Origin: an uncultured Bacilli bacterium
GTDB taxonomy: Bacteria > Bacillota_I > Bacilli_A > RF39 > UBA660
Assembly (NCBI GenBank): GCA_934131005.1
Contig: CAKOYV010000004.1
Location: 37,344-101,343, forward strand
Length of the DNA stretch: 64,000 bases
Reading direction: 5' to 3'
Shown here: piece after piece, positions 1-64,000 of the stretch
Position numbering within the stretch: the stretch's first letter is position 1
How the letters are laid out: every line of letters starts with the position of its first letter
Made by a program: the position numbers and the translations under genes
The notes under the pieces: model-generated
Seen by the model: only the letters and a program-made list of their open reading frames with translations
What the model was told of the DNA's origin: nothing
The model's database searches: none

Positions 1-365
1 CTTTTCTTATTTTTAGGATTAATAATTTTATCTCCTGATATTAGCCCTTCATCTACCACTCGATTAACTCCAAATTTACCAATCTCTAAAGCACTACTTT
101 GACTACAATTATCACTAGCCTCATCACCACTTTTTTTACATTTTTTAAAATCTATTCCTGTAATACCACCATCATTAATACTAGCTTTATTAAGATCTAT
201 ATATGCAACAATAGCTGATTCTAATTTAGAAACAAATACATCCTCACTTTTCTTCTTTGAAGTATTAATATAATTAATAACTCCATTAGTAGCAATCCCC
301 ATAACAATACCTAAAATAACAACGACAGCCAACATCTCCACTAGCGTAAAACCTTTATTATTCAT
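1..365 (-). CDS. Type IV pilin-like protein (prepilin N-terminal methylation motif), 5' part; continues beyond the window start
   Basis: Reverse-complement translation from the ATG at 365..363 gives MNNKGFTLVEMLAVVVILGIVMGIA. This is the classic prepilin leader: cleavage after G, then F(+1) and E(+5). The ORF runs off the left edge. Confidence 0.7.
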   Translation of the reverse strand, partial: MNNKGFTLVEMLAVVVILGIVMGIATNGVINYINTSKKKSEDVFVSKLESAIVAYIDLNKASINDGGITGIDFKKCKKSGDEASDNCSQSSALEIGKFGVNRVVDEGLISGDKIINPKNKK

Positions 366-467
366 AATAATCACCACACACCAATTTTATCATATTTTCC
401 AAAAATTTAAAACCCTTCAGTTGACAACAAAGAAGAAAAAAATATATAATTACAATGGTGATTTATT

Positions 468-785
468 ATGAAACTAAAATATAATCAAAAAGAAATAACT
501 CTAGAAGAATGTAGAAGCTTCATAAGTAGATTTAAAGGCTTTATGCTAAAAAAAAATATAGATAAAGCTTTATTATTCAATCACTGCAATAGCATTCATA
601 CTTTTTTTATGTTAAAAAATATTGATGTAATAATGTGTAACAAAGAAAATACTATCTTATATTACTATAAATCATTACCAAAAAACAAAGTAATATTACC
701 TAAAAAAAACATTACAAAAGTATACGAAACACCAGCATCATACTTTAATATAAAAATTGGTGAAAAATTGGAGGTAGAAAAATGA
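468..785 (+). CDS. Hypothetical small protein (105 aa)
   Basis: ORF sits just upstream of gpsA with a 4-nt overlap (ATGA). No family recognised. Confidence 0.4.
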   Translation: MKLKYNQKEITLEECRSFISRFKGFMLKKNIDKALLFNHCNSIHTFFMLKNIDVIMCNKENTILYYYKSLPKNKVILPKKNITKVYETPASYFNIKIGEKLEVEK

Positions 786-1723
786 ACATAACAATATTAG
801 GAAGTGGAGCCTATGGTACTGCTTTATCATGCATGTTTAGAGAAAATAACTGCAATATAAAAATGTGGGACAAATTCGACAATAAATTTCAAGAATTAAA
901 ACAAGAATATCCTGATACAACTTTTACCACTAACATGAAAGCTAGTCTTACAGATACTGATTTAATTGTAATAGCAATTCCTATTCCATTCTTAGAATCA
1001 AGTATTATAGAATTAAAGAAATATTATAACAACGAAGATATATTAATTGCTAGCAAAGGTATAAATATATCAGATGGCCTATTCGCCCACGAAATTATTC
1101 AAAAACACCTAAATGTAGAAAATATCGGTGCCATATCAGGAGGAACTTTTGCTATAGATATGAAAAATAAAAATGTAATGGGTATAACTCTTGGTACAAC
1201 TAGTGATAAATTAATTGCTAAAGTTAAAAAAAGTCTAGCTAATGATTATTTAAAAGTACAATATACCAAAGATATGATAGGAGTTGAAATATGTGGCTCT
1301 ATCAAAAATGTAATAGCCATTGGCTATGGTATCTTAGCAGGAGCAAATTACCCTGAATCAACAAGATTCCTTTATTTAACAAAAGCAATCTATGAAATAA
1401 ATAATTTTATCGAAAAACAAAATGGTTCTCCAAAAACAATCATGTCATACGCTGGCATTGACGATATTGCAATGACTAGTACCGGTGAAAAATCAAGAAA
1501 TCACACCCTAGGAAAACTAATTGGAAAAAATGCATCTAAAGAAGAAATTGATGCCTATAAAAATAGTACTACTATCGAAGGATTAGAAACTTCAAAAGCC
1601 ATATATAATTTAGCAAAGCGAAAGAATATCTCTCTTGAAATATGTACTATTATTTATAACATTCTCTACAACAACTATCAACAAGAATCATTAATAGAAT
1701 ATCTAAAAAAATCAGAGTCTTAA
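782..1723 (+). CDS. gpsA: NAD(P)H-dependent glycerol-3-phosphate dehydrogenase
   Basis: N-terminal Rossmann motif ILGSGAYGTAL. Internal GVEICGSIKNVIAIGYGIL motif typical of GpsA. 313 aa. Confidence 0.9.
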   Translation: MNITILGSGAYGTALSCMFRENNCNIKMWDKFDNKFQELKQEYPDTTFTTNMKASLTDTDLIVIAIPIPFLESSIIELKKYYNNEDILIASKGINISDGLFAHEIIQKHLNVENIGAISGGTFAIDMKNKNVMGITLGTTSDKLIAKVKKSLANDYLKVQYTKDMIGVEICGSIKNVIAIGYGILAGANYPESTRFLYLTKAIYEINNFIEKQNGSPKTIMSYAGIDDIAMTSTGEKSRNHTLGKLIGKNASKEEIDAYKNSTTIEGLETSKAIYNLAKRKNISLEICTIIYNILYNNYQQESLIEYLKKSES

Positions 1724-1742
1724 AAAAACTCTGATTTTTTAT
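1704..1742. terminator. Bidirectional rho-independent terminator between gpsA (+) and obg (-)
   Basis: 9-bp stem AATCAGAGT/ACTCTGATT (1710-1718 / 1728-1736). It is flanked by an A-run on the 5' side and a T-run on the 3' side. Confidence 0.6.
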
Positions 1743-3007
1743 CTACGCCACTCAAATTCATAATCCATAATTCTAACAATATCCCCTTCTTGAATACCCA
1801 TCTTCTCTAATTCTTCATCTATTCCCATTCTCCTAAGTTTATTAGAAAAACGAACATAAGCTTCTTCTGTACTAAAATTAGTCATCTTAAATAATTTTTC
1901 CACTCTCTCACCTGAAATAACATATGTCTTATTATCTCTAACAATCGAAAATGGCCTCTCAGCCCTAAATTTATAAAGAACATGACTCTCTTGACTAGCA
2001 TCATCAAATAAAGCCTCACTACAAGTATTCTTTACCAAAACTTCTAGTTCATCCATAACAGTATCTAATCCCTTATTATTAATAGCTGAAACTTCATAAA
2101 TTGGAAGTTTTATTTTTTGCTTAAACTCACGCAAATTATCATAAGCTCCCTGAACATCCATCTTATTAGCAATAATTACTTCTGGCTTATTCAATAATTT
2201 TTTACTAAAACTCTCAAGTTCTTTTCTAATTGTAACATAATCATCATAAGGCTTACGTCCCTCACTACCAGACATATCAATAATATGAGCAATAATCTTT
2301 GTTCTCTCAATATGCTTCAAAAATTTATGACCAAGACCAGCCCCATCACTAGCACCTTCAATAAGTCCTGGCAAATCAGCTAAAGTAAAAGAATAATCTC
2401 TAGTCTTAACAACACCAAGATTAGGCGCAAGTGTTGTAAAATGATACGAAGCTATTTTAGGATTAGCATTGGTAACACATGACAAAATAGTAGATTTTCC
2501 AACACTAGGTAGCCCTACAAGTCCAACATCCGCAAGCATTCTAAGTTCAACCTTAACAACTCTCTCCTCGCCAGGTTCCCCACGTTCACAATAAGAAGGA
2601 CAAGCATTAGAACGAGTAGCTAATGCAACATTACCTCGTCCTCCACGACCACCATAAGCAACAATCGCTTCCTCACCATTCCTAGTAAGATCAGCTATAA
2701 CACTACCAGTTTCATTATCTTTAATCGTTGTTCCAATTGGCACCTTAACAATAGTATCATTAGCACTCTTACCATTCTTATTCTTTCCTTGCCCATTAGA
2801 ACCACTATCACCTCTAACATGTTTTTGATAACGCAAATCTATTAAAGTTCTAAGGCCACCATCAGCCTTAAAAATTATATTACCACCATGTCCTCCAGAG
2901 CCACCAAAAGGACCACCCATTGGAATGTATTTCTCACGCCTAAAAGCCATACAACCATCGCCACCATTACCAGCAGCTAATTTTACAATAACCTCATCAA
3001 CAAACAT
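1739..3007 (-). CDS. obg: GTPase Obg/CgtA
   Basis: MFVDEV start with an AGGAGG ribosome-binding site 8 nt upstream. Gly-rich Obg fold (GGNGGDG, GGSGGHGG). G1 motif GLPSVGKST. C-terminal OCT domain. Confidence 0.9.
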   Translation of the reverse strand: MFVDEVIVKLAAGNGGDGCMAFRREKYIPMGGPFGGSGGHGGNIIFKADGGLRTLIDLRYQKHVRGDSGSNGQGKNKNGKSANDTIVKVPIGTTIKDNETGSVIADLTRNGEEAIVAYGGRGGRGNVALATRSNACPSYCERGEPGEERVVKVELRMLADVGLVGLPSVGKSTILSCVTNANPKIASYHFTTLAPNLGVVKTRDYSFTLADLPGLIEGASDGAGLGHKFLKHIERTKIIAHIIDMSGSEGRKPYDDYVTIRKELESFSKKLLNKPEVIIANKMDVQGAYDNLREFKQKIKLPIYEVSAINNKGLDTVMDELEVLVKNTCSEALFDDASQESHVLYKFRAERPFSIVRDNKTYVISGERVEKLFKMTNFSTEEAYVRFSNKLRRMGIDEELEKMGIQEGDIVRIMDYEFEWRR

Positions 3008-3104
3008 AACATTACCTCCTTTCTTAGTATTATACACTAAAAAGAATTAAAAAAAAAGACAAGAGAAGCAATATCTATCACCTCTCTTATAAAAATTTAT
3101 CTTT

Positions 3105-4622
3105 TTAATTAGCTTTTATCTTCTTACGATATACAATTGTTAAAATAATTCCTCCTAAGGATGTTAAAGCAAGAATTACCCATTTCTCAATTCCATCATA
3201 AGTCTGAGGATTTACAATATTATTACTAGCATCACTATCTTTAGCAACTATATTATTATTAGTACTCTTTTTAACCAAAACAAGATTATCAATAGCCTCA
3301 TTAATATCACTAGCATAACTATCAACTAAGTTTTGTTCAGTTATATCCTTACCTGTAATAACCTTATTAATAGCACTCTCCAAATTATTATAAGAATCGG
3401 AAGTATATAAATTTTTATCTATTTTTTTAGCTTTAGCAATTGCTTCATTAACTTTTGAATAATCAGCATCCTTATACTTTACAACATATTCACCATCATC
3501 AGAAACAACAACATCATATAATGAAGAATTAACACTAGATACAACATCAGCTGAATTAAATTTTAAAACATCACCTTCTACCATTTCTGAAGTAGCATCA
3601 GCAACAGAGCCGTAATAAACATTTTGGTTCTTATTATATACAGCACTATTAATACTACCAGTACTACTAACAGAAACACTAGCCCCCTTACCTAATCTCA
3701 TTATTCCTTTAATATTAATTTTAGCGTTTTTAAAATTTAATGCAACATTATCATCAATCTTCAAAACAACTCCTTCTTTTAAATCAACTGGATTAGAATT
3801 AACAGTTGCAAAATTACTATTCTTAGTCAAAGTTATAACTGTATCATCAACTGCACCAATCAAAAGCTTAGCACTCAACTTAGAAGTCGAAATTTTTCCA
3901 TGCACCTCAAATTTTGATGTAAGTCTTGGCTCAAAGCCACCATTTAAGGAAGAATCATAAACATATACTTCATCATCAGCACCAGAAGGCACACTAATTG
4001 CTGTTTTACCACTAACAGTACTATTTTTTACAGTAGTTTTAGAAATTGTGTGAACATTATTGTCATCAGCATTCATTCCCATTATGGCAACAGTAGATCT
4101 TCCAGTACCAATTATAGAAGAATTATCTATCAATAAAGTACCATAATTAAATATTACTCCAGCATCACTTTTTGCATATGTCGAACTAATATTAGAATTA
4201 GTAACTGTAAGACTAGCAGTAGGTTCATTTTTTAAAGCTATATCATTACTAGAAACCTTAACATCACGAACTTCCATTTTTCCACTGTTAGCAATACAAG
4301 AACTATCACTATTTTCACAAACTATACTTCCACCATTACTACTACTATCAATAATTTTTAGTGTTCCTTTATTGTTAATACCATATCCAGAAACTGTACT
4401 AGGAACACTAATAGTATGTCCATTCAAATCAAGTGTAATATTCTTATCACTTGCAACAAAAAGTTCTTTAGAAAGAACCACATCACCAACTAGTTTAGTA
4501 TCCTCATCTAAATTCAAACCACTAACACTCCCATTTAATTCCTTAGCATCTACATTAACAAAACTTATCATCATAAGTATCAAAAATGTAGCAACAAAAC
4601 TAAAATTTTTCATCATTCTCAT
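3105..4622 (-). CDS. Cell-surface protein with signal peptide and a C-terminal sortase-B-type sorting signal (NPQTY + hydrophobic segment + KKIKAN tail)
   Basis: N-terminal signal peptide. The body is rich in S/T/N/V repeats (beta-helix-like). The C-terminus reads ...NIVNPQTYDGIEKWVILALTSLGGIILTIVYRKKIKAN. Confidence 0.65.
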   Translation of the reverse strand: MRMMKNFSFVATFLILMMISFVNVDAKELNGSVSGLNLDEDTKLVGDVVLSKELFVASDKNITLDLNGHTISVPSTVSGYGINNKGTLKIIDSSSNGGSIVCENSDSSCIANSGKMEVRDVKVSSNDIALKNEPTASLTVTNSNISSTYAKSDAGVIFNYGTLLIDNSSIIGTGRSTVAIMGMNADDNNVHTISKTTVKNSTVSGKTAISVPSGADDEVYVYDSSLNGGFEPRLTSKFEVHGKISTSKLSAKLLIGAVDDTVITLTKNSNFATVNSNPVDLKEGVVLKIDDNVALNFKNAKINIKGIMRLGKGASVSVSSTGSINSAVYNKNQNVYYGSVADATSEMVEGDVLKFNSADVVSSVNSSLYDVVVSDDGEYVVKYKDADYSKVNEAIAKAKKIDKNLYTSDSYNNLESAINKVITGKDITEQNLVDSYASDINEAIDNLVLVKKSTNNNIVAKDSDASNNIVNPQTYDGIEKWVILALTSLGGIILTIVYRKKIKAN

Positions 4623-4731
4623 TATTCCTATTCTCCTTACTATATTAACTATAACATATTTATTAATTTAAGAAAAGAAAAAAATGTATTTTTTTGAAGA
4701 ATTTTATGTTATCATATTAAAAGGTGATATA

Positions 4732-5517
4732 ATGAAAAATTTTTTAGCAAATCTTCTAATAATATTATTTATAGCACTCCTAATCTTTAGCACATACAAT
4801 ATCATACTATGGCAAAAAGATAACAATAATACTAGCAAAAAATTAAACGAAATAAATAATGTTGCTAAAATAAAAGAAACTAACACGGGAACTTCAATAA
4901 CAAACAATGATATAAAAGAATTTGATCCATACTATGACTACATAAAATTAAAACTTATTGAAGTTGATTTTGAAAAATTAAAAAAAATAAATAATGATAC
5001 TTCTGGTTGGATTAAAGTAGAAGGAACAAATATTAACTATCCCTTTGTCAAAGGAACAAATAACTCTTACTATTTAACTCATAGTTTTGATAAAAGTAAA
5101 AATAACGCTGGCTGGGTCTTTTTAGATTATCGCAATAATCTAACTAGTGATAAAAATATCATTATATACGCTCATGGTCGACAAAACGGCACCATGTTTG
5201 GCAGTCTCAAAAACACCATTACCGATAAATGGTTAAATAACAAACAAAATCACATAATAAAAATGTCAACAGAACAAGAAAATACTATGTGGCAAGTATT
5301 CAGTGTATATAAAATTCCAACAACAACTGACTATTTAAAAATAACTTTTAATAATAACGAATTTACAACATTCACTAGAATACTAATGAAAAGAAGCATC
5401 TATAATTTTAACACAACCGTAAATAACAAAGATAGAATTTTAACCTTATCAACTTGCTATAACAATCAAGAAAAAGTTGTAATTCATGCCAAATTAATAA
5501 AAATACAAAAACGTTAA
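4732..5517 (+). CDS. srtB: Class B sortase
   Basis: YLTHSF...GWVFLDYRN motif. HG(x4)GTMFGSL. TLSTCY with the catalytic Cys. N-terminal membrane anchor. RBS AAAGGTGAT lies upstream of the ATG at 4732. Confidence 0.8.
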   Translation: MKNFLANLLIILFIALLIFSTYNIILWQKDNNNTSKKLNEINNVAKIKETNTGTSITNNDIKEFDPYYDYIKLKLIEVDFEKLKKINNDTSGWIKVEGTNINYPFVKGTNNSYYLTHSFDKSKNNAGWVFLDYRNNLTSDKNIIIYAHGRQNGTMFGSLKNTITDKWLNNKQNHIIKMSTEQENTMWQVFSVYKIPTTTDYLKITFNNNEFTTFTRILMKRSIYNFNTTVNNKDRILTLSTCYNNQEKVVIHAKLIKIQKR

Positions 5518-5556
5518 AAGAGAATATTCTTTAATTGAAATATTCTCTTTTTATTA
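5518..5556. terminator. Bidirectional rho-independent terminator between srtB (+) and tuf (-)
   Basis: Roughly 12-bp stem AAGAGAATATTC / GAA(A)TATTCTCTT with a short loop and a T-run. Confidence 0.55.
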
Positions 5557-5614
5557 TAAATTAAAACAAATAAAAGAGCATATACCATAAGCATATACTC
5601 TAAAATTCAAACAA

Positions 5615-6805
5615 TTATTCAATAACTTCTGAAACGTTTCCAGCACCAACAGTACGTCCACCTTCACGAATTGAGAACTTAGTTCCTTGTTCGATAGCAA
5701 CTGGAGCGATTAATTCTACAGTCATTTCAACATTATCACCAGGCATAACCATTTCAGTACCTTCAGGTAATTCAATTACACCAGTAACATCTGTAGTTCT
5801 GAAGTAGAATTGTGGTCTGTAGTTTGAGAAGAATGGAGTGTGTCTTCCACCTTCGTCTTTAGATAAAACGTAAACACTAGCTTTAAATTTCTTATGTGGA
5901 TGAACACTTCCTGGTTTAGCAAGAACTTGTCCTCTTTCAACGTCATCTCTTGAAATACCACGTAATAATACACCAGCATTATCTCCAGCTTCAGCATAGT
6001 CAAGTGTCTTTCTAAACATTTCAATACCAGTAACAACTGTCTTTTGAGTGTCTCTTAAACCAACGATTTCAACTTCGTCGTTAAGTTTTAATTGACCTCT
6101 CTCAACACGACCAGTTACAACTGTTCCACGACCAGTAATTGTGAATACATCTTCAATAGACATCAAGAATGGTTTGTCAACATCTCTCTCAGGAGTTGGA
6201 ATCCATTCATCAACAGCATCCATTAACTCTTCAATCTTAGCTACATAAGCAGGATCTCCTTCAAGAGCTTTAAGAGCAGAACCTCTAATAACTGGAGTCT
6301 CATCTCCATCAAATCCATATTCAGTTAATAATTCACGAACTTCCATTTCAACTAAATCTAAAAGTTCTTCATCATCAACCATATCACATTTATTTAAGAA
6401 AACAACCATTCTAGGTACACCAACTTGACGAGCAAGTAAGATATGTTCTCTTGTTTGAGCCATAGGTCCATCAGTTGCAGCTATAACTAAGATAGCTCCA
6501 TCCATTTGTGCTGCACCAGTAATCATGTTCTTAACATAGTCAGCATGTCCTGGACAGTCAACATGAGCATAGTGACGTTTGTCAGTTTGATACTCAACGT
6601 GAGCAGTATTAATAGTAATACCTCTCTCTCTTTCTTCAGGAGCCTTATCAATATCAGCATAATCTTCAAATTGAGCATAACTTGAATTCTTATCAGACAA
6701 TACCTTAGTAATAGCTGCTGTTAAAGTAGTCTTACCATGGTCAACGTGTCCAATAGTACCAATATTAACGTGTGGCTTTGAACGATCAAATTTTTCTTTT
6801 GCCAT
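5615..6805 (-). CDS. tuf: Elongation factor Tu
   Basis: [17 protein letters not shown] and NKCD motifs. 396 aa. Confidence 0.97.
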
Positions 6806-6879
6806 TTTAATTTTCCTCTCTTTCTTTAAATATACATTATATATTTTATCAAATTTTAGAAATTAATCAAGTAGTATGA

Positions 6880-8952
6880 TTAATTTCCTCCATTTTTTTT
6901 GATAATTTCTTCAGCAATAGATTTTGGAACTTCAGCATAATGATCAAGTGTCATTGTAAAGTTACCACGACCTTGCGTATTAGAACGCAAACTAGTAGCA
7001 TAACCAAACATCTCAGCTAAAGGCACCATTGCAGTAAATGCAATAGCATTTCCACGTGATTCTTGACCAAGTGGATTACCACGTCTTGAAGTAATATCTC
7101 CAATAACATTACCAGTATATTCATCAGGTGCAATTACTACAACCTTAACAATTGGTTCAAGTAATACTGGCTTACATTTATTCTTAGCTTCCTTCAAAGC
7201 TAAAGATGCAGCAACCTTAAATGCCATCTCTGAAGAGTCAACATCATGGTATGAACCATCAAATAAAGTAGCCTTAATATCAACCATAGGATATCCAGCT
7301 AAAATACCACTTTGCATAGCTTCTTGTAATCCTTTATCAACAACAGAAATGTACTCACGAGGAACAACACCACCAACAATATTGTCAACAAATTCATATC
7401 CTTTATCTTTATTTGGTTCAAACTTAATCCAAACATGTCCATATTGTCCACGTCCACCTGATTGCTTAATATGTTTACCTTCACAATCAGCAGCTTGTGT
7501 AATAGTCTCACGATAAGCAACTTGAGGAGCTCCAACTGTAGCTTCTACCCCAAATTCTCTCTTAAGTCTATCAACTTGAATATCAAGATGTAACTCACCC
7601 ATACCAGATACTACTGTTTGACCAGTCTCAGCATCAGTACTCCATCTAAATGTAGGATCCTCTTCAGCTAACTTAGATAAAGCAATAGCCATCTTATCTT
7701 GATCAGCCTTAGATTTAGGTTCCAAAGCTTGTGATATAACAGGTTCAGGAAATTCCATTCCCTTCATAATACAAGGTTTCTTCTCATCACATAAAGTATC
7801 TGCAGTAGTTGTATTCTTAAGACCAACAATAGCCCCAATATCACCAGCATATACCTCTGTAATTTCTTCTCTATGATTAGCATGCATTTGTAGAATTCTT
7901 CCAACTCTCTCTTTAACATTCTTAGTAGAGTTAAGTACATAAGAACCACTCTTAAGTACACCAGAATAAACTCTAAAGAAAGTTAACTTACCAACAAATG
8001 GATCAGTCATAACTTTAAATGCTAAAGCTGTAAATGGTTCAGAATCAGAAGGATGTCTTAATACCTCATTACCATTGCTATCAGTACATTCAATTGAAGC
8101 AATATCCGTAGGAGCAGGTAAATAATCAATAACAGCATCAAGTAAAGGCTTAACACCCATATTACCTAAAGCAGTTCCACACATGAATGGGAAGAACTTA
8201 GCTGATAAAGTACCCTTTCTAATAGCAGCTTTTAAAGCATCAACAGTAACTTCTCCACCATCTAGATAAGTCATCATTAACTCCTCATCAAAATCAGCTG
8301 CAGCTTCAATCAAAATATTTCTATATTCCTCTGCCTTATCTTTCAAATCAGCAGGAATTTCTATTTCTTCTATATTTTCATCTTTACTACCATCAAAATG
8401 ATAAGCTTTCATACAAACTAAGTCAATAATACCATTAAACTCACTCTCAGCTCCAATTGGCAACTGAATAGCAGCAGTATTAGCACCTAATCTATCCTTA
8501 ACACTCTGCAAACTAGCAAAGAAATCAGCACCCATCTTATCCATCTTATTAGAGAATATAATTCTAGGTACATCATATTCATTAGCTTGTCTCCATACAG
8601 TCTCACTTTGTGGCTCAACACCAGCTTGTGAATCTAGTAAAAGAATAGCTCCATCAAGTACTCTTAAACTACGTTGAACTTCAATAGTAAAATCAACGTG
8701 TCCTGGAGTATCAATTATATTAAATCTATAGCCCTTCCAGAATGCTGTTGTAGCAGCACTAGTAATAGTAATACCACGTTCTTGCTCTTGTTCCATCCAG
8801 TCCATTTGAGATTCACCATCATGAGTTTCCCCAATCTTATGAATCTTACCAGTATGGTATAAAACACGTTCAGTACAAGTAGTCTTACCAGCATCTATAT
8901 GGGCCATGATTCCAATGTTACGTGTATGTTGTAACGAAGTCTTACGAGCCAT
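6880..8952 (-). CDS. fusA: Elongation factor G
   Basis: [17 protein letters not shown]. 690 aa. Order is the canonical str operon. Confidence 0.97.
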
Positions 8953-8973
8953 ATAACTCTCTCCTCTCTATAA

Positions 8974-9441
8974 CTACCATCTATAATGAGCAAATGCCTT
9001 ATTAGCCTCTGCCATCTTATGAGTATCTTCTTTCTTCTTAACTGAAGCTCCAATACCATTAGAAGCATCAATTATTTCACCAGCAAGTTTCTCAGCCATA
9101 GTATGACCATTTCTACTTCTTGCATTTTCAACTAACCAACGAAAAGCCAAAGTTTGAGCACGATCAGCCTTAACTTCCATAGGAACTTGATAATTAGCTC
9201 CACCAACTCTTCTAGACTTAACTTCTAAACTAGGTTTAATATTTTCCATAGCTCTAGTAAAAACAGTCATAGCATCTTCGCCAGTCTTCTTTTTAATGAT
9301 TTCAAATGCATCATAAACAATTCTTTGAGCAGTACCTTTCTTACCATCACACATAATTTGATTAATAAGCTTAGTAACAACCTTAGAATTATATAAAGCA
9401 TCTGGCAATACATCTCTCTTAGTAGCACTTCTCTTACGCAT
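8974..9441 (-). CDS. rpsG: 30S ribosomal protein S7
   Basis: 155 aa, S7-like sequence. Position in the str operon. Confidence 0.93.
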
Positions 9442-9474
9442 ATTATATCCTCCTTTCCTAATTATATTCTAAAA

Positions 9475-9882
9475 TTACTTAGGTCTCTTAGCACCATACT
9501 TAGAACGACCTTGTTTTCTATCTTGAACTCCTGCAGTATCCATAGTACCACGAATAATATGATATCTAACACCAATCAAGTCCTTAACACGACCACCTCT
9601 TACTAAAACAACAGAGTGTTCTTGTAAGTTATGACCAATACCAGGAATATAACAAGTAACCTCAACACCATTAGAAAGTCTAACCCTAGCATACTTACGC
9701 AAAGCTGAGTTTGGCTTCTTAGGAGTCATAGTACCAACACGTACACAAACGCCTCTTTTTTGTGGTGAATTTTGATATCTAGTCTTATTATTAACAGTAT
9801 CTAATCTAGTTAATAAAGCAGGTGATTTACTCTTTCTAGTTTTCTTACCTTTTTTCTTCATTCTTTGATTAATTGTAGCCAT
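9475..9882 (-). CDS. rpsL: 30S ribosomal protein S12
   Basis: MATINQ... start (the ORF track extends 14 codons upstream). PNSALRK and [15 protein letters not shown]-like motifs. Confidence 0.93.
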
Positions 9883-9981
9883 ATATTTAGCACCTCCTCT
9901 CTTACACATATCCAGGTGTTTCATTTCCTTTACAAAATATAAGTCTTGCTAACACGCAAAACCTAAATTCCGAACGTTATT

Positions 9982-10010
9982 AATATAACATTAATTACCA
10001 CTCAAGTCAA
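9982..10010 (-). promoter_or_regulatory. Putative sigma-A promoter of the str operon (TTGACT-17-TATATT)
   Basis: On the minus strand, the -35 TTGACT is at 10010..10005 and the -10 TATATT at 9987..9982, with a 17-nt spacer, about 100 nt upstream of rpsL. Confidence 0.4.
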
Positions 10011-10260
10011 CTATTATTTTTAATATTTATGATTAATTTGTTACAATGTCTTAAGCATTAAAAAAACAAATGAATAAATAAAATAAAAAAGTAACAATGA
10101 AAAGACTTTAACGTCCTACTAATACGATTACACTCATCTAAAGATAAACATTAAAAAATTCTAGTTTTAATTTAGAATAAAAAAAGAAATTAATGAAAGA
10201 ATATCTGAATTAACCCCAATGAGAAATAACATTAAAAATGCCGAATAGCACTAAATAATA

Positions 10261-11040
10261 TTAATTACTACTATTAATCTTATTACTTAATTTTAAGCCT
10301 AAATCCCTAAAATTATAATGATCTTCTCCTAAATTTTTACGATTAATTTCACTTAAATAACCAAAAACATCACTTTTTCCCTTATCAAAAGGAAGATCTG
10401 GATTTGAAAAACTATAAAAATTATAAATATCATATTTTTCATCTTTAACATATTTATTTCTAATTTTTGTTACATATTGTTTATAATCACTTTTATTTTC
10501 TTTTTCAACTTTTACACCATTATTAGTTACTTTAACGATATCCTTTAAACAATCATGTTCATCAACATAAGCAGGCAAAATTCTCTTACCATCAACAAGT
10601 ACTGCCCGAACAGCAGCCTCTACTTTAGGATTTAAATCATTTGAAACTGTTAAATGTTCATGAACTTTAGCAAACCACTTACAGTTTTCAACGAAATCAT
10701 AAAGATTACCATATTTCGCTCCATTATAAAGTTCATATCTATTAGCAATAAGTGAAGCCTCCATCGCAGCACCTTCGGCAGTTCCCTGCTCTTTTTGACA
10801 CAAATGTGCCAAACTACTTAATTCCTCATTTGATAAATTATCATATTTAACGAATCCTAAATCCTTAATACCACCAAAAGTTAATGTCATAATCTCTACA
10901 TCTCTATTTGTATAATTTTGAACTGGTTTTTTAGCTAAGGATTTAACTTCATTAGTATTACGAAAAGTATCCATCAAATAATCTTTATCAAAAATTGCCC
11001 CTGAAATTTTATCAGGCTTCTGAACAGAATTTAATCCCAT
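10261..11040 (-). CDS. Hypothetical protein (259 aa)
   Basis: Long ORF with no recognised family, between the str operon promoter region and tdk. Confidence 0.5.
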   Translation of the reverse strand: MGLNSVQKPDKISGAIFDKDYLMDTFRNTNEVKSLAKKPVQNYTNRDVEIMTLTFGGIKDLGFVKYDNLSNEELSSLAHLCQKEQGTAEGAAMEASLIANRYELYNGAKYGNLYDFVENCKWFAKVHEHLTVSNDLNPKVEAAVRAVLVDGKRILPAYVDEHDCLKDIVKVTNNGVKVEKENKSDYKQYVTKIRNKYVKDEKYDIYNFYSFSNPDLPFDKGKSDVFGYLSEINRKNLGEDHYNFRDLGLKLSNKINSSN

Positions 11041-11099
11041 ATATATACCTACTTTCTATCATCTAAATTATAGCACAATATTTTTCATAAAAGCAACTA

Positions 11100-11690
11100 C
11101 TACTCTCCATGTTTCTTTAAATCTCTATTATAACAATATCTACACTTAGAAACATAATCAGCATCCATTCCATCAATAGCAATAACATCACCAGAAAAAA
11201 CAGGCTTTCCACCAACAATTCTCATATTATATATTTTCTTTCTACCACAACTACACTGTCTTTCTATCTCGTGAATATTATCAGCAATCTCTAAAAGTCT
11301 CTTAGAGCCTTCAAATAATTTTGTCCTAAAATCAGCCTTAAGTCCATAACAAATAACTGATATTCCTAAAACATCTACTACATAAGATAATTCGTCAATA
11401 TGATGCTCTTCTAAAAATTGAGCCTCATCAACTAAAATAAAATCTAAATTATGTTTAACCAAATATTTAGAAATTTTCAAATAAATATCATCCTTAGGTT
11501 TAATCAAAAAATCAACCTTTTTCTCACTATTATCTCTAGAATTAATCTTATCATCCCCTTTTTTATCAATACTAGGCTTAATTATAATAGTACTAAAACC
11601 ATCCTCTATCTTACTATAATAAACCTTCAAAAGCTCTCTAGTCTTACCACAACCCATAGCACCATAATAAAATGTAAGTTCACTCTTCAT
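11100..11690 (-). CDS. tdk: Thymidine kinase
   Basis: P-loop GAMGCGKT. C-terminal Zn-ribbon cysteines (CSCG...CRYCY). Confidence 0.9.
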   Translation of the reverse strand: MKSELTFYYGAMGCGKTRELLKVYYSKIEDGFSTIIIKPSIDKKGDDKINSRDNSEKKVDFLIKPKDDIYLKISKYLVKHNLDFILVDEAQFLEEHHIDELSYVVDVLGISVICYGLKADFRTKLFEGSKRLLEIADNIHEIERQCSCGRKKIYNMRIVGGKPVFSGDVIAIDGMDADYVSKCRYCYNRDLKKHGE

Positions 11691-12577
11691 TATAAACCCT
11701 CCTCATCATCAGCACGTGGATGTGCCATATCATATATATCCTTTAACTTATCTTGTGAAACATGCGTATAAATACTAGTGGTATTTAAACTACTATGACC
11801 AAGCAACTCCTTAACACTCATTAAATCAGCACCTGCATTAAGCATATCAGTTGCAAATGTATGTCTAAGAGTATGAGGAGAAATATGATATTCAATTCCA
11901 CAGTGCGAAACAACTTTATTAATAATAACTCTAACATACCTAGCCGATAATTTATTACCATTTTTATTCAAAAACAAATAATCACTCTGATGATCCTTAA
12001 GGATCTTACGTCTTCCATCCTTTAAATACAAATCTAATATATCCCTAGCATAACTACCAAAAAAAACAATTCTCTCTTTTCTCCCTTTACCCAAAATCTT
12101 AATACTATTATTATTCTTATCAATATCCAAAAGCTTAATACCAACAAGTTCACTAACTCTAACTCCAGTTGCGTATAAAAGTTCTAAAATAAGTCTATTT
12201 CTCTGTTCTAATTCCAAAGATAAATCAAAAGAATTAAACATAACTTCTAAATCATTATCCCGAGCATATTTAGGAAGACTCCTAGCTCTCTTAGGATTAG
12301 CTATATCCTTAAAATAATTAACTTCTACTATATCCTCTCTTACTAAATAATTATAAAAGCTCCTAATAGCACTAAGTTTTCTTGAAATAGAATTCCTAGA
12401 TAGCCCCTTAGCATACAAATATTCTAAATACTCTGAAACATAACCCTCATCAATATTTAATAAATCAGTATTAAAATCATAAAGTTCCATCAAATCCTCT
12501 CGGTAATTAACTAACGTATAATCAGAATCCTTCTTAACAACTCGCAAATATCTAATAAAATCATAAATATACTTCAT
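11690..12577 (-). CDS. Tyrosine site-specific recombinase, XerC/XerD family
   Basis: R..H.LRHTFAT..LGH..Y catalytic signature. Core-binding N-terminal domain. 295 aa. Its stop overlaps the tdk start (ATGA). Confidence 0.85.
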   Translation of the reverse strand: MKYIYDFIRYLRVVKKDSDYTLVNYREDLMELYDFNTDLLNIDEGYVSEYLEYLYAKGLSRNSISRKLSAIRSFYNYLVREDIVEVNYFKDIANPKRARSLPKYARDNDLEVMFNSFDLSLELEQRNRLILELLYATGVRVSELVGIKLLDIDKNNNSIKILGKGRKERIVFFGSYARDILDLYLKDGRRKILKDHQSDYLFLNKNGNKLSARYVRVIINKVVSHCGIEYHISPHTLRHTFATDMLNAGADLMSVKELLGHSSLNTTSIYTHVSQDKLKDIYDMAHPRADDEEGL

Positions 12578-12775
12578 ACTTCACCTACCTTAGATATACC
12601 CTAATTATACCACTCATTATCCCATTTCTTCTAACATTAACTAACTGTATTTAAGAAAAAAAGAACCCTAAGATTCTTTTCTATATAAAAATCGATATAT
12701 CTTAAAACTATTTAAACTATTAGCCTCCGAAATTAAAAAGAAAAAAGCATAAAAAAAGATACTTCAAAAAAAGTA

Positions 12776-15595
12776 TCAATTACCCTTATCTAAAATATCT
12801 TTTAAAAATTTACCAGTATAAGATTCTTCTACCATACTAATCTCCTCAGGTGTACCGCTAGCAACTAAACTACCACCACCATCTCCACCTTCAGGACCTA
12901 AATCAATAATATAATCTGCAACTTTAATAACATCCAAATTATGTTCAATAACCAAAACTGTATCTCCATTATCAACTATTCTCTCAAGAATACCAAGTAA
13001 CTTTCTAATATCATAAGAATGAAGACCAGTAGTAGGTTCATCAAGTATAAATAAACTCTTTCCAGTAGCTTTCTTTTGTAATTCCTTAGCAAGTTTAACC
13101 CTAGCAGCCTCTCCTCCAGATAAAGTTGGTGCCGATTGTCCTAACTTAATATAACCAAGACCTACATCTTTTAAAACATTAAGTTTATTTTTAACTTTTG
13201 GATGATTTTCAAAAAATACAATCGCCTCATCAACCGTCATATTCAAAACATCATAAATAGATTTTCCCTTATATTTTATTTGCAATGTCTCACGATTATA
13301 TCTAGTACCATGACAAACCTCACAAGGAACATAAACATCAGGTAAAAAGTGCATCTCTATTTTCTTAACACCATCACCCCAACAAGCCTCACATCTACCA
13401 CCTTTAACATTAAAAGAAAATCTTCCCTTATCATATCCTCTTATCTTAGCCTCTTTAACCTCTGCAAAAATACTTCTTATATCATCAAATACTCCCACAT
13501 ATGTAGCCGGATTACTTCTAGGTGTCCTACCAATTGGTGCTTGCGATATATTAACAACTTTATCTATATTCTCAAATCCAACAATTCTTCTATGCTTACC
13601 AACAACCTCATGTGTCTTATATAACTCATTCCTCAAAGCTTTATATAATATTTGATTAATCAAAGTAGATTTACCTGAACCACTAACACCAGTAACACAA
13701 GTAAAAGTACCAAGCGGAATAGAGACATTAATCTTCTTCAAATTATTCTCACAAGCTCCCATAATCTTAAGAAATTTCTTATTACCACATCTTCTTTTAT
13801 CAGGAATTAAAATCTTCTCTTCACCAGTCAAAAACTTACCTGTTAAACTATTCTTATTAGCCATAACCTCACTAGGTGTTCCACACGCAACAACCGAACC
13901 ACCATTAACACCAGCATATGGCCCTATATCTATAAGATAATCAGATGCCAACATTGTATCTGTATCATGCTCAACAACTATCAAAGAATTACCCAAATCT
14001 CTCATCTCTAAAAGAGAATTTATTAATCTTTGATTATCTCTCTGATGAAGCCCTATACTAGGTTCATCCAAGACATATAAAACACCAGTAAGTCTAGAAC
14101 CAATTTGTGTAGCCAATCTAATACGTTGACTCTCACCACCTGACAAAGTAGCAGCATTTCTAGCAAGTGTTAAATATTCCAAACCAACATTAATTAAAAA
14201 ATCTAATCTAGAATTAATTTCTTTTAATAAAACAGACGCTATCTCCCTCTTCTCACGACTAAGCTTTAACTTTCCTAAAAAAGCTCTTAAATCTTTAATA
14301 GACATCTTTGTTAAATCAAAAATATTCTTCTTACCTACTAACACAGACAAAACACTAGGTTTTAATCTCGAACCACCACATGATTGACAAGGAAGTTCCA
14401 TCATAAACTGTTCAATCCAATCTCTTATCCAACCACTCTTAGTCTCAATATATCTTCGCTCTAAATTAGTAATAATTCCTTCAAAATAATCAACAACATT
14501 TCTAGTATTACCATTCTTCGCAACATAATTAAATTCAAGCAAATCTTTAGAACCATATAAAATAATATCTAACTCATCCCTAGTAAGATTCTTAACAGGC
14601 TTATCTAAATCAATACCATAATATGAAGAAACTGCTCTAAGTTGTGTCATAATAGTATTATTATCATCAACACTAATAGTACTAATAGCCCCTTCATTAA
14701 TTGACTTACTTCTATCTGGAATAACCAAATCAACATTTATTTTATATTGAACACCAAGCCCTTTACAATCAGGACAAGACCCATAAGGAGCATTAAAAGA
14801 AAATATTCTAGGTTCTAACTCTTCTAGAGAATAATCACAATAAGGACAAGCAAAATTCTCAGACATTACTACTTCCCCATCTTCTAGCATATCTACAATA
14901 ACCTTACCATGTGATAACTTCGCTGACGCTTCTACTGCCTCATACAACCTACTTCTAATTCCCTCTTTTAAAATAAGTCTATCAACAACTACACTAATAT
15001 TATGCTTTTTAGTCTTAGAAAGCTCTATCTCATTAGCCAAATCATACATTTCATCATCTATTTTAACTCTAACATAACCATCTTTTCTAAGTCTATTAAG
15101 CAAATCTTTATGAGTACCTTTCTCTCCCCACACAACAGGTGACATTATCATAAATTTCATTCCCATATCATAAGATAAAATCTTATCTACCATCTCTTCA
15201 ATACTTTGATTAGTAATTGGTATATGATGTCTAGGACAATATGGAACACCAACTCTTGCAAATAAAAGTCTTAAATAATCATATATTTCTGTAACCGTTC
15301 CAACTGTAGAACGAGGATTTTTATTTGTCGTCTTCTGATCAATACTAATACTAGGAGACAATCCTTCAATAGAATCAACATCAGGTTTCTCACTAGAACC
15401 TAAAAATTGTCTTGCATAAGCACTAAGACTCTCTACATATCTTCTCTGTCCTTCTGCATAAATAGTATCAAAAGCCAAAGAACTCTTACCAGAACCACTA
15501 ACACCTGTCACAACAACTAATTTATTTTTAGGAATAGAAATATCTATATTTTTTAAATTATTCTCACGAGCTCCCTTTATAACAATTTTATCCAC
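12776..15595 (-). CDS. uvrA: Excinuclease ABC subunit A
   Basis: 939 aa. Two ABC ATPase modules (GVSGSGKSSL / GVSGSGKSTL). Zn-finger cysteines. Confidence 0.97.
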   Translation of the reverse strand: MDKIVIKGARENNLKNIDISIPKNKLVVVTGVSGSGKSSLAFDTIYAEGQRRYVESLSAYARQFLGSSEKPDVDSIEGLSPSISIDQKTTNKNPRSTVGTVTEIYDYLRLLFARVGVPYCPRHHIPITNQSIEEMVDKILSYDMGMKFMIMSPVVWGEKGTHKDLLNRLRKDGYVRVKIDDEMYDLANEIELSKTKKHNISVVVDRLILKEGIRSRLYEAVEASAKLSHGKVIVDMLEDGEVVMSENFACPYCDYSLEELEPRIFSFNAPYGSCPDCKGLGVQYKINVDLVIPDRSKSINEGAISTISVDDNNTIMTQLRAVSSYYGIDLDKPVKNLTRDELDIILYGSKDLLEFNYVAKNGNTRNVVDYFEGIITNLERRYIETKSGWIRDWIEQFMMELPCQSCGGSRLKPSVLSVLVGKKNIFDLTKMSIKDLRAFLGKLKLSREKREIASVLLKEINSRLDFLINVGLEYLTLARNAATLSGGESQRIRLATQIGSRLTGVLYVLDEPSIGLHQRDNQRLINSLLEMRDLGNSLIVVEHDTDTMLASDYLIDIGPYAGVNGGSVVACGTPSEVMANKNSLTGKFLTGEEKILIPDKRRCGNKKFLKIMGACENNLKKINVSIPLGTFTCVTGVSGSGKSTLINQILYKALRNELYKTHEVVGKHRRIVGFENIDKVVNISQAPIGRTPRSNPATYVGVFDDIRSIFAEVKEAKIRGYDKGRFSFNVKGGRCEACWGDGVKKIEMHFLPDVYVPCEVCHGTRYNRETLQIKYKGKSIYDVLNMTVDEAIVFFENHPKVKNKLNVLKDVGLGYIKLGQSAPTLSGGEAARVKLAKELQKKATGKSLFILDEPTTGLHSYDIRKLLGILERIVDNGDTVLVIEHNLDVIKVADYIIDLGPEGGDGGGSLVASGTPEEISMVEESYTGKFLKDILDKGN

Positions 15596-15695
15596 AAAAC
15601 ATCACCTCTTCAAATATCACTCCATATTATAACACAAAAAGAAAAAAGAATAACCATAAATTATTCTAACCTTGAAAAACTAAACTATTACAACA

Positions 15696-16214
15696 TCATT
15701 TTATTTTTCGCATCAACTTTCTCTCATAATTATAAAAAACATCATGATCTCCTTCTTGATAATAACTAATAAATCTCCTAACTAATTCATTATTTTTATA
15801 CTTATCCTTAAAATACTCTAATTCAGACTCTAATAACTTATATCCCTGAATAAATCTAATAAAATAAATAGAATGAAGACCAGTAGCATATTTAATTATT
15901 TCTTCTCTTGATAACACATCTCCAATATATATAATATTCGTACACCCAATATCATAATAATCATTATATTCATCACTTGTTGTTACAACTTTTCCTAACG
16001 CCTTAACCCTACAAATAATAACATCACTTGATAAACCATCATAATACCTAAGTGTATCTTCTAATCTCTTACAAAAATGATATCCTTTTTTCTTTATCTC
16101 TAATTCATCACAACTATAAATATGACCACTTTCTATAACATTTCCATACCTATCAGTAAAATCTCCATTAAAACACTTATATCCCCATTCACAATCATTA
16201 CTACTCATTAACAA
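15696..16214 (-). CDS. Hypothetical Cys/His-rich protein (172 aa)
   Basis: ORF overlaps the sigH-like stop. No family recognised. Confidence 0.45.
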   Translation of the reverse strand: MLMSSNDCEWGYKCFNGDFTDRYGNVIESGHIYSCDELEIKKKGYHFCKRLEDTLRYYDGLSSDVIICRVKALGKVVTTSDEYNDYYDIGCTNIIYIGDVLSREEIIKYATGLHSIYFIRFIQGYKLLESELEYFKDKYKNNELVRRFISYYQEGDHDVFYNYERKLMRKIK

Positions 16215-16812
16215 TTCCTCTTATTTTAGTTTTAATTCTTTGAATAGCATTATCAATACTCTTTGTATCCTTATCCAAAATAGAAGCAATCTCCCGATAA
16301 TCAAAATTTTGCAATTTCAAATTAAAAACGCATTCTTCAAAATTAGTTAAAACACCAACAATCTTGTCATATAACTCCTGATATTCCATTTGACTAATAA
16401 GTCCAAACTCTGGATTATTTTTATTATCTTCTATATAATCAATCAAATTATTACTAGCATTATCATCAATAGTTTCTAAAGGTATAGCCTCATTCAAAAA
16501 TTTATACTTATCTCTCCCCGCATGCCTAAGCTCTGTAAACAACTTTCTCTCAATACAAACATTAACAAACGTATAAAAAGTTACATCATCACGCAAATTA
16601 TAACTATTCAAAGCTTCTTCAAAAGCTACCAAACATTCCTGATGCATATCAACATATTCAACTCCCTTATCCTTAACATACTTATAATATTTACTACAAA
16701 TCTTATTAATCAAAGGCGAATACTTATGATATAAAATTTCACTTGCTTCCTCATTACGTTCTCTTACTAAAGAAATCAACTCATTATCATTTAAATTAGC
16801 ATAATTATCCAT
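16201..16812 (-). CDS. sigH: RNA polymerase sigma factor, SigH-like (sigma-70 family)
   Basis: Sigma-70 region 2 and region 4 architecture in about 203 aa. Conserved position immediately downstream of rlmB/mrnC, as in Bacilli/Clostridia. Start taken at MDNYANL. Confidence 0.65.
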   Translation of the reverse strand: MDNYANLNDNELISLVRERNEEASEILYHKYSPLINKICSKYYKYVKDKGVEYVDMHQECLVAFEEALNSYNLRDDVTFYTFVNVCIERKLFTELRHAGRDKYKFLNEAIPLETIDDNASNNLIDYIEDNKNNPEFGLISQMEYQELYDKIVGVLTNFEECVFNLKLQNFDYREIASILDKDTKSIDNAIQRIKTKIRGIVNE

Positions 16813-17518
16813 TATTATTACTACCAACAATTCTTGACAAAACAATACCACAAGATACAGAAGCATTTAAACTATTAACATGACCCTTCATTGGAATAGA
16901 AGCTATAAAATCACATTCCTTCCTAACAACTGAAGAAATACCATGCCCTTCATTCCCAATAACTAAAACTACTGGCATATTATAATCTATCTTTGTATAA
17001 TCATCACCCTTCATATCTGTACCAACAATCCAAAAATTATGATCACGCAACTTTTTCAAAGCTACCTGCAAATTAGAAACCTTAACTATCTTTACATAAG
17101 AAATAGCTCCTGCTGATGTTTTAACAACCGTAGCATTAACACCAACTGATCTATCCCTAGGAATAATTATTCCCTCAACTCCAAGTGCCTCACAAGTCCT
17201 AATAATAGCCCCAAAATTATGTGGATCTTCTAAATGATCCAACATAACCACTCTAGGATTATGAACATCCTTAATACTATCAATAAAAGAATTAATATAA
17301 TAAGTATTAACATCATCTACTTCTAAAACAATTCCCTGATGTAAACCATCTACCTTATTATCCAAAACTCTATTATCAACAAAATTAATTCTCACCCCCT
17401 TAAATCTTAATTTATCAATAATATCTTGATCTCTAAACTTCTTACTAACAAAAGCCCTTGCAATAACATCATCACTATTTAAACATTCACGACTAACATT
17501 CTTACCATATATATACAT
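16805..17518 (-). CDS. rlmB: 23S rRNA (guanosine-2'-O)-methyltransferase RlmB (SpoU/TrmH family)
   Basis: SpoU methylase motifs (VIGNEGHGIS, LNASVS). Confidence 0.85.
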   Translation of the reverse strand: MYIYGKNVSRECLNSDDVIARAFVSKKFRDQDIIDKLRFKGVRINFVDNRVLDNKVDGLHQGIVLEVDDVNTYYINSFIDSIKDVHNPRVVMLDHLEDPHNFGAIIRTCEALGVEGIIIPRDRSVGVNATVVKTSAGAISYVKIVKVSNLQVALKKLRDHNFWIVGTDMKGDDYTKIDYNMPVVLVIGNEGHGISSVVRKECDFIASIPMKGHVNSLNASVSCGIVLSRIVGSNNNG

Positions 17519-17520
17519 AA

Positions 17521-17895
17521 CTACTCTACCCCAATCTCCTCAAATATTTCATTAATTCTCGCATTATCATTCTTTAAATATAAAAAGCCAATTAAAGCCT
17601 CAAACCCAGTCGACATTTTATAAGTTACTATATCTGTATTTTTAGGATGAGCACTTCTCTTATAATTTCTTCCTCTATGGACAACCTCAAGCTCTTCTTC
17701 AGTTAAAAAATTATTATCAATCAAATTACGCAAAATACGAGCTTGTCCTTTCGCTGAAACATAATAAACAGCCCTTTTTTGTAATAAATCAACTTTATAA
17801 ATACCACTATTTATTAATTTATTTCTAACATAAACTTCAAACACACTATCACCCAAATAAGCAAGAGCAATAACATTAATATTTCTAACATCCAT
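17521..17895 (-). CDS. mrnC: Mini-ribonuclease 3
   Basis: ALAYLGDSVFEVYVR RNase III signature in a protein of about 125 aa. Confidence 0.85.
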   Translation of the reverse strand: MDVRNINVIALAYLGDSVFEVYVRNKLINSGIYKVDLLQKRAVYYVSAKGQARILRNLIDNNFLTEEELEVVHRGRNYKRSAHPKNTDIVTYKMSTGFEALIGFLYLKNDNARINEIFEEIGVE

Positions 17896-17946
17896 AAAAT
17901 CACCAAAGATATTGTAACACACATTATGAATTTATTATACCCTAAC

Positions 17947-18924
17947 TTAAATTAAATTATCTCTAACATACACCAAAGTACCAGATATAACATAAACAGT
18001 AACCATAATAGGTCGCATACACTTTATAAAACCTAAACCCGGTATAACAATATCACACTTCTTATCAATGTTCAAAAATACCTTATCTAAATCTTTTAAC
18101 TTATCATTATTAAGTCGATTAAAACCAACCTTTAAACTAGGAGAACAATAGATAACAATACTATTATTACAAGAAGTATCATAATCAATTCTAACATACT
18201 CATCAATAATCATACTACCACTATTACTAATCTGCACACTACGAGGCCTAATTTCCTTCTTAGGCAATATCTTCTTTAACCCAAACTTATCAACATAATT
18301 GATAATACTACCATCATCTATAATACCAGGTGTATCTATAATTGTAACATCTCCTAAATCAACACTAACTTCTCCTAAAGTAGTAGAAGGATACATACTA
18401 ACCGTAACTTTATCACTAGAATTACTATAATTCTTAATAAGTTTATTAAGTAACGTAGACTTACCCGTATTAGTATTTCCAACCAAATAAACAGACGCAT
18501 TACGACTATAATCAACTATTTTTCTATATAAAGTATCCATATTATTATTCCTAATACTACTAACAACAACAACATCTAAAATAGCACTACATTCTCTCTT
18601 AATTCTCTCAATCAATCTATCAATCTTAACATTCCTAGGAATAATATCTCCCTTCGTAACAACTAATAAAACATTATTAAAATTCTTTAATAAATCCAAA
18701 TTAAAAGATAAAATATCTACTACATAAACAACCAAATTATCCTTAGGAATTTGTTTTAATATTTTTAAATAATCGCTATTCCCCATTGAAACAGCCTTAT
18801 ATTCACCATAATTAAAAAGTCTAAAACAACGCATACATAAACCTGTTTTAATATCCGTAGTATAACCAAGTAAATCCTTATTCTTATCCTGTAATTCTAC
18901 ACCACAACCACTACATTTAATCAT
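17947..18924 (-). CDS. yqeH: Ribosome biogenesis GTPase YqeH (circularly permuted)
   Basis: N-terminal CxxC...CxxC zinc finger, then TKGD...GNTNTGKST...DTPG in circularly permuted order. Confidence 0.85.
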   Translation of the reverse strand: MIKCSGCGVELQDKNKDLLGYTTDIKTGLCMRCFRLFNYGEYKAVSMGNSDYLKILKQIPKDNLVVYVVDILSFNLDLLKNFNNVLLVVTKGDIIPRNVKIDRLIERIKRECSAILDVVVVSSIRNNNMDTLYRKIVDYSRNASVYLVGNTNTGKSTLLNKLIKNYSNSSDKVTVSMYPSTTLGEVSVDLGDVTIIDTPGIIDDGSIINYVDKFGLKKILPKKEIRPRSVQISNSGSMIIDEYVRIDYDTSCNNSIVIYCSPSLKVGFNRLNNDKLKDLDKVFLNIDKKCDIVIPGLGFIKCMRPIMVTVYVISGTLVYVRDNLI

Positions 18925-19435
18925 AATACTCTCCTCTTTTAAATAACCCCTTAGCCTCAAATCTCTTAAGTTTTTGTACTTCTAAAAATCTTGTAAACTT
19001 TGTAAGTATCATATCAACATCACTAATAGGATCAACTAAACAAGTAATAATCCCAACTCTATTACCACCATAAACATCAGTAAATAACTGATCCCCAATA
19101 ATACAAACTTCACTTTTTAAATAATTATATCTCTTAAGTATTTTATAAAAACTCCTAGAAAATGGCTTACAAGAAGAACTATTATATAAAACATTCCAAC
19201 TCCTAAACTTAACCAATCTAGATCGTGGAGAATTAGAAAATAAAATAACTTTAAATCCCATTTTACCTAACTTAGAAAACAGCTCCCCAACCTCTGGTAA
19301 AGCTTCTTGTTCATGATATGGAACACAAGTATTATCTAAATCAAATAATAAACATTTAACTCCCATTTTTTTTAACTTTTTATAATTAACATCATATATA
19401 CTTCTTTTATACATCTTAGGCATTAATAAACTCAA
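18917..19435 (-). CDS. yqeG: HAD-IIIA phosphatase YqeG-like
   Basis: DLDNT motif I. GDQLFTDV motif. Conserved yqeG-yqeH pairing. Confidence 0.8.
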   Translation of the reverse strand: MSLLMPKMYKRSIYDVNYKKLKKMGVKCLLFDLDNTCVPYHEQEALPEVGELFSKLGKMGFKVILFSNSPRSRLVKFRSWNVLYNSSSCKPFSRSFYKILKRYNYLKSEVCIIGDQLFTDVYGGNRVGIITCLVDPISDVDMILTKFTRFLEVQKLKRFEAKGLFKRGEYYD

Positions 19436-19551
19436 AAAACATCACCAACCATCATATTTATACAAATTTTAATAAATGATATCATATATAAAATTGTATG
19501 TCAATGTTCTAAAAATAATTATAAATATATATATTTTATTAGAGGTGTAAT

Positions 19552-20250
19552 ATGTTTTTTAATATTTTAAATCTAATTTTGCAAAATATGTCTTTCTTTG
19601 GCAGTTACTCTAATGAAATGTTCCCCAAACCATTAACTGCTAAAGAAGAACAAAAATATATAAAAAAAATGCAAGAAGGTGATAAAGAAGCCCGCAATAA
19701 ATTAATTGAACATAATCTTAGATTAGTTGCCCATATCGTAAAAAAGTTTGAAACAACCACTAATGACATTGATGACTTAATAGGAATAGGCACTGTAGGA
19801 TTAATCAAAGGTATTGATACCTACTCTCCCGACAAAAAGGTAAAACTAACAACTTATGCCGCTAAATGTGCCGAAAACGAAATTCTCATGTACTTTCGCA
19901 GCAACAAAAAAAACTCCAAAAATATAAGTATTTATGAAGGCATAAGTTATGATAAAGAAGGAAATGAAATAACCATATTAGATGTCTTAAAAACCAAAGA
20001 TCCCGATTACTTAGAAGATATCTATATCAAAGATAATATTGAATTATTAAAAAAATATCTAAGAATATTAACTCCTCGCGAAAGAAAAATAATAAACATG
20101 CGTTACGGACTAAATAACCAAGAAGAAAGAACTCAAAAAGAAATTTCTAAAATAATGGGAATATCTAGAAGTTACGTATCTAGAATTGAAAAAAGAGCCA
20201 TCACTAAAATTTTAAGAGAATTCATAAAAAATAAGAATTATAGCGATTAA
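19552..20250 (+). CDS. sigK: Sporulation sigma factor, pro-sigma-K-like
   Basis: About 20-aa pro-sequence, then FPKPLTAKEEQKYI (compare the FPQPLS processing region of SigK). NLRLVAHIVKKF and YAAKCAENEILMYFRSNKK. Gene is intact, with no intervening element. Confidence 0.65.
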   Translation: MFFNILNLILQNMSFFGSYSNEMFPKPLTAKEEQKYIKKMQEGDKEARNKLIEHNLRLVAHIVKKFETTTNDIDDLIGIGTVGLIKGIDTYSPDKKVKLTTYAAKCAENEILMYFRSNKKNSKNISIYEGISYDKEGNEITILDVLKTKDPDYLEDIYIKDNIELLKKYLRILTPRERKIINMRYGLNNQEERTQKEISKIMGISRSYVSRIEKRAITKILREFIKNKNYSD

Positions 20251-20260
20251 ACTATAATTC

Positions 20261-21330
20261 TTACTTTTTTTCTCCAAAATGCTTTATTGGACTCAATATT
20301 TTATACTTCTCACACTTATCTCCATTCAAAGTATAAACCTTTGAACAACTATATTCCGCTTTAGCATCCTTCTTATCATTAAGAACACACGTATTTCCCG
20401 CTAAGGCATAACCATCACTACATTCAAATCCCTTTATAGCATCAGCTGTTATTGTAGCAACACACTGATCTCCCTTAAGTTCTAATCCACCAGCACAATA
20501 ATATTTAGGACTTGGCTGAATAGAAGATGTTGTAATACATTGATTACCATAAGTCTGATAACCAGATGGACAACTATATTTAACTGTTGCTGGTATAGTT
20601 ACACTATAAACACAACTGCCACCACTCAAACTACCATTAGAACAATAAGAACTACCACGATTATAACTAGCATCCTTATAACATTGAGTACCACTCTTAG
20701 TATATCCATATGGACATTCACAAGTTGTAGTTGTAGAACTTTGACATCCAGGATAATATGGGTTATATCTACAAATATAAGAATTATTATATCCCCCACC
20801 ACTTGTTGAACAAGTAGCATTTCTATAGCACTTACTTCCAGACAATGTATCACCACTACTACAACTATATCCCCCACCACTAGTAATTGGAGAACTATAT
20901 TCCGTCTTACTACATTTATTTCCAGACAAAGTATAACCAGATGGACAACTGTAACTAGCACTAGCTGTTTTATTACTAGCTGTAGAACACTTATTATCAT
21001 ATAAAATATAACCAGATGGACAAGTATAAGTAACAGCAGCCTTTGTCTTCTGTTCCTGAATACATTTATCCCCCTCTAATCTTCCAAGTCCAGCACATTG
21101 ATAAGCTTGCTTAGCATCCTTAGTATCGCTCTTTAAACATACCTTATCCTGTAAAGTATAACCATCATCACAAACATATTTAACATTAGCATCAATAGAT
21201 TTCAATGTTTTACTACATTTATTATTTTTATTTAAAGAATAACCCTTATCACAAGTATACCAACCCTTAACACAAAGACCATAATTATTTATATAACCCT
21301 TATCACATTTTTTAGTACTAAAAACACATC
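20261..21330 (-). repeat. Coding tandem repeats: about 13 Cys-bounded 12-residue loops (C-x-x-G-Y-x-L-x-G/N-x-K/Q-C) in the kinase ectodomain
   Basis: Examples: CDKGYSLNKNNKC, CDDGYTLQDKVC, CPSGYTLSGNKC, CPSGYQTYGNQC, CSDGYALAGNTC. Confidence 0.7.
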
Positions 21331-22549
21331 CCTTTAATAACAACAAAAGCAAAATAATTAAAATACCTATAATAATATTTTTTCTATTATCAATATAAAA
21401 TTGCTTATCAGATAATTTTTCTCTTAATTCAACAATAGAATCAATAATTTTTTCACAAATATTATCCTCACCAAAAATACTTTCCTTTTTATCAATAATT
21501 TTATTCAAAAACTTATCATAAATAAAACCATGTCGCCTATTACTAGCAGTTTTATTATTATCAACAGCTACACTACTATCTACATTGCTATTAGACAAAC
21601 GATTAACATCATAAATACTAATAGTTTTATTCGAACCAATTATATTTTGAGCATCCTTATTTGCAATAGAATTATCATCCCCATTATCAGTCAAAAAACG
21701 CTTCAAAGCCCCCTTCATAACACTAACATCTTTATATCTATCAGTAACATAAAAAGCACAAGCATTAAAAATAATCGTCATCAAATCATTGCTAACACCC
21801 TTAATAATAGGAATAACAGAGCCAGACATTCTAAGCTTAAAAGCCATTTTATCACTAACAAACAAACCAACAAAAGGCAACTTACCTCTATTCAAGAATT
21901 GATACATAACAAGCCCTAAAGAATAAAGATCAGCACTATTAGTAATATTCTCATTATTATAAACTTCAGGAGCCACATAAAGACAATTATTATCAATTTT
22001 ATCTAAAACACCAAAATCTCCTAACTTATACTTACCATCACTACCTATAAAAATATTATTTGGTTTAATATTTTTATGAACTATTCCATATTTTTTCAAA
22101 AACTCTAGTGCATTACAAATATCAATTCCCATTTGAGCAATATCATTAACCAAAAGTTTTTTATTATTAAAATCTCCTAAAACTTCAGAAACTAATTCCA
22201 TTCTTAGATAAACATCATATCCCACTCCATCTCGATGTGGCTCCTGATAATAATCATAATAATTTAATATATATTGATTATTATATCTTCTAATAATATC
22301 AAAATCTTTTTTTAATTCATCTAATATTTTTTTATAATAATCATTGGCTTCATTTCTTGATTTTATTAATCCTAGACGTATTAATTCATCTATATCACCA
22401 GTTGTTTTAGGAAAGCTAATATACTTAATAGCACTATAAACATTAGCATTTCCATTATTTTTAACAGCTTTATAAACTTCTCCTGTACTACCTTCACCTA
22501 TTTTATCAACAATCTGCCAGCCATCCCATAAAACTCTTCTCATATTCAC
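20261..22549 (-). CDS. Hanks-type Ser/Thr protein kinase homolog (HRD->HKN variant) with TM segment and extracellular Cys-bounded repeat domain
   Basis: IGEGSTGEVYKA, AIK, DFG and APE are present. The catalytic loop reads VHKNIKPNN. TM segment IIIGILIILLLLLL. About 13 C-x2-G-Y-x-L-x-G-x-K-C units in the C-terminal part. Confidence 0.85.
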   Translation of the reverse strand: MNMRRVLWDGWQIVDKIGEGSTGEVYKAVKNNGNANVYSAIKYISFPKTTGDIDELIRLGLIKSRNEANDYYKKILDELKKDFDIIRRYNNQYILNYYDYYQEPHRDGVGYDVYLRMELVSEVLGDFNNKKLLVNDIAQMGIDICNALEFLKKYGIVHKNIKPNNIFIGSDGKYKLGDFGVLDKIDNNCLYVAPEVYNNENITNSADLYSLGLVMYQFLNRGKLPFVGLFVSDKMAFKLRMSGSVIPIIKGVSNDLMTIIFNACAFYVTDRYKDVSVMKGALKRFLTDNGDDNSIANKDAQNIIGSNKTISIYDVNRLSNSNVDSSVAVDNNKTASNRRHGFIYDKFLNKIIDKKESIFGEDNICEKIIDSIVELREKLSDKQFYIDNRKNIIIGILIILLLLLLKGCVFSTKKCDKGYINNYGLCVKGWYTCDKGYSLNKNNKCSKTLKSIDANVKYVCDDGYTLQDKVCLKSDTKDAKQAYQCAGLGRLEGDKCIQEQKTKAAVTYTCPSGYILYDNKCSTASNKTASASYSCPSGYTLSGNKCSKTEYSSPITSGGGYSCSSGDTLSGSKCYRNATCSTSGGGYNNSYICRYNPYYPGCQSSTTTTCECPYGYTKSGTQCYKDASYNRGSSYCSNGSLSGGSCVYSVTIPATVKYSCPSGYQTYGNQCITTSSIQPSPKYYCAGGLELKGDQCVATITADAIKGFECSDGYALAGNTCVLNDKKDAKAEYSCSKVYTLNGDKCEKYKILSPIKHFGEKK

Positions 22550-24876
22550 CTCCTATTATTTAATTGTCTTCTTAACAAGAAATAGCACGCTACTAAAATT
22601 ACCAATCCCATTAAAACTATAATTTTAATATCATTCATATAATGTACTTTTGTAAAAATAAAATAATCTTCAGGATCCCTCTCATAACTAGGTTGCAATT
22701 TTTGAATTTCATTAGGCATACTATTCAAATCGCATGTAATACCAAAAAGTTGAATAGCCCATCTATCTAAAATAAATACCGATAATTTTTCTAAAACTCC
22801 ATCAAGTGGCAAAAAAGAACCATTTAAAACAAGTTGAGGTATAAGTGTAATTGGCGCTAACATAACAGCATTAGATGAATTTTTAGAAATTGCTGACAAA
22901 AACAAACCTAAACAAGTTGAACAAACTGTTATTAAGAAAAACGAGCCCATCATCTCAAGAGGCCAATTAGTCATTATTCCATCATCCGGAACAAAACCAA
23001 AGAAATACATAAAAACAGAAATAAATAGCACCGACTGAATCAAACACAAAATAATTTGAATCCATAATTTTGATGCAAAATATGCCGACAATTTCAAATC
23101 TGCCATATATTCTCGCTTCAAAATTGATCTTTCTTTACAAATAACTTGAATAGAATTAAGCGTTCCTAACCAAATTGCTGCTATTGTCATCGCAAACAAC
23201 ATCATTTTTGTCGTTTCATACCCCTCAAACATATCATCAGGAGCAACTAATGCAAACATATAGGCAATAAATGGAGACTGTAATAACAATAAAAGTAACA
23301 TCTGCCTATCATTCAAAATAGTTTTTGCATATCTCTTAGATAAAGTAATAAACTGTTTCATAAAAGATCTCTTATTTCTTCCCTGTTTAACAAAACTATT
23401 AGAACTCTTACGGACTACTACTTTCTCACAATATGCTGAATTATTATAAGCATTATACCATTTATTAACATCACTACTAATCAAATTATAAATATCAACA
23501 AAATCATTAACCCCAAAAAAATTAAGTGTATCCCTTGGTGAGCCCGCAAAACAAAGCTTTCCTCCTTCACCAAAGAAACAAATTTTATCACATAAATGCA
23601 AATTCAAAGTATTATGTGTTACTAAAATAATTGTCTTCCCACTAGCAGCCATCTTTTTCAAAATATTCATCAAACTTCTCTCTGTACCAGGATCAAGACC
23701 GCTAGTAGGTTCATCTAGGAAAAACAATTTAGGATCTGCTAATAACTCAACAGCTATACTAGCTCTCTTTCTCTGACCACCAGAAAGATTTCTAATCATA
23801 ACATCTTTTTTAGTTGTTAGCTCTACTATCTCTAAAACTTCTTTTATTCTTTTGTTCTTCTCATCCATTGTAGCATCATCTGGCATTCTTAAATTAGCCG
23901 AATATTTCAACATATCATATAAAGTTAAATCTTTAAAAACAATATCATCTTGAGGAACATAACCAATAATTTTCTTCAAAACAGCATAATTTTTAAATAA
24001 ATCATTACCATTAACATAAACATGACCACTCGTTGGACGTGAAACTCCACTAATACAATTCATAAAAGTACTCTTACCAGCACCAGAGCCACCAACAAGT
24101 GCAACAAATTCCCCAGGTTTAATAGATAAATTAACATGATAAGAAATATCTCTTTTTTTTCCTTTAACACTAACAGTTTTAACTATATCAACTGCATCAA
24201 CTCCAACACCTCGATCATACATTTGATAAAAAATTCTTCCCTTATCATATATCAACTTAGCATCTGCAATTAAAATAACATCTCTTTCTTTTAAAACCAC
24301 TTGTCCCTTTAATAAATAGCCATTAACAAGAATACTACTAGTAGGATCATTAGAAACTAAAATGAATTTATCACCATTCTTATAAATATTAGCAATATTA
24401 AGTGCAACACTAACATGATGAAGAACTATATCTGATTTAACATCTCTACCAATAGACACAACATCTTTAGAATTTAAATCAAACTGCTGCCAAGCATCAA
24501 CATTTTCTCCCAAAGAAATTATCATAATTACTCCTATTGCAAGAGGAGAAGCAGGATTATCTATCTTAATAGCATCACCATCTCGTAAATAAATTTCACT
24601 TACTCTATTATTATTCACAAAAATTCCATTTATACTATTATTATCAACAACTTTAAGTTTATCATCAACAAATTCAAAAAAACCATGATTAGGAGAAACT
24701 AATAAAGAATTCAATATAATATCATTATTACTATTCCTTCCAAACAAAATTCTTTTTTTTCTAAATTTATTTAAAACTATATTTTTAATGTTATTTTCTT
24801 CAATTATAGTAACTGTATATTTTACATCCTTTTTTAAAGAAGAATTAGCTATAACCTCGCTCATTTTACCAGCCAC
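22546..24876 (-). CDS. ABC transporter (NBD-TMD fusion, ABC-2/ABCG-like) with two N-terminal FHA domains
   Basis: Two FHA signatures (GR...S..H...NG). Walker A GGSGAGKST, ABC signature LSGGQRKR, Walker B FFLDEPTSGLD. Six C-terminal TM helices. Stop overlaps the kinase start by 4 nt. Confidence 0.85.
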   Translation of the reverse strand: MAGKMSEVIANSSLKKDVKYTVTIIEENNIKNIVLNKFRKKRILFGRNSNNDIILNSLLVSPNHGFFEFVDDKLKVVDNNSINGIFVNNNRVSEIYLRDGDAIKIDNPASPLAIGVIMIISLGENVDAWQQFDLNSKDVVSIGRDVKSDIVLHHVSVALNIANIYKNGDKFILVSNDPTSSILVNGYLLKGQVVLKERDVILIADAKLIYDKGRIFYQMYDRGVGVDAVDIVKTVSVKGKKRDISYHVNLSIKPGEFVALVGGSGAGKSTFMNCISGVSRPTSGHVYVNGNDLFKNYAVLKKIIGYVPQDDIVFKDLTLYDMLKYSANLRMPDDATMDEKNKRIKEVLEIVELTTKKDVMIRNLSGGQRKRASIAVELLADPKLFFLDEPTSGLDPGTERSLMNILKKMAASGKTIILVTHNTLNLHLCDKICFFGEGGKLCFAGSPRDTLNFFGVNDFVDIYNLISSDVNKWYNAYNNSAYCEKVVVRKSSNSFVKQGRNKRSFMKQFITLSKRYAKTILNDRQMLLLLLLQSPFIAYMFALVAPDDMFEGYETTKMMLFAMTIAAIWLGTLNSIQVICKERSILKREYMADLKLSAYFASKLWIQIILCLIQSVLFISVFMYFFGFVPDDGIMTNWPLEMMGSFFLITVCSTCLGLFLSAISKNSSNAVMLAPITLIPQLVLNGSFLPLDGVLEKLSVFILDRWAIQLFGITCDLNSMPNEIQKLQPSYERDPEDYFIFTKVHYMNDIKIIVLMGLVILVACYFLLRRQLNNRR

Positions 24877-24980
24877 CTATTTCTACCATAATATTAACAA
24901 TATTATAACATTTATCTATTAACAAATCAATTCTAAACATGAAGAAAAAACAGAGTTTTAACAACCCCATCTTTTCATCT

Positions 24981-26480
24981 TTATTTAAATAATCCTTTAA
25001 AGAAATTTTTAATATTATTAACTATTCCCTTGTTACTAGTATTAGTATTGCTACTACTTGTATCCCTCATATTTACCTGATTCAAGAAACTAGTAACTTT
25101 ATTTTTATATTCCTCTTTATGTTGTCCAACAATTATAAATGCATGTGGAGAACCGTCAGGTCTATATTGTTCTACAACATTACTATTACTAATAACAGTA
25201 TCAGCATTACTAGGAGGAACAGTAGTATCACCACTACCATGAATTACCATAACTTTAACATTACTATCCGCACGTCTTCCATTCCCAAAAGCATCTTGAT
25301 AATTATCAAAGTTATTACTACTCAAACCAGTTTTAATTAAATTACCTGTCAAAACTGTTTTTATTAATAAATTAACAGTATTAGTATTATCACCATTAAT
25401 TTTCAAGCTTCCCAAACTTCCTAAAGTATTACCACTAGATTTATTTGCTCCCCAAGACTTAAATCCACTACCATTACCAAATAATTCATTTGAATCACTA
25501 GAAATAGTATTCTTAGAACCACTAGTACTTGGTAACATTGAAGTTATAATACCTGTCATAGATGTATATCCACAATCATCAACAACTCCTACAACATTCT
25601 TACTAGATATCGATGGCATAGTTCCAACTCCTGTAACATTGACACCACCCATTGTCAAAGATTGAATAGTAGTAGCTCCTCCAAGAGAAATACCATGAAT
25701 TACAATTTTACTTGGTTTAGTATCCTTCTTAATATCACTACTTGTATTCAAATAATCCAACCAATTCATAACATCAAGACTCTCCAAAAATCCCATAGCA
25801 ACGCTACCATTACTACTACCAAATCCTCTCAAGTCAATTGCCAAAACATTAACATTATTATCTAAATACATTTTACCAACAGCACTAGCCATTGAATCAG
25901 CACTCATCATATTACCATGAACAAGTAATGCCCAATTATTAGAAGTTTTACTAGCATAATAAACATTAGCATGTAGCTGAACACAATAACTATTTTTATC
26001 CTTACCTGTAGCTGCAATAAACTTACAAACATTATCTGAACTAATTGTAACCTCACTATCAGGAGTCAACTTACTACCACCATTAAATAATCCCAAAATA
26101 CCATCAAAAAATGAATTTAAACTAAGGGTCATAGTGTTAACAAGCTCAACTGTACTATCATAATCATCTGTTACAGTAGTATTTAATAAATTATTAGCCA
26201 TATAATCTACTCCATCATCATTATGATATTTACTTTGTAAATTCTTTATCTCACTAGTGATTGTATGCTTAGCCAAACTAACAGACATATTAGAATCAAT
26301 ATTTTCTAAACAATCACCAACATCATATAAAAAATTTTGATAAATTTCTCCCTTACTCTCATCAAGAGCATTTTTATTATCTCTTATAGAAAACATTCCC
26401 ATTGAAAAAGATAATACAGATACAACACATAAAACAATAGCAACAATAATTATCCATTGTTTCTTACCAAATTTATTCAC
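24981..26480 (-). CDS. Membrane-anchored alpha/beta-hydrolase (esterase/lipase-like)
   Basis: N-terminal TM or signal segment. GxSxG nucleophile elbow (HGISLGG). 499 aa, Ser/Asn/Gly-rich. Confidence 0.65.
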   Translation of the reverse strand: MNKFGKKQWIIIVAIVLCVVSVLSFSMGMFSIRDNKNALDESKGEIYQNFLYDVGDCLENIDSNMSVSLAKHTITSEIKNLQSKYHNDDGVDYMANNLLNTTVTDDYDSTVELVNTMTLSLNSFFDGILGLFNGGSKLTPDSEVTISSDNVCKFIAATGKDKNSYCVQLHANVYYASKTSNNWALLVHGNMMSADSMASAVGKMYLDNNVNVLAIDLRGFGSSNGSVAMGFLESLDVMNWLDYLNTSSDIKKDTKPSKIVIHGISLGGATTIQSLTMGGVNVTGVGTMPSISSKNVVGVVDDCGYTSMTGIITSMLPSTSGSKNTISSDSNELFGNGSGFKSWGANKSSGNTLGSLGSLKINGDNTNTVNLLIKTVLTGNLIKTGLSSNNFDNYQDAFGNGRRADSNVKVMVIHGSGDTTVPPSNADTVISNSNVVEQYRPDGSPHAFIIVGQHKEEYKNKVTSFLNQVNMRDTSSSNTNTSNKGIVNNIKNFFKGLFK

Positions 26481-26504
26481 AATTATTTACACTCCTTTAC
26501 TATA

Positions 26505-27845
26505 TCAGTTTAACACTTCTTCAATCATTAAAGCAAGCTCCGATGCATATTTTTTAATTTTTTCTAAATCATTACCCTCAATCATAACTCTTATCAATGG
26601 CTCCGTTCCACTAGGTCTTACTAAAACACGCCCATCACTTGCAAGCTCATTACTAATTCTATCAATTTCATCACTAATTTCATCATCAGTATAAAAATCA
26701 TTCTTCTTCTCATTCAAAACCTTAACATTAATCAATACTTGTGGATATTTTTCCATAACACTAGCAAGCTCATTCAAACTTTTGCCACTTCTCTTCATAA
26801 TTTCAAGCACTTTAATAGAAGTCAATTCTCCATCACCAGTATTTGCAAATTTTTTAAATATAACATGACCAGATTGCTCTCCACCAAGAACATATCCCTT
26901 TAGTAACATTTCCTCCAAAACATACCTATCCCCAACTTTAGTTGCCACAAAATTAATTTTTTTATCTTCACAAAACTTAACAAATCCCAAATTACTCATT
27001 ACTGTTCCAACAACAGTATCTCCCTGAAGCTCTCCTCTAGTATGCATATCATTTGCCAAAATAGCTAAAATATAATCCCCATCAATAATATTCCCCGAAG
27101 AGTCTACCATAATACATCTATCAGCATCTCCATCATAAGCAATTCCACAATCAAAGCCCTCACTAACAACTTTCTCAACTAACCCCTCAATATGAGTAGA
27201 ACCACAATTATCATTAATATTAATACCATCTGGTCTACAATTAATAATATAACTATCTGCCTCTAACTTCGAAAATAACGCATTAGCAACAGCAGAAGCA
27301 GAACCATTAGCACAATCAACAGCAATCTTTAAACCATTCAACTTAACACTACAACTATTAGCAAGATGTTCAACATAATCAACAATTGGATTATAACCTA
27401 CTAAAACATGACCAATTTTATCACCAAAATTTTTATAATCATCAATATTATCCATAACATCTTCAATCTCATCTTCTAAAGCATCAGGAAGTTTATATCC
27501 CATTCTATCAAAAATTTTAATACCATTATATTCACTAGGATTATGACTAGCTGATACCATAATACCAGCTTGAGCCTCATATTTACAAATTAAATAAGAA
27601 ACACAAGGTGTAGGAACTACTCCCAAATTAATAACATCAACCCCCACAGAACATAAACCAGCAATTAAACTACTAACTAGCATATCACCACTAATCCTTG
27701 TATCCTGTCCTATCAAAATCGTAACTTTCTTTCTCTTCTTAGTTAGTACAATTGCTGTAGCAATTCCCAAATTCATAGCAAACTCAGCTGTTAAATCTAC
27801 ATTAGCAATTCCTCTAACACCATCCGTACCAAATAATCTTCTCAT
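26505..27845 (-). CDS. glmM: Phosphoglucosamine mutase
   Basis: Active-site SASHNP. Four-domain alpha-D-phosphohexomutase layout. 446 aa. Confidence 0.93.
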   Translation of the reverse strand: MRRLFGTDGVRGIANVDLTAEFAMNLGIATAIVLTKKRKKVTILIGQDTRISGDMLVSSLIAGLCSVGVDVINLGVVPTPCVSYLICKYEAQAGIMVSASHNPSEYNGIKIFDRMGYKLPDALEDEIEDVMDNIDDYKNFGDKIGHVLVGYNPIVDYVEHLANSCSVKLNGLKIAVDCANGSASAVANALFSKLEADSYIINCRPDGININDNCGSTHIEGLVEKVVSEGFDCGIAYDGDADRCIMVDSSGNIIDGDYILAILANDMHTRGELQGDTVVGTVMSNLGFVKFCEDKKINFVATKVGDRYVLEEMLLKGYVLGGEQSGHVIFKKFANTGDGELTSIKVLEIMKRSGKSLNELASVMEKYPQVLINVKVLNEKKNDFYTDDEISDEIDRISNELASDGRVLVRPSGTEPLIRVMIEGNDLEKIKKYASELALMIEEVLN

Positions 27846-28507
27846 TATCTTACCTCTTTTCTAACTATCTCTGAACTACTCTTTACAATACAATTTTCTA
27901 AAATAACACCTCTAACTCTAGTTAATGGATAAATAGTCACATTAGAACCAATAATTGTTCCTGGAAATAAAGTACTATTACAACCAATTTCTACATAATC
28001 ACCAATAATAGAACCCATCTTACGAAGAGATGTCTCTATCTTCTCATTCCCATTCGAAATAACAATATTACTACGATCACTCTTAATATTAGCCGCAACA
28101 ACTCCAGCTCCCATATGAGAATGATACCCCATAATAGAATCTCCTAAATAATTAAAATGTGGAATTTGACAATTATCAAAAATAATAGAATTCTTTATCT
28201 CACAAGAATTACCTATAACACAATTACGTCCCACTATAACACTACCTCTAATATAAGCACAATGCCTAATCTCAGCTTTCTTATCTATAATACAAGGTCC
28301 AATTATCTTAGCACTCTCATCAACATATGCATCTTTAGAAATCCATATATCATCCCCAATCTTCTCATATTCATCACTATCTAATTTACTTCCAATTTTA
28401 ATAACCCAATCTCTAATTTTTGGAATTATTTTAATAAAATCATCACACTCTTCAAACATTTCTTTACCAATAGTGTGATTTATATCTACATACTTACTTA
28501 TATCCAT
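27845..28507 (-). CDS. Hexapeptide-repeat (left-handed beta-helix) acetyltransferase, GlmU C-terminal-domain-like, standalone
   Basis: Hexapeptide repeats including ...EIKNSIIFDNCQIPHFNYLGDSIMGYHSHMGAGVVAAN..., which resembles the GlmU acetyltransferase core. No uridylyltransferase domain. Its start overlaps the glmM stop. Confidence 0.6.
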   Translation of the reverse strand: MDISKYVDINHTIGKEMFEECDDFIKIIPKIRDWVIKIGSKLDSDEYEKIGDDIWISKDAYVDESAKIIGPCIIDKKAEIRHCAYIRGSVIVGRNCVIGNSCEIKNSIIFDNCQIPHFNYLGDSIMGYHSHMGAGVVAANIKSDRSNIVISNGNEKIETSLRKMGSIIGDYVEIGCNSTLFPGTIIGSNVTIYPLTRVRGVILENCIVKSSSEIVRKEVR

Positions 28508-28599
28508 ATCAAATCCTCCTATGCTAAACATAATAATCTTATCACAAAATTACAAAGAAAAAAAGAGAAAACATCAAGTTTTACTCTTCTACAATAAAT

Positions 28600-30624
28600 T
28601 TATTCAACCTTATAATCACAACTATTACACTTAACACCATCACGACCATTAACAAGAAGTCCACCACAAGAAGGACAAACTTCTCCTGTAGGCTTATCCC
28701 AACAAGCAACCTTGCACTTAGGATAATTATTACATCCATAAAACATTTTACCCCTACGAGTTTTTTTCTCAACTATCTTTCCATCACATTTAGGACAATC
28801 CATAATTATAACTTCTTCTCGATCATCCATACCTTTAATATATTTACAATCAGGATAATTAGAACACGCTATAAACTTACCATATCTAGATTGCTTTATA
28901 ACCAAAGGATTTCCACATTTAGGACACATCTCTCCTGTTTCAGTAGGTGCTTTTTTCTCCATTTCCTTAAACGCTGCTTCTACCTTAGGCTCAAACTCAT
29001 CATAAAATCTATCTAATAACTTGTACCAAATTAACTTACCATCTGCAATCTTATCTAAATCATCTTCCATCTCTTTAGTATATTTTACATTAATAATATC
29101 CTTAAAGAATTCTTGCAATCTATCTGTAATATCAATACCAATATCAGTTGGAATAAATTTTTTCTCCAAAACAGTTACATAAGCCCTCTCCTTTAAAGTA
29201 TCAATTGTCTTAGCGTATGTTGAAGGCCTTCCAATTCCCAATTCTTCCATCTCTTTAATCAACTTAGACTCTGTATATCTAGCAGGTGGCTTTGTCTCAT
29301 GTCGTGAGTATTCTATTTTTTCACTATCTAAATAATCCCCCTCACTAATAACAGGCAAAATCTTATCCTTACTATCTTCATAATCAGAATAAACTTTCAA
29401 ATAACCATCAAAAATTAATACTTGTCCCGTTGTCTTAAATCTATACTCATTATTATTTAAAACAATACTAGTAGCCTCTACCTTAGCACTTGCAAATAAA
29501 CTAGCAAGAGCGCGATAATATATCATACGATATAACTTATACTCATCATTAGATAAATACTCTCGTAAATCTTCTGGATTTCTATTAATACTAGTAGGTC
29601 TAATAGCCTCATGAGCATCCTGAACATTTTCCTTTTTCTTACTTATCTTAACATGCCCAACATACTTATCCCCATAATTACTTTTAATATAAGCATAAGC
29701 ATTCTTAACAAACTCATCACTCATTCTAACAGAATCTGTTCTCATATAAGTAATCAACCCAACAGTCTCACTACCAATATTAATTCCCTCATACAACCTC
29801 TGAGCAACTGACATAGTTTTCTTAGAAGTAAAATTAAGTTTATTACTAGCTTCCTGTTGCATTGTTGATGTAGTAAAAGGATATTTACTTTTTCTCTGAC
29901 GCTTACGTTTCTCAATACTCTCAACCAAAAATTTCTTATCCAACTGATCAATAATTTTTAAAGCCTCATCCTCAGTCTTAATCTCTATTTTCTTATTATG
30001 ATAACTATCTAACTTCGCATCCATTTCCTTAAAATAAGCATCAATCTCATAATACTCTTCTATATTAAAAGCATTAATTTCTCTCTCACGATCAACAATC
30101 AACTTAAGAGCAACACTCTGAACCCTACCAGCAGACTTCCCTTCCGTCTTAGACTGCATAAGTTTACTAAGTCTAAAACCAATAATTCTATCAAGTATTC
30201 TTCTAGCTTCTTGTGATTTAACCAAATTATCATCTATCTTCCTAGCTTTAGAAAAAGAATTTAAAATAACATCACGAGTTATTTCATTAAAGACAATTCT
30301 CTCATAATCACCATCTTCAAGACCAAGAGCATCATAAAGATGCCATGAAATAGCTTCTCCCTCTCTATCAGGATCTGTTGCTAAATATACAAAATCACTA
30401 TTCTTAACATCTCGCTTAAGCTCTGTTACTAATTTTTTCTTTCCCTTAATAATTTTATAATCAGGCTTAAAATGATTTTCTAAATCAACCCCAAAACCAA
30501 ACTTACCAGTCGTAGACAAATCCCTTATATGCCCAAGAGAAGATACAACCTTATAATCACTACCCAAATATTTTTCTATTGTTTTACTTTTACTAGGAGA
30601 CTCAACTATAACTAATTTTTTCAA
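28600..30624 (-). CDS. topA: DNA topoisomerase I
   Basis: TOPRIM N-terminus (VIVESPSKSKTI). Active-site Tyr region. Three C-terminal CxxC zinc ribbons. Confidence 0.93.
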   Translation of the reverse strand: MKKLVIVESPSKSKTIEKYLGSDYKVVSSLGHIRDLSTTGKFGFGVDLENHFKPDYKIIKGKKKLVTELKRDVKNSDFVYLATDPDREGEAISWHLYDALGLEDGDYERIVFNEITRDVILNSFSKARKIDDNLVKSQEARRILDRIIGFRLSKLMQSKTEGKSAGRVQSVALKLIVDREREINAFNIEEYYEIDAYFKEMDAKLDSYHNKKIEIKTEDEALKIIDQLDKKFLVESIEKRKRQRKSKYPFTTSTMQQEASNKLNFTSKKTMSVAQRLYEGINIGSETVGLITYMRTDSVRMSDEFVKNAYAYIKSNYGDKYVGHVKISKKKENVQDAHEAIRPTSINRNPEDLREYLSNDEYKLYRMIYYRALASLFASAKVEATSIVLNNNEYRFKTTGQVLIFDGYLKVYSDYEDSKDKILPVISEGDYLDSEKIEYSRHETKPPARYTESKLIKEMEELGIGRPSTYAKTIDTLKERAYVTVLEKKFIPTDIGIDITDRLQEFFKDIINVKYTKEMEDDLDKIADGKLIWYKLLDRFYDEFEPKVEAAFKEMEKKAPTETGEMCPKCGNPLVIKQSRYGKFIACSNYPDCKYIKGMDDREEVIIMDCPKCDGKIVEKKTRRGKMFYGCNNYPKCKVACWDKPTGEVCPSCGGLLVNGRDGVKCNSCDYKVE

Positions 30625-30694
30625 AATAACACTCCTTCCTTTCTTATGTTAAATTATATAATAAAAAATAAACACTTTGTCAAGTACTAACTAA

Positions 30695-31237
30695 CTATAA
30701 CTTCCTCTTAATATACCTCTTCTTCTCTAAATCAGGAATATCAAAAACTATTAACTGATTTAAATAAAAATATCTATACCTCTCAAATAATAAAACAGGA
30801 TTAATATTATTAATATTCTTAAATCTTTTTATATTATGTCCTTTTTCAAACGCTAAGGCCTCACTAATAGGAACATAAATATCATTACAATTATCTAAAT
30901 TCTTATATCTCTTATACCTAGTCCTATAATCCCCTTCACAAACCATATGCATATTACCATTCAAATCAACAATATTATCTGTATATGATCCCAAATATAC
31001 ATAAATAGAATCTACACTATTCACTAATGATACACACTTAAAAGCTTCATTTAAAATCTCTCTTTCACTCTTAACTCTAAAATTATCATATTCATTAACA
31101 ATCTCAGAAAAACAATCACCATTAACTACATTTGATTGATTATCTATTTTCTTTATTAAATCATTAGCCCAAACCAATTCATAATATCGCTCCTTAGCCT
31201 TTAATACATCATCATGCGTAATAATAATCATCTCCAC
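30695..31237 (-). CDS. Hypothetical protein (180 aa)
   Basis: ORF directly downstream of the permease, with a 1-nt gap. No family recognised. Confidence 0.45.
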   Translation of the reverse strand: MEMIIITHDDVLKAKERYYELVWANDLIKKIDNQSNVVNGDCFSEIVNEYDNFRVKSEREILNEAFKCVSLVNSVDSIYVYLGSYTDNIVDLNGNMHMVCEGDYRTRYKRYKNLDNCNDIYVPISEALAFEKGHNIKRFKNINNINPVLLFERYRYFYLNQLIVFDIPDLEKKRYIKRKL

Positions 31238-31238
31238 T

Positions 31239-32093
31239 CTATAATAAACTAACTATCATATCTATCAAAAAACCACTAATAACAGAAACTATATACAATA
31301 ACATTACTACTTTTAAACTATCTTTAAAATTATGATTAGTCCTAAATAATACCAAAATAGCAACACCACTTCCTGTAAATAATCCCGTTATAAAAGGGGC
31401 AAATGATATTACTTTATTTAAATAAAGTTCTGTAATAACAACCGATGCCCCACAATTTGGAATAAGTCCCAATAAGCCCGATATTATAATTGCCAAAAAA
31501 TTATTCCCACTAAAAACCTTACTTAATTCATCTATTCCTATATAATCAAAAACTAAATTCAAACAAATAGTAACAACAAAAATAAACAATCCAATATTAA
31601 TAGTATGTTTTAAACTAGATTTCCAAACACTTCTCTCACAATGACAATGTTCCAAAGAACAAATATCACCTAAAGCCTCACTAATATTATCCCTTCTTCT
31701 CCTACAGCGACTAATTAAATCTATCAAAAACCCGCAAATAATCGCTACAATTAATTTAACTAACAAAACACTAACAATCAACTTCCAGGATAAACCACGT
31801 GAAATTAAAATTGGCAACATCTCATCACTAGTAGATAAATATATACTTATCAAAGTACCTAAAGAAATAACTCCAACAACATATAAATTAGTCGCTACTA
31901 CCGAAAAACCACATTGAGGAAATATTCCTAAAAAAGACCCAAGTACAGGACCAATTTTACCAGATTTTGAAGTTATTTGTTCTAATTTTTTACTATATTT
32001 ATGTTCTAATAGCTCTATTATTAAAAAAGTAATAAATAAAAAAGGCAATAACTTTACCGTATCTATAAAAGCATCCATCACTAAATCCCACAT
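31239..32093 (-). CDS. Polytopic permease with internally duplicated P-x-C-G-x-S-V-V motif and a Cys/His-rich central loop
   Basis: Two 4-TM halves carry PQCGFSVV and PNCGASVV. The central loop reads CRRRRD...CSLEHCHCERS. Family uncertain (YraQ/DUF318-like or sulfur-compound transporter-like). Confidence 0.5.
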   Translation of the reverse strand: MWDLVMDAFIDTVKLLPFLFITFLIIELLEHKYSKKLEQITSKSGKIGPVLGSFLGIFPQCGFSVVATNLYVVGVISLGTLISIYLSTSDEMLPILISRGLSWKLIVSVLLVKLIVAIICGFLIDLISRCRRRRDNISEALGDICSLEHCHCERSVWKSSLKHTINIGLFIFVVTICLNLVFDYIGIDELSKVFSGNNFLAIIISGLLGLIPNCGASVVITELYLNKVISFAPFITGLFTGSGVAILVLFRTNHNFKDSLKVVMLLYIVSVISGFLIDMIVSLL

Positions 32094-32190
32094 TTTTATC
32101 CCTCCAAATCAAAAAATATTGTACCACATAAAAAAATAATTAACAACTAAAAAGAGCATTGATTTTTATCAATACTCACAATCTAGCTAA

Positions 32191-32481
32191 CTAACTTCCA
32201 AATATTTTTTGATATTCTAAATAACCACCTTCAATATTAACAAGGTGATACCCTAGTCCATTAAGTCTTTGAACAACCAAAATACTCTTATCTCCCGTAT
32301 CACAATATAAATAATATATACTATATTTATTTAAATAATGACTATAATTATTAAGTAAATTATAATAAGGTATATTAATAGCTCCTACTATATGTCCCAT
32401 ACTGTAATAATAAGCATTTCTAATATCAACAATAATAGGATTATTTAAATTAAGAACTTCTCTAACACTAATAGTATTCAC
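32191..32481 (-). CDS. Rhodanese-domain sulfurtransferase (single domain)
   Basis: 96 aa. Active-site loop YCDTGDKS with the catalytic Cys. Confidence 0.75.
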   Translation of the reverse strand: MNTISVREVLNLNNPIIVDIRNAYYYSMGHIVGAINIPYYNLLNNYSHYLNKYSIYYLYCDTGDKSILVVQRLNGLGYHLVNIEGGYLEYQKIFGS

Positions 32482-32583
32482 CTATCACCACCTCTATCAT
32501 AATATATTAATTAATAATAAAATAGCAAGTGCTATTAACCAATAATTAAACTAAAAAAAAATACTTAGTACTACCTAAGCATT

Positions 32584-34746
32584 TTAACTATCAGAGAAGA
32601 AATCATCAAAGAAATCATCACTATTAGTTCCATTTTCATACATTGAACTATCCTTAACTTCTTTTTCTTCATTAATTTCAGCTTCAACAATAGAAGTCTT
32701 CTTTTCTTTCTTAGCCTCTTCCTCTTCTTCCTTCTTCTCTTCATCTTCCAAAGCAGCTATCTTAGCTTCTATCTTTTTAACTAAATCATCATAATCATCA
32801 AGCTTAAGAGATGGCATTTTACTATCCCCCTCATCATCCTTATCACTATCTGCTGAAGGCAAACTAGGACTAGATTCAAACGGAGAACCACCTGATGCAA
32901 ATGGATTTGAGCCAAATGGATTAGATCCAAACGGATTCGAACCAAACGGATTTGAGCCAAACGGATTTCCACCTGCAAATGGATTATTAAAAGCACCTGC
33001 ACCATCAGATGATGAAGACATCATTTTCTCCATTTGCTCTTTCTTTTTCTGTTTCATAAATTCTCTTATATCAAATAATTGAACTTCTTTTTTCTCTCTA
33101 GTTATATATTTAGCTTTCCCATAACTCTCGTGCCACGAATTCATTTCTGTCATTTTCCAATTGGGCGTTAATTTAGTCTTAAAAGGCATCATACGAAGAC
33201 GCAACCAAATTACTTGCCCCATTGGCATTCTTTGTAAATCACTAACAGTAACAAGAGGTGTTGAAGAAGTTTTCTCTTTTTCTTTCGATTTAACTTCACC
33301 ACACATTTTACTAAGTTCCTCTAAAGCCTGAAGCTCACTACTAATCAAATAAAGAATATTACAGTTACCCTTAATAGTTTCAGCATCTTCTTTACCATAA
33401 ACCTTAGTAAGTTGAGCAAAGTTTTGGATAATAAAGGTAAAACGAATATGCCTAGAACGAGCTGCCGTTACCATCGTAGTAACATCTTTAAGAGGTGGCA
33501 TATTAGCAAACTCATCCAGAATAAAATTAGTTCTATAAGGAAGATGTCCACCACTTTCTTGAGCAACATCTATTAAAGTTTCATAACACTGCTTGATAAA
33601 AATAGTTGCAAGAGGATGCAAAGTTTTCTTTTCATCTTGAACAATCATAAAAACGGCCGTTTTTTTCTTACCAATATCACTAATATTAAAATCACTATAA
33701 GATAACATTTCAGATAAATTATCACGTGATGCAAATAACTTAATCTTTTGCTTAAATGTAGATAAAACACCACCCTTTGTTTCCTCAGGCGCATAAACAG
33801 TACCAGATGCATTTACATAAGCAGGTTTAGCTGGATCCTTAAGTTTAAAATATTCTTTAATATAATTATTATTAGGACCTCCAAATTTCTCCTCACCTAA
33901 ATTAGACATTAAATTCATACTATTTAAGTTAATTTGTTCCATCGTAGCATCTTCAAATAATCCAAGAGCAAGTCCGCTAAAATAACTAGCAGCCGATTGT
34001 TCCCAAAAGGGATCACCAGTATTTTTCTCATCATAAAGAATATTAAGTGCCAAATCATCTATTAACTCAACAGCCTTATCAGAATTACCATTTTTATATA
34101 AATCATAAGGAAGTCTCATAGGATTCCAAGCATTCCCCTTTTGAGGATCACGAAAATTCAAAACAATAATATTATATCCCTTAGCCCTAAGCATCTCACT
34201 AGTCTCTTCATAAAGCTCACCCTTAGGATCAGTCAAAACCATAGACTCTCCAGCTTTAGCTAAAATCTTTATCATTGGAAATACAACATTTTGTGTCTTA
34301 CCACTACCAGTAGCACCAATAATCAAATTATGAGCCTCTCCATCATCAACCCATAACTTCTTACCATCATTAATAACCGCAATACCACCATATTCAGAAG
34401 TAGGAGCAGCCGGATCAATTTCCTTCAAAGTAGCCTTCATTTCCTTCTCCTTACACCATCTAGAATATCCTTTGTCTTTCTTCTTGGTAGTAAATCCAAA
34501 CCCTTTTTCACGATCAAAAAAATAAGAACTAACAGAGAACATAATTCCCATTAAAAATAAGAAAAAGAAAGTAAAAGTTGTCAATATATATTTAGAAGAA
34601 AAAGCCATAAAAGGAACAAAACCATATAACTTTCCCTCAGTTGCTAACGAATGTACATTCAAAACAGCAAGTGCACAGATATATAATAACAAGAAACAAA
34701 AACCAATAAAAATTTTAACATCCTTAGCATCTGCTCTAAATTTCAT
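32584..34746 (-). CDS. Type IV coupling protein homolog (VirD4/TraG/TraD family ATPase) with NPFGS repeat and acidic tail
   Basis: N-terminal TM helices. Walker A IIGATGSGKTQ followed by TDPKGELY (a T4CP hallmark). Walker B ILDEF. C-terminal region (NPFGS)x5, then a D/E-rich tail ending DDFFDDFFSDS. Confidence 0.7.
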   Translation of the reverse strand: MKFRADAKDVKIFIGFCFLLLYICALAVLNVHSLATEGKLYGFVPFMAFSSKYILTTFTFFFLFLMGIMFSVSSYFFDREKGFGFTTKKKDKGYSRWCKEKEMKATLKEIDPAAPTSEYGGIAVINDGKKLWVDDGEAHNLIIGATGSGKTQNVVFPMIKILAKAGESMVLTDPKGELYEETSEMLRAKGYNIIVLNFRDPQKGNAWNPMRLPYDLYKNGNSDKAVELIDDLALNILYDEKNTGDPFWEQSAASYFSGLALGLFEDATMEQINLNSMNLMSNLGEEKFGGPNNNYIKEYFKLKDPAKPAYVNASGTVYAPEETKGGVLSTFKQKIKLFASRDNLSEMLSYSDFNISDIGKKKTAVFMIVQDEKKTLHPLATIFIKQCYETLIDVAQESGGHLPYRTNFILDEFANMPPLKDVTTMVTAARSRHIRFTFIIQNFAQLTKVYGKEDAETIKGNCNILYLISSELQALEELSKMCGEVKSKEKEKTSSTPLVTVSDLQRMPMGQVIWLRLRMMPFKTKLTPNWKMTEMNSWHESYGKAKYITREKKEVQLFDIREFMKQKKKEQMEKMMSSSSDGAGAFNNPFAGGNPFGSNPFGSNPFGSNPFGSNPFASGGSPFESSPSLPSADSDKDDEGDSKMPSLKLDDYDDLVKKIEAKIAALEDEEKKEEEEEAKKEKKTSIVEAEINEEKEVKDSSMYENGTNSDDFFDDFFSDS
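32880..32992 (-). repeat. Tandem 15-nt coding repeats (NPFGS pentapeptide x5, with degenerate flanking copies) inside the T4CP-like gene; approximate bounds
   Basis: CCAAACGGATTYGAR-like unit repeated on the + strand. It translates as NPFAGGNPFGSNPFGSNPFGSNPFGSNPFASGGSPF. Confidence 0.7.
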
Positions 34747-34943
34747 TAATATCCCCTCCCTTAAAACAATAAATCATTAACTTGATTATATCACATAATA
34801 AGAAAACTATCAATTAATTTTCTCACCCCAAAGTTATCTATAAGTTATTAAACCTAAGAAATTCCCTTATATTTAAAAATAAATATTGTTTTTTATTTAC
34901 TTTTTTGCTATTATAGGTATGTGCTTTAGAAGGGAGGATATAA

Positions 34944-36455
34944 ATGAGTAAAGAAAAAACAAATAATAGTAATGATAAGAAAAATGTTGAAAAAAAGGAA
35001 ACAACTGCTAAAAAAACTAGTGCTAAAACTGCAAAGAAGACTAGTGCTAAAGCAGACAAAAAAGTTACTAAAACTAAATCTAAAGACACAAATAAAGAAA
35101 TAAAAAAAGGCAAAAAAATAGTAGAAGAAAAGATTATTGATGAAAAAATAATCGATGCTGATATTGATGAAGAATATGATGAAGATTTAGAAGACTTTAT
35201 CAATGAGGATGATGAGGAAGAAGAAGTTATCAAAGATAAGACACCTTCTAAAAAGAAAGAAGTAAAAAAAGAAGATAAACCTGAACCTAAAAAAATTAAA
35301 GAAGCCAAAAAAGAAAAAGAAGATAAGAATAAGGAAGATAAAATATCAAAAGAAAATATCAAAAAAATTGAAAAATTAGCTAAAGAAAAAAGTAAAAAGA
35401 ACAAGAAAAAAGCTAATAATTATAGCAAAATAAAAGATTTTGGATATTTCTTAGAAAAAAATCGTAATGTAATATCTAGTTTTATCGGTGGTGTACTATT
35501 AACAGTCTTAATCGTAATAATCATTTGGCCTAGCCGTATAGCAACTCTTAAAAATGGCACTCAACCAGTAGTAAAAGTTGCTAATAAAACATATACAGCT
35601 GATGATTTATATACTCAAATGAAAAATCATTACTCTGTAAGTCAACTATTAGACCAAATAGATAACGATATTCTAACAAAAATGTATCCAGAAGATAAAA
35701 AAATGACTGAAGAAGTAGAATCAAATGCTGAATACTATATCAATATGTATAAACAATATTATAATTACACAGAAGAAGAATTCTTATCTGCTAATGGTTT
35801 TGCTTCACGTGATGCATACTTAGAATACTTAAAACTAGATAATCGTCGTAAAAAATATCAAAATGAATATGTTAAGAAAAACTTAACTGATGACGAAATC
35901 AAAAAATATTATGACGAAAATGTTTACGGTGATATTAATTGTCAACACATACTAGTAGAAACAAAATCAGATGATTCAAAATCTAGTAGTAGTTCTAAGA
36001 ATAGTGATAGCAAAAACAAATTAAGTGATTCAGATGCTAAGAAATTAGCTCAAGAAATAATTGATAAAATCAATGATGGTAAATCTTGGAAAGATATCAA
36101 AAAAGAATACAAAGATAAAGTTACTTTCGAAGACTTAGGATACCAATCATGGGATTCTGACCTAGAAGATTCTTTCAAGAAAGCTCTTAAAAAGATGGAT
36201 AACAATTCTTACTCTAAAGAACCAGTTAAAACATCATATGGCTATCACGTAATATATCGTGTTGACCAAAAGAAAGCACCATCACTAAAGAAAACAAAAA
36301 GTAAAATTATTGAAAAATTAGTATCTAAAAAAGAAAGCGAAGATTCTAACTTACTATATAAAGCACTAATTAGCTTACGTAATGAAAAGAAAATCAAATT
36401 CCAAGATACTGATATGAAAGAAAAATACGAAAAATATATAAAACAATATAAATAA
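34944..36455 (+). CDS. prsA: PrsA-like parvulin-type peptidyl-prolyl isomerase with about 175-aa K/E-rich N-terminal extension and one TM helix
   Basis: Parvulin core (INCQHILVETK ... SYGYHVIY). A single TM helix (FIGGVLLTVLIVIIIW) follows a long low-complexity KKTSAK/EEKIID region. Confidence 0.7.
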   Translation: MSKEKTNNSNDKKNVEKKETTAKKTSAKTAKKTSAKADKKVTKTKSKDTNKEIKKGKKIVEEKIIDEKIIDADIDEEYDEDLEDFINEDDEEEEVIKDKTPSKKKEVKKEDKPEPKKIKEAKKEKEDKNKEDKISKENIKKIEKLAKEKSKKNKKKANNYSKIKDFGYFLEKNRNVISSFIGGVLLTVLIVIIIWPSRIATLKNGTQPVVKVANKTYTADDLYTQMKNHYSVSQLLDQIDNDILTKMYPEDKKMTEEVESNAEYYINMYKQYYNYTEEEFLSANGFASRDAYLEYLKLDNRRKKYQNEYVKKNLTDDEIKKYYDENVYGDINCQHILVETKSDDSKSSSSSKNSDSKNKLSDSDAKKLAQEIIDKINDGKSWKDIKKEYKDKVTFEDLGYQSWDSDLEDSFKKALKKMDNNSYSKEPVKTSYGYHVIYRVDQKKAPSLKKTKSKIIEKLVSKKESEDSNLLYKALISLRNEKKIKFQDTDMKEKYEKYIKQYK

Positions 36456-36486
36456 GAAGACTCGAAAAAAAGTCTTCTTTTTATTT
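36454..36486. terminator. Bidirectional rho-independent terminator
   Basis: Perfect 9-bp stem AAGAAGACT/AGTCTTCTT (36454-36462 / 36471-36479), loop CGAAAAAA, T-run. Confidence 0.65.
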
Positions 36487-36999
36487 AACAAAAATATCTA
36501 TAACAACCATCAAACACCCAATAATAACTGCTATTCCAAATAAAATTAACAAAATAACACCTATATTATTACTACTAGCCCGACTACTATTCCTTACCAA
36601 AACAGCACTTTTATCCTTAGTAACCCCATAAAATTTCATTATTTTCTCTATAACATCATTATCATAAGTAGCAACATAACATTTACTAGAACTAAATTTA
36701 TTAACCAAACTAAACTTAACATCTGAGAAAAACTTTACGCCATCATCTAGCAAAATCTGCCTATCACAACAATTAATAATTTTAGCAACCACTCGCTCTA
36801 AAGCCTCACGTTCATCACTAGTAAAATTACTATCCATCGTATATCCTTCACTATTAACAACCAATTTAGAAATAAAAATATTCCTCTGACTATTATCTCT
36901 CTTTACCGAATAAACAACATATATTAAATCACCATATCTAAAACAGAACATAACTAAACATTTCATTTTTACATTATTATCAACATCTATTATTTCCAT
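36481..36999 (-). CDS. Hypothetical protein with C-terminal TM anchor (172 aa)
   Basis: ORF with a C-terminal hydrophobic segment IGVILLILFGIAVIIGCLMVVI. Confidence 0.45.
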   Translation of the reverse strand: MEIIDVDNNVKMKCLVMFCFRYGDLIYVVYSVKRDNSQRNIFISKLVVNSEGYTMDSNFTSDEREALERVVAKIINCCDRQILLDDGVKFFSDVKFSLVNKFSSSKCYVATYDNDVIEKIMKFYGVTKDKSAVLVRNSSRASSNNIGVILLILFGIAVIIGCLMVVIDIFVK

Positions 37000-37023
37000 A
37001 AATCCATCTCCTACCCGACAATC

Positions 37024-38448
37024 CTAATCATTCATCTTAAGCACTTTCTTTTTCTGATTATCAACCAACTGCTTATTAACAATTAACTTATTTTTTATCA
37101 TATCCATCTTATACCTATTCTTATCAATACTATCTTGCATTTCTTCAATTTTCTGCAAACCTTCCCTAAAACCAACCATAGAATCATTATAATTACTAAG
37201 ATAATCATGCCTCAATCTATCAAGCATCCCCCTCGTATCATCAAGTAAAGCATAAGCATCATCTACATTATCTAATCCCTGATTAATCATCTTATCATAG
37301 CTATCTGGAACATAAACCTCTCTCTCTTTTTTTTCACTAACCATATAACTATATATATTTCTAATCATCCTCCTAGTAGCCAAAGTATCAATAATAATAC
37401 TAGGAACAAACCCTAATACCGGCGAAGCCATAAGTGTCCCTACATAAAAAGCACTAGAAGAAAGCAAACTATTAAGCCAAACCAACTTAGTATTAACCCG
37501 AATATCATTTCCAATGTTATTAACATTATTAATAACATAATTCAAATTATTATCTTGCCTCATTATCTCCTTGTCGCACTTTAACAATTCAAAATTAACT
37601 TTCTCAAAATCAACTCTTGTCTCCTCATTTCTCCTACCAAATTCTTCTTCTTGGGCATCAATCTGCGTAGCCACTTTATCATTATCATCTCTTAACTTCA
37701 CTAAATTAAAATAAATATCTCTATATTTATCAACAAGCGATCTATCTACATCAGCTGTATTATCAAGCTTATCAATAATTTCTTTATATCTAATAATATC
37801 ATCTGCTAAATCACCAGAATAATCATCTAAAATATCATAATCATCAGCCAAGTTATATTCCTTAATCAAGTCATTTACTCTATCCTTTAAATCACTAGAA
37901 TCCTTACGCAATTTACGAGCACCCTCAATACTTTTATTCTCTTTATTTTTATTTTCTATATTCTGACTCTCTTCTTCCAAAATTTCTGCTGAAGCTGAAG
38001 CTTTGTTAATCTCATCCTTCATTTTTCTAGTTATCTTTTTTTCAAGTTCCCTCTTCTCTTCATGAAGCCTTTTTTTCTCTAAATCTTGTTTTACAGCCTT
38101 TGCTTCTTTAATAACACCAACTCTTCTAATACCATAATCTCTATCACTACGAGTAGCTTTAACTCTATTTAAAACCCCTCGCAAAAACAATTTATTATTT
38201 CCATTCAAAATATATTTAACTATTTTTTTCCTAGCATTATTAAAAAAAGAAATAGAAACATTTTTTCTAACAACTACCCTACTCTTAGCTATTCTAACAT
38301 TTCCCCTATTAATAATAATGTTATCATTAGTTTTACTCTTAATTATAGCCTTGTATCTGTTTATTCTAATTAATCTCAATCTATCTCTAAACTTTCCTCT
38401 AACACCATCATTATTATTATCATCATTACTACCATTTATAATATTCAC
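37024..38448 (-). CDS. Hypothetical coiled-coil membrane protein (474 aa)
   Basis: Basic N-terminus. Long charged heptad-like region. Central hydrophobic hairpin (AFYVGTLMASPVLGFVPSIIIDTL). Confidence 0.5.
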   Translation of the reverse strand: MNIINGSNDDNNNDGVRGKFRDRLRLIRINRYKAIIKSKTNDNIIINRGNVRIAKSRVVVRKNVSISFFNNARKKIVKYILNGNNKLFLRGVLNRVKATRSDRDYGIRRVGVIKEAKAVKQDLEKKRLHEEKRELEKKITRKMKDEINKASASAEILEEESQNIENKNKENKSIEGARKLRKDSSDLKDRVNDLIKEYNLADDYDILDDYSGDLADDIIRYKEIIDKLDNTADVDRSLVDKYRDIYFNLVKLRDDNDKVATQIDAQEEEFGRRNEETRVDFEKVNFELLKCDKEIMRQDNNLNYVINNVNNIGNDIRVNTKLVWLNSLLSSSAFYVGTLMASPVLGFVPSIIIDTLATRRMIRNIYSYMVSEKKEREVYVPDSYDKMINQGLDNVDDAYALLDDTRGMLDRLRHDYLSNYNDSMVGFREGLQKIEEMQDSIDKNRYKMDMIKNKLIVNKQLVDNQKKKVLKMND

Positions 38449-38521
38449 TAGCCATCACCTCTTATGAACATATATAATACTCTAAATTCAAAAGAAATGC
38501 AATATAAAAATACTGCATCAA

Positions 38522-39490
38522 TTACTTATCACAAACTCGACTTCCCTTAGCAATTGTATAAGGATTAGAGCTAGTTCCATCGCCACCTGTAACATAAACC
38601 AAAGAAGAAAGCTTCAAAACAGGCCTAACGCCTAACTTATAACTACCCTTCAAACTTCTAACTGATCTATAATCAGCATCCCAATAATAATTATTATCCC
38701 CTTGACTACTATTAAACCAATAATATCCACCATTATCTAATAATTCATTATTATAACCACAAAGCGAATTACTAGTCAAAGATGAACAATCCGCAAAGCT
38801 TTTAAATTTACTACTATTTTTATCAGAATTAATCTTATCAAAATCATGTTCATTAATTAGCCAAACACTATTACTATCACATTTACCACGATATGCCAAA
38901 CTACTATTACAATACTTCTTCAAATTATCTATTAAAACACTATCATAATCAACGCAATCAACTGCACCAGCACTAATTAAATAGACATTACTCCCTTCAA
39001 TATAAGCAATTCTAAACCCATTAGAAGTAAATTTTCTATCACTATCACTCTTATAATATACTGAACCACTATAACCACAATACCCCATATTATTATCATC
39101 TACATAATTAGAATTATTAACACTACAACTAGCAGGATCATCAGACAAACAATACTTAACATAACTACCAACTGGAACATCACTAATTAACATTTCTGAA
39201 TTAAAATTCAAACTACAAGAAATACCACCTGTACTATTACCATTACTAAAATCAAGTGTATGTTTATCATTATCCCATTTAACCTTAGTAGCACTATTAC
39301 TACACTTATAACTAGTTAAATAATAATTACCACTACTAGGAATTTTATCACTATAAACACCATCAACACTAACCAATAATTTCTTACCATTATATTCAAC
39401 TGTCTTTGTAAATGTTCTATTAGTACCTATATTAAAGGAAAAAGCTATTATCACTACCAAAGGACATATTATTAATAAAAACTTCTTCAT
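38522..39490 (-). CDS. Secreted Cys-rich protein, paralog A (322 aa)
   Basis: Signal peptide. Shares the G(F/Y)R(I/V)AY(I/V)...VYLIS.GA..C and LCGY.N.LLDNGGYYW blocks with the adjacent gene. Confidence 0.6.
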   Translation of the reverse strand: MKKFLLIICPLVVIIAFSFNIGTNRTFTKTVEYNGKKLLVSVDGVYSDKIPSSGNYYLTSYKCSNSATKVKWDNDKHTLDFSNGNSTGGISCSLNFNSEMLISDVPVGSYVKYCLSDDPASCSVNNSNYVDDNNMGYCGYSGSVYYKSDSDRKFTSNGFRIAYIEGSNVYLISAGAVDCVDYDSVLIDNLKKYCNSSLAYRGKCDSNSVWLINEHDFDKINSDKNSSKFKSFADCSSLTSNSLCGYNNELLDNGGYYWFNSSQGDNNYYWDADYRSVRSLKGSYKLGVRPVLKLSSLVYVTGGDGTSSNPYTIAKGSRVCDK

Positions 39491-39503
39491 AAACTACCTC
39501 CCC

Positions 39504-40952
39504 TCAGACTCCCAATTTATATAAATCACTAGCACTACCACTGCCACTTTTTACATAAACACTACTATCTAGTCTAATAATAGCTCTTAATCCATAAGGA
39601 TATTCAACAGAATTATCACTAACATAACGCATAACTGGATCCCAATAAAATAACTTATTTCCATTATTACCAAAAATCCAATAATAACCACCATTATCCA
39701 ATAAATCATTACTATAGCCACATAACTTATCACTACTGCTTTTAAAACAACTATTATTACCTAACGACTTCCCACTTATTTTAGCAAAATCAGAAACATT
39801 AAAAAGTCTAATACTACCATTATCACATTTTCCACCATAAACATATTTACTATCACAATCTTCATCAATAACTTTTTTCAAAGAATTTGTATTATGATTA
39901 CTAACATTTCCCCCACTAGATGCTAGTGAAGAAGAAACTTTATTATTACCATCAGTTGCTACACATAAACTAGCCCCATTACTAATTAAATAAACGCTAC
40001 CATTATCTACATAAGCAACTCTATAACCCTTACCATAAAATTTTCTATCACCATTATAACAACTATCAACACCACCATTATTATTATAAGAAACATAATC
40101 TCCAACTTTTGCAACATCAGAAAATTTTACTTTTGCCTTAGAACGGCTCACAAAATTAACATCACAACTACTAGGTATCTTTCCTCCATTACCATTTACC
40201 CGAATTGTTTTTGTATCATTATCCCACGAAATAGCACTACCACAACTACTAGAAGTCATAGAATAATCTCCACTAGTAGGAATACTACTGCTCTTCTTAC
40301 CATCTATTTTAATTGAACTTATCTTAAAATCACTAGCACTATCATCTCTCGAAATAACATTAACACTAATAGTTCCTCTAAAAGTTTTATTCATCATATA
40401 ATTTTGATTTTCACCATTATCCAGCAAATAAACTCTTAATTCAAAATTATTATTACTACTACCATCAAGTAATATATTATCATCTATCTTTAACTCATCA
40501 CCTGTAAAAGTAGCAAAATCTCCCTTAGCAATAATATGACCATTATATAATAACTCATACTTAAAATTACTATCAACAAGTTCTTTATCTATACTAATAT
40601 CAATTAAACTAACTCCAACAACAACATCACGCTTTTTAGCATCTCCATTAACATCTACAGAAAAATCTGATCTTCCAACATCACTACTATCATCTATCTC
40701 ATCACAATTAACAGGAAGCCCTGTACTAGTATTAATATACTTACCAGACTTATACGCAACATCTATCAAATCATTATCAGTCTTAGTTTTAAACGAAGTA
40801 CTACCATTAGTAAAAGAATACCAAGCATAACTACTAGATAGCATTAAAACAAATATAACTATTACAAAGACAAATATAACACCTAAATACTTTTTAAAGC
40901 TCACGACTACCCACCTCCGTATTCTTCTACTATCTATACAAAATGATAACAT
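39504..40952 (-). CDS. Secreted Cys-rich protein, paralog B (up to 482 aa; start uncertain)
   Basis: Hydrophobic signal-like N-terminus. The C-terminal half is homologous to paralog A (KGYRVAYVDNGSVYLISNGASLC..., LCGYSNDLLDNGGYYW). Confidence 0.55.
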   Translation of the reverse strand: MLSFCIDSRRIRRWVVVSFKKYLGVIFVFVIVIFVLMLSSSYAWYSFTNGSTSFKTKTDNDLIDVAYKSGKYINTSTGLPVNCDEIDDSSDVGRSDFSVDVNGDAKKRDVVVGVSLIDISIDKELVDSNFKYELLYNGHIIAKGDFATFTGDELKIDDNILLDGSSNNNFELRVYLLDNGENQNYMMNKTFRGTISVNVISRDDSASDFKISSIKIDGKKSSSIPTSGDYSMTSSSCGSAISWDNDTKTIRVNGNGGKIPSSCDVNFVSRSKAKVKFSDVAKVGDYVSYNNNGGVDSCYNGDRKFYGKGYRVAYVDNGSVYLISNGASLCVATDGNNKVSSSLASSGGNVSNHNTNSLKKVIDEDCDSKYVYGGKCDNGSIRLFNVSDFAKISGKSLGNNSCFKSSSDKLCGYSNDLLDNGGYYWIFGNNGNKLFYWDPVMRYVSDNSVEYPYGLRAIIRLDSSVYVKSGSGSASDLYKLGV

Positions 40953-41021
40953 ATTTCAAAAAAATATTCAACACATCTCCATCAAACAAAATATTAAATA
41001 ACAAAAAAGAAACTATTACAT

Positions 41022-41930
41022 TCATTTACTATAATAATTTCTAACATCTTCTAACATATTCTCATTAAATTTTTTCTCTCTTATCATACTGATTTCAAAC
41101 TTATAAGGAGGATATGCTCTATTTTTTTTATTAATAACATCATCAACATAAGGCGTTTCCAAAATCTTTGGAATATTATTTAAACGTTCATTATAAATGA
41201 TATTAATTAAATTATCAAACCCAATAGTTCCATATCCTATATTTTCATGCCTATCCTTATGACTACCAATTTCATTTTTACTATCATTTATATGAATACA
41301 TTTTAGATAATCAAAACCTATAACTTTATCAAATTCTAAAATTACATCATCAAAATTTTGAAGATCATAACCAGCATCATTAATATGACAAGTATCTAAA
41401 CAAACACCAATTTTATCTTTATTCTTAATATTATCTATTATATATTTTATTTCTTCAAAACTACGTCCAACTTCAGTCCCTTTACCAGCCATTGTCTCAA
41501 GACAAATACAAACATCTAAATTATCATCAAGCACTATATTTAATCCTTTAATTATATTACTAATAGCATGATTTCTCTCCAAGCCAACACTTGAACCTGG
41601 ATGTAAAACTAATTTTGTCATACCTAAATCACAACATCTTCTTACCTCTTGTTTCAAAAAAGAAACACTAAAATCAAAATTTTTATCATTACAAAGATTT
41701 ATTATATAAGGAGCATGCACAATAACATCCTCTAACTTCATATTATTATCCTTCATCAATTGATAAGCTTTATACGTATACTCATCTTTTATTTGACCTC
41801 TTCTTGTATTTTGAGGAGCACCTGTATAAAACATAAAAGTATTAGCCCCATAACTAAGAGCTTCCTCAACACTACCAAGAAGCTGTGTATCACTTTTAAA
41901 AGAAACATGACTACCTATTATAAGACTCAT
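41022..41930 (-). CDS. nfo: Endonuclease IV (AP endonuclease)
   Basis: MSLIIGSHVS start. TIM-barrel AP endonuclease 2 motifs (HAPYIINL, VLHPGS). Confidence 0.88.
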   Translation of the reverse strand: MSLIIGSHVSFKSDTQLLGSVEEALSYGANTFMFYTGAPQNTRRGQIKDEYTYKAYQLMKDNNMKLEDVIVHAPYIINLCNDKNFDFSVSFLKQEVRRCCDLGMTKLVLHPGSSVGLERNHAISNIIKGLNIVLDDNLDVCICLETMAGKGTEVGRSFEEIKYIIDNIKNKDKIGVCLDTCHINDAGYDLQNFDDVILEFDKVIGFDYLKCIHINDSKNEIGSHKDRHENIGYGTIGFDNLINIIYNERLNNIPKILETPYVDDVINKKNRAYPPYKFEISMIREKKFNENMLEDVRNYYSK

Positions 41931-41973
41931 TATATCACCACTTTCTTATACATAAGTATAACACACAATAACA

Positions 41974-42525
41974 TTAAAATTCCACTTTAACATCCTCTCT
42001 TTTATAATCATCTGCCTCAAAGAAATCTTTTTTTCCCTTTTTCATAAGCATTACTATAATAGATGTAGGAAAACTAACAACGATTTGATTATAACAAGAT
42101 ATATTAGAATTATACATTCTCCTCGTAGCCTCTAATTCTTCCTCAACATTAACAATAGCTTTTTGTAAAAGTTGAAAATTACTATTTGCCTTCAAATCTG
42201 GATAATTTTCTACAACAACATTAATTTTTTCTACATTTCTATTCATTTTTTCATACTCTTGATTCATTTCTTTGATACTCATACCATTACGCAAGTTAAC
42301 AACTTCAAACATAGTGTCTTCTTCATGTTTAGTATAGCCTTTAACAGTAGCTATCATTTTTGTAAGAACATCATACCTCTTAGTAAGTGCAACATCAATA
42401 CTAGAATTTGCCTCATTTATTTTTACTTCTAATTTATTAATTTTATTTATTGTAGTAATATTCCAAACTATTAACACAACTACTACTAAAATAATCACCA
42501 TAATTGTCATATTCATCAAAATCAC
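41974..42525 (-). CDS. lemA: LemA family membrane protein
   Basis: N-terminal TM, then a LemA-like core (ALTKRYDVL..., YPDLKAN.NFQ.LQ). Confidence 0.8.
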   Translation of the reverse strand: MILMNMTIMVIILVVVVLIVWNITTINKINKLEVKINEANSSIDVALTKRYDVLTKMIATVKGYTKHEEDTMFEVVNLRNGMSIKEMNQEYEKMNRNVEKINVVVENYPDLKANSNFQLLQKAIVNVEEELEATRRMYNSNISCYNQIVVSFPTSIIVMLMKKGKKDFFEADDYKREDVKVEF

Positions 42526-43652
42526 TCCTTAAATAAATCATTATCTAAATTTAACAAATCAACAAAATTTGTTATTAATTTTATTTCGTTAAGTATTTCA
42601 TTAGAAACTCTATCTAGATTAATTTTTCTATACATATTAATTTCAAAAAGATCCTTATTATTTGAAATTCCAATATGTAACTTATTACCAGTAAAACAAA
42701 ATAAAATTTTCTTATTTATTTTACTTTTTAACTCCATAATATTATTAATCATAGAAGGAGTCATAATATAAAATGCCTCATAATCATTCATAGCATAAAC
42801 AGAAAAAATTTTATTAAATCGACTATCTTCAAATTCTATTTTGCTCATAGAAGTATTAAAATTAGTACCACCAATCACTGCTTGTCGAAAACCTTTTTCA
42901 ATAATTTGCATACTTCTTTTAAAACGTTTATTAAAATTAAAAATTAACCATTGTCCTTTGAATAAAGTTACATAATATTTTTCTACTCTAGTTGTATCAT
43001 TCTTTTCATCTCTTACTACATTTTCTCTCTCTTCTTCCATAAAAACATCGGAAAATTCAAATTCAACATTTTTGTATTTTGCTCTAATATAATCATTAGA
43101 TTCAAAATTATCAGGTGCTGGAAATATACAAGTTCCGCCAATAATGCCTTCTCTAATTCCATCACCAGGTTGATAAAAAACATTTTGAAAAACACTATTA
43201 AAAATACTCGAAACAATTTCATTTTTATAATCTAAATTAAGTTTTTTTATTTTCTTTCCGAAGAAAAAATTAGCTATTTCACTACCTAAAAGTAATGAAA
43301 TACCAGCTCCCCATAACGCTCCTGCAATTACAATCGTTATAGAATATCCACTATTATCAAAAACAAATATTGTAAAATAAATCCAAAATATAGCAAATCC
43401 AAAAAAAGGCAACATCACAATAATTTTTAATATTACTATATTTATTCTTCTTTTCTCAAGACGAAGAATATTATCTTTATCATAATTAATTTCTACTATA
43501 TCATCACTACTATCTACATTTGAAGTACTCTCTTGTAAAACAGTTGGAACGCTTTGCTGTTCTAACTCTTCTGACTTTATATCTTCAAATCCTATATTAT
43601 CAAAAGGATTAGTATTATCTAACTCCAATTGCCTATTATCATTTTCTTTCAT
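42522..43652 (-). CDS. Membrane protein, possibly DUF3137-type LemA partner
   Basis: Two TM helices followed by a soluble domain. 4-nt overlap with lemA. Confidence 0.45.
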   Translation of the reverse strand: MKENDNRQLELDNTNPFDNIGFEDIKSEELEQQSVPTVLQESTSNVDSSDDIVEINYDKDNILRLEKRRINIVILKIIVMLPFFGFAIFWIYFTIFVFDNSGYSITIVIAGALWGAGISLLLGSEIANFFFGKKIKKLNLDYKNEIVSSIFNSVFQNVFYQPGDGIREGIIGGTCIFPAPDNFESNDYIRAKYKNVEFEFSDVFMEEERENVVRDEKNDTTRVEKYYVTLFKGQWLIFNFNKRFKRSMQIIEKGFRQAVIGGTNFNTSMSKIEFEDSRFNKIFSVYAMNDYEAFYIMTPSMINNIMELKSKINKKILFCFTGNKLHIGISNNKDLFEINMYRKINLDRVSNEILNEIKLITNFVDLLNLDNDLFKE

Positions 43653-43727
43653 ATCAAATCTATAACTTTCTATAATATACTAATTTATTTTTCTATAAAA
43701 AAAGAATTATAATTATATAACCCTTTA

Positions 43728-44324
43728 TTACCAACTTTTTGTTCCATCACTACAAGCAAACATAGTACCCTGAGCAGCTGTAAAATTAAAAGTTGGCATA
43801 ATATCTTTAAAAGAGCTTACAGCAGTATTATTTTTTTTATAATTATCAACATAATAACTTCCACTCTTATTTGCAAACATACAAACAACAAACTTAGCAT
43901 CTGTAGCATTAAAATAAACAAATGAATCACTAACATCTGTTGCACCACTTGACAACTTCATACCCTCTGCTGTAGCATCTTGACCTGCATTCAATTGATA
44001 AGCTGATTTACTAATATTAAATGTGTTAGCTAACTTTGAAGATATATAGTAAGCTTGGGTAGATTGAAAATTATACCCTTTATTATTAAGTACATCACCA
44101 TAAACATTACTAGGAACACCATCTACTAAACTTTCTGTATACTTTTGATTAAACGCTTGAGAAATAGTTACCGCACTATCTTGCAATGATCCTCCTCTAG
44201 CTTTATTCATTGAACTTAAAACACTAGTCATTGCAATACCCATAACAACAGCAAGTATAACAACAACAGCCAATAATTCTATTAAAGTAAAACCTTTATT
44301 ATCTAATTTTCTTAATTTCATCAT
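43728..44324 (-). CDS. Type IV pilin (prepilin-type N-terminal cleavage/methylation domain)
   Basis: MMKLRKLDNKG|FTLIELLAVVVILAVVMGIA. C-terminal Cys pair (C...FACSDG) suggests a disulfide-bonded D-region. Confidence 0.8.
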   Translation of the reverse strand: MMKLRKLDNKGFTLIELLAVVVILAVVMGIAMTSVLSSMNKARGGSLQDSAVTISQAFNQKYTESLVDGVPSNVYGDVLNNKGYNFQSTQAYYISSKLANTFNISKSAYQLNAGQDATAEGMKLSSGATDVSDSFVYFNATDAKFVVCMFANKSGSYYVDNYKKNNTAVSSFKDIMPTFNFTAAQGTMFACSDGTKSW

Positions 44325-44421
44325 AAATATCCTCCTCTATTTTATAAAATAATAATAGCATTAAAAAAAATAATAGTCAATTATTTTCTATCATTTTTCT
44401 ATCTTTTTTACGCAAAAATTT

Positions 44422-44709
44422 TTATTTAGATTTCTTATTACTATATTTCTTCCTCTTAACAATACTATTAATAGTTTGATCGTAGAAAGTAATATTTTCA
44501 TCAATTTCTAAAGATAAACATTTAAACAAATAATCTTTTGTAACTCCTAAATCATCTAATATTCCAAAAAGCATATTATCATCACTATTTTTAAGTAATT
44601 TAAGAATTTCTTTTGAATAATTAATTTTAACTTGTCGTAGCATTTTCTTACCCTTTTCATTGTCCAATCTTTTCTTATACTCAATACCATAATTAATATC
44701 TTTATTCAT
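44422..44709 (-). CDS. Hypothetical protein (95 aa)
   Basis: ORF in an operon-like arrangement downstream of rsmD. Confidence 0.4.
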   Translation of the reverse strand: MNKDINYGIEYKKRLDNEKGKKMLRQVKINYSKEILKLLKNSDDNMLFGILDDLGVTKDYLFKCLSLEIDENITFYDQTINSIVKRKKYSNKKSK

Positions 44710-44711
44710 AT

Positions 44712-45482
44712 CTACTTCCTACCTCCCCTACCATCATTTTTAAGTTTACTAAAAATATTATTTTTAATTTCTCTATTAACATCAATTATATTCTTCTTCA
44801 TAACAGGATCCTTAATTTGTTCCTTAATAGCACAAAATTCATTTATAGTCTTCTGATTTCTTCTAATAGGTTCTTCCCTATCTTTACCTGAATTAGTAGA
44901 CTTCTTAACTCTAGCCATAATAACAAAAACAGTATCCTTATCCAAGTTTTTAAACATAATTCTAATTTTAAATGGCGTTATTTCTAATATTCCATTTAAT
45001 TTTTCATTACCAACAAAGGGTTTAAATTTAGCTTCTCCTCTTTCTAACATTTCCAAGCTCTCTAATACAACACTATAATATTCAAAAGGAATTGTTTTTA
45101 AATCCTTATCTAAATAAACATTACCACCATCACTAGTTGCAAAAACAAGATTTTTAGCTAAACATTTCTTAGAATCATTTAAAATATTTACATCAAGATG
45201 AGCTTCTTTCATTCTACTTAAACAAATATTCTTTTTAAATATGGTGCTTTCTAAATTTTCATTTATATAAGCCCAAACATCTTTATCATTCTCACCACTA
45301 AGCATTTCCTTCAATTCCACCATATAATTATCAATTTTTTCTAAAACACCATCCATAACTGGAAAAAAGGCAATATAATCACTTTTTGGCAAAGCATTTA
45401 ATATTTCTTGTTCATCAGTTAAATAAATAATAGTCCGAAAATATTGTTCTCTAAGTTCTTCTATATCTATATTATCATACAT
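44712..45482 (-). CDS. Hypothetical protein (256 aa)
   Basis: ORF immediately downstream of rsmD. Confidence 0.45.
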   Translation of the reverse strand: MYDNIDIEELREQYFRTIIYLTDEQEILNALPKSDYIAFFPVMDGVLEKIDNYMVELKEMLSGENDKDVWAYINENLESTIFKKNICLSRMKEAHLDVNILNDSKKCLAKNLVFATSDGGNVYLDKDLKTIPFEYYSVVLESLEMLERGEAKFKPFVGNEKLNGILEITPFKIRIMFKNLDKDTVFVIMARVKKSTNSGKDREEPIRRNQKTINEFCAIKEQIKDPVMKKNIIDVNREIKNNIFSKLKNDGRGGRK

Positions 45483-45491
45483 TATAACTTC

Positions 45492-46037
45492 CTACTTCCT
45501 AATATATACATATACATACTTATCACCATATCTCTTAGCCTTACGTAATGTATATAAACTATCATCTAATACTAGATTATCATACCTAAACTCAAGTACC
45601 AACACCCCATTACTATTGATCAAATCATATTTATCAATAATAGAAACTACGCTATTAATATTCTCATAATTATATGGAGGATCTATAAATATAACATCAA
45701 ATTTAACTCTCTTATCTCTAAACTCCTTCAAAGCATCTCTATAATCTTTATTAATAACACGCCCTCTATCTCTAACATTAAAATCATCTAAATTATCAGA
45801 AATACATCTAACACACTTCTTATTTTTATCTACAAAATAACACTCACGTGCCCCATTACTAATAGCCTCTATCCCTAAAGCCCCACTACCTGCAAACAAA
45901 TCCAAAACTAAACTATTAGGTATATAACTTTGTATACTACCAAAGACACTCTCTTTAACTCTATCCATAGTAGGTCTAGTACCATCTATATCAAACCCTT
46001 TAATACTACGTCCCTTCAAACTACCACTAATAACTCT
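45492..46037 (-). CDS. rsmD: 16S rRNA (guanine966-N2)-methyltransferase
   Basis: MRVISGSLKGR... start. DLFAGSGALG SAM motif. DPPY. Confidence 0.88.
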   Translation of the reverse strand, partial: RVISGSLKGRSIKGFDIDGTRPTMDRVKESVFGSIQSYIPNSLVLDLFAGSGALGIEAISNGARECYFVDKNKKCVRCISDNLDDFNVRDRGRVINKDYRDALKEFRDKRVKFDVIFIDPPYNYENINSVVSIIDKYDLINSNGVLVLEFRYDNLVLDDSLYTLRKAKRYGDKYVYVYIRK

Positions 46038-46345
46038 CATGAAACACCACCAGAACAACAACTCTTTGTATCAGTAAAAGATAAATACTTATGATTTATT
46101 TTCATAACAATATACATAAGTTTATTATAACAATCCATATACTTCTTATAATCAGGATAAGTATAAAGCTTCTTTCTTATCTCCATAATATAATAATCAT
46201 CACTACTATCTTGCCCCATCTTAATTAACTTCATAATCTCCCCATTAGCCATAATCTTCTCTTTACATAAACTAATATCCTTAATAATATCACTTTTCTC
46301 TATTTCATCAATAACTAAAAAAGTTTTCTCCATAACCTCATTCAT
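46037..46345 (-). CDS. YlbF/YmcA-family regulator-like protein (102 aa)
   Basis: Small helical protein upstream of rsmD. Position and size match ylbF. Sequence family assignment is from memory. Confidence 0.4.
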   Translation of the reverse strand: MNEVMEKTFLVIDEIEKSDIIKDISLCKEKIMANGEIMKLIKMGQDSSDDYYIMEIRKKLYTYPDYKKYMDCYNKLMYIVMKINHKYLSFTDTKSCCSGGVS

Positions 46346-46380
46346 CTATATCTTCCCCTCTTACTGTTATTATACACTAC

Positions 46381-46602
46381 TTATTTTAATACATCAAGAA
46401 AACTTTGTATCACTCCAATATTCTCAATTGTTCTATTTATTTTATCTTCTGGTGTTAATTTATATTTTACTTTCATATCTGAAACAAAATATCTAAAACT
46501 ATTACTATTACGATTAAGTTCTTTATACCAATATGAATTCTCTCTCAAAAATCTTTTTAAATTAATATCATTATTTATCTTATATTGCACATCATACATC
46601 AT
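46381..46602 (-). CDS. YlbE-like small protein (73 aa)
   Basis: FLRENSYWYKELNR resembles the YlbE core pattern. Synteny with rsmD. Confidence 0.4.
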   Translation of the reverse strand: MMYDVQYKINNDINLKRFLRENSYWYKELNRNSNSFRYFVSDMKVKYKLTPEDKINRTIENIGVIQSFLDVLK

Positions 46603-46604
46603 AA

Positions 46605-46994
46605 CTAGTCCTCAAACCTCCTATATAATGGCCTAGGATTATATCCCTTACCTCCGGCATTCTTACTAATAAACAAATCTCCAAATAAAGATAAAGTCTT
46701 CTGCAGTGAAGTAATACCTTCCTGCACTTTATCAATATCAACATTCTTAGCCATTTTAACTAAATCATCCAATTTAAAAGAACTACCTGAGCCACTATTA
46801 CTATTCTTACTACTTCTATCATTACTATCATCTAAATACTTATTCCAACTCTCCTGATCATCACCATACATATCAAACATCTCATAAAGCTCCTGCCAAC
46901 TCTTACTACCATTTTTAACATAACTAATCAAAAAAGGATTAGCACGAACAAACTCCTTAAAATCTACTATTTTACTATTAGACATATTAATCAC
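46605..46994 (-). CDS. YlbD-like putative coat protein (129 aa)
   Basis: FKEFVRANPFL...SWQELYE N-terminal block resembles YlbD. Conserved ylbD-ylbE-ylbF-rsmD order. Confidence 0.45.
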   Translation of the reverse strand: MINMSNSKIVDFKEFVRANPFLISYVKNGSKSWQELYEMFDMYGDDQESWNKYLDDSNDRSSKNSNSGSGSSFKLDDLVKMAKNVDIDKVQEGITSLQKTLSLFGDLFISKNAGGKGYNPRPLYRRFED

Positions 46995-47056
46995 CTTCTA
47001 TATAATTATATGCCCAAAGAAAAAAAAGAACATAAATTTTTAAAATATGTTCTAAA

Positions 47057-49219
47057 CTATTTAGTTCTCTCTACACTAAGAGTAAAAGGTAAATTATTAA
47101 GATCAACAATAAATTTATTAAGTGCCTCTAAATTAGATACCAATACTGTCAAACTATATATTTTATATTCACTCTTATTAATTGTTGAAACACTATCAAT
47201 TCCAATAGAATTATAACTAGCTCTTGTAATAATATCTAATAAATTATCACTAGTATTTGTATGAACAATAATATCTGTAAAATACTTCTTACCATCAGTA
47301 TTATTCCACTTAACCTTAACTAATCTATCATCAAGAGAAGTAATATTTCCACAAGTAATTCTATGAACAGTAATACCAGATCCTTTAGTAATATAACCTA
47401 TAATTTTATCACCTGGAATAGGTTTACAACAACCACTAAGATTAACTTTAACATCATCTAACCCCTCAACCAAAACATCATTTTTACTATTTTGTTTAAC
47501 TTTATTTACATTATTAATCTTAGCCTTCTCATTCCCCTCATCATTTCCCTTTAATACCCTAATAACAGATAAAGGAGAAATTTTACCAGAACCTATATTA
47601 ATATATAACTCATTAATATTCTGAACCTTAAGTTCATTCAAAATAAGTAAAACATTCTTATTAGAAAGTGACGAATTTATTGCCATATTATTTTTTCTAA
47701 GCTCACTATTAAGCATCTCTTGACCACGAGATAAATTATCATCTTTCTCTAACTTACTATAAAAAGATCTAATCTTATTCTTAGCATGACTAGTAACAAC
47801 AAAGTTAAGCCAATCCTTATTAGGCCCACGACTAGCTTTACTAGTATTAATTTTAATAATATCCCCCGTCTTCAAATGATAATCCAAAGGCACAATACTA
47901 TCATTAACAATTGCTCCAACAACAGAATTTCCAACCTCAGTATGAACCTTATAAGCAAAATCAACGGGCGTCGAATTACGAGGAAGCTCCAAAACATCAC
48001 CCTTAGGCGTATAAACATAAATAGAATCAGTCGTAAGTACATCTTGTTTTATACTATTAATAAATTCCTCAGGACTATCACTATCCTCATTAAGCTCCAT
48101 AATACTTCTAAATATCTGCAACTTAGCCTCCATAGAATCCTTAACAGTCTTAACACTAGCCCCACGAGCTTTATAAGTCCAATGTGATGCAATACCATAC
48201 TCAGCAATCTTATGCATCTCATAAGTCCTAATCTGAATCTCAAACAACTTTCCATAAGTTCCAAAAACAGTAGTATGAAGTGACTGATATAAATTAGTCT
48301 TAGGCATTGCAATATAATCCTTAAATCTATTAGGAACAGGCTTATACTTAGAATGAATAAGACCCAAAACCAAATAACATTCACTCTTCGTATTAACTAA
48401 AACACGAAGTGCCAAAATATCATAAATATCACTAAATTTCTTTCCCTTCTGCATCTTCTTATAAATACTATAAATACTCTTACTACGTCCAAATATCTCA
48501 TGATGAATATTATGTTCAACCAACATATTAGAAACATCACTAAGCATACGAGCAACATCAGCATCCATCTCTGTCTTCTTAGCATTCAATTTCTCCAAAA
48601 TATCAAAATAAGCATCTGGCTTTAAATATCTAAGAGACAAATCCTCAAGCTCACTCTTAATCTTATTAATACCAAGCCTATCCGCAACCGGCGTCAATAT
48701 CTCTAAAGTCTCCCTAGCCTTCTTCTTCTGTCTCTCAAGAGGCATAACATACAATGTTCTCATATTATGAAGTCTATCTGCAAGCTTAATAATAATAACT
48801 CTAACATCCTCAGACAAACCAACCAAAATCTTCCTTTGATTAGCCGCCATCTGTTCTCCCGCATTCGAAAAATGCAATCTATTTATCTTCGTCACCCCAT
48901 CAACAAGAAGAGCAACCTCACTTCCAAAAAGTTCCGTAATTTCTTCTTTAGTACTATCAGTATCTTCAATAGTATCATGAAGAAGAGCCGCTGCCATACA
49001 AGCTGCATCAGCATTAATATCCGTAAGAATCATAGCCACATTCAAAGGATGAGTAATATAATCATCTCCACTTATTCTCTTTACCCCAAAATGCTTCTTA
49101 TAAGCATAATCATAAGCCCTATTAACCAAGTCAATATCTTCAGGATCATTATCATACCTCTTAAACTCACTAATTAAATCATTAATAGTAATATCTCGCA
49201 TATCATCACTTCCATTCAT
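47057..49219 (-). CDS. relA: Bifunctional (p)ppGpp synthetase/hydrolase Rel
   Basis: HD hydrolase domain (HPLNVA...LLHDTIED). Synthetase domain (RSKSIYSIYKKM). TGS and ACT C-terminal domains. Confidence 0.93.
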   Translation of the reverse strand: MNGSDDMRDITINDLISEFKRYDNDPEDIDLVNRAYDYAYKKHFGVKRISGDDYITHPLNVAMILTDINADAACMAAALLHDTIEDTDSTKEEITELFGSEVALLVDGVTKINRLHFSNAGEQMAANQRKILVGLSEDVRVIIIKLADRLHNMRTLYVMPLERQKKKARETLEILTPVADRLGINKIKSELEDLSLRYLKPDAYFDILEKLNAKKTEMDADVARMLSDVSNMLVEHNIHHEIFGRSKSIYSIYKKMQKGKKFSDIYDILALRVLVNTKSECYLVLGLIHSKYKPVPNRFKDYIAMPKTNLYQSLHTTVFGTYGKLFEIQIRTYEMHKIAEYGIASHWTYKARGASVKTVKDSMEAKLQIFRSIMELNEDSDSPEEFINSIKQDVLTTDSIYVYTPKGDVLELPRNSTPVDFAYKVHTEVGNSVVGAIVNDSIVPLDYHLKTGDIIKINTSKASRGPNKDWLNFVVTSHAKNKIRSFYSKLEKDDNLSRGQEMLNSELRKNNMAINSSLSNKNVLLILNELKVQNINELYINIGSGKISPLSVIRVLKGNDEGNEKAKINNVNKVKQNSKNDVLVEGLDDVKVNLSGCCKPIPGDKIIGYITKGSGITVHRITCGNITSLDDRLVKVKWNNTDGKKYFTDIIVHTNTSDNLLDIITRASYNSIGIDSVSTINKSEYKIYSLTVLVSNLEALNKFIVDLNNLPFTLSVERTK

Positions 49220-49266
49220 AAATAAAATATTAAAACTTTTCTAAAATATTGTCAAGAAAAAAAGAG

Positions 49267-51666
49267 CTAGCAATTAACTCCTTTAATCTTAATTTCTTCA
49301 GGTCCATCATCTAAATCAACCTTATCCTTCTTAGGCTTATGCAAACTACGAGTCTCCAAAATTAACCATAACTGATTAGAAATATAAATAGAAGAATAAA
49401 CACCTGCTATAAATCCAACAAACAAAGCAATATTAAAGTTTACAATTTCATGAGCTCCCATTACCATCAAACAAATAACAGGAATAATAGTAGTTACTGT
49501 AGTCAAAATACTTCTAAAGAAAGTAATTCTAACACTATTATTAACTAACTCTACCAAATCTTCATCCTCTATAACTCTAACTGGTAAATTCTTCTTACTT
49601 CCCTTCTTCTTAGCATCCTTCTTACTCTTCTTAAACTCCATCTCCTTCTCATCACGCATCTTAATATAATTTTCACGAATCATATCAAAAGTAACTATTG
49701 TATCATTAATAGAGTATCCTATAATTGTAAGCATTGCCGCTATAAAAATTGTAGAAATTTCTAACTTAAATATACAGAAGAACAAAATAATTATCGTAAC
49801 ATCATGGAAAAGAGCTACTATTGCTGCAACAGCATAATTAAACTTAAATCTAAAGCTAACATACACCAAAATTCCCACTAAAGCTATCAAAACAGAATAA
49901 ATAGCATTTTTAACAAGCTCTTGCTTAACAACCTTACTAACAGTATAAATATTAGTATTAGTCTTATATTCCTTCTCTAAAGATTTAGATAGCTTCTTAA
50001 TCTGATTTTTATTCAAAACCTCATCAATTATTAAAGTAATATCAGACTTAGTCTCACTTTCCTTCTTAATTGTATAGCCAAATTTTTTCATATCATCTTC
50101 TAAACTCTTCATCTTAACTTTATCATTCAAATTAACTGTAACACTAGTTCCACCAGTAAAATCTACCCCTAAATTAGCTCCTCTATAAAGAGTTAAACAA
50201 AGTCCAACAATTATAACAATCAAAGTCCCTGTTAAGAAATATTTTCTATTTCTAACAAACTCCAATTTTTTAAATGGCACATTAATTTTATCACTCTTAT
50301 GAATTTTCTTTTTATTAACTCCAACAAACAAATTAGGCTTATCATCAAAAAATCCACTCTTAACAAACAAATATAATATAAATTTAATAAAGTATACCAT
50401 TACTAATACTGTAACAATAGTACTAATTATCAACATCGTAGCAAATCCCTTAACAGAACTCTCTCCAAAAATAAAGATAATAATTGCAACAATCATCGTC
50501 GTAATATTAGCATCTATAATACTAGAAAAAGATGATTTATTACCAATTTTAAAAGCCTCTTTTAAACTCTTACCAATTTTCAACTGATCTTTTATTCTCT
50601 CAAAACTAATAACATTAGCATCAACAGCCATTCCTATTCCAAGAAGCATCGCTGCTATACCAGGCAAAGTTAAAACACCATTAATCAAATAGAAAATCAA
50701 AAATGATAGTGCTGTATAAATAATAACTCCCATCGAAGCAATAAATCCAGCAAAATGATAAATACACACCATAAGTAAAATAACTAAACAAATACCAACA
50801 ATACCTGCCATCATCGTTTTATTTAAACTATTAGCCCCAAAAGAAGCCTCAACTGTACGAGAAGACACCTCAGAAAGTTTAGTAGGCAAAGCTCCTGAAT
50901 TAATAAGTTCAACCAAATTAGTAGCCTCTTTCTCCGTAAAGTTACCACTAATAATAACATCACTAGAAAAGCCCTCACTAACAGTTGCTGCACTTAAACA
51001 ATGAGAATCATTTAAACTACCACAATTTTCCTTCTCACTAGAATAACTATCACTATCTTCATCATAATCTAACCAAATAACAATAACATTATTCTCCTTC
51101 TTAGAAATCCTACTAGTAACATCATAAAAAGTATCTGTATCCTTAATTGATAAACTAACAGCAGGACGTCCCTTCTGATCTTTAGTAACCTTAGCATTTC
51201 CTCCCAATACATCACTAGTCATAAGTAGATGATCTGTAGAATCTCTAAAAGTTAATGAAGCCGTCGAAGCAAGTACTTCTCTAGCTTCCTCTTTATTTTT
51301 AATACCTGCTAATTTTACTCTAATCTTATCATCGCCCTCAATAGTAATCTCTGGCTCACTAACTCCTAAAATATCAATTCTCTTAACCAAAGATTGATAA
51401 GTATTATAAACCATATCACTATCAAGCTTAGTATTCTTCTTAATAGGAGAAACTTCATATAATACCTCAAATCCTCCTTGTAAATCTAATCCATAATTAG
51501 TCTTACTCAAAATAGGCCCTATAGATATTAAACAACCAATAATAATACATATACAAATACCTAATCCAGATAACATTCTCCCTATCTTATTCTTAAATCT
51601 ACAATAAAGTACAATACTAATTAAACAACAAGCAACTAGTATAACATAAATAATCCTTAAATCCAT
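49267..51666 (-). CDS. secDF: Protein-export membrane protein SecDF (fused)
   Basis: 799 aa with 12 TM helices. SecD and SecF periplasmic and TM blocks are fused, as in Bacillus. Confidence 0.9.
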   Translation of the reverse strand: MDLRIIYVILVACCLISIVLYCRFKNKIGRMLSGLGICICIIIGCLISIGPILSKTNYGLDLQGGFEVLYEVSPIKKNTKLDSDMVYNTYQSLVKRIDILGVSEPEITIEGDDKIRVKLAGIKNKEEAREVLASTASLTFRDSTDHLLMTSDVLGGNAKVTKDQKGRPAVSLSIKDTDTFYDVTSRISKKENNVIVIWLDYDEDSDSYSSEKENCGSLNDSHCLSAATVSEGFSSDVIISGNFTEKEATNLVELINSGALPTKLSEVSSRTVEASFGANSLNKTMMAGIVGICLVILLMVCIYHFAGFIASMGVIIYTALSFLIFYLINGVLTLPGIAAMLLGIGMAVDANVISFERIKDQLKIGKSLKEAFKIGNKSSFSSIIDANITTMIVAIIIFIFGESSVKGFATMLIISTIVTVLVMVYFIKFILYLFVKSGFFDDKPNLFVGVNKKKIHKSDKINVPFKKLEFVRNRKYFLTGTLIVIIVGLCLTLYRGANLGVDFTGGTSVTVNLNDKVKMKSLEDDMKKFGYTIKKESETKSDITLIIDEVLNKNQIKKLSKSLEKEYKTNTNIYTVSKVVKQELVKNAIYSVLIALVGILVYVSFRFKFNYAVAAIVALFHDVTIIILFFCIFKLEISTIFIAAMLTIIGYSINDTIVTFDMIRENYIKMRDEKEMEFKKSKKDAKKKGSKKNLPVRVIEDEDLVELVNNSVRITFFRSILTTVTTIIPVICLMVMGAHEIVNFNIALFVGFIAGVYSSIYISNQLWLILETRSLHKPKKDKVDLDDGPEEIKIKGVNC

Positions 51667-51678
51667 AACATTCTCCCT

Positions 51679-51948
51679 CTAACTATTATTACTCTTAACA
51701 TAAATATCTATATCTTTATTATCAACATGAATTATATCATTAACCATATCTGAAATAGTTAAATCAACACTACTACGCCATTTATTAACTTTCAAATAAT
51801 TCCAAATATCCATCCTCTTAATATTATCATAGCCACTCCCTTTAATTAATCTCATTTTAACATTAAGAGCCGGAATTAAATTTCTATATAACTCCTCCTG
51901 ACTTCTATATTCATACATATTTATCACCACAAAACAATTATACAACAA
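51679..51948 (-). CDS. comN: ComN/YrzD-like post-transcriptional regulator (89 aa)
   Basis: Small protein immediately upstream of secDF, as in B. subtilis (comN-secDF). Assignment is mainly positional. Confidence 0.45.
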   Translation of the reverse strand: MLYNCFVVINMYEYRSQEELYRNLIPALNVKMRLIKGSGYDNIKRMDIWNYLKVNKWRSSVDLTISDMVNDIIHVDNKDIDIYVKSNNS

Positions 51949-52017
51949 AATTAAACAAATTTACAAGAAAAAATCCTTGAAAAAGATTAAAAAATGTGCT
52001 AAAATTAAATTGTTATC

Positions 52018-52093
52018 GGCCAATTGGTGAAGTGGTTAACACATAGCCCTCTCAAGGCTACATTCATGGGTTCAAATCCCATATTGGTCACCA
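52018..52093 (+). tRNA. tRNA-Glu, anticodon CUC
   Basis: Cloverleaf folded by hand: acceptor GGCCAAT/ATTGGTC, anticodon stem TAGCC/GGCTA, loop CTCTCAA, T-arm ATGGG-TTCAAAT-CCCAT, 3' ACCA. Backbone is near-identical in architecture to Bacillus tRNA-Glu. Confidence 0.8.
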
Positions 52094-52130
52094 GATTAAT
52101 AACTACTCTTAATATAGAGTTTAAATAGAA

Positions 52131-52163
52131 GACACTATCATTATGTTGATAGTGTTTTTTTTA
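52131..52163 (+). terminator. Rho-independent terminator after tRNA-Glu
   Basis: Perfect 9-bp stem ACACTATCA/TGATAGTGT, loop TTATGT, T8 run. Confidence 0.75.
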
Positions 52164-52215
52164 TATTAAATTATTTACTCATTCAATCAAAAATAGCCTT
52201 CACAAAAATTAACAA

Positions 52216-52716
52216 TCAACACTTAATTTTCAAATCATTATTAAATAAATCAAATAAAAATGGTGATATTTTTTCATCTTTTAAATCATCTAATGAACTA
52301 ATTAATCTATATTCTGAATGTTCTTCTAATTGTAATTTTATATTTTTAATATCATCAATTAAATCACATAGATAAACTAATCTTATAAAAATCAAATCTT
52401 TACTTTCATCATAATTACTATCTTCATGAATAATCATCGTTAGAATAATATTAAGTCCTATCTCTTCCCTAGTCTCTCTAACTAGTGCTTCCCTTGGTAA
52501 TTCTCCATAATCTGCCAATCCTCCAGGAATATCCCAATATTCAGGATATGTTGTCTCACAACTAGAACGTTTAGTTAATAAAAATTTATTATTAACTTTA
52601 ATCAAAGTATGTACAATAATTCTATTACCATTCACAAATATCCACTCCTCTAAAAATTTTAATATATATTCAGAAAAAAAGAAATCTCCCAAAAAAGAGA
52701 AATCTCTAATCTTCAT
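52216..52716 (-). CDS. NUDIX hydrolase
   Basis: Nudix box GG.........REALVRETREEIGL. Confidence 0.8.
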   Translation of the reverse strand: MKIRDFSFLGDFFFSEYILKFLEEWIFVNGNRIIVHTLIKVNNKFLLTKRSSCETTYPEYWDIPGGLADYGELPREALVRETREEIGLNIILTMIIHEDSNYDESKDLIFIRLVYLCDLIDDIKNIKLQLEEHSEYRLISSLDDLKDEKISPFLFDLFNNDLKIKC

Positions 52717-54178
52717 TACTTAAATATTCAAACAAAGCAAATCTTCCTTCTTTATGAACCAATTTATAATTAGGAGATGCTGATAATATTTGATTCAAAT
52801 CTGTATCTACATAAATAAGAATATGTGTAATATCATACTTATTAAATACTCTACCATAATTACTAGTAATATGCATACATTCATCAAATATATCAAACTT
52901 ACCATTAAAAGGCTTCGTATATAAATCACTTCTAGAATCAATATAAACTTTCAAATCACGATAAAGTAAATAACTACCAAAATCATAATCATTATAAAGT
53001 CTAATCTTTTTAACATCCATATTCTTATACATATAATCAACCATCGAAACAGGATACAAATCTTCATCAATAAAACTCTTCTTAGCATTAACATTGTAGA
53101 CAAAAACAGAAGTAATAATTACCACTACCAGGACAATAAAATATCCCAAACTAGGTATCTCTATATCACTAACTTTACTAATATCAATAACACTACAAAG
53201 CAATCTACACAAATATATAGTCCCTATAACAGCAAGCAAACTAACATGTCTACTAGATAAAAAGGCCATAATAACCAAACCACATATCATAAACAAATCT
53301 CTTAGCCTAATTTTAACTTTCATAAAAATAAGTGGTATTAATAATATTAACAAATATCCCCATACAAAAGCATTTTCAACTAAAACAAGTGGCTTATGTT
53401 CCTCAATAAACTTCATAGTATCCCCTTGTAATGTCTTAATAAAATAAGTATAAGGCGTAAAACCAATTGGAGTAAGCAATCCTAAAAACAAACTTATTCC
53501 AAAAACAATAAGCAACATTTTAATATTATCTTCTTTTTTTATAATAACTTTATCATAAAATAAATTCTTAATTCTATCCCACTTAAATTTATTACTAATT
53601 TTATAAATAAATGCCTCTGCTACAAAGGGAAGCATCAAAATAAAATAAAATGGCCATACAGCAGCATGCATATTAGCTATCAAGATACAAATAACAAACA
53701 ACCAAGTAGCATACCTCTTATTACTACTAGATAACAACCTCTCTATAAAATAAACTTCCAATAAAAATAAAAAATAAGTAAATAACTGTGCTCTAGCAGA
53801 TGCATAATTAGCAAGCATAATAACTCCCAAAATACTAAATAATAAACTCATAAAGTAACTTTTATTAAGCCGCAGATTAATTAAATAAAATGATATACCA
53901 ATAATTATAAAACAAAGTATTGTAAATACATACAATCCACTAAAATTATATAAATCATAAACTTTATAAATAATAACATCATATAACCAATGTGGATAAG
54001 TATAACTTAAATTATGCCATGAAAAATGGTCCTTCATATCAATACCATTTTTCATAACAAGCTTCCCAATCTTAATAGTATAAAAAGTATCATTTTGAAA
54101 ACTTCTAGGAGTATAAGCAATACATATTGCAATTATTATTAAAATACTAACTACTAATAAAGACTTTTTTTTCACCAA
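52706..54178 (-). CDS. Polytopic membrane protein (about 12 TM + C-terminal soluble domain), possible GT-C-type glycosyltransferase
   Basis: 490 aa. Many TM helices. About 120-aa hydrophilic C-terminal domain. Fold assignment is speculative. Confidence 0.5.
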   Translation of the reverse strand: MVKKKSLLVVSILIIIAICIAYTPRSFQNDTFYTIKIGKLVMKNGIDMKDHFSWHNLSYTYPHWLYDVIIYKVYDLYNFSGLYVFTILCFIIIGISFYLINLRLNKSYFMSLLFSILGVIMLANYASARAQLFTYFLFLLEVYFIERLLSSSNKRYATWLFVICILIANMHAAVWPFYFILMLPFVAEAFIYKISNKFKWDRIKNLFYDKVIIKKEDNIKMLLIVFGISLFLGLLTPIGFTPYTYFIKTLQGDTMKFIEEHKPLVLVENAFVWGYLLILLIPLIFMKVKIRLRDLFMICGLVIMAFLSSRHVSLLAVIGTIYLCRLLCSVIDISKVSDIEIPSLGYFIVLVVVIITSVFVYNVNAKKSFIDEDLYPVSMVDYMYKNMDVKKIRLYNDYDFGSYLLYRDLKVYIDSRSDLYTKPFNGKFDIFDECMHITSNYGRVFNKYDITHILIYVDTDLNQILSASPNYKLVHKEGRFALFEYLSNED

Positions 54179-54180
54179 AA

Positions 54181-55077
54181 CTACCTACTTTCCCATAAAT
54201 TACTAGGATAAACACCCTCTTTAATTAAATTATTTATACTATCCTTAAGTTGCTCTAAATCCTCTCTATAAGTCATTCCATTAAATTTAGATGTTGTATG
54301 AAGAACTCTAACCTTGCCACATCCCTCATCAATACTTTTTTGCACAATTGTAGGTAAATAAAATTCTCCTTTAATTTCATCATAACCTTCATCAAAAAAT
54401 TCTCTAAAATATCTCTTTGCATCCTCAAATACACGTGGTGTAAAACCAAATAAGTTTACAGATACAGGCGTATTTCCATCAATTGGATAGCATTCTGAAT
54501 CTTCCTCATAAACAAGCTTATCACCAACATAACCTATTTTGGTTCTCTCTGTAACAGACTCCAAATAATTATCACGAACACAACAAACACCACGAGAAAC
54601 TGTACCATTATCACTCAAAGTATTACAAAGCTTATAAGCAACCATAGCATAATCACCATCTTTATCAACATCCTTAAGATAACTAGCAAGAGTATGAAAA
54701 GCATCATATCCATAAAAATCATCAGCATTTATAATAATAAAATTATTATTAATATACTCCTCACTACTAAGCAAAGCTTGTCCAGTCCCCCAAGGCTTAA
54801 CTCTTCCCTCAGAGACAACAATTCCTTCAGGTACATCATCCAATTTTTGATAAGCATAACAAACTTCAACCTTCTCTTCAATTCTCTTACCTATAGTATC
54901 TCTAAATAAATCTAAATGCTCTTCCTTAATGACAAAAATTACTCTATCAACCCCAACTTTTATTGCATCATATATTGAATAATCAATCAAAAACTCTCCA
55001 CTAGGTCCTACTGGTGTCAATTGTTTCATACCACCAAATCTACTTCCCATACCAGCAGCCATTACAACTAAATTCAT
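54181..55077 (-). CDS. Sugar-phosphate / MobA-like nucleotidyltransferase family protein
   Basis: N-terminal MAAGMGSRFGG.KQL matches the G-x-G-(S/T)-R nucleotide-binding loop of NTP-transferases. 298 aa. Confidence 0.6.
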   Translation of the reverse strand: MNLVVMAAGMGSRFGGMKQLTPVGPSGEFLIDYSIYDAIKVGVDRVIFVIKEEHLDLFRDTIGKRIEEKVEVCYAYQKLDDVPEGIVVSEGRVKPWGTGQALLSSEEYINNNFIIINADDFYGYDAFHTLASYLKDVDKDGDYAMVAYKLCNTLSDNGTVSRGVCCVRDNYLESVTERTKIGYVGDKLVYEEDSECYPIDGNTPVSVNLFGFTPRVFEDAKRYFREFFDEGYDEIKGEFYLPTIVQKSIDEGCGKVRVLHTTSKFNGMTYREDLEQLKDSINNLIKEGVYPSNLWESR

Positions 55078-55079
55078 CT

Positions 55080-55775
55080 CTACATTCCTCCTCTAAAACA
55101 AATTATCCATAAAATAAAAATTATAACTAATATAACACAAGATAATTTTGTTACTCTAAACTTTTTCCTATCCTTAGCATACATCTTTTTACAATCATAA
55201 ATTCCACTATCAACAAGCTTAATTCCTTTAACTGAATAACTTGATAAGTCTCTATCACTTATAACCGTAAAAGATGTACAATCATCCAAATCTAAATATC
55301 TAACTGGCCCCACTTTAATAAAATATATAAACATAACAATATCTCCAATAGAACCAACAATATTCATAATAGACAAAAATACTAACATATAGCTATTGAC
55401 AATCATTCCAATAACTAGTGTAACAATCCCAATCAAAACAACGGGAAATAATAAAGAAGTAAGTATAACCCTACGAGGTATTTCTTGTTTACACATACAA
55501 TAGAAAACTCCCATATCAAGCGACATTCCAAAAACTATATTATGTCTATCAACACAAGAAAACAAAGAAAATCCAACTCCATGTAACCCTTCATGTAATA
55601 TCATCCATAAAAATACATATATAATTAAATTAAAACTATAGCTAATATTATAAGTATCATTATGTTCAATAACTAAAACTATAAAAGTAACAACTAAAAA
55701 TAATAAAATTGCCATTATATTTAAAATAGTCATATCTAATTTATACGTATAATACTTACTCTTCACAATTATCAC
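55080..55775 (-). CDS. Membrane-embedded putative zincin metallopeptidase (HExxH; DUF3267-like)
   Basis: HEGLH motif (ILHEGLHGVG) between TM helices. 231 aa with 5-6 TM helices. Confidence 0.55.
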   Translation of the reverse strand: MIIVKSKYYTYKLDMTILNIMAILLFLVVTFIVLVIEHNDTYNISYSFNLIIYVFLWMILHEGLHGVGFSLFSCVDRHNIVFGMSLDMGVFYCMCKQEIPRRVILTSLLFPVVLIGIVTLVIGMIVNSYMLVFLSIMNIVGSIGDIVMFIYFIKVGPVRYLDLDDCTSFTVISDRDLSSYSVKGIKLVDSGIYDCKKMYAKDRKKFRVTKLSCVILVIIFILWIICFRGGM

Positions 55776-55833
55776 ACCTTAATTATATCATCCCATAATT
55801 ATTATGTAAATTATATTAACTTATAATAAATTA

Positions 55834-57423
55834 TTACAAGCTACGCAAACACTCTTGAAAATAATCATTATGAATAATCATACTATCCTTAAAATAACCA
55901 TCAATATCAAAATTAAGCCCCTTATTATCTCCCCTAATATAATAAACCATTCTAAAAGCATAATTAATTACTCTCTTAAGCTCTCTTTTATCACACATAG
56001 AAATATCCATATAAGCCAAATTATTAAAATTCTTATCAATAACAAATCTCATAAATCTATAACTATTAGACAAAACAACAGGATACTTTCCTTCTACTAA
56101 AAAACTATCATTATCAAATTCAAAATCTCTCTTAGAAGCTTCTTTCAATATAACTTCAACAATAGCATTCCCCAAACTAACATTCTTAAAATTAATATAT
56201 TTAAAAATACTATTATTATTTCTAATAAAATAAGATAACATATGTTTATTTTCTACTAAAACAGGATTCAAATATCCATCACTACCTAAATAATTCTTAA
56301 CATCAAAAGTATTTCTCTTATATTTATTTAAATAAATATCCACAATCTTATTAACTTCATCTCGATCATTTAACATAATATAGTTAATATTCCTTGCATC
56401 CTTTCCTATTAAATAAACCATAAACATATAATTACTATAAAATAAATTTCTAAAAGGATATTTGCAAATATCAAATTCTATATTTTCCCTAACCAACTTC
56501 AAAGCTAAATTATCAATTATTCTTTTTATATCTTTACTAATAATATTATGCCAATCAACAAATTCTACATTATCAACACATCTATCTATCATATAATTAA
56601 CAAACTCAAAATCTTTATTTAAATATTGTGCTAAATAAATATTGCTCTCAACCAACTCTATAGCACAATCATGACTATTAATATAAGTAATAATAGCCCT
56701 AACAATTCTATGCCAATCATTATCAACAAAATTATTCATATACCTCTCGTCTAAATATTTAACACAAGTAATATCTTCTTCAATCATATATTGTAAAAAA
56801 TCTATATTTTTAAGCAATACTTCTGGCAATTTTTTATTAACATAAAATTCCTCAATTTTATACTTTCGCTTTCTTATTCTTAAAATAGCTTCTTTAATAA
56901 TCTCTCTCTGACTCATCTTAATATTATCACCATATTTTATATATTTAACATTATAAGCATCTAATTCTGTTAAATATTTCATAAAATCCAATGACATAGC
57001 TAATCTCTCAGGAAGAATACCAGGATAGACCAAAAATTCCTTCACACTAACCTTAATTTCTTCCCTTCTAATAATACACAAACTCTTCTTAATTATCTCT
57101 TCTGCCATATCATCATCTATCATAAATTTATCAATAAATATCAAATTATTTATATCATTGCAAACTAAACTATCACAAAAATAATAGCTATTAAAAAAGC
57201 TAACTTCCACACCTTCATCATAATATCTTGCTTGCTTATCATTAAAAAGCATCCCTAAATCTGCTTCATCACCAAAACATTCAAAATAAATATCAATAAC
57301 TCTCATCTGCGATTTTTCTTTAAGTTGAAAAAATTCCAAACAATGTTGTGGTAAATTATTTTTATCTTTTTTTATCTTATACTTAAATAGGAAAAAAAAC
57401 ACTTCTAGCATATCATTTGTCAA
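55834..57423 (-). CDS. Hypothetical cytoplasmic protein built of about six 60-65-aa tandem repeats
   Basis: Repeats share an L-x2-L-x2-N-x-(D/E)-F-x2-Y-(M/I)-I-x-(D/E)...N-(I/V)-x-Y-(I/L) pattern. Examples: LPERLAMSLDFMKYLTELD, LPEVLLKNIDFLQYMIEED, LAQYLNKDFEFVNYMIDRC. Confidence 0.5.
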   Translation of the reverse strand: MTNDMLEVFFFLFKYKIKKDKNNLPQHCLEFFQLKEKSQMRVIDIYFECFGDEADLGMLFNDKQARYYDEGVEVSFFNSYYFCDSLVCNDINNLIFIDKFMIDDDMAEEIIKKSLCIIRREEIKVSVKEFLVYPGILPERLAMSLDFMKYLTELDAYNVKYIKYGDNIKMSQREIIKEAILRIRKRKYKIEEFYVNKKLPEVLLKNIDFLQYMIEEDITCVKYLDERYMNNFVDNDWHRIVRAIITYINSHDCAIELVESNIYLAQYLNKDFEFVNYMIDRCVDNVEFVDWHNIISKDIKRIIDNLALKLVRENIEFDICKYPFRNLFYSNYMFMVYLIGKDARNINYIMLNDRDEVNKIVDIYLNKYKRNTFDVKNYLGSDGYLNPVLVENKHMLSYFIRNNNSIFKYINFKNVSLGNAIVEVILKEASKRDFEFDNDSFLVEGKYPVVLSNSYRFMRFVIDKNFNNLAYMDISMCDKRELKRVINYAFRMVYYIRGDNKGLNFDIDGYFKDSMIIHNDYFQECLRSL

Positions 57424-57538
57424 CTCTTTTCTATAATAATAATTCTATCATAATATTAACAAAAAAAAAAGAATCTTAATTTACTTTTTTGAAACAAATT
57501 AGAAAACTTTATCATCATAAGTAAAAAAGAAAGAAGAC

Positions 57539-58447
57539 TTATCTAGAAATAAATTTTCTTTCTTTTTTTCTACCATAACTATTTTGATGAGCAATATTAT
57601 CACTCATTTCTTGACCATTTTTCTGTAACTGTTCTCTCAAAACAGCACGAGTATAATAAACAGCACCAGCTAAATCAATTTCTTTATCAACAAAATCGTA
57701 TTTTTTGCAAGCACTCTCCCAAACATCTAAATGATTTTGAATAAAATTACCATTAAGACTAAGAGTTTCTGCATCTTGCATTCTAATTTTAGCACGAAGT
57801 CGCATCATTTTACCAAAATATTCTGTCAGCTTATCATAGTCATATTCTCCACCATGCAATTCATAAATATCATAAAAATCTTTCACTCTAGTATTAAGAA
57901 CATCCGCTCTTTTACTTTCTAAAATGATACATAATTTTTCAGCCAAATACTCTTCAAAAGATGGAACATAAATATAAAATGGTTCATCACCTTCAAAAAT
58001 AGGTGGCATCATTCTAGTAGTTGGCTCAATAAGCCTATTATAATTATCTTGAATATCAAGTCCTAGAGGTTGACTAATAGTTCCATATTCACCCTTTAGA
58101 GACATTTTATAAATACCAGTAGGCGTTCTATGAACACTTCTATTTAATTTAAATTTAAATAAACCATCACTACTATTTATAATCCTGAATAAAAGTGGAG
58201 CATTCAACTCAAAATCATTAAATAAGGCTAAGTCAACATCTGTAATTGCTCTAACTAATCTACCTAAATAAGCAATCTCTGCTGAACTACCTTTAATCAT
58301 AATTTCTTGATCAGACATTTTGCTAACTTTCTCCAAAAAATTTCTTGCAACAAAAGTTGTATAAACACCTCCAATATTCATATCAAGTCTCTCTGCTTCT
58401 TTTTTCATATAAGCTTTCATTTGATTACTATTTCTAAATTCAACCAT
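57539..58447 (-). CDS. Nucleotidyltransferase of the AbiEii/AbiGii (DUF1814) toxin family
   Basis: IKGSSAEIAYLGRLVRAITDVDLA fits the NTase G-S...D-x-D core. FEEYLAEKLCIILESKRADVLNTRVKDFYDIYEL fits the C-terminal AbiEii helix block. Start taken at the ATG (MVEF...); the ORF track extends to a TTG at 58498. Confidence 0.6.
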   Translation of the reverse strand: MVEFRNSNQMKAYMKKEAERLDMNIGGVYTTFVARNFLEKVSKMSDQEIMIKGSSAEIAYLGRLVRAITDVDLALFNDFELNAPLLFRIINSSDGLFKFKLNRSVHRTPTGIYKMSLKGEYGTISQPLGLDIQDNYNRLIEPTTRMMPPIFEGDEPFYIYVPSFEEYLAEKLCIILESKRADVLNTRVKDFYDIYELHGGEYDYDKLTEYFGKMMRLRAKIRMQDAETLSLNGNFIQNHLDVWESACKKYDFVDKEIDLAGAVYYTRAVLREQLQKNGQEMSDNIAHQNSYGRKKERKFISR

Positions 58448-58505
58448 ATCATCACCACCATTGCCAATTATTCTAGCACCTCGGCCAAAGCTTGTCAACT
58501 ATAAA

Positions 58506-58652
58506 TTAATTATTTAAATAATCATTAAGAACTCTAGCAAGTTCTAATTTATCAATTGGTTTAGCTAAGTAATCATTAAATCCTAATTTTAAATATTTCT
58601 CTTTCATCCCACTAATAGCATTAGCAGTTAAAATAACTGTAGGTATTTTAAA
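58506..58652 (-). pseudogene. Gene remnant: C-terminal 46 residues of a response-regulator receiver domain, no start codon
   Basis: Translation FKIPTVILTANAISGMKEKYLKLGFNDYLAKPIDKLELARVLNDYLNN*. It is preceded by an in-frame TGA and is in the same frame as the upstream hybrid kinase gene. Confidence 0.6.
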
Positions 58653-58682
58653 TCAATTATTATAATAATTAGTACATAATTT

Positions 58683-60545
58683 TTACTCATTCATATTTTT
58701 ACTACTTAAACAATTATCTATTTTTTCCTTAATAATTTCTTTAGTAAATGGTTTTGTCACACAATCAGTAAAACCTAAAAGTTTATACTTTTCTTGTGCA
58801 CCGTTTATAGCATCAGCTGTCAATGCTATAACAGGAATATCAAAGTTGGGAATTTTTCTTAATTTATTCATAGCCGTTACTCCACTCATAACAGGCATCA
58901 TAATATCCATTAAAATAATATCATAATGATTTGCTTTTACCTTATTAATAGCTTCCTCACCATTATAACATTCATCTATCTTTTTAAAATTTAAAGAACT
59001 TATAGCTCGTTTAGCAACTTTAATATTAAGTTTATTATCATCAACTATTAGAATAGTTTTGTCCTGATAATTAATATCATTTGATTCTTGTTCAATTTTT
59101 GGAGAAGAAATATTTTCCAAATCCTTTTTAGTAGCTATTTTTTGAGGTAATGTCACCATAAACATTGATCCTTTACCAAAAGTAGATTCAACGTTTATTT
59201 TTCCACCTAATAACTCAACTAGTTTTTTGGTAATAGCAAGTCCCAAGCCAGTTCCCTCTGTTGTAGTATTTTTTTCAATATCTAAACGTTCAAATTTATG
59301 AAACAACTTATCTATATATTCCCTCTTTATACCTCGCCCACTATCTTTTACGGTCATAAATAATAAAGATACTCCCTTTTTATTTATACATTTTATATTT
59401 AATTCTATACTTCCTTCATCGGTATATTTAATTGCATTAGAAAGTAAATTGTTCAAAATTTGTTTTACATGTACTTTATCACCATTTAAATATTCTGGAA
59501 TATCCTGAGCAATATTTAACTTATAATTAATTGGTTTGGTACCTATTCTAGTTCCATTAATTTTAAATAAAGTTTCAACTTCCTCTTTAAAATTATAAAC
59601 TATCTCATTAATTTCTAATTTATCACTCTCAATTTTATTAATATCCATAATATTACCAACAATTTCAAGAAGTGTATGTGAAGCTGAGATAACATCATCA
59701 ACATCTTCTTTCATACTAGACGGTAACTTTTTGTTATCAGCCATATCTTCACATAATCCAACAATAGCATTTAGAGGCGTTCTTATTTCGTGAGACATGG
59801 AAGATAAAAAATCACTTTTTGCAGAATTGGCCTTTTCAGCTTGCTCCCTCGCTATATTTAAAGCTTCTATCATTTTAATATCAGGATTTTCAATAGTAAA
59901 ATACATTAAATTAGTCACAATTGCAAAAGAAGAAGAAATAATTAAAAAACCTGGATTAAATGCTCTTATAACTAGAGCTAAAATCATAACAAAAATAAAC
60001 ACTAAAACTGGAATATATTTTTTCTTTTCTTTATTTATTCTATTTGCATAACAAACTACCCAACTAATAAGATAAATTAAAACTATTACATATAATAAAT
60101 TTGCACTAACTCCATATGAATAAACAATATTATTTTGATTGTAATATTTAAGTGGTAAAAATAATAAAAGACTTATAACAACAAACCACAATATAACAAA
60201 AAACATACTACACTTTCTTTTCAAATTAAACTTATCTTCTTGTTTTTTAAATGAAATAGAATAAATATATAAAGTAAATAATGATTGCCACAAAAATATA
60301 ACAATTAAAAATACCCGATTAATCAATTCCGTTAAAAAAGGAATTTTATCCATATTAGATACTGTTACACAACAAAGTATTTCCATAATTAAATTTACAA
60401 TATTAACAATAATAAGACTTCCATACAAATCAGTTTCCAAATTATGAATTCTTTTTTTATTAAAATAAATAACACCAATAAAAATACTATAAAGCAAATT
60501 ACAAGCAATAATAGCTAGTCCTAAATACACAAAAAACACCTCCAT
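58683..60545 (-). CDS. Hybrid sensor histidine kinase (multi-TM sensor + HisKA + HATPase_c + C-terminal receiver)
   Basis: Six or seven N-terminal TM helices. H-box SHEIRTPLNAI. G-boxes DSGRGI / GTGLGLAI. Receiver ILIVDDN...DIILMDIMMP...TKPF. Confidence 0.85.
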   Translation of the reverse strand: MEVFFVYLGLAIIACNLLYSIFIGVIYFNKKRIHNLETDLYGSLIIVNIVNLIMEILCCVTVSNMDKIPFLTELINRVFLIVIFLWQSLFTLYIYSISFKKQEDKFNLKRKCSMFFVILWFVVISLLLFLPLKYYNQNNIVYSYGVSANLLYVIVLIYLISWVVCYANRINKEKKKYIPVLVFIFVMILALVIRAFNPGFLIISSSFAIVTNLMYFTIENPDIKMIEALNIAREQAEKANSAKSDFLSSMSHEIRTPLNAIVGLCEDMADNKKLPSSMKEDVDDVISASHTLLEIVGNIMDINKIESDKLEINEIVYNFKEEVETLFKINGTRIGTKPINYKLNIAQDIPEYLNGDKVHVKQILNNLLSNAIKYTDEGSIELNIKCINKKGVSLLFMTVKDSGRGIKREYIDKLFHKFERLDIEKNTTTEGTGLGLAITKKLVELLGGKINVESTFGKGSMFMVTLPQKIATKKDLENISSPKIEQESNDINYQDKTILIVDDNKLNIKVAKRAISSLNFKKIDECYNGEEAINKVKANHYDIILMDIMMPVMSGVTAMNKLRKIPNFDIPVIALTADAINGAQEKYKLLGFTDCVTKPFTKEIIKEKIDNCLSSKNMNE

Positions 60546-60593
60546 ATGTTACCTGAAATTATTATAACATACAGAAGCACTTTTTTAAATAAA

Positions 60594-62441
60594 TTATTTT
60601 TCTTTTCGCATCAAAGTTTTAGACTTCGCTTTTTTATTATTTTCCAATTGCTTTAAAGCAATAGTATCTATTTTACCAATAGCCGTTACTGGAAATTTAT
60701 CAAGAACCTGATAATCATATGGTAAAGAATACTCTGCAAGTTGTTCTCGACATAAACGCTCAATCTCATTCAAAACTACTTCTTTATCTCTTGAATTATC
60801 TTTTAATATAATAAATGCCTTAGGCAATTCTCCTTGTCGTTCATCATAATCTCTACATCCTACTACTTTACATTCAGAAACATCATCACAAGATAAAATT
60901 ACCTCCTCAATAGATGAAGGATAAACCTTAAAACCATCAGGTCTAATAATCATTTCTTTATATCTTCCTTCAACAAATAACAATCCATCCTGATCAAAAT
61001 ATCCCAAATCACCGGAATAAATAGTAGCTTTACCATTTTCATCATGTAAAATTTTCTTCTCTTCCTTATCATTATTGTAATAACCTATCATTACATTTGG
61101 ACCAGAAATTCTAACCTCACCTTTATTATTATAAGTTAATTCTTGACCATTTTCTGGATCGTATACCCCCAAATTACATTTATACAACGGTATACCAACA
61201 CTTTTCAATTTATTAGCTTCATTAGTTACACAAACACTAACAGCAGCATCAACCTCACTCATACCATAACCTTTTATAATTTTAGTTTGACAATTATGTG
61301 CCCTCAAAAATTCATTAACTTGTTTCTCTAAAGTATAATCCATCTTATCACCACCAACAATCGGCGTTTTAATAAACGATAAATCAACATTGGCTAATTT
61401 TTTACTTGACAATAAATAACCATAATGAGATGGAACACCAGCCATATAATTTGGTTTATGTTTTAGCAAAATTTCATCATATTTAGAAGGATCAAATTTA
61501 GGCATCAAAATTACTTTCATATTCATAGATAATGGTAAATGCAAACCATTTCCAACACCATAAACAATAAATGGTGGCATAATATCTAACCAAGTTCCAT
61601 GATCATTAAAATCAAGTCCACTAATTTCACACTGATATGCACAACAGTTAATATTATCATTAGACAAAATTACTCCTTTTGCTTTACCAGTCGTCCCACC
61701 AGTATGTACAATTGTTACTGGCATATTTGCCTCATACAACACTTCATCTGCTTTTTCATTAGAATTTTTCCTGATATCAACAAAATCATCCCACTTCAAC
61801 ACTTCATTTGTATCAATAAATCTTTTCTCTTTACTAGTAATTTTATCTTTAAATTTCATTATCTTTCGAATTGGTGCTTTAAAACTTTCGTATGGAGTTA
61901 CCATTATAATTTGCTCAACAGTAGTATTTTTTTTCAAATTCCTATACTTCTCTCCAGCAACATCTATTCCAAAAAAAAGTTTTGAATTTACTTCATTAGC
62001 ATACTCCTCTAACTCCAAAGAACTTTTTCTAGGATCAATCATATTTGATATTGCACCAATTTTTGATAAAGCATAAAATAAGAAAACCATCTCCGGTGTT
62101 GTTGGCATACAAATTGTTACAATATCACCACGTTTAACATTCATAGCTTTCAATGAATCTGCAGTTTGATCTATTTTTTCAATTAACTGCTTATATGTCA
62201 ATTTATTACCAAAATATTCAATCGCTATATTATTCATATTATCCTTATTTTTTTCCTTTAAATATCCATAAATAGTGTCTTTAGGCATATCACTCATTAT
62301 AACATCTTCACTATAATATTTTAACCAAGGTTTATCAATACTAGCATACCCTGTAAGAGGACCATAAATTTTTCCTAATGCTAAATTTCTTAAATGTAAA
62401 TCTCTTAATTTTTCCTCATTTAAATTTAAATTATTAATCAT
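60594..62441 (-). CDS. AMP-binding enzyme (acyl-CoA synthetase / adenylate-forming ligase family)
   Basis: AMP-binding P-loop TGGTTGKAKGV. YGMSE and GDLGY motifs. 615 aa. Confidence 0.8.
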   Translation of the reverse strand: MINNLNLNEEKLRDLHLRNLALGKIYGPLTGYASIDKPWLKYYSEDVIMSDMPKDTIYGYLKEKNKDNMNNIAIEYFGNKLTYKQLIEKIDQTADSLKAMNVKRGDIVTICMPTTPEMVFLFYALSKIGAISNMIDPRKSSLELEEYANEVNSKLFFGIDVAGEKYRNLKKNTTVEQIIMVTPYESFKAPIRKIMKFKDKITSKEKRFIDTNEVLKWDDFVDIRKNSNEKADEVLYEANMPVTIVHTGGTTGKAKGVILSNDNINCCAYQCEISGLDFNDHGTWLDIMPPFIVYGVGNGLHLPLSMNMKVILMPKFDPSKYDEILLKHKPNYMAGVPSHYGYLLSSKKLANVDLSFIKTPIVGGDKMDYTLEKQVNEFLRAHNCQTKIIKGYGMSEVDAAVSVCVTNEANKLKSVGIPLYKCNLGVYDPENGQELTYNNKGEVRISGPNVMIGYYNNDKEEKKILHDENGKATIYSGDLGYFDQDGLLFVEGRYKEMIIRPDGFKVYPSSIEEVILSCDDVSECKVVGCRDYDERQGELPKAFIILKDNSRDKEVVLNEIERLCREQLAEYSLPYDYQVLDKFPVTAIGKIDTIALKQLENNKKAKSKTLMRKEK

Positions 62442-62612
62442 TATTACTCCTCACTTCCAAATTTGAATCTTATTCTAATAACAAATCTAATTATTATCAT
62501 GATTACTAATTAAATATAACATTTTTTGTTATTAAAAGATATTTATTTTTCTTATAGTTAACAAAAAAAAGAGAACCTAAGTCTCTAATATCCAATTACT
62601 ATATTATAATTA

Positions 62613-63641
62613 CTACTTTTTTCTACCTAAAATTTTATGATACTGACTACCTAATTCCTCATAATCCAAATTTTGCATAGTTCCATTATAACTATTTCCA
62701 ATTAAACCCTCTGGTGTAAAATAATATAACTGACAGCATTTCATATTTTCATAAATTCTAATAGGATGAGTAGGCCTAACTCCCATATGCCAATATCCCT
62801 TATAACCAATTGATCCCATACCAGCAGAACAATGAACATGATATCCAAGTCTTCCTAAAGAACTTCTTCCACTCATCATAGGCACCAAATTCACAGTCTC
62901 CGTCCACTCATTACTTCTTGCAACATAAACTTTATCAGGATATAAAACCAATCCCTCATCTCCTATTTTAACATTCTCAACACGATTATTTTTCTTCAAA
63001 TCAAGTACAGGTTCAGTATAATAGCCTATATTCTTATTCAAACTCAAATTTACTGAATTAGGATTAATCACAATATTATCTTGTGGCGTTATTAAAATAT
63101 CTCCCATGTGCATTCTGTGTTTTATCTCCTCACCACTAAGCATACCAATCTTATCACTTTTCTCATCTAAACTCTTAAAAAAAGTTAAATTTCCTACTTC
63201 AATATTAGGATAAATAACAACAGGCATCGTTGAAACAATACTAAGTAAAAAATTACCATCATAATTATCAGTTCCATAACCACTATTAAGTTCAATACTA
63301 ACTCCCAGCAAAGATAATGAAGTTCTGCCATTTAAAACAGGAACATAACCATTAGTTTTTATCCTCTCAGATGTTTTAGCCAAATACATCTTCCGAGGCT
63401 CTAACACCAATCCTTCTTTAGGAATCTTAACTCTCCTTAACCTACTCACCTCATCCGTAGCAATTTCCCTCAAATATGTATTTTTTTCTTTTGTATCAAC
63501 AATAGAGTAATCAAAAGTATATAAAACATCAGTTATGCTAACAATGCAACTATTTGGTTTCGATAAAGCTCCCTCTTTTAAATTATCAATTTGTATATTA
63601 CCATTATTCATCTGTTTTAATATTTCATTACTCGTCAACAT
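62613..63641 (-). CDS. dCTP deaminase/dUTPase-fold protein with internally duplicated domain (342 aa)
   Basis: Two copies of the GR(T/S)SL.(L/R)LG trimeric dUTPase-fold motif: VLNGRTSLSLLGVSIE and MMSGRSSLGRLGYHVH. Confidence 0.6.
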   Translation of the reverse strand: MLTSNEILKQMNNGNIQIDNLKEGALSKPNSCIVSITDVLYTFDYSIVDTKEKNTYLREIATDEVSRLRRVKIPKEGLVLEPRKMYLAKTSERIKTNGYVPVLNGRTSLSLLGVSIELNSGYGTDNYDGNFLLSIVSTMPVVIYPNIEVGNLTFFKSLDEKSDKIGMLSGEEIKHRMHMGDILITPQDNIVINPNSVNLSLNKNIGYYTEPVLDLKKNNRVENVKIGDEGLVLYPDKVYVARSNEWTETVNLVPMMSGRSSLGRLGYHVHCSAGMGSIGYKGYWHMGVRPTHPIRIYENMKCCQLYYFTPEGLIGNSYNGTMQNLDYEELGSQYHKILGRKK

Positions 63642-64000
63642 TTCTAACTCTTCCCTTCACTAGCTTTTTTCCATATTCTCGATTTATCCTAGATTCCGTT
63701 GGTACGACCTGCCCAAAATACTTACCACGATATTCTATTTTAGGATCTCCAACTAAAGAATAATAATATATCTTCCCAATCGGCATATTTGGATAGACAA
63801 TCGTAGGATTCGCACACACTATTTCAAGAGTCCAAGTCCCCTCAAATCCATTATCTCCAAATCCTGCCGTTACATGAATTTCAACACCCAAAGTTGCAAG
63901 TTCATTTAATCCAGAAAGTAAAGGTACATAACCATAAGTTTTAGTATACTCATTAGTACTACCTAAATATAACTTATTTGCTTCCAACAATAGCCCACCA
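63628..64000 (-). CDS. dCTP deaminase-like protein, C-terminal part (N-terminus beyond the window end)
   Basis: YVPLLSGLNELATLGVEIHVTAGFGDNGFEGTWTLEI. Paralogous to the neighbouring gene and overlaps it by 14 nt. Confidence 0.55.
   Translation of the reverse strand, partial: GGLLLEANKLYLGSTNEYTKTYGYVPLLSGLNELATLGVEIHVTAGFGDNGFEGTWTLEIVCANPTIVYPNMPIGKIYYYSLVGDPKIEYRGKYFGQVVPTESRINREYGKKLVKGRVRNVDE

Follow-up and report, generated by a model that had tools for sequence, protein, structure and literature searches.

Does the Hanks-type kinase at this locus still transfer phosphate, or has a bacterial receptor kinase become something else? We use 'the window' for the whole 64-kb stretch of DNA analysed. 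A reading of its sequence alone (the sequence-only reading) had described a minus-strand gene for a kinase with Asn in place of the catalytic Asp, taken as a pseudokinase signature, and with a novel Cys-bounded repeat ectodomain. The open reading frame it claimed, 20261..22549(−), is present, with a likelier start at ATG 22543. The start given by the listing of open reading frames, GTG 22549, falls inside the ribosome-binding site. We prefer the ATG because AGGAGG lies 5 nt ahead of it, overlapping the TGA stop of the upstream gene (22546–22548), and because gene callers also begin there for an identical protein in the assembly collection. Read from this more likely start, the 760-residue protein runs from a Hanks kinase domain through a disordered linker and one transmembrane helix to a 352-residue ectodomain (Table 1).

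Table 1 Features of the kinase locus in window coordinates.
Feature	Position	Strand	Remarks
Putative receptor pseudokinase gene	20261..22543	−	760 aa from ATG 22543; stop codon 20261–20263
Hanks-type kinase-fold domain	21695..22522	−	Residues 8–283; Pfam PF00069
β3 Lys40 (AIK)	22424..22426	−	Retained; invariant across orthologues
αC position, Asp80 in the window	22304..22306	−	Glu in 21/21 Asp-type orthologues
Catalytic-loop codons CAT AAA AAT	22070..22078	−	His156-Lys157-Asn158; HRD Asp replaced by Asn
DFG to APE	21965..22018	−	Residues 176–193; DFG Asp and APE kept; Gly-Thr of GTxxYxAPE deleted
Juxtamembrane motif K306-T-I-S-I-Y-D312	21608..21628	−	Candidate site for docking of FHA1 to phosphothreonine (pT-x-x-I/V)
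Single transmembrane helix	21320..21379	−	Residues 389–408
Ectodomain	20264..21319	−	Residues 409–760; 30 Cys, 13 C-x9-11-C hairpins, 25-aa period
FHA-FHA-ABC exporter gene	22546..24864	−	ATP-binding domain and ABC-2 membrane domain; stop 2 nt before kinase ATG
FHA1 of exporter	24562..24747	−	Canonical G-R, S-x-x-H and N-G present
FHA2 of exporter	24262..24459 (approximate limits)	−	Divergent: His replaced; in the window also Asn
Terminator-like hairpin and promoter-like site	24902..24976	−	Hairpin 24976–24944; TG-extended −10 element, 24930–24902; upstream of ABC gene; consensus matches only
α/β hydrolase with N-terminal TM anchor	24981..26480	−	GxSxG = HGISLGG; co-conserved

The N-terminal domain scored 93.8 bits with Pfam Pkinase (PF00069; cut-off 31.7). 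Its AF2 model was bilobal (pLDDT about 80–90) and matched PknB structures with TM-scores of 0.72–0.81, the closest structures being those of bacterial PknB-like Ser/Thr kinases. Profile and predicted fold place the protein among the Hanks-type (eukaryotic-like) kinases. The complete kinase signature reported for it was located in the 760-residue numbering, with the Gly-rich loop GEGSTG at 16–21, AIK at 38–40, VHKNIKPNN at 155–163, DFG at 176–178 and APE at 191–193, and the codons CAT AAA AAT sit at 22078..22070, exactly where they had been put, with the AAT of Asn158 at 22072–22070. Among the features of a competent kinase, the protein has the Gly-rich loop, the catalytic-loop Asn (N163), the DFG Asp (D176) and APE (A191-P-E193); it lacks the HRD Asp, the salt bridge between β3 Lys and αC Glu, and the P+1 Gly-Thr. 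N163, D176, P192 and E193 are invariant in 27/27 aligned sequences. Two features that the sequence-only reading did not mention are the Asp at the αC Glu position and the shortened activation segment of only 12 residues, without its Gly-Thr.

That reading had proposed a survey of homologues for HKN versus HRD. We aligned 27 full-length sequences, six of them Asn-type (the window protein and P0001–P0005) and 21 Asp-type; Asn stood in these six, and Asp held the position in all 21 others. The codon was AAT in the window and in seven other Asn-type loci (L001, L003, L009–L011 and L013 of the window's clade, and L020, that of P0207), and GAT in all five Asp-type loci checked. The Asn clade was monophyletic in a neighbour-joining tree, drawn without support values, from the ectodomain alone. 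In the wider kinase family the catalytic-loop triplets are HKD, HRD, HND, HAD or HGD and all catalytic residues are intact, which identifies it by sequence as a family of non-RD or RD Hanks kinases with the Asn clade nested in it as a recent offshoot. The lineage of P0207, which reads HNN, is independent of the window's clade, and its closest ectodomain relative, P0205, keeps Asp; the catalytic Asp has thus been lost more than once.

What the Asn clade has lost is narrowly defined. Of the kinase-domain positions that 19 or more of the 21 Asp-type sequences share, the clade has given up only E80, D158, G185 and T186; it retains 44 others, K40, N163, D176 and P192/E193 of APE among them. The αC position holds N, K, Q and Q in other members of the clade. 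The Gly-Thr of the activation segment, present in 21/21 Asp-type sequences, has its Gly deleted and its Thr replaced in every Asn-type sequence. This pattern indicates a loss targeted at catalysis. When pairs of like ectodomain divergence were compared, kinase identity divided by ectodomain identity gave 0.61–0.85 for Asn–Asn pairs versus 0.93–1.13 for most Asp–Asp pairs, with P0017/P0018 (0.83) the exception among the latter, which points to a kinase domain that evolves faster in the Asn clade, under relaxed yet persisting constraint. Pkinase scores were likewise lower, 68–94 bits in Asn-type versus 128–143 bits in Asp-type proteins. The clade-specific Asn, the accompanying loss of αC Glu and P+1 Gly-Thr, the faster evolution and the lower profile score all support the pseudokinase reading.

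Bioinformatically, a pseudokinase is defined by the absence of at least one of VAIK Lys, HRD Asp and DFG Asp (PMC12599244, PMC4718504). The six clade sequences and P0207, having lost the HRD Asp, are pseudokinases in this sequence-based sense. Loss of HRD Asp and αC Glu with retention of β3 Lys, catalytic-loop Asn and DFG Asp is, at the level of sequence motifs, the HER3 pattern. HER3 and JAK2 JH2, whose loop reads HGN, keep weak activity (PMC4718504), and the loop of P0003 is also HGN. The same substitution could therefore mark a functional kinase of low activity, in which the HKN protein retains enough activity of the HER3 or JAK2 JH2 kind to phosphorylate its own juxtamembrane Thr, whether in cis or inside a dimer, and signalling to the neighbouring FHA1 domain is self-sufficient. 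The ATP-binding residues (GxGxxG, K40, N163 and D176) are all kept in the clade, as are T307 and the phosphothreonine-binding residues of FHA1 described below. Against residual catalysis stand the joint loss of four catalytic positions, with the P+1 Gly-Thr deleted, the faster evolution of the kinase domain, and the variety of residues at the αC position, which suggests freedom to vary. In P0003–P0005 the DFG Gly is also lost, three members have Tyr for the HRD His, and the independent lineage P0207 is missing its entire activation loop together with APE. We consider this alternative unlikely, though it is the strongest of those weighed here.

The most informative context, missed by the sequence-only reading, is a conserved FHA-ABC partner. 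In 19/19 loci the kinase gene directly follows a gene for an FHA-FHA-ABC exporter, the two being separated or overlapping by no more than about 10 nt. The exporter encoded in the window has an intact Walker A, signature motif and Walker B. The best PDB sequence matches of FHA1 were the FHA2 and FHA1 domains of Rv1747 (6cah, E = 2.7e-8; 6ccd, E = 2.2e-6), and its G-R, S-x-x-H and N-G residues, which align to Rv1747 FHA2, are kept in 19/19 partners. FHA2 is degenerate across the whole family. We considered whether the FHA domains had decayed in parallel with the kinase and rejected this, as FHA1 is not degenerate and the divergence of FHA2 is family-wide, without a clade-specific pattern. Between the two domains lies a conserved, hydrophobic segment of about 35 residues without a conserved Thr. 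An α/β hydrolase gene adjoins the ABC–kinase pair in 18/19 loci, and the flanking genes vary. We propose that the three genes form a conserved envelope module of TM-anchored α/β hydrolase, FHA-FHA-ABC exporter and kinase-fold receptor. A scan for promoters and terminators gave counts not above those in shuffled sequence, and a literature search brought up no earlier work specifically on a kinase paired with an FHA-ABC protein in Clostridia or Bacilli.

A candidate link between receptor and exporter lies in the linker, which is disordered in the AF2 model and otherwise unconserved. Its only conserved block is KTxSIYD, in which T307 is invariant (27/27 sequences) and I310 nearly so (26/27); P0008 carries the motif three times. 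The Asn clade conserves this motif together with the transmembrane helix, the ectodomain and the canonical FHA1 of its partner. From this conservation and the pT+3 preference that FHA domains generally show, we infer that Thr307 may be phosphorylated and dock FHA1.

We therefore favour, with a probability of roughly 0.6, a single-pass receptor pseudokinase that serves as a regulatory subunit of the hydrolase, FHA-FHA-ABC exporter and receptor module, in an arrangement like PknF/Rv1747 in which the kinase has turned into a scaffold. Outside the cell, a rod of disulfide-stapled hairpins would sense an envelope or environmental ligand. The kinase-fold domain would still bind ATP/Mg, with phosphate transfer poor or nil, and would work as a scaffold or a conformational switch under ligand control. 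Phosphorylated Thr307, in its T-x-x-I context, would dock FHA1 of the ABC exporter and thereby regulate export, much as Rv1747 is regulated by PknF. Phosphate on Thr307 in the Asn clade would have to be supplied either by residual activity or by a different Hanks kinase. The latter has a precedent in the MviN pseudokinase, which is phosphorylated by PknB and then recruits FhaA (PMC12599244). No second Hanks kinase was found within the 64-kb window.

Phosphorylation might also be dispensable, with the pseudokinase domain binding the tandem FHA domains directly, as YukC/EssB does with YukB/EssC in type VIIb secretion. The build is parallel, a membrane pseudokinase with an ATPase that bears two N-terminal FHA domains (PMC9600267), and FHA2 is degenerate throughout the family. 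The FHA domains of YukB/EssC, however, have lost their canonical residues (PMC9600267), which FHA1 keeps in all 19 partners, and a phospho-dependent linear motif is indicated because an invariant Thr stands in a disordered linker. No T7SS genes were annotated in the flanks of related loci. We regard direct, phosphorylation-independent binding as improbable. Least probable by far is that the Asn is a sequencing or assembly error, or that the gene is a pseudogene in the making: Asp to Asn takes one base change (GAT to AAT), but an error at 22070–22078, which the sequence-only reading had named as fatal to its case, is excluded by AAT in six further clade loci (56–98% protein identity) and in L020 and by 82 blocks of the assembly collection that record the identical 760-residue protein, and decay is refuted by intact open reading frames in all AAT loci, the 44 kept kinase-domain positions and ectodomains 65–85% identical within the clade. 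We also rejected assignment to anti-phage kinase systems, as the MAD6 and PglW models scored far under their cut-offs and matched the kinase domain only.

The ectodomain had been described as about 13 tandem 12-residue loops in a novel sensor module unlike PASTA. Thirteen regular C-x(9–11)-C loops are indeed present, together with one irregular central Cys cluster at 578–610. They are not contiguous 12-residue units; the period is 25 residues, an 11-residue Cys-to-Cys step plus a 14-residue linker, and Cys pairs are spaced 25 residues apart 13 times, 50 apart 10 times and 75 apart 7 times. The raw count of C-x9-11-C motifs, 14 versus 6.65 ± 2.19 in shuffles, is only moderately raised; the repeat is strongly evidenced because its Cys residues are invariant across orthologues. 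AF2 predicts an all-β meander rod (pLDDT 85). PASTA and other known sensor domains were ruled out. Residues 409–760 gave nothing above threshold in Pfam or NCBIfam, there was no PF03793 match, and NF033483 reached 91 bits (cut-off 450) over the kinase domain only.

The claim of novelty holds in part. Neither Pfam nor NCBIfam has a family dedicated to the repeat, no structural relative has been solved, and the ectodomain gave no significant fold match in the PDB. It is, however, widespread: a profile of the repeat finds 1,894 representative protein clusters, among them giant surface proteins, RsgI-like anti-sigma factors and the N-terminal regions of TraN relatives. Within the 64-kb window there is no second copy. 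Pfam partly reads the repeat as the C-terminal hairpin of cEGF (PF12662), but the C-P-x-G-Y-x-L-x-G-x-x-C of repeat-bearing relatives fits only positions 5–20 of that 24-residue model, and cEGF/EGF has a six-Cys unit where each 25-residue unit here has one predicted disulfide-bounded hairpin. The window ectodomain itself does not match cEGF, and Sushi reached 14.6 bits, under its 20.7 cut-off. In the TraN relatives P0198 and P0204 the hairpin repeat lies ahead of the TraN C-terminal domain (PF06986), which finds no match in the window protein; the repeat is all that they have in common with it. A Cys-flanked β-hairpin is the receptor-binding tip of TraN (PMC9246713). Taken as a whole, the sequence-only interpretation is partly supported, standing for the pseudokinase and for the departure from PASTA and only partially for the novelty of the ectodomain.

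A broader evolutionary account is possible, and we offer it tentatively, as doubtful but worth stating. An active receptor Ser/Thr kinase may have turned into an ATP-binding, HER3-like pseudokinase at least two independent times, keeping its coupling to the exporter's canonical FHA1 through an invariant juxtamembrane phosphothreonine motif. If so, the module would be an evolutionary intermediate between the phosphorylation-driven PknF–Rv1747 and the phosphorylation-independent complexes of pseudokinase, tandem FHA domains and ATPase (YukC–YukB), and the hairpin rod would be a widespread, previously undescribed, disulfide-stapled module for extracellular sensing and binding in bacteria. Bacterial pseudokinases are few and almost unstudied, and here the ATP site is kept with only catalytic residues removed, in one young clade and one independent lineage. 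Because close, active-looking sister proteins exist (55–57% identical overall), the transition is directly testable with revertants and natural controls, and Thr307 is a concrete, testable candidate docking site. With this strictly conserved FHA-ABC partner, the principle known from PknF/Rv1747, FHA-mediated control of an exporter by a kinase, would also apply in gut Bacilli. Defining the ectodomain repeat would annotate many surface proteins (about 1,900 clusters) that are without a family definition or solved structure.

The closest known system is PknF–Rv1747 of M. tuberculosis, a two-gene operon of a Hanks kinase and an FHA-FHA-ABC exporter (PMC3138270). In both, the neighbour of the kinase gene encodes an ABC exporter in which two FHA domains at the N terminus precede an ATP-binding domain and an ABC-2/ABCG-like membrane domain, and by analogy phosphothreonine–FHA recognition is the predicted means by which a single-pass membrane kinase governs the exporter. 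The analogy is architectural, not exact, because the exporter here is without the long disordered inter-FHA linker that in Rv1747 carries the target threonines of PknF. The present locus differs further in its gene order (ABC, then kinase), its large Cys-hairpin ectodomain, the co-conserved hydrolase gene, the loss of catalytic residues in the Asn clade and its hosts, uncultured gut Bacilli and not Actinobacteria.

HER3/ErbB3 and the JAK JH2 domains, receptor-linked pseudokinases of eukaryotes, resemble the Asn clade in having Asn for the catalytic Asp and no αC Glu while keeping β3 Lys, catalytic-loop Asn and DFG Asp, and HER3/ErbB3 is likewise a receptor that crosses the membrane once and carries a Cys-rich domain outside the cell. 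HER3, without Glu91 and Asp166, still binds ATP (Kd about 1 µM; PMC4718504); in the Asn clade ATP binding is predicted from retained residues. The origin is unrelated (PknB-like), and the partner is an FHA-bearing ABC transporter where HER3 and JAK JH2 have a kinase-active paralogue. The described bacterial pseudokinases, MviN/ActPs3, ActPs1/2, GLW, CP1, DYD, DLHK and EssB/YukC (PMC12599244; bioRxiv 10.1101/2025.01.12.632604; PMC9600267), are similarly membrane-associated kinase-fold proteins with impaired catalytic motifs. In EssB/YukC all three catalytic motifs and the Gly-rich loop are degraded, whereas the window protein keeps Lys, DFG Asp and GxGxxG. All seven catalogued families have the ATP-binding Lys substituted in some or all members, and the Asn clade keeps it; the clade is also recent and nested in a catalytically intact family, and differs in its Cys-hairpin rod and gene neighbourhood.

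The kinase gene is a real open reading frame of the window (20261..22549 on the minus strand), and its start codon is likely ATG 22543: AGGAGG stands five bases before it, overlapping the TGA (22546-22548) that ends the upstream gene. Translated from this start, the gene gives 760 residues, exactly as annotated in public assemblies, and 82 blocks of the assembly collection list the identical protein. Pfam Pkinase matched it with 93.8 bits (cut-off 31.7), while the C-terminal half gave no above-threshold match in Pfam and none in NCBIfam. In an AF2 model of the full protein, the kinase domain was bilobal and confident (pLDDT mostly 80–90), with TM-scores of 0.72–0.81 against the structures of PknB, PknA and Stk1.

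Features of the window protein (760-residue numbering) and of the window
Feature	Position (strand)	Remarks
G-loop GEGSTG	residues 16-21	
AIK	residues 38-40	
alphaC Glu	E80	lost in Asn clade; now D, N, K, Q or Q
VHKNIKPNN	residues 155-163	
HRD Asp	D158	lost in Asn clade
DFG	residues 176-178	
Gly and Thr of activation-segment GTxxYxAPE		lost in Asn clade
APE	residues 191-193	
Single TM helix	residues 389-408	divides cytoplasmic part from 352-residue ectodomain
Sigma factor gene	19552-20250 (+)	232 aa; Sigma70_r2, r4
FHA-ABC gene	22546..24864	upstream of kinase gene; two FHA domains, ABC ATPase, ABC-2 membrane domain
Terminator-like hairpin, then promoter-like site	24902-24976 (-)	between hydrolase and FHA-ABC genes
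Alpha/beta hydrolase gene	24981..26480	TM anchor; upstream of FHA-ABC gene
T4SS coupling protein gene	32584-34746 (-)	T4SS-DNA_transf / TraG-D_C
Long ORFs	34944-36455 (+), 37024-38448 (-), 39504-40952 (-)	no Pfam match
tRNA-Glu (CTC)	52018-52093 (+)	
Hybrid histidine kinase gene	58683-60545 (-)	HisKA-HATPase_c-receiver
AMP-binding enzyme gene	60594-62441	

The catalytic-loop codons CAT AAA AAT lie at 22078..22070, where the sequence-only reading had placed them. Surveying homologues for HKN against HRD, as that reading had proposed, we searched 5.8 billion proteins and recovered 26 full-length orthologues (30–98% identity); beyond these there were only kinase-domain matches, nearly all HRD. 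In the orthologue alignment, Asn occupied the HRD position in the window protein and in P0001–P0005 (HKN, YKN, HGN, YKN and YKN), and Asp in all 21 remaining orthologues (HKD, HRD, HND, HAD or HGD). The codon was AAT in all Asn-type loci checked and GAT in five of five Asp-type loci, so a sequencing error is ruled out as the source of the Asn. The Asn-type proteins formed one clade, sister to P0006–P0010 (HKD/HRD), in a neighbour-joining tree of the ectodomain only, without support values.

To define what this Asn clade has lost, we scanned all alignment positions shared by 19 or more of the 21 Asp-type members. In the kinase domain the clade lacks just four of them (see table) and keeps 44 others, including K40, N163, D176, F177 and P192/E193. 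GxGxxG is unbroken in every member; P0003–P0005 also lack the DFG Gly, and the HRD His is Tyr in three members. At matched ectodomain identity (65–78%), the ratio of kinase to ectodomain identity was 0.93–1.13 in Asp–Asp pairs (P0017/P0018 lower, 0.83) and 0.61–0.85 in Asn–Asn pairs, and the Pkinase HMM gave 68–94 bits for Asn-type versus 128–143 bits for Asp-type proteins. Taken together, the losses, identity ratios, HMM scores and AF2 fold indicate that the catalytic machinery has been selectively removed from a domain that is itself still under selection. The earlier assignment of the protein as a pseudokinase is considerably strengthened by these residue losses and their phylogenetic pattern.

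Further family members, nearly all HxD, came from searching 1.84 billion representatives with a profile. One of them, P0207, reads HNN, has NIDN in place of KPxN and has its activation loop and APE deleted. The ectodomain of P0207 is closest to that of P0205 (50% identity; 39% to that of the window protein), and P0205 retains the Asp; the catalytic Asp has therefore been lost at least twice in the family. The P0207 gene (7001-8911 of its locus, L020) belongs to the same module, between the FHA-ABC and hydrolase genes, and FHA2 of its partner exporter has lost the Gly-Arg.

The gene context first described was incomplete, having overlooked the conserved FHA-ABC partner gene upstream, whose stop codon lies 2 nt before the kinase start and in whose ABC ATPase Walker A, Walker B and the signature motif are all intact. 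Across 19 loci (the window, 10 metagenomic loci, 7 species-representative genomes and the P0207 locus), the kinase gene directly followed the FHA-ABC gene in every case and the hydrolase was adjacent in 18; the remaining neighbours varied. The hosts were uncultured gut Bacilli, 'Firmicutes' and 'Mollicutes' MAGs, plus Clostridium sp. CAG:451. Many of these neighbours belong to cell-envelope metabolism, such as the PGM/PMM-family and hexapeptide-repeat genes at L001, a locus nearly identical to the window, MurJ with an S66 peptidase at L006, and VanY with a PBP5-type peptidase at L008; this is a weak hint only. Given the hairpin and promoter-like site (TG-extended -10; consensus matches only) upstream of the FHA-ABC gene, this gene and the kinase gene may form a separate two-gene transcription unit.

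The best solved sequence relatives of the first FHA domain, FHA1, were both FHA domains of M. tuberculosis Rv1747 (6cah, E = 2.7e-8; 6ccd, E = 2.2e-6). Rv1747 is an FHA-ABC exporter in an operon with the kinase PknF, which regulates it positively (PMC3138270). However, Rv1747 has a long phosphorylated inter-FHA linker, whereas the exporters described here have a short conserved segment instead. The canonical G-R, S-x-x-H and N-G are present in FHA1 of 19 of 19 partners, including those of both pseudokinase lineages; FHA2 is divergent across the whole family.

Elsewhere in the window, the sigma factor gene is convergent with the kinase gene, with 10 nt between the stop codons. At L020, peptidases of the SpoIIGA and SpoIVB types are encoded close to a comparable sigma gene, which suggests that the module hosts form spores. 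The T4SS coupling protein gene and adjoining long ORFs may be the remnant of an integrative conjugative element (32584-40952), and GC and AT skew break locally at 34-36 kb. The hybrid histidine kinase, encoded beside an AMP-binding enzyme, has no bearing on the pseudokinase finding. The single tRNA, on the strand opposite to almost all window genes, was the sole Rfam match in 64 kb.

The ectodomain contains 30 Cys, in 13 regular C-x9-11-C loops and one irregular central cluster. Its repeat had been read as 12 residues long, but Cys-Cys distances (25 residues, 13 times; 50, 10 times; 75, 7 times) give a period of 25. Modelled by AF2 from a 19-ectodomain alignment (pLDDT 85; pTM 0.34, as is typical of an elongated molecule), the ectodomain was all-beta and regular, with strands of 3, 9 and 5 residues per unit, the long strand continuing into the next unit. 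The prediction placed one hairpin in each C-x10-C segment, and the proposal that disulfides staple these hairpins would fit the even number of Cys in all orthologues (24–30) and the invariance of the repeat Cys.

The ectodomain had also been called novel. The repeat is indeed undescribed, having no dedicated family model, but it is not rare: its profile matched 1,894 representative clusters at E ≤ 1e-3, of which 216 reached E ≤ 1e-30. What Pfam detects in repeat-bearing relatives is confined to the cEGF C-terminal hairpin, at positions 5-20 of the 24 in that model. The bearers include proteins of 2,000–4,500 residues with up to 21 matched stretches. Others have RsgI-like, Flg_new, fn3 and cadherin-like domains, and in TraN relatives the repeat stands ahead of PF06986. 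Among the profile matches (P0198, P0204, P0196 and others), it fills the N-terminal regions of TraN-domain proteins, and it also fills giant proteins that lack any Pfam annotation. TraN itself binds the porin of the recipient cell with a tip formed by a Cys-flanked hairpin (PMC9246713). The profile matches, domain partners and TraN hairpin thus point to an unannotated but common surface-binding module.

The juxtamembrane linker (~100 residues) is unconserved and disordered in the AF2 model (pLDDT <50 for residues 289-365), and its sole conserved block is K-T-x-S-I-Y-D. T307 is present in 27 of 27 aligned sequences and I310 in 26, and T307 stays invariant when more distant members, P0207 included, are added. 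An orthologue, P0008, carries the motif three times in an expanded linker, which fits a modular docking motif. FHA domains read sites such as Thr with Ile or Val at +3 in a disordered segment.

The window protein is most likely a scaffold, impaired in catalysis, that senses a ligand and controls the ABC exporter via FHA docking. Phospho-Thr307 would dock FHA1 and may thereby affect export. Asp-type members could phosphorylate Thr307 with their own kinase domain; in the Asn clade, which would still bind ATP, residual activity or a different Hanks kinase would have to supply the phosphate. No second Hanks kinase is encoded within the 64-kb window. The latter route has a precedent in the MviN pseudokinase, which is phosphorylated by PknB and then recruits FhaA (PMC12599244). 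Alternatively, the pseudokinase could bind the FHA domains independently of phosphorylation, as the membrane pseudokinase YukC binds the tandem FHA domains of YukB; those domains, however, lack the phosphothreonine-binding residues (PMC9600267), whereas FHA1 here retains them.

The residue losses of the Asn clade have a counterpart among eukaryotic pseudokinases: HER3 lacks exactly the same two residues, the alphaC Glu (Glu91 to His) and the HRD Asp (Asp166 to Asn), and retains the Lys, Asn and DFG-Asp (PMC4718504). HER3 is only weakly active, and its Kd for ATP is ~1 uM; JAK2 JH2 (HGN) behaves similarly (PMC4718504). In each of the seven catalogued families of bacterial pseudokinases, some or all members have the ATP-binding Lys replaced; the Asn clade keeps it and is therefore a different kind of bacterial pseudokinase. 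The clade appears young, because it is nested in a family that otherwise retains the full set of catalytic residues.

Follow-up and report, generated by a model that had tools for sequence, protein, structure and literature searches.

Organization of the locus

The locus analyzed here raises the question of whether a Hanks-type kinase and an FHA-ABC exporter, known together from the PknF-Rv1747 system of M. tuberculosis, form a signaling and export unit in an uncultured, low-GC gut Bacilli lineage, and what part the kinase could play there when its catalytic residues appear to be missing. A literature search found no description of such a kinase/FHA-ABC pair outside Actinobacteria. Within the 64-kb stretch of DNA that we analyzed (the window), the list of open reading frames places three co-oriented minus-strand genes at positions 20261–26480, transcribed in the order alpha/beta-hydrolase, FHA-FHA-ABC-ABC2 exporter and Hanks-type receptor kinase (Table 1). 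An earlier note on this DNA had put a membrane-anchored GxSxG hydrolase just downstream of the exporter; the anchor and the motif (GISLG) are both present, but in transcription the gene lies upstream.

Table 1 Features of the exporter-kinase locus in the window.
Feature	Position	Strand	Details
Alpha/beta-hydrolase gene	24981..26480	(-)	499 aa; predicted membrane-anchored, extracytoplasmic
Hairpin then T-run, terminator- or attenuator-like, hydrolase-ABC interval	24944..24976	(-)	Terminator scan; RNA fold dG -15.8 kcal/mol, z -5.1
Promoter-like TTGATT-17-TGnTATAAT, 5' of ABC gene	24902..24930	(-)	10/12 matches, TG extension present
FHA-FHA-NBD-ABC2 half-transporter gene	22546..24864	(-)	772 aa from ATG; 776 aa from GTG at 24876
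FHA-1 (about aa 15-112)	24529..24822	(-)	pThr-binding residues Arg43, Ser57, His60, Asn79
FHA-2 (about aa 120-215), degenerate	24220..24507	(-)	Alignment to FHA-1 HMM; family alignments
Shine-Dalgarno AGGAGG of kinase gene	22549..22554	(-)	Within last ABC-gene codons; direct sequence reading
Receptor Hanks-type kinase gene (predicted pseudokinase)	20261..22543	(-)	760 aa; kinase-like domain, juxtamembrane segment, one TM, Cys-rich repeat ectodomain
Catalytic loop HKNIKPNN, aa 156-163	22055..22078	(-)	Asn158 where HRD catalytic Asp expected
Juxtamembrane K-T-I-S-I-Y-D, aa 306-312	21608..21628	(-)	Thr307 and Ile310 form T-x-x-I
Ectodomain, about 13 units Y-x-C-x2-G-Y-x-L-x-G-x2-C	20264..21325	(-)	C-x10-C hairpins, 14-aa spacers
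Intrinsic terminator 3' of kinase gene	20226..20262	(-)	12-bp stem and U-run; sequence; RNA fold dG -12.3, z -4.6

Read directly from the sequence, the exporter/kinase junction is AGGAGG-TGA-AT-ATG (AGGAGGTGAATATG), so the 4-nt ATGA overlap between kinase start and exporter stop that had been proposed is absent and a 2-nt gap takes its place. The ATG at 22543 follows AGGAGG by 5 nt and the TGA stop of the ABC gene by 2 nt. An alternative GTG at 22549 would create a GTGA overlap, yet it sits directly on the Shine-Dalgarno sequence; ATG 22543 is the likely kinase start, and public gene calls of 760 aa are consistent with it. The embedded Shine-Dalgarno sequence and the 2-nt gap predict translational coupling of the kinase gene to the ABC gene. 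The exporter itself reaches the previously given 776 aa only from the GTG at 24876; the public calls have the 772-aa length given by the ATG at 24864.

The hydrolase and ABC genes are 116 nt apart, and this interval contains both a hairpin with a T-run and a promoter-like site. The hairpin is kept in two other lineages, L020 and L007, and both promoter hexamers are kept in L020. Promoter-like sites across the region show no excess over shuffled sequences, so that only position and conservation argue for a promoter of the ABC gene. The window's hydrolase gene probably belongs to a transcription unit of its own, apart from the exporter-kinase pair. The terminator that follows the kinase gene overlaps the 3' end of a convergent sigma-factor gene.

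Domain structure of the exporter

Pfam confirmed all of the domains that had been read from the sequence, namely two N-terminal FHA domains (two stretches, 74 bits), an ABC ATPase (ABC_tran, 113 bits) and a 6-TM ABC-2 permease (ABC2_membrane, 73 bits; six hydrophobic/TM segments). Walker A, the Q-loop, LSGGQ, Walker B with its Glu, the D-loop and the H-loop are all intact in the nucleotide-binding domain (NBD), and together with the NBD-then-TMD order and the ABC2_membrane TMD they place the protein with ABC-2/ABCG-like (type V) exporters. Its score against TIGR00955 (ABCG/White-type) is 240 bits, below the cutoff of 736, and we therefore leave it unassigned to that subfamily; the transporter core gave generic NBD matches in the PDB.

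The two FHA domains differ in their predicted capacity to bind phosphothreonine. The four canonical binding residues of FHA-1, which in the PF00498 fold are an Arg at beta3-4, a Ser and a His at beta4-5 and an Asn at beta6-7, occur in 16/16 sequences aligned, and this domain aligns to Rv1747 FHA-2 and FHA-1, GarA and OdhI. FHA-2 of the window retains Arg140 and has Ala154 for Ser, Ile157 for His and Ser176 for Asn, the Ser-to-Ala change being the binding-dead FHA mutation used in Rv1747 (PMC3138270), while some relatives (P0068, P0020) have a canonical FHA-2. The binding set thus reads as complete in FHA-1 and lost in FHA-2 of the window. Family alignments show only about 10–25 conserved residues between the two domains, with no low-complexity linker.

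The kinase domain

The kinase protein is composed of a Pkinase domain (94 bits, Pfam), one TM and a Cys-rich ectodomain. The suspicion that it is catalytically impaired is borne out at three sites: HKN stands in place of HRD in the catalytic loop, the alphaC Glu is replaced by Asp80, and the activation loop (DFGVLDKIDNNCLYVAPE) is short, lacks the GT..Y motif and contains no Ser or Thr. Retained are the Gly-rich loop GEGSTG, Asn163, the DFG Asp176 and Lys40, the ATP-binding residue on beta3 that is invariant in the family. This pattern of loss resembles that of eukaryotic HER3. In the PDB, the domain matches MST2, PknB, RSK and PknA equally (about 50 bits), with PknF absent from the matches listed. 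A MADS/PD-T4-6 defense kinase was tried as an identity and rejected, as NCBIfam MAD6 (cutoff 460 bits) scores 67 bits and no partner genes lie nearby.

The family is small, with only 26 full-length homolog clusters of the kinase, and the impairment is confined to part of it. Six of 27 clusters have lost all three of the HRD Asp, the alphaC Glu and the activation-loop GT motif, whereas the remaining 21 have them and are catalytically canonical by sequence; sister members of the pseudokinase clade also lack the DFG Gly. From these residue states we classify the window kinase as a predicted pseudokinase, and the impairment reads as a recent, derived loss within a single subclade that does not extend to the family as a whole. 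Within this clade, kinase-domain identity lies 19 points under ectodomain identity, compared with a gap of 1.6 points between intact kinase pairs of equal ectodomain divergence. Faster evolution of the kinase domain than of the ectodomain is thus seen only in the pseudokinase subclade.

It is conceivable that the window kinase is still active through a non-canonical mechanism and phosphorylates itself or the exporter as PknF does, which would make the locus an ordinary kinase-FHA-ABC module. The retained Gly-rich loop, Lys40, Asn163 and Asp176 would fit such activity, and some eukaryotic kinases with Asn at the HRD-Asp position, such as HER3, keep weak activity. We nevertheless consider this quite unlikely, as three catalytic features (HRD Asp, alphaC Glu and, with loop shortening, the activation-loop Thr) disappeared together in one clade whose sister members are also without the DFG Gly, and as it is only in this clade that the kinase domain outpaces the ectodomain. 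Asp to Asn at the HRD position is, moreover, the standard kinase-dead mutation, and the top PDB match, 4lg4, has HRN rather than HRD in the aligned catalytic loop.

Juxtamembrane motif and ectodomain

Between the kinase domain and the membrane, the Thr and the +3 Ile of T-x-x-I are invariant in 27/27 members of the kinase family, in a setting of variable, indel-rich flanks. This conservation makes T-x-x-I a likely docking site for FHA-1, although K-T-I-S-I-Y-D could alternatively be a structural element of the C-terminal extension of the kinase.

The ectodomain had been called novel. Its Cys-rich hairpin repeat indeed has no Pfam model, but it is not unique, as the repeat is present in 722 protein clusters, TraN homologs included. 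All of its Cys residues are invariant, the AF2 model is an all-beta hairpin rod (pLDDT 83.5), and a comparison with the PDB gave no convincing match. In long TraN homologs the same repeat stands N-terminal to the PF06986 domain; TraN, which acts in mating-pair stabilization of F-type T4SS, is a surface protein that recognizes outer-membrane proteins of the partner cell (PMC9246713). Only the repeat module is common to the two: Pfam found no PF06986 TraN domain in the kinase, a Gram-positive-type protein whose repeat is tethered through a TM helix.

The state of the ectodomain also bears on whether the pseudokinase is a decaying remnant, with the exporter of this subclade having become kinase-independent or constitutive and the cytoplasmic domain of the kinase drifting toward loss along with FHA-2. 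Accelerated kinase-domain divergence and the parallel loss of the FHA-2 pThr pocket are what such decay would produce. Yet the ORF is full-length and intact in 6/6 subclade clusters, the window-type 90% cluster has members on up to about 60 contigs, and the ectodomain is 65–85% identical within the clade with every Cys retained. Since the subclade also keeps Lys40, Asn163, Asp176, T-x-x-I, the FHA-1 pocket and the translational coupling, decay seems unlikely to us.

Conservation of the gene pair

The ABC gene is followed directly by the kinase gene in 8/8 distinct lineages with unrelated flanks, at identities to the window proteins of 53–84% (ABC) and 36–59% (kinase), and the kinase gene is always 3' of the FHA-ABC gene in the lineages examined. 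The pairing is thus not sporadic, as the neighborhood check called for in the earlier note could have revealed. The lineages sampled are uncultured MAGs only; reference genomes covered the family poorly and gave 2 related loci. In one further case (L016), a related kinase has another ectodomain and no FHA-ABC neighbor.

Of the three-gene module described in the earlier note, the exporter-kinase pair holds throughout, whereas the hydrolase varies most: it lies 5' of the pair in 6/7 assessable lineages and is replaced in L009 by a PBP5-type carboxypeptidase. The core would accordingly be a two-gene exporter-kinase unit with an esterase usually encoded just upstream. Because of the terminator-like hairpin and promoter in the window and the absence of the hydrolase from L009, its functional link appears weaker than that of the pair.

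The hydrolase has an N-terminal TM (aa 4–33), a helical region and a serine-esterase core, and aa 317–365 form a disordered insert rich in Ser, Gly and Asn. Hydrolase_4, Abhydrolase_1/6 and Peptidase_S9 match at 26–30 bits (Pfam), and the core is modeled by AF2 with pLDDT >90. A triad of Ser265 (in GISLG), Asp418 and His446 is invariant in 20 homologs, as is a DDCGYxSM motif, and the Foldseek matches, generic for the fold, are esterases and lipases (E about 1e-10). By its GxSxG motif, triad and fold, the protein is predicted to be an alpha/beta-hydrolase serine esterase.

The genes could also be neighbors without a regulatory relationship, or an anti-phage defense or bacteriocin-immunity exporter system in place of a signaling/export module. 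ABC-2 exporters often serve immunity functions, and PADLOC gave domain-level matches to the mad6 and PD-T4-6 kinases and to the mad3 ATPase. These matches are, however, confined to generic kinase or ATPase domains, the MAD6 score is far under its cutoff (67 against 460 bits), and the neighborhood holds no gene for a methylase, nuclease, bacteriocin or lantibiotic. Set against adjacency in all eight lineages among unrelated flanks, such a reading is very improbable.

Comparison with known systems

The closest comparison is with PknF-Rv1747, of which the locus had been called a Firmicute counterpart. In both systems the exporter is a single polypeptide that begins with two FHA domains and continues into an NBD and an ABC-2 type permease, and a co-oriented Hanks kinase gene adjoins the FHA-ABC gene; when the exporter N-terminus is compared with PDB sequences, Rv1747 FHA-2 and FHA-1 rank first (E 3e-8 and 2e-6). 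In Rv1747, FHA-1 is essential and FHA-2 dispensable, and other kinases make up for the deletion of pknF (PMC3138270). A critical or conserved FHA-1 beside an FHA-2 that is expendable (Rv1747) or degenerate (window) is therefore a further likeness. The gene order, however, is reversed, with the ABC gene first and a 2-nt gap in the window but pknF first and 62 bp in M. tuberculosis, and the Rv1747 phospho-acceptors Thr150/Thr208 lie in the disordered stretch that joins its two FHA domains (PMC3138270); lacking a long disordered inter-FHA linker, the window exporter has no equivalent of these acceptors. The window kinase also differs from PknF in its large Cys-rich ectodomain and its pseudokinase state, its kinase domain shows only generic Hanks similarity, and an esterase gene is usually linked in the Bacilli system. 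Compared through the FHA domains in the PDB and the kinase domain, the system appears to be an analogue of PknF-Rv1747, not its counterpart by descent.

A catalytically deficient membrane kinase has a Firmicute precedent in CD2148 of C. difficile, a membrane-anchored Hanks-type protein without catalytic-loop residues that is thought to modulate signaling by the bona fide kinase PrkC, not to phosphorylate substrates (PMC9674922, PMC8262956). The two are likened here by description, not by sequence: CD2148 is missing six conserved residues, including the catalytic-loop Asp and Asn, and has no ectodomain, and an FHA-ABC partner is not described in either paper. The bacterial pseudokinase families ActPs1-3, DLHK, GLW, CP1 and DYD are Hanks folds with degraded catalytic motifs, several of them membrane-associated (PMC12599244; bioRxiv 10.1101/2025.01.12.632604). 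Going by the family descriptions, the window kinase stands apart from these, as it keeps the DFG Asp and the invariant Lys40, its losses being limited to the HRD Asp, alphaC Glu and activation loop. The type VI secretion (T6SS) proteins PpkA, TssL and Fha follow the same logic that we propose for the exporter and kinase: a Hanks kinase phosphorylates a membrane component on Thr, and an FHA protein docks on this pThr and switches on the membrane export machine (PMC3953482). The machinery is another one, from Gram-negative bacteria and with the FHA on a separate protein, and homology is limited to the FHA and kinase domains.

A model for the exporter-kinase unit

We give a probability of roughly 60% to an FHA-gated exporter that, with its cognate receptor kinase, forms a signaling/export unit in which the window kinase serves as sensor and scaffold. 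The observations behind it are the architecture, the linkage, the residue states and the accelerated evolution of the kinase domain; from them we infer where FHA-1 docks, which way regulation runs, what class of substrate is exported and that Thr307 may be phosphorylated in trans. The exporter would be an ABCG-like homodimer with a tandem FHA module at its N-terminus, and its partner a single-pass receptor kinase with a Cys-rich hairpin-repeat ectodomain. Ancestrally, with an intact catalytic site, the receptor would use its ectodomain to sense an extracellular ligand or surface, and the kinase would then autophosphorylate, including on the invariant juxtamembrane Thr of K-T-I-S-I-Y-D. FHA-1 of the exporter may dock on the resulting pT-x-x-I, and its recruitment would control export of an envelope-related substrate, probably lipidic or glycolipid, which the surface-exposed, anchored esterase may process extracellularly.

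In the subclade of the window, the kinase has turned into a predicted pseudokinase (Asp158 to Asn, Asp for the alphaC Glu, truncated activation loop), and FHA-2 of the window has lost its pThr pocket. Another Hanks kinase may phosphorylate Thr307 in trans, or the residue may be bound in unphosphorylated form; since the 64-kb window contains no second Hanks kinase, the trans-kinase is hypothetical. Because FHA-1, T-x-x-I, Lys40, Asn163, the DFG Asp176 and the whole ectodomain have been kept, the pseudokinase would most likely act on this exporter as a sensor and scaffold.

Organization of the three-gene module

The region 20261-26480 contains three co-oriented open reading frames, all on the minus strand, which are listed together with neighboring and related features in the table. 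Pfam matches every domain that the earlier note had claimed for them: Hydrolase_4, Abhydrolase_1/6 and Peptidase_S9 in the hydrolase (26-30 bits); FHA over two stretches (74 bits), ABC_tran (113 bits) and ABC2_membrane (73 bits) in the ABC protein; and Pkinase (94 bits) in the third protein. Hydropathy profiles place one N-terminal transmembrane (TM) segment in the hydrolase and six in the C-terminal third of the ABC protein, while the kinase has a single TM segment (aa 384-413) followed by a 350-aa Cys-rich C-terminal part. The ABC ATPase motifs are all intact (Walker A, Q-loop, LSGGQ, Walker B-Glu, D-loop and H-loop). In the PDB, sequence matches of the transporter core were confined to generic nucleotide-binding domains (ABCA, ABCB and ABCG) and are uninformative as to its substrate. 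GC content of the window is ~28-30%, and the few named homologs come from 'Bacilli bacterium' gut MAGs.

Features of the module, its surroundings and two related loci (L, loci on other contigs)
Feature	Contig	Position	Strand	Remarks
Alpha/beta-hydrolase	window	24981-26480	-	499 aa; first in transcription order
Disordered Ser/Gly/Asn-rich insert within hydrolase core	window	25386-25532	-	aa 317-365
FHA-FHA-ABC-ABC2 protein	window	22546-24864 (or 24876 from GTG)	-	772/776 aa; second
Kinase	window	20261-22543 (or 22549 from GTG)	-	760/762 aa; third
Kinase ectodomain repeat	window	20264-21325	-	no Pfam model
Sigma-70 family gene	window	19552-20250	+	convergent; regions 2 and 4
glmM and the left-handed beta-helix (hexapeptide) protein gene preceding it	window	26505-28531	-	beta-helix protein 228 aa; 1-nt overlap with glmM start
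Peptidase_S11/PBP5 DD-carboxypeptidase	L009	4803-5945		in hydrolase slot upstream of FHA-ABC gene
ABC protein, P0104/P0106 type	L018	3585-5999		30-50 aa N-terminal extension before FHA-1

Two details of the layout differ from what had been proposed. The ATGA overlap between the ABC stop and the kinase start is absent from the junction, which reads AAT AGG AGG TGA AT ATG. The GTG at 22549, which would give a 4-nt overlap with the TGA stop, sits on the AGGAGG Shine-Dalgarno sequence itself. The ATG at 22543, located 5 nt past the Shine-Dalgarno and 2 nt past the stop, is the likely kinase start; in public gene calls for the same proteins, the kinase has 760 aa and the ABC protein 772 aa. Whichever start codon is used, the two genes are predicted to be translationally coupled. 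The hydrolase gene, previously placed downstream of this pair, is upstream of the ABC gene and starts only 24 nt past glmM, so that in the window genome it may be transcribed with glmM and the hexapeptide protein gene, both amino-sugar genes.

The 116-nt spacer between the hydrolase gene and the ABC ATG holds a hairpin with a T-run (dG -15.8 kcal/mol, z -5.1 by RNA folding) and a promoter-like site (TTGATT-17-TG-n-TATAAT), both of which align with the spacer of locus L020 and partly with that of L007. Across the region, promoter-like sites show no excess over shuffles, and the case for an internal promoter therefore comes from its intergenic position and conservation. A second hairpin with a U-run lies 3' of the kinase stop (dG -12.3, z -4.6), and together these elements make it probable that the ABC-kinase pair of the window lineage is served by a promoter and a terminator of its own. 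Where relatives have hydrolase-ABC gaps of 30-35 nt, all three genes must be co-transcribed. The 3' end of the convergent sigma-70 family gene, whose product has an N-terminal extension resembling sporulation-type pro-sigma factors, overlaps the kinase-gene hairpin, making this terminator probably bidirectional. The minus strand carries nearly all large open reading frames in the window (1-64000), and the GC skew stays strongly negative along its entire length (cumulative -13), in keeping with one replichore segment that is read against the leading strand.

Conservation of the kinase-exporter pair

Loci were gathered by exact-protein look-ups and two scans of contig collections, and were annotated with HMMs built from our own alignments. 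They represent eight distinct lineages (the window, L001-3, L004-6/10/11/21, L007-8, L009, L015, L018-19 and L020) in which the ABC protein is 53 to 84% identical to that of the window. L015 is partial, as its upstream gene, 54% identical to the window ABC protein, is cut by the contig end. The kinase gene lies 3' of the FHA-ABC gene, a few nucleotides away, in all eight lineages, and the flanks differ from lineage to lineage (tRNA synthetases, GH25 lysozyme, capsule genes, pilin and ribosomal protein S4, with glmM in the window). The hydrolase gene is directly upstream of the FHA-ABC gene in 6/7 assessable lineages; in L009 the slot is occupied by a DD-carboxypeptidase gene, with VanY nearby. 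GH25, Peptidase_M15, capsule (Wzz/CpsB) or pilin genes near other loci give the surroundings a loose but recurrent cell-envelope flavor.

A related kinase, from a Mogibacterium MAG (L016), has a 34% identical kinase domain and a Big_2 ectodomain, with no FHA-ABC neighbor. Taken with the adjacency in 8/8 lineages, this indicates that the pairing is specific to the kinase family with the Cys-rich ectodomain. The family is small, with full-length matches in only 26 clusters. A single-protein search of genome contigs returned two true relatives and three generic ABC ATPases, and an FHA-tandem alignment search of metagenome contigs gave two loci among the matches listed, both with the trio. Reading the module as a defense system was rejected on NCBIfam and PADLOC comparisons.

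The hydrolase is a predicted surface-exposed serine esterase or lipase. Among 20 homologs (33-68% identity), there is no variation in Ser265 (within H-G-x-S-L-G), Asp418, His446 or a DDCGYxSM motif. The best sequence match of the hydrolase is the MARTX ABH domain, which Foldseek also returns, alongside carboxyl- and feruloyl-esterases and monoglyceride lipases, at E about 1e-10. The AF2 model shows a confident alpha/beta core, an N-terminal TM and helical region, and the disordered insert. Homologs range from 391 to 656 aa, which suggests that the insert is a hypervariable surface loop or spacer.

A predicted pseudokinase subclade within a family of mostly canonical kinases

An alignment of the window kinase with 26 full-length homologs shows that the impairment described in the earlier note holds for one branch of the family. 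Six of the 27 kinases, that of the window and the cluster representatives P0121-P0125 (55-98% identity to the window), form a coherent subclade in which the H-x-D catalytic loop is replaced by HKN, YKN or HGN, the alphaC Glu by D, N, K or Q, and a shortened activation loop has lost the GT..Y motif (6/6 in each case); the DFG Gly is also lost in 3/6. The remaining 21 are canonical at all three sites (H-x-D Asp, alphaC Glu and activation-loop Thr). A five-sequence alignment shows no variation at Lys40, Asn163 or the DFG Asp176, and the 27-sequence panel agrees for the beta3 Lys and DFG Asp. The top PDB sequence match of the kinase domain is STK3/MST2 (4lg4 chain A), whose aligned catalytic loop, HRNIKAGN, has Asn at the HRD Asp position, the same change as in the window kinase. 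Compared by family descriptions, none of seven described bacterial pseudokinase families matches the combination seen here, with Lys and DFG Asp kept and HRD Asp lost.

Kinase-domain identity within the pseudokinase clade averages 19 points below ectodomain identity. The gap is 1.6 points in pairs with intact catalytic residues and an equal degree of ectodomain divergence (n=28). The cytoplasmic domain has therefore come under relaxed or shifted constraint, while the ectodomain is still strongly conserved.

The motif K-T-I-S-I-Y-D (aa 306-312) lies ~20 residues past the kinase domain. Although its juxtamembrane surroundings are variable and rich in indels, the motif has the same Thr and +3 Ile in every sequence (27/27), those of the pseudokinases among them. 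As T-x-x-I/L/V is the classical FHA ligand pattern, we infer that phospho-Thr307 is a candidate site for reading by FHA-1. A conserved 'KTV' close to the nucleotide-binding domain was rejected as a phospho-site, as it appears to sit in the first beta-strand of the ATPase fold.

FHA domains and ectodomain

All family members examined have the canonical FHA-1 residues Arg43, Ser57, His60 and Asn79, and the best PDB sequence matches of this domain are FHA-2 (E 2.9e-8) and FHA-1 (E 2.4e-6) of Rv1747, followed by GarA, OdhI and EmbR. Mapped onto the FHA-1 HMM, the window FHA-2 keeps Arg140 and has Ala154, Ile157 and Ser176 in place of Ser, His and Asn; Ser to Ala is also the mutation by which pThr binding was abolished in Rv1747 (PMC3138270). 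FHA-2 is fully canonical in the ABC proteins P0068 and P0020, and it is partly degenerate in P0116, P0092 and P0106, whose lineages have intact kinases. Its degeneration tracks the pseudokinase state only loosely, since partial loss also occurs alongside intact kinases, and strict co-variation is not claimed here. The FHA domains lie almost directly next to each other, without a disordered linker. Some ABC proteins of the family, such as the P0104/P0106 type in L018, are extended N-terminally of FHA-1 by 30-50 aa, with a faint FtsK_SpoIIIE_N match.

The kinase ectodomain consists of ~13 units of Y-x-C-x2-G-Y-x-L-x-G-x2-C, forming C-x10-C hairpins separated by 14-residue spacers. Every Cys is conserved, and AF2 models the whole as an all-beta hairpin rod (pLDDT 83.5). 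This ectodomain had been called novel, which is true insofar as Pfam models are concerned, but the repeat itself is widespread. Searched exhaustively with phmmer, 1.84 billion representatives yielded 722 proteins at E <= 1e-3 (295 at E <= 1e-10), 91-4088 aa long and with up to 26 repeat stretches. Five of nine non-kinase matches scanned have a C-terminal F_T4SS_TraN domain (216-285 bits), with the repeat N-terminal to it; non-kinase repeat proteins include P0362, P0367, P0370, P0371 and P0375. TraN is a surface-recognition protein of conjugation systems (PMC9246713). From these matches, the ectodomain is a widespread extracellular repeat module that also occurs in conjugation surface-recognition proteins.

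Discussion

To our knowledge, coupling of a kinase to an FHA-ABC exporter has been studied essentially only in M. tuberculosis, where debate continues over the substrate and over how the FHA domains exert control. Our literature search turned up neither a kinase/FHA-ABC pair outside Actinobacteria nor any account of this kinase family or its pseudokinase pattern. The module was originally presented as a counterpart of PknF-Rv1747, and this stands for the proposed working logic but not for the way in which the parts are assembled. The Rv1747 linker carries the acceptor residues Thr150 and Thr208, whereas the window family has no disordered inter-FHA linker; the phospho-site is on the transporter in the former, and the docking threonine is probably on the kinase in the latter. 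The large, putatively ligand-binding ectodomain and the usually linked surface esterase also set the window family apart. The best-supported reading is a conserved signaling/export unit that would work like PknF-Rv1747 but is built differently: its receptor kinase is paired with an FHA-gated ABCG-like exporter, and an extracellular esterase is usually part of it.

In the window subclade, the kinase has most likely become a sensor/scaffold pseudokinase; Thr307 would be either phosphorylated in trans or bound without phosphate. That FHA-1, the T-x-x-I motif, the ectodomain and the nucleotide-pocket residues have all been kept speaks for continued coupling rather than simple decay. Two precedents support the sensor/scaffold reading. 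Rv1747 requires FHA-1 but not FHA-2, and other kinases make up for the loss of pknF (PMC3138270); in C. difficile, the catalytically deficient membrane kinase CD2148 modulates PrkC-dependent phosphorylation (PMC9674922, PMC8262956). No second Hanks kinase able to act in trans is encoded within the 64-kb window. Our full proposal, to which we give odds of roughly one in four, is that a receptor pseudokinase without phosphotransfer still gates the ABC exporter: FHA-1 would read the juxtamembrane T-x-x-I threonine after its phosphorylation in trans by a housekeeping Hanks kinase, and the TraN-like Cys-rich hairpin ectodomain would couple this to recognition of cell-surface or host ligands.

Systems of this kind are already known, and all of the evidence presented is comparative, drawn from uncultured organisms. 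The analysis also flags a Cys-rich extracellular repeat that lacks a Pfam model and also occurs in TraN-type surface-recognition proteins. The family indicates that the same kinase-FHA-exporter logic was assembled independently in low-GC gut Bacilli. If the proposal is true, one gene family would record how a circuit of active kinase, FHA domain and transporter naturally gave way to one based on a scaffold. With intact members and a recently derived pseudokinase clade side by side, this family offers a natural experiment in how Hanks kinases become scaffolds.

Follow-up and report, generated by a model that had tools for sequence, protein, structure and literature searches.

Genes and transcription signals at the NTase locus

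The window, meaning the whole stretch of 64,000 nucleotides analysed here, comes from an uncultured Bacilli bacterium, and every feature located below lies on its minus strand. It carries a solitary nucleotidyltransferase (NTase) gene of the AbiEii/MenT family (DUF1814) at 57539-58447, which encodes 302 aa from an ATG codon; an upstream TTG start would lengthen the protein to 319 aa. Its upstream neighbours are a remnant of a kinase gene and the gene of a hybrid histidine kinase of 620 aa; downstream lies a gene for a protein made of helical repeats.

The NTase matched Pfam PF08843 (AbiEii) with 46.4 bits, for a gathering cutoff of 22.5 (E = 6e-12), and nearly its full length (residues 4-281) was covered by the PADLOC AbiEii model PDLC02288 (E = 1.4e-20). 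Members of this group are recognised by motifs I/II, hG[G/S]x15DhD, in which motif II contains an Arg (Dy et al. 2014, PMC3985639), by a motif III Lys among hydrophobic residues and by a motif IV of the form +DxxD. Motifs I and II of the NTase read K52-G53-S54, x15, D70-V71-D72, with R66 at position D-4; D131 is the third acidic residue, motif III is A169-E170-K171-L172-C173 and motif IV is K189-D190-F-Y-D193 (+DxxD). The G-S/DxD core together with R66, K171, K189, D190 and D193 was invariant in 30/30 members of the clade to which the NTase belongs, and so was the block EEYLAEKL...KDFYDIY. A preliminary description of this DNA, made from the sequence alone, had read an AbiEii-type motif order in the 302-aa protein and had suggested an HMM search with PF08843/DUF1814 and a defence-system finder. 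Both searches, and the invariance of the motifs, agree with that reading: this is a genuine DUF1814 NTase, and it has no AbiEi.

The hybrid histidine kinase (58683-60545) carries HisKA, HATPase_c and receiver domains in Pfam and is not part of any NTase system. It shares just 42% identity with the kinase found at the same position in the sister strain L006. Between it and the NTase gene lies a receiver-domain pseudogene fragment of 48 codons and a stop (58506-58652; FKIPTVILTANAISGMKEKYLKLGFNDYLAKPIDKLELARVLNDYLNN), read directly from the sequence. Its 48 residues are exactly those in which the L006 kinase ends, and the 98% nucleotide identity of the window to L006 restarts exactly at 58652. 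We read the fragment as the 3′ end of the ancestral, L006-type kinase allele, which stayed in place when the AMP-binding/kinase cassette was replaced. The remnant noticed earlier upstream of the NTase is therefore real, since it matches the C-terminus of the L006 kinase, although its length is 48 codons and not 46.

A sigma-70-type promoter is predicted in front of the NTase gene at 58470-58498 (TTGACA and TAGAAT, 17 nt apart, with a TG extended -10). With 11/12 matches it is the best-scoring site between 55 and 59 kb. Similarly, nearly all copies of the clade have a promoter-like sequence of their own (TTGAAA or TTGACA, ~17 nt, TGnTATAAT), for most homologues placed as in the window, and a strong ribosome-binding site. 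At the other end of the gene, RNA folding revealed a long A/U-rich hairpin over the stop codon, ending in a U-run (57511-57579). Its folding energy, -21.3 kcal/mol (z = -4.2), was equalled by 0/200 shuffles. A consensus terminator scan made no call in the region because the hairpin has few G-C pairs. From its fold, this hairpin probably serves as an intrinsic terminator, which would make the NTase a monocistronic unit. The hairpin and 115 nt separate the NTase from the repeat gene, and the two genes are accordingly predicted to be separate transcription units.

The solitary NTase clade and its relation to AbiEii and MenT toxins

The NTase and its relatives form a clade confined to uncultured gut Bacilli, with members in at least 33 genomes. 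The 33 full-length loci differ in context and show no neighbour that recurs, and the repeat protein occurs in none of them. Among 45 immediate neighbours no Pfam family appeared more than twice, and no AbiEi was found among the Pfam and PADLOC matches listed. An alignment of 30 members showed 68% mean column identity and 72 invariant columns, which include all catalytic residues, and identity between species ranges from 56 to 70%. Copies are often placed among housekeeping genes (tRNA synthetases, EF-Tu, IF3, gyrase B, ScpA), while some are found in defence islands adjoining Abi_2, restriction-modification or RecD-like genes. Since the clade is unusually conserved and often surrounded by housekeeping genes, the pattern suits a non-defence enzyme no less than a defence gene. 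The plasmid collection gave no match to the clade. Phage collections gave just one, 39% identical, on an unannotated 5-kb fragment labelled 'Bacteriophage sp.', and IMG/VR contigs contained no clade member, only canonical AbiEi-AbiEii pairs with 25-30% identity.

We then examined the antitoxin. When the remaining ORFs of the window were scanned with PADLOC and Pfam, AbiEi was not among the best 25 families listed. The earlier statement that no AbiEi-type regulator lies upstream holds: kinase genes occupy that place. An AbiEi-like ORF beside the NTase was absent in 33/33 clade loci, and no antisense ORF inside the NTase gene, as a hidden antitoxin might be, was conserved across the clade. The same procedure applied to canonical AbiEii controls detected an ORF overlapping the start of the NTase in 25/25 (24 ORFs of ~200 aa and a single one of 120 aa), with a match to PF13338 (AbiEi_4) in 5/8 of the overlapping ORFs tested. 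A Pfam scan of the window neighbours for the AbiGi partner family gave no match at E <= 0.01. An AbiG reading, suggested by the label 'AbiGII' of a PDB entry, was dropped: the entry, 9HLO, is the Streptococcus agalactiae AbiEi:AbiEii complex and the label is a database misnomer.

The chain B of that complex, S. agalactiae AbiEii, has the same size as the NTase and is likewise a DUF1814/PF08843 protein; the two share ~25% identity over residues 11-261 (E = 8e-7). They have in common G[GS]x15DxD, the Arg at D-4, the motif III Lys and the +DxxD of motif IV. In AbiE, the gene for AbiEi (COG5340, ~200 aa, with a wHTH) directly precedes that of the toxin and usually overlaps its start, in a bicistronic operon with an AbiEi-repressed promoter, whereas the NTase has no AbiEi gene and a constitutive-type promoter of its own. 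The AlphaFold2 model of the NTase (pLDDT 87) shows the bilobed MenT3/AbiEii fold, and MenT3 is its best structural match. The top nine Foldseek hits were all MenT3/TglT (Rv1045 of Mycobacterium tuberculosis), with TM 0.67-0.73 (~0.7 over the full length) and a best E of 2e-9, although sequence identity is just 13-14%. The catalytic architecture of MenT3 is common to the NTase, and this modelled likeness would imply NTP-dependent nucleotidylation of tRNA 3′ ends. The tRNA acceptor CCA is the target of MenT1, MenT3 and AbiEii, and its modification blocks aminoacylation.

The DUF1814 superfamily also holds non-toxins, ANT(2'')-Ia, JHP933 and Pb27, and these matched the NTase model only partially (TM 0.36-0.47). 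JHP933 of Helicobacter pylori, a DUF1814-fold NTase solved as a single protein, was among the fold matches (E 6e-7 to 1e-6) but with a much poorer fit (TM 0.43-0.47); with just 225-232 aa, it is missing some of the C-terminal helical lobe.

Known toxins of this type are phosphorylated at T65 in AbiEii and at S78 in MenT3 (bioRxiv 10.64898/2026.01.19.700257), both two residues ahead of the first catalytic Asp. AbiEi and MenA antitoxins inactivate their toxins by inducing auto-phosphorylation at this residue, and MenA3 silences MenT3 through S78. The T65 of S. agalactiae AbiEii stands at D-2, a position taken by Ile68 in the NTase, which has neither a partner nor a Ser/Thr equivalent to S78. The motif R-x-T-x-D-x-D, with Thr at D-2, was present in 24/24 canonical controls with a readable motif, whereas the solitary clade carries R-x-[I/V]-T-D-x-D in 30/30. 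Because the clade lacks the D-2 Thr/Ser and has no antitoxin gene beside it, its NTases would need another mode of control. The invariant Thr at D-1 (T69 in the window) might be an alternative phosphoacceptor of the solitary clade.

The repeat protein and its genomic neighbourhood

The downstream gene (55834-57423) encodes 529 aa if read from a TTG codon. According to gene callers and homologues, its true length is likely 525 aa, from the ATG at 57411. We found 112 homologues; all full-length ones measure 521-536 aa and none carries a Pfam domain, and the protein itself had no match in Pfam, PADLOC or NCBIfam. Motif spacing and hhalign delimited seven helical repeats of ~62 residues (residues ~72-505, 55909-57210), the first of them degenerate, followed by a conserved C-terminal cap. 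Repeat motifs start at residues 147, 209, 274, 334, 395 and 457, that is, with a spacing of 60-65 residues. In segment-versus-segment hhalign most repeats aligned in register, with E down to 1e-13 and far beyond chance; pairs with repeat 6 were weaker and repeat 6 versus 7 was not significant. The degenerate seventh repeat, residues ~72-134, was added by the same comparison. Self-comparison by BLASTP found no internal repeats: it is too insensitive here and profile-profile comparison was needed. The AlphaFold2 model (pLDDT 91.8) is an all-alpha solenoid, for which Foldseek against the PDB returned nothing with E < 1e-3 and only generic HEAT/ARM/PUF-like solenoids with TM < 0.25. Repeat detection, proposed along with structure prediction in the preliminary description, thus bears out its reading of about six repeats of 60-65 residues in a 529-aa protein for the six clear ones; it had missed the degenerate seventh, and the length is likely 525 aa.

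DUF4116 (PF13475) proteins resemble the repeat protein in that their short repeats are helical and have a hydrophobic/aromatic core motif, but their unit is 49 residues as against ~62. The repeat protein had no DUF4116 match even at E <= 10. Weak matches were obtained for 12/44 homologues, all below the gathering score (best E 3e-4), and also for the protein P0248.

A block of three genes (52706-55775) travels with the repeat gene and encodes, by Pfam, a DUF3267 zincin-like membrane protein (55080-55775) and an NTP_transferase (54181-55077), then a 490-aa polytopic membrane protein (52706-54178). The repeat gene was found at the same place, with no NTase, in six more distant contexts (L001/2, L003/4, L005, L057/58, L059 and L060/61). 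NTP_transferase was present in 9/9 contexts of the repeat gene. DUF3267 was missing from L003, where KilA-N is found instead, and from L005; a membrane protein of ~495 aa was present in most contexts, with no match in L003. LicD then follows the block in L001, L005 and L057. In L003, the 659-aa protein encoded upstream of the repeat gene proved not to be a paralogue of the repeat protein.

An exhaustive HMM search revealed the C-terminal repeat module fused to Polysacc_synt/MurJ (Wzx) flippases. In the Wzx/MOP-family flippases P0244, P0247 and P0253, the region homologous to the module corresponds to the final two repeats together with the cap (profile E 1e-22 to 1e-31); P0244 is 43% identical to the repeat protein over 139 residues and its gene sits in a Wzy-dependent polysaccharide locus. 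In these membrane transporters two or three repeats make up a short cytoplasmic tail, whereas the repeat protein is free-standing and soluble with seven. The repeat protein is thus a conserved, lineage-specific resident gene product associated with genes for cell-surface sugars. Its gene neighbourhood and the domain fusions point to a protein-binding scaffold in surface glycopolymer synthesis or export as its most likely role, and not to an antitoxin.

Two probably unrelated neighbours and the alternatives

The NTase and repeat genes were adjacent in one species only, that of the window, L006 and L079; the flanks of the last two are 98% identical to the window. Because the repeat protein is a conserved resident linked to surface sugar genes, the two are best seen as chance neighbours. 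In the explanation that we favour and hold to be probable, a single-gene NTase cassette stands beside an unrelated, envelope-associated scaffold gene. The cassette, made of its own strong promoter, the ORF and the terminator hairpin, would have been inserted just downstream of the hybrid histidine-kinase gene in this species. By homology, the enzyme would use NTP and Mg2+ to add nucleotides onto the 3′ end of RNA. We favour a putative role as a latent single-gene effector of abortive infection or stress, active only when triggered; the NTase alone may have an abortive-infection-like function. The repeat protein, for its part, would be a cytoplasmic alpha-solenoid heading a block of DUF3267, NTP_transferase and large membrane protein genes, often with LicD, that recurs with variations.

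In the earlier proposal, the repeat protein takes the place of AbiEi as the partner of the NTase. A two-gene abortive-infection module of this kind, with the NTase as toxin and the repeat protein as non-canonical antitoxin or sensor, would explain why the genes are adjacent and co-oriented, in the same order in L006 and L079, and helical repeat proteins can serve as sensors in defence systems. L006 and L079, however, are the same species as the window, and the two genes do not otherwise co-occur: the repeat gene is in place without an NTase in the six more distant relatives and the repeat protein is encoded at 0/33 NTase loci. Moreover, the terminator hairpin and 115 nt separate the genes, the NTase promoter is its own and the repeat module is fused to Wzx flippases instead. 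We therefore abandon the pairing, which is very improbable. A decaying AbiE leftover that has lost its antitoxin and is becoming a pseudogene is harder still to credit. The receiver remnant directly upstream does show that the region was rearranged, but it derives from a histidine kinase and not from AbiEi; the NTase ORF is intact, with its 72 invariant columns in 30 members, and the solitary state is clade-wide and no local accident.

If the NTase were instead a conventional AbiEii/MenT toxin, its antitoxin could act in trans from elsewhere in the genome. The catalytic motifs are indeed intact, the DNA examined amounts to 64 kb of the genome, and the relatives L009 and L010 have separate AbiEi_4-containing genes a few kb away, although these are paired with other effectors. 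Such an arrangement appears improbable given a solitary state in 33 genomes and many contexts, and given that the phosphoacceptor for AbiEi/MenA-type neutralisation, Thr in 24/24 canonical toxins, is Ile or Val throughout the clade; each copy is also preceded by a promoter of its own, and nothing points to an AbiEi-type autoregulated operon. The clade might also consist of constitutive enzymes with a benign substrate, either a small molecule or antibiotic, as for ANT(2'')-Ia, or an RNA modified routinely. This agrees with the permanently solitary state, the strong and constitutive-looking promoter, the high conservation between species, the frequent housekeeping surroundings, the absence of the clade itself from plasmid and viral collections and the existence of non-toxin members in the superfamily. 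We nevertheless judge it unlikely, because the full-length fold match is the tRNA-modifying toxin MenT3, the matches to ANT(2''), JHP933 and Pb27 being partial, and because motifs III and IV are preserved in their toxin-type form and defence islands house some of the copies.

Few predicted defence systems are as abundant as AbiE, and programs that search for such systems report it only where AbiEi and AbiEii co-occur; solitary AbiEii-like genes are ignored for this reason. The clade described here raises the question of how a MenT-like enzyme is tolerated alone and what it does. A more speculative extension, for which we see a limited chance, would make it a new antitoxin-free branch of AbiEii/MenT acting as a single-gene defence or stress effector under another control, be it T69 at D-1, a host Ser/Thr kinase or phosphatase, or activation by a phage product; separately from this, the repeat protein would represent a new family of ~62-residue solenoids docking onto Wzx-type flippases in gut Bacilli. 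The case also warns against over-reading adjacency, as what looked like a partner gene is a resident of a cell-envelope cluster. As an unannotated solenoid whose module is fused to Wzx flippases, the repeat-protein family offers a small lead for the surface-polysaccharide biology of uncultured gut Bacilli.

A DUF1814 nucleotidyltransferase as a single-gene unit

Between 52 and 62 kb every gene of the window lies on the minus strand, in a segment of about 27% G+C. An AMP-binding enzyme (60594-62441) is followed by a 620-aa hybrid histidine kinase (58683-60545), a receiver-domain fragment in a short non-coding stretch (58506-58652), the 302-aa nucleotidyltransferase (NTase, 57539-58447), a 115-nt spacer and the repeat protein (55834-57423). 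Next come a zincin-like membrane protein of the DUF3267 family, an NTP_transferase, a polytopic membrane protein of 490 aa and a NUDIX protein. Core chromosome makes up the wider window, where N-terminal sequences revealed EF-Tu-, EF-G-, UvrA- and topoisomerase-like genes.

The AbiEii-like motif arrangement proposed in the preliminary description was borne out: the NTase passed the Pfam AbiEii threshold, PADLOC AbiEii models aligned almost end to end, and all essential residues of Dy et al. (set as in PMC3985639) were kept in a 30-member alignment (mean column identity 68%) of the solitary clade, i.e. the NTase and its close homologues. Motifs I/II consist of G53-S54, 15 residues and D70-x-D72, plus R66, motif III of K171 and motif IV of K189-D190-x-x-D193. 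The closest solved relative by sequence was PDB 9HLO chain B (E 8e-7), labelled 'AbiGII' in the PDB, which is AbiEii of the S. agalactiae AbiEi:AbiEii complex (bioRxiv 10.64898/2026.01.19.700257); the AbiG name on AbiEii is a known misannotation (PMC3985639; bioRxiv 10.64898/2026.01.19.700257). The AlphaFold2 model (pLDDT 87) matched MenT3/TglT over its whole length with a TM of ~0.7, whereas JHP933, Pb27, ANT(2'') and MenT1 gave weaker, partial structural matches. Complete fold, kept motifs and family matches thus indicate a structurally complete DUF1814 NTase, presumably active.

Among the sigma-70-like sites in 4 kb around the NTase, the top-scoring one (TTGACA, 17 nt, TAGAAT, extended by TG) ends 22 nt before the ATG, and a long hairpin, rich in A/U and followed by a U-tail, spans the stop codon (-21.3 kcal/mol, z = -4.2). 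Directly in front of nearly all homologues lie a promoter of their own (TTGAAA/TTGACA, ~17 nt, TGnTATAAT) and a G-rich ribosome-binding site, the promoter regardless of the neighbouring gene. The NTase is accordingly a predicted single-gene unit with its own promoter and terminator. Within the 90 nt upstream of the homologues in contigs L015-L046, most promoters were very similar (cTTGAAAAA, ~17 nt, TGtGATATAAT); in L021 and L023-L026 a TGTG...CACA inverted element, which could be an operator, surrounds the -10 box.

Loss of the antitoxin gene and of the phospho-switch residue

A genome scan with a single representative of each GTDB species returned 33 full-length relatives (37-70% identity), all hosted by MAGs of uncultured gut Bacilli, 'Tenericutes' or Erysipelotrichaceae. 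Clustering of all neighbouring ORFs at these 33 loci gave no common family beyond local synteny. Among 45 immediate neighbours, many of them housekeeping genes, each Pfam family occurred at most twice and no AbiEi was found among the Pfam/PADLOC matches listed. The absence of AbiEi beside the window NTase likewise stood, with the kinase fragment and hybrid kinase upstream and the repeat protein downstream. No antisense ORF inside the NTase gene was conserved. The clade was not found in the plasmid collection, and in the phage collections matches were limited to distant relatives and a single fragment of 39% identity.

Three further homologue contexts were consistent with the solitary state; one further homologue sits in a variable defence island, with Abi_2 and a trypsin-PDZ protease beside it, and one lies between polysaccharide deacetylase and DUF975. 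In L007-L010 (3788-7250), a 70%-identical homologue comes directly after the genes for Abi_2 and a trypsin-PDZ protease, and the variable region 3′ of it holds DNA methylases and HNH, helicase and phosphoesterase, or AbiEi_4 and Fic; it looks like a defence island hotspot.

The distant hits of the same genome scan and of an IMG/VR scan, 25 canonical AbiEii genes, served as controls. All 25 start within the end of an upstream ORF, with 4-14 nt of overlap; this ORF encodes ~200 aa in 24 cases and 120 aa in one, and five of the eight overlapping ORFs tested matched PF13338 AbiEi_4. The motif R-x-T-x-D-x-D was present in 24/24 controls with a readable motif. Its D-2 Thr corresponds to AbiEii T65 / MenT3 S78, auto-phosphorylated upon antitoxin binding, which silences the toxin (bioRxiv 10.64898/2026.01.19.700257). 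In contrast, the solitary clade has neither the AbiEi-type ORF nor this Thr: 30/30 members carry R-x-[I/V]-T-D-x-D with identical spacing and Ile/Val at D-2 (R66-A67-I68-T69-D70 in the window). Thus the antitoxin gene and the canonical phospho-switch residue have been lost together.

The receiver-domain remnant upstream of the NTase, previously given as 46 codons, is indeed present as a kinase C-terminus but measures 48 codons, identical to the C-terminus of the kinase in L006, a contig of a sister strain; we rejected it as a degraded AbiEi. Identity between L006 and the window is 97-98% at 55110-58652 and 62513-63988, whereas between these flanks protein identity is 42% for the kinase and 25% for the AMP-binding enzyme. 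The fragment is a scar, marking an allelic exchange at the AMP-binding/kinase cassette. The swap spans 58652-62513 of the window and 1476-5335 of L006, with one junction within the receiver domain. A third contig of the same species, L079, carries the window-type cassette, its AMP-binding gene split into two ORFs.

A solenoid repeat protein with a probable link to surface polysaccharides

Repeat detection and structure prediction, suggested earlier for the 529-aa protein, yielded in-register repeats and a confident all-helical solenoid (AlphaFold2 pLDDT 91.8). The six motifs were confirmed (from residues 147, 209, 274, 334, 395 and 457); profile-profile comparison of family sub-alignments gave in-register alignments for most segments (lowest E 1e-13) and added a degenerate first repeat at residues ~72-134, making seven. 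Pairs with repeat 6 were weaker and 6-versus-7 was not significant. Translation probably begins at ATG 57411, for a protein of 525 aa that agrees with the homologues. A PDB search with the model gave no significant match. The protein belongs to a small family, with 112 members at 90% clustering (521-536 aa where full-length), only 48 matches among 1.84 billion representatives, and weak, sub-threshold DUF4116 matches in 12/44 members.

Six independent relatives (40-57% identical) have the repeat-protein gene at the same place, followed by NTP_transferase (6/6), DUF3267 (4/6; KilA-N in its place in L003, nothing in L005) and a ~495-aa membrane protein (at least five of six), then LicD in L001, L005 and L057. 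The window NTP_transferase (54181-55077) is a close relative of PDB 3PNN (E 2e-68), a chain that bears no other name than 'Conserved domain protein'. Upstream of the repeat gene the six have a hybrid kinase, IleRS, ThyX, TMEM43-like or other unrelated genes, never AbiEii. In five distant relatives (608-685 aa) the homology is confined to the cap and the final two to four repeats, and three of them bear an N-terminal Polysacc_synt/MurJ (Wzx) flippase domain; P0244 (L056 6001-7962; 43% identity over 139 residues) sits in a classic Wzy-dependent polysaccharide locus. P0244, P0247 and P0253 are Wzx/MOP flippases whose C-terminal cytoplasmic tail is homologous to the last repeats. Because of this gene neighbourhood and domain fusion, we infer a role of the repeat protein in surface-glycopolymer assembly or export.

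Proposed role and other genes of the window

In the reading we favour, the NTase is a latent effector of abortive infection or stress encoded by a single gene; it would nucleotidylate RNA 3′ ends (tRNA by analogy) and would be kept harmless by something other than AbiEi. That it is a benign constitutive enzyme seems unlikely to us, if worth keeping in mind; an antitoxin encoded in trans seems about half as probable as that. Very unlikely is the pairing first proposed, of an NTase toxin with the adjacent repeat protein in place of AbiEi: the repeat gene occurs without AbiEii in six relatives, and no clustered neighbour ORF of the 33 NTase loci is related to the repeat protein. By this comparison the two genes are independent, and their functional pairing is an artefact of adjacency. 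The remaining interest is modest and lies in a conserved AbiEii/MenT clade that is antitoxin-less and has its regulatory site altered, and in a family of solenoid repeat proteins that is unannotated and tied to genes for envelope polysaccharides.

Elsewhere on the minus strand (20261-24876), a 762-aa Ser/Thr kinase matching the PADLOC models mad6 (E 3e-36) and PD-T4-6 overlaps by 4 nt a 776-aa ATPase-like protein matching mad3 (E 3e-32), AriA and mad8; the matches could stem from generic similarity of domains, or the kinase and the ATPase-like protein could form a defence-like pair. ORFs 1-377 and 43728-44324, also on the minus strand, start with a prepilin-type N-terminal signal (KGFTL[VI]E[ML]LAVVVILG/A...), which suggests pseudopilin or competence-pilus genes.
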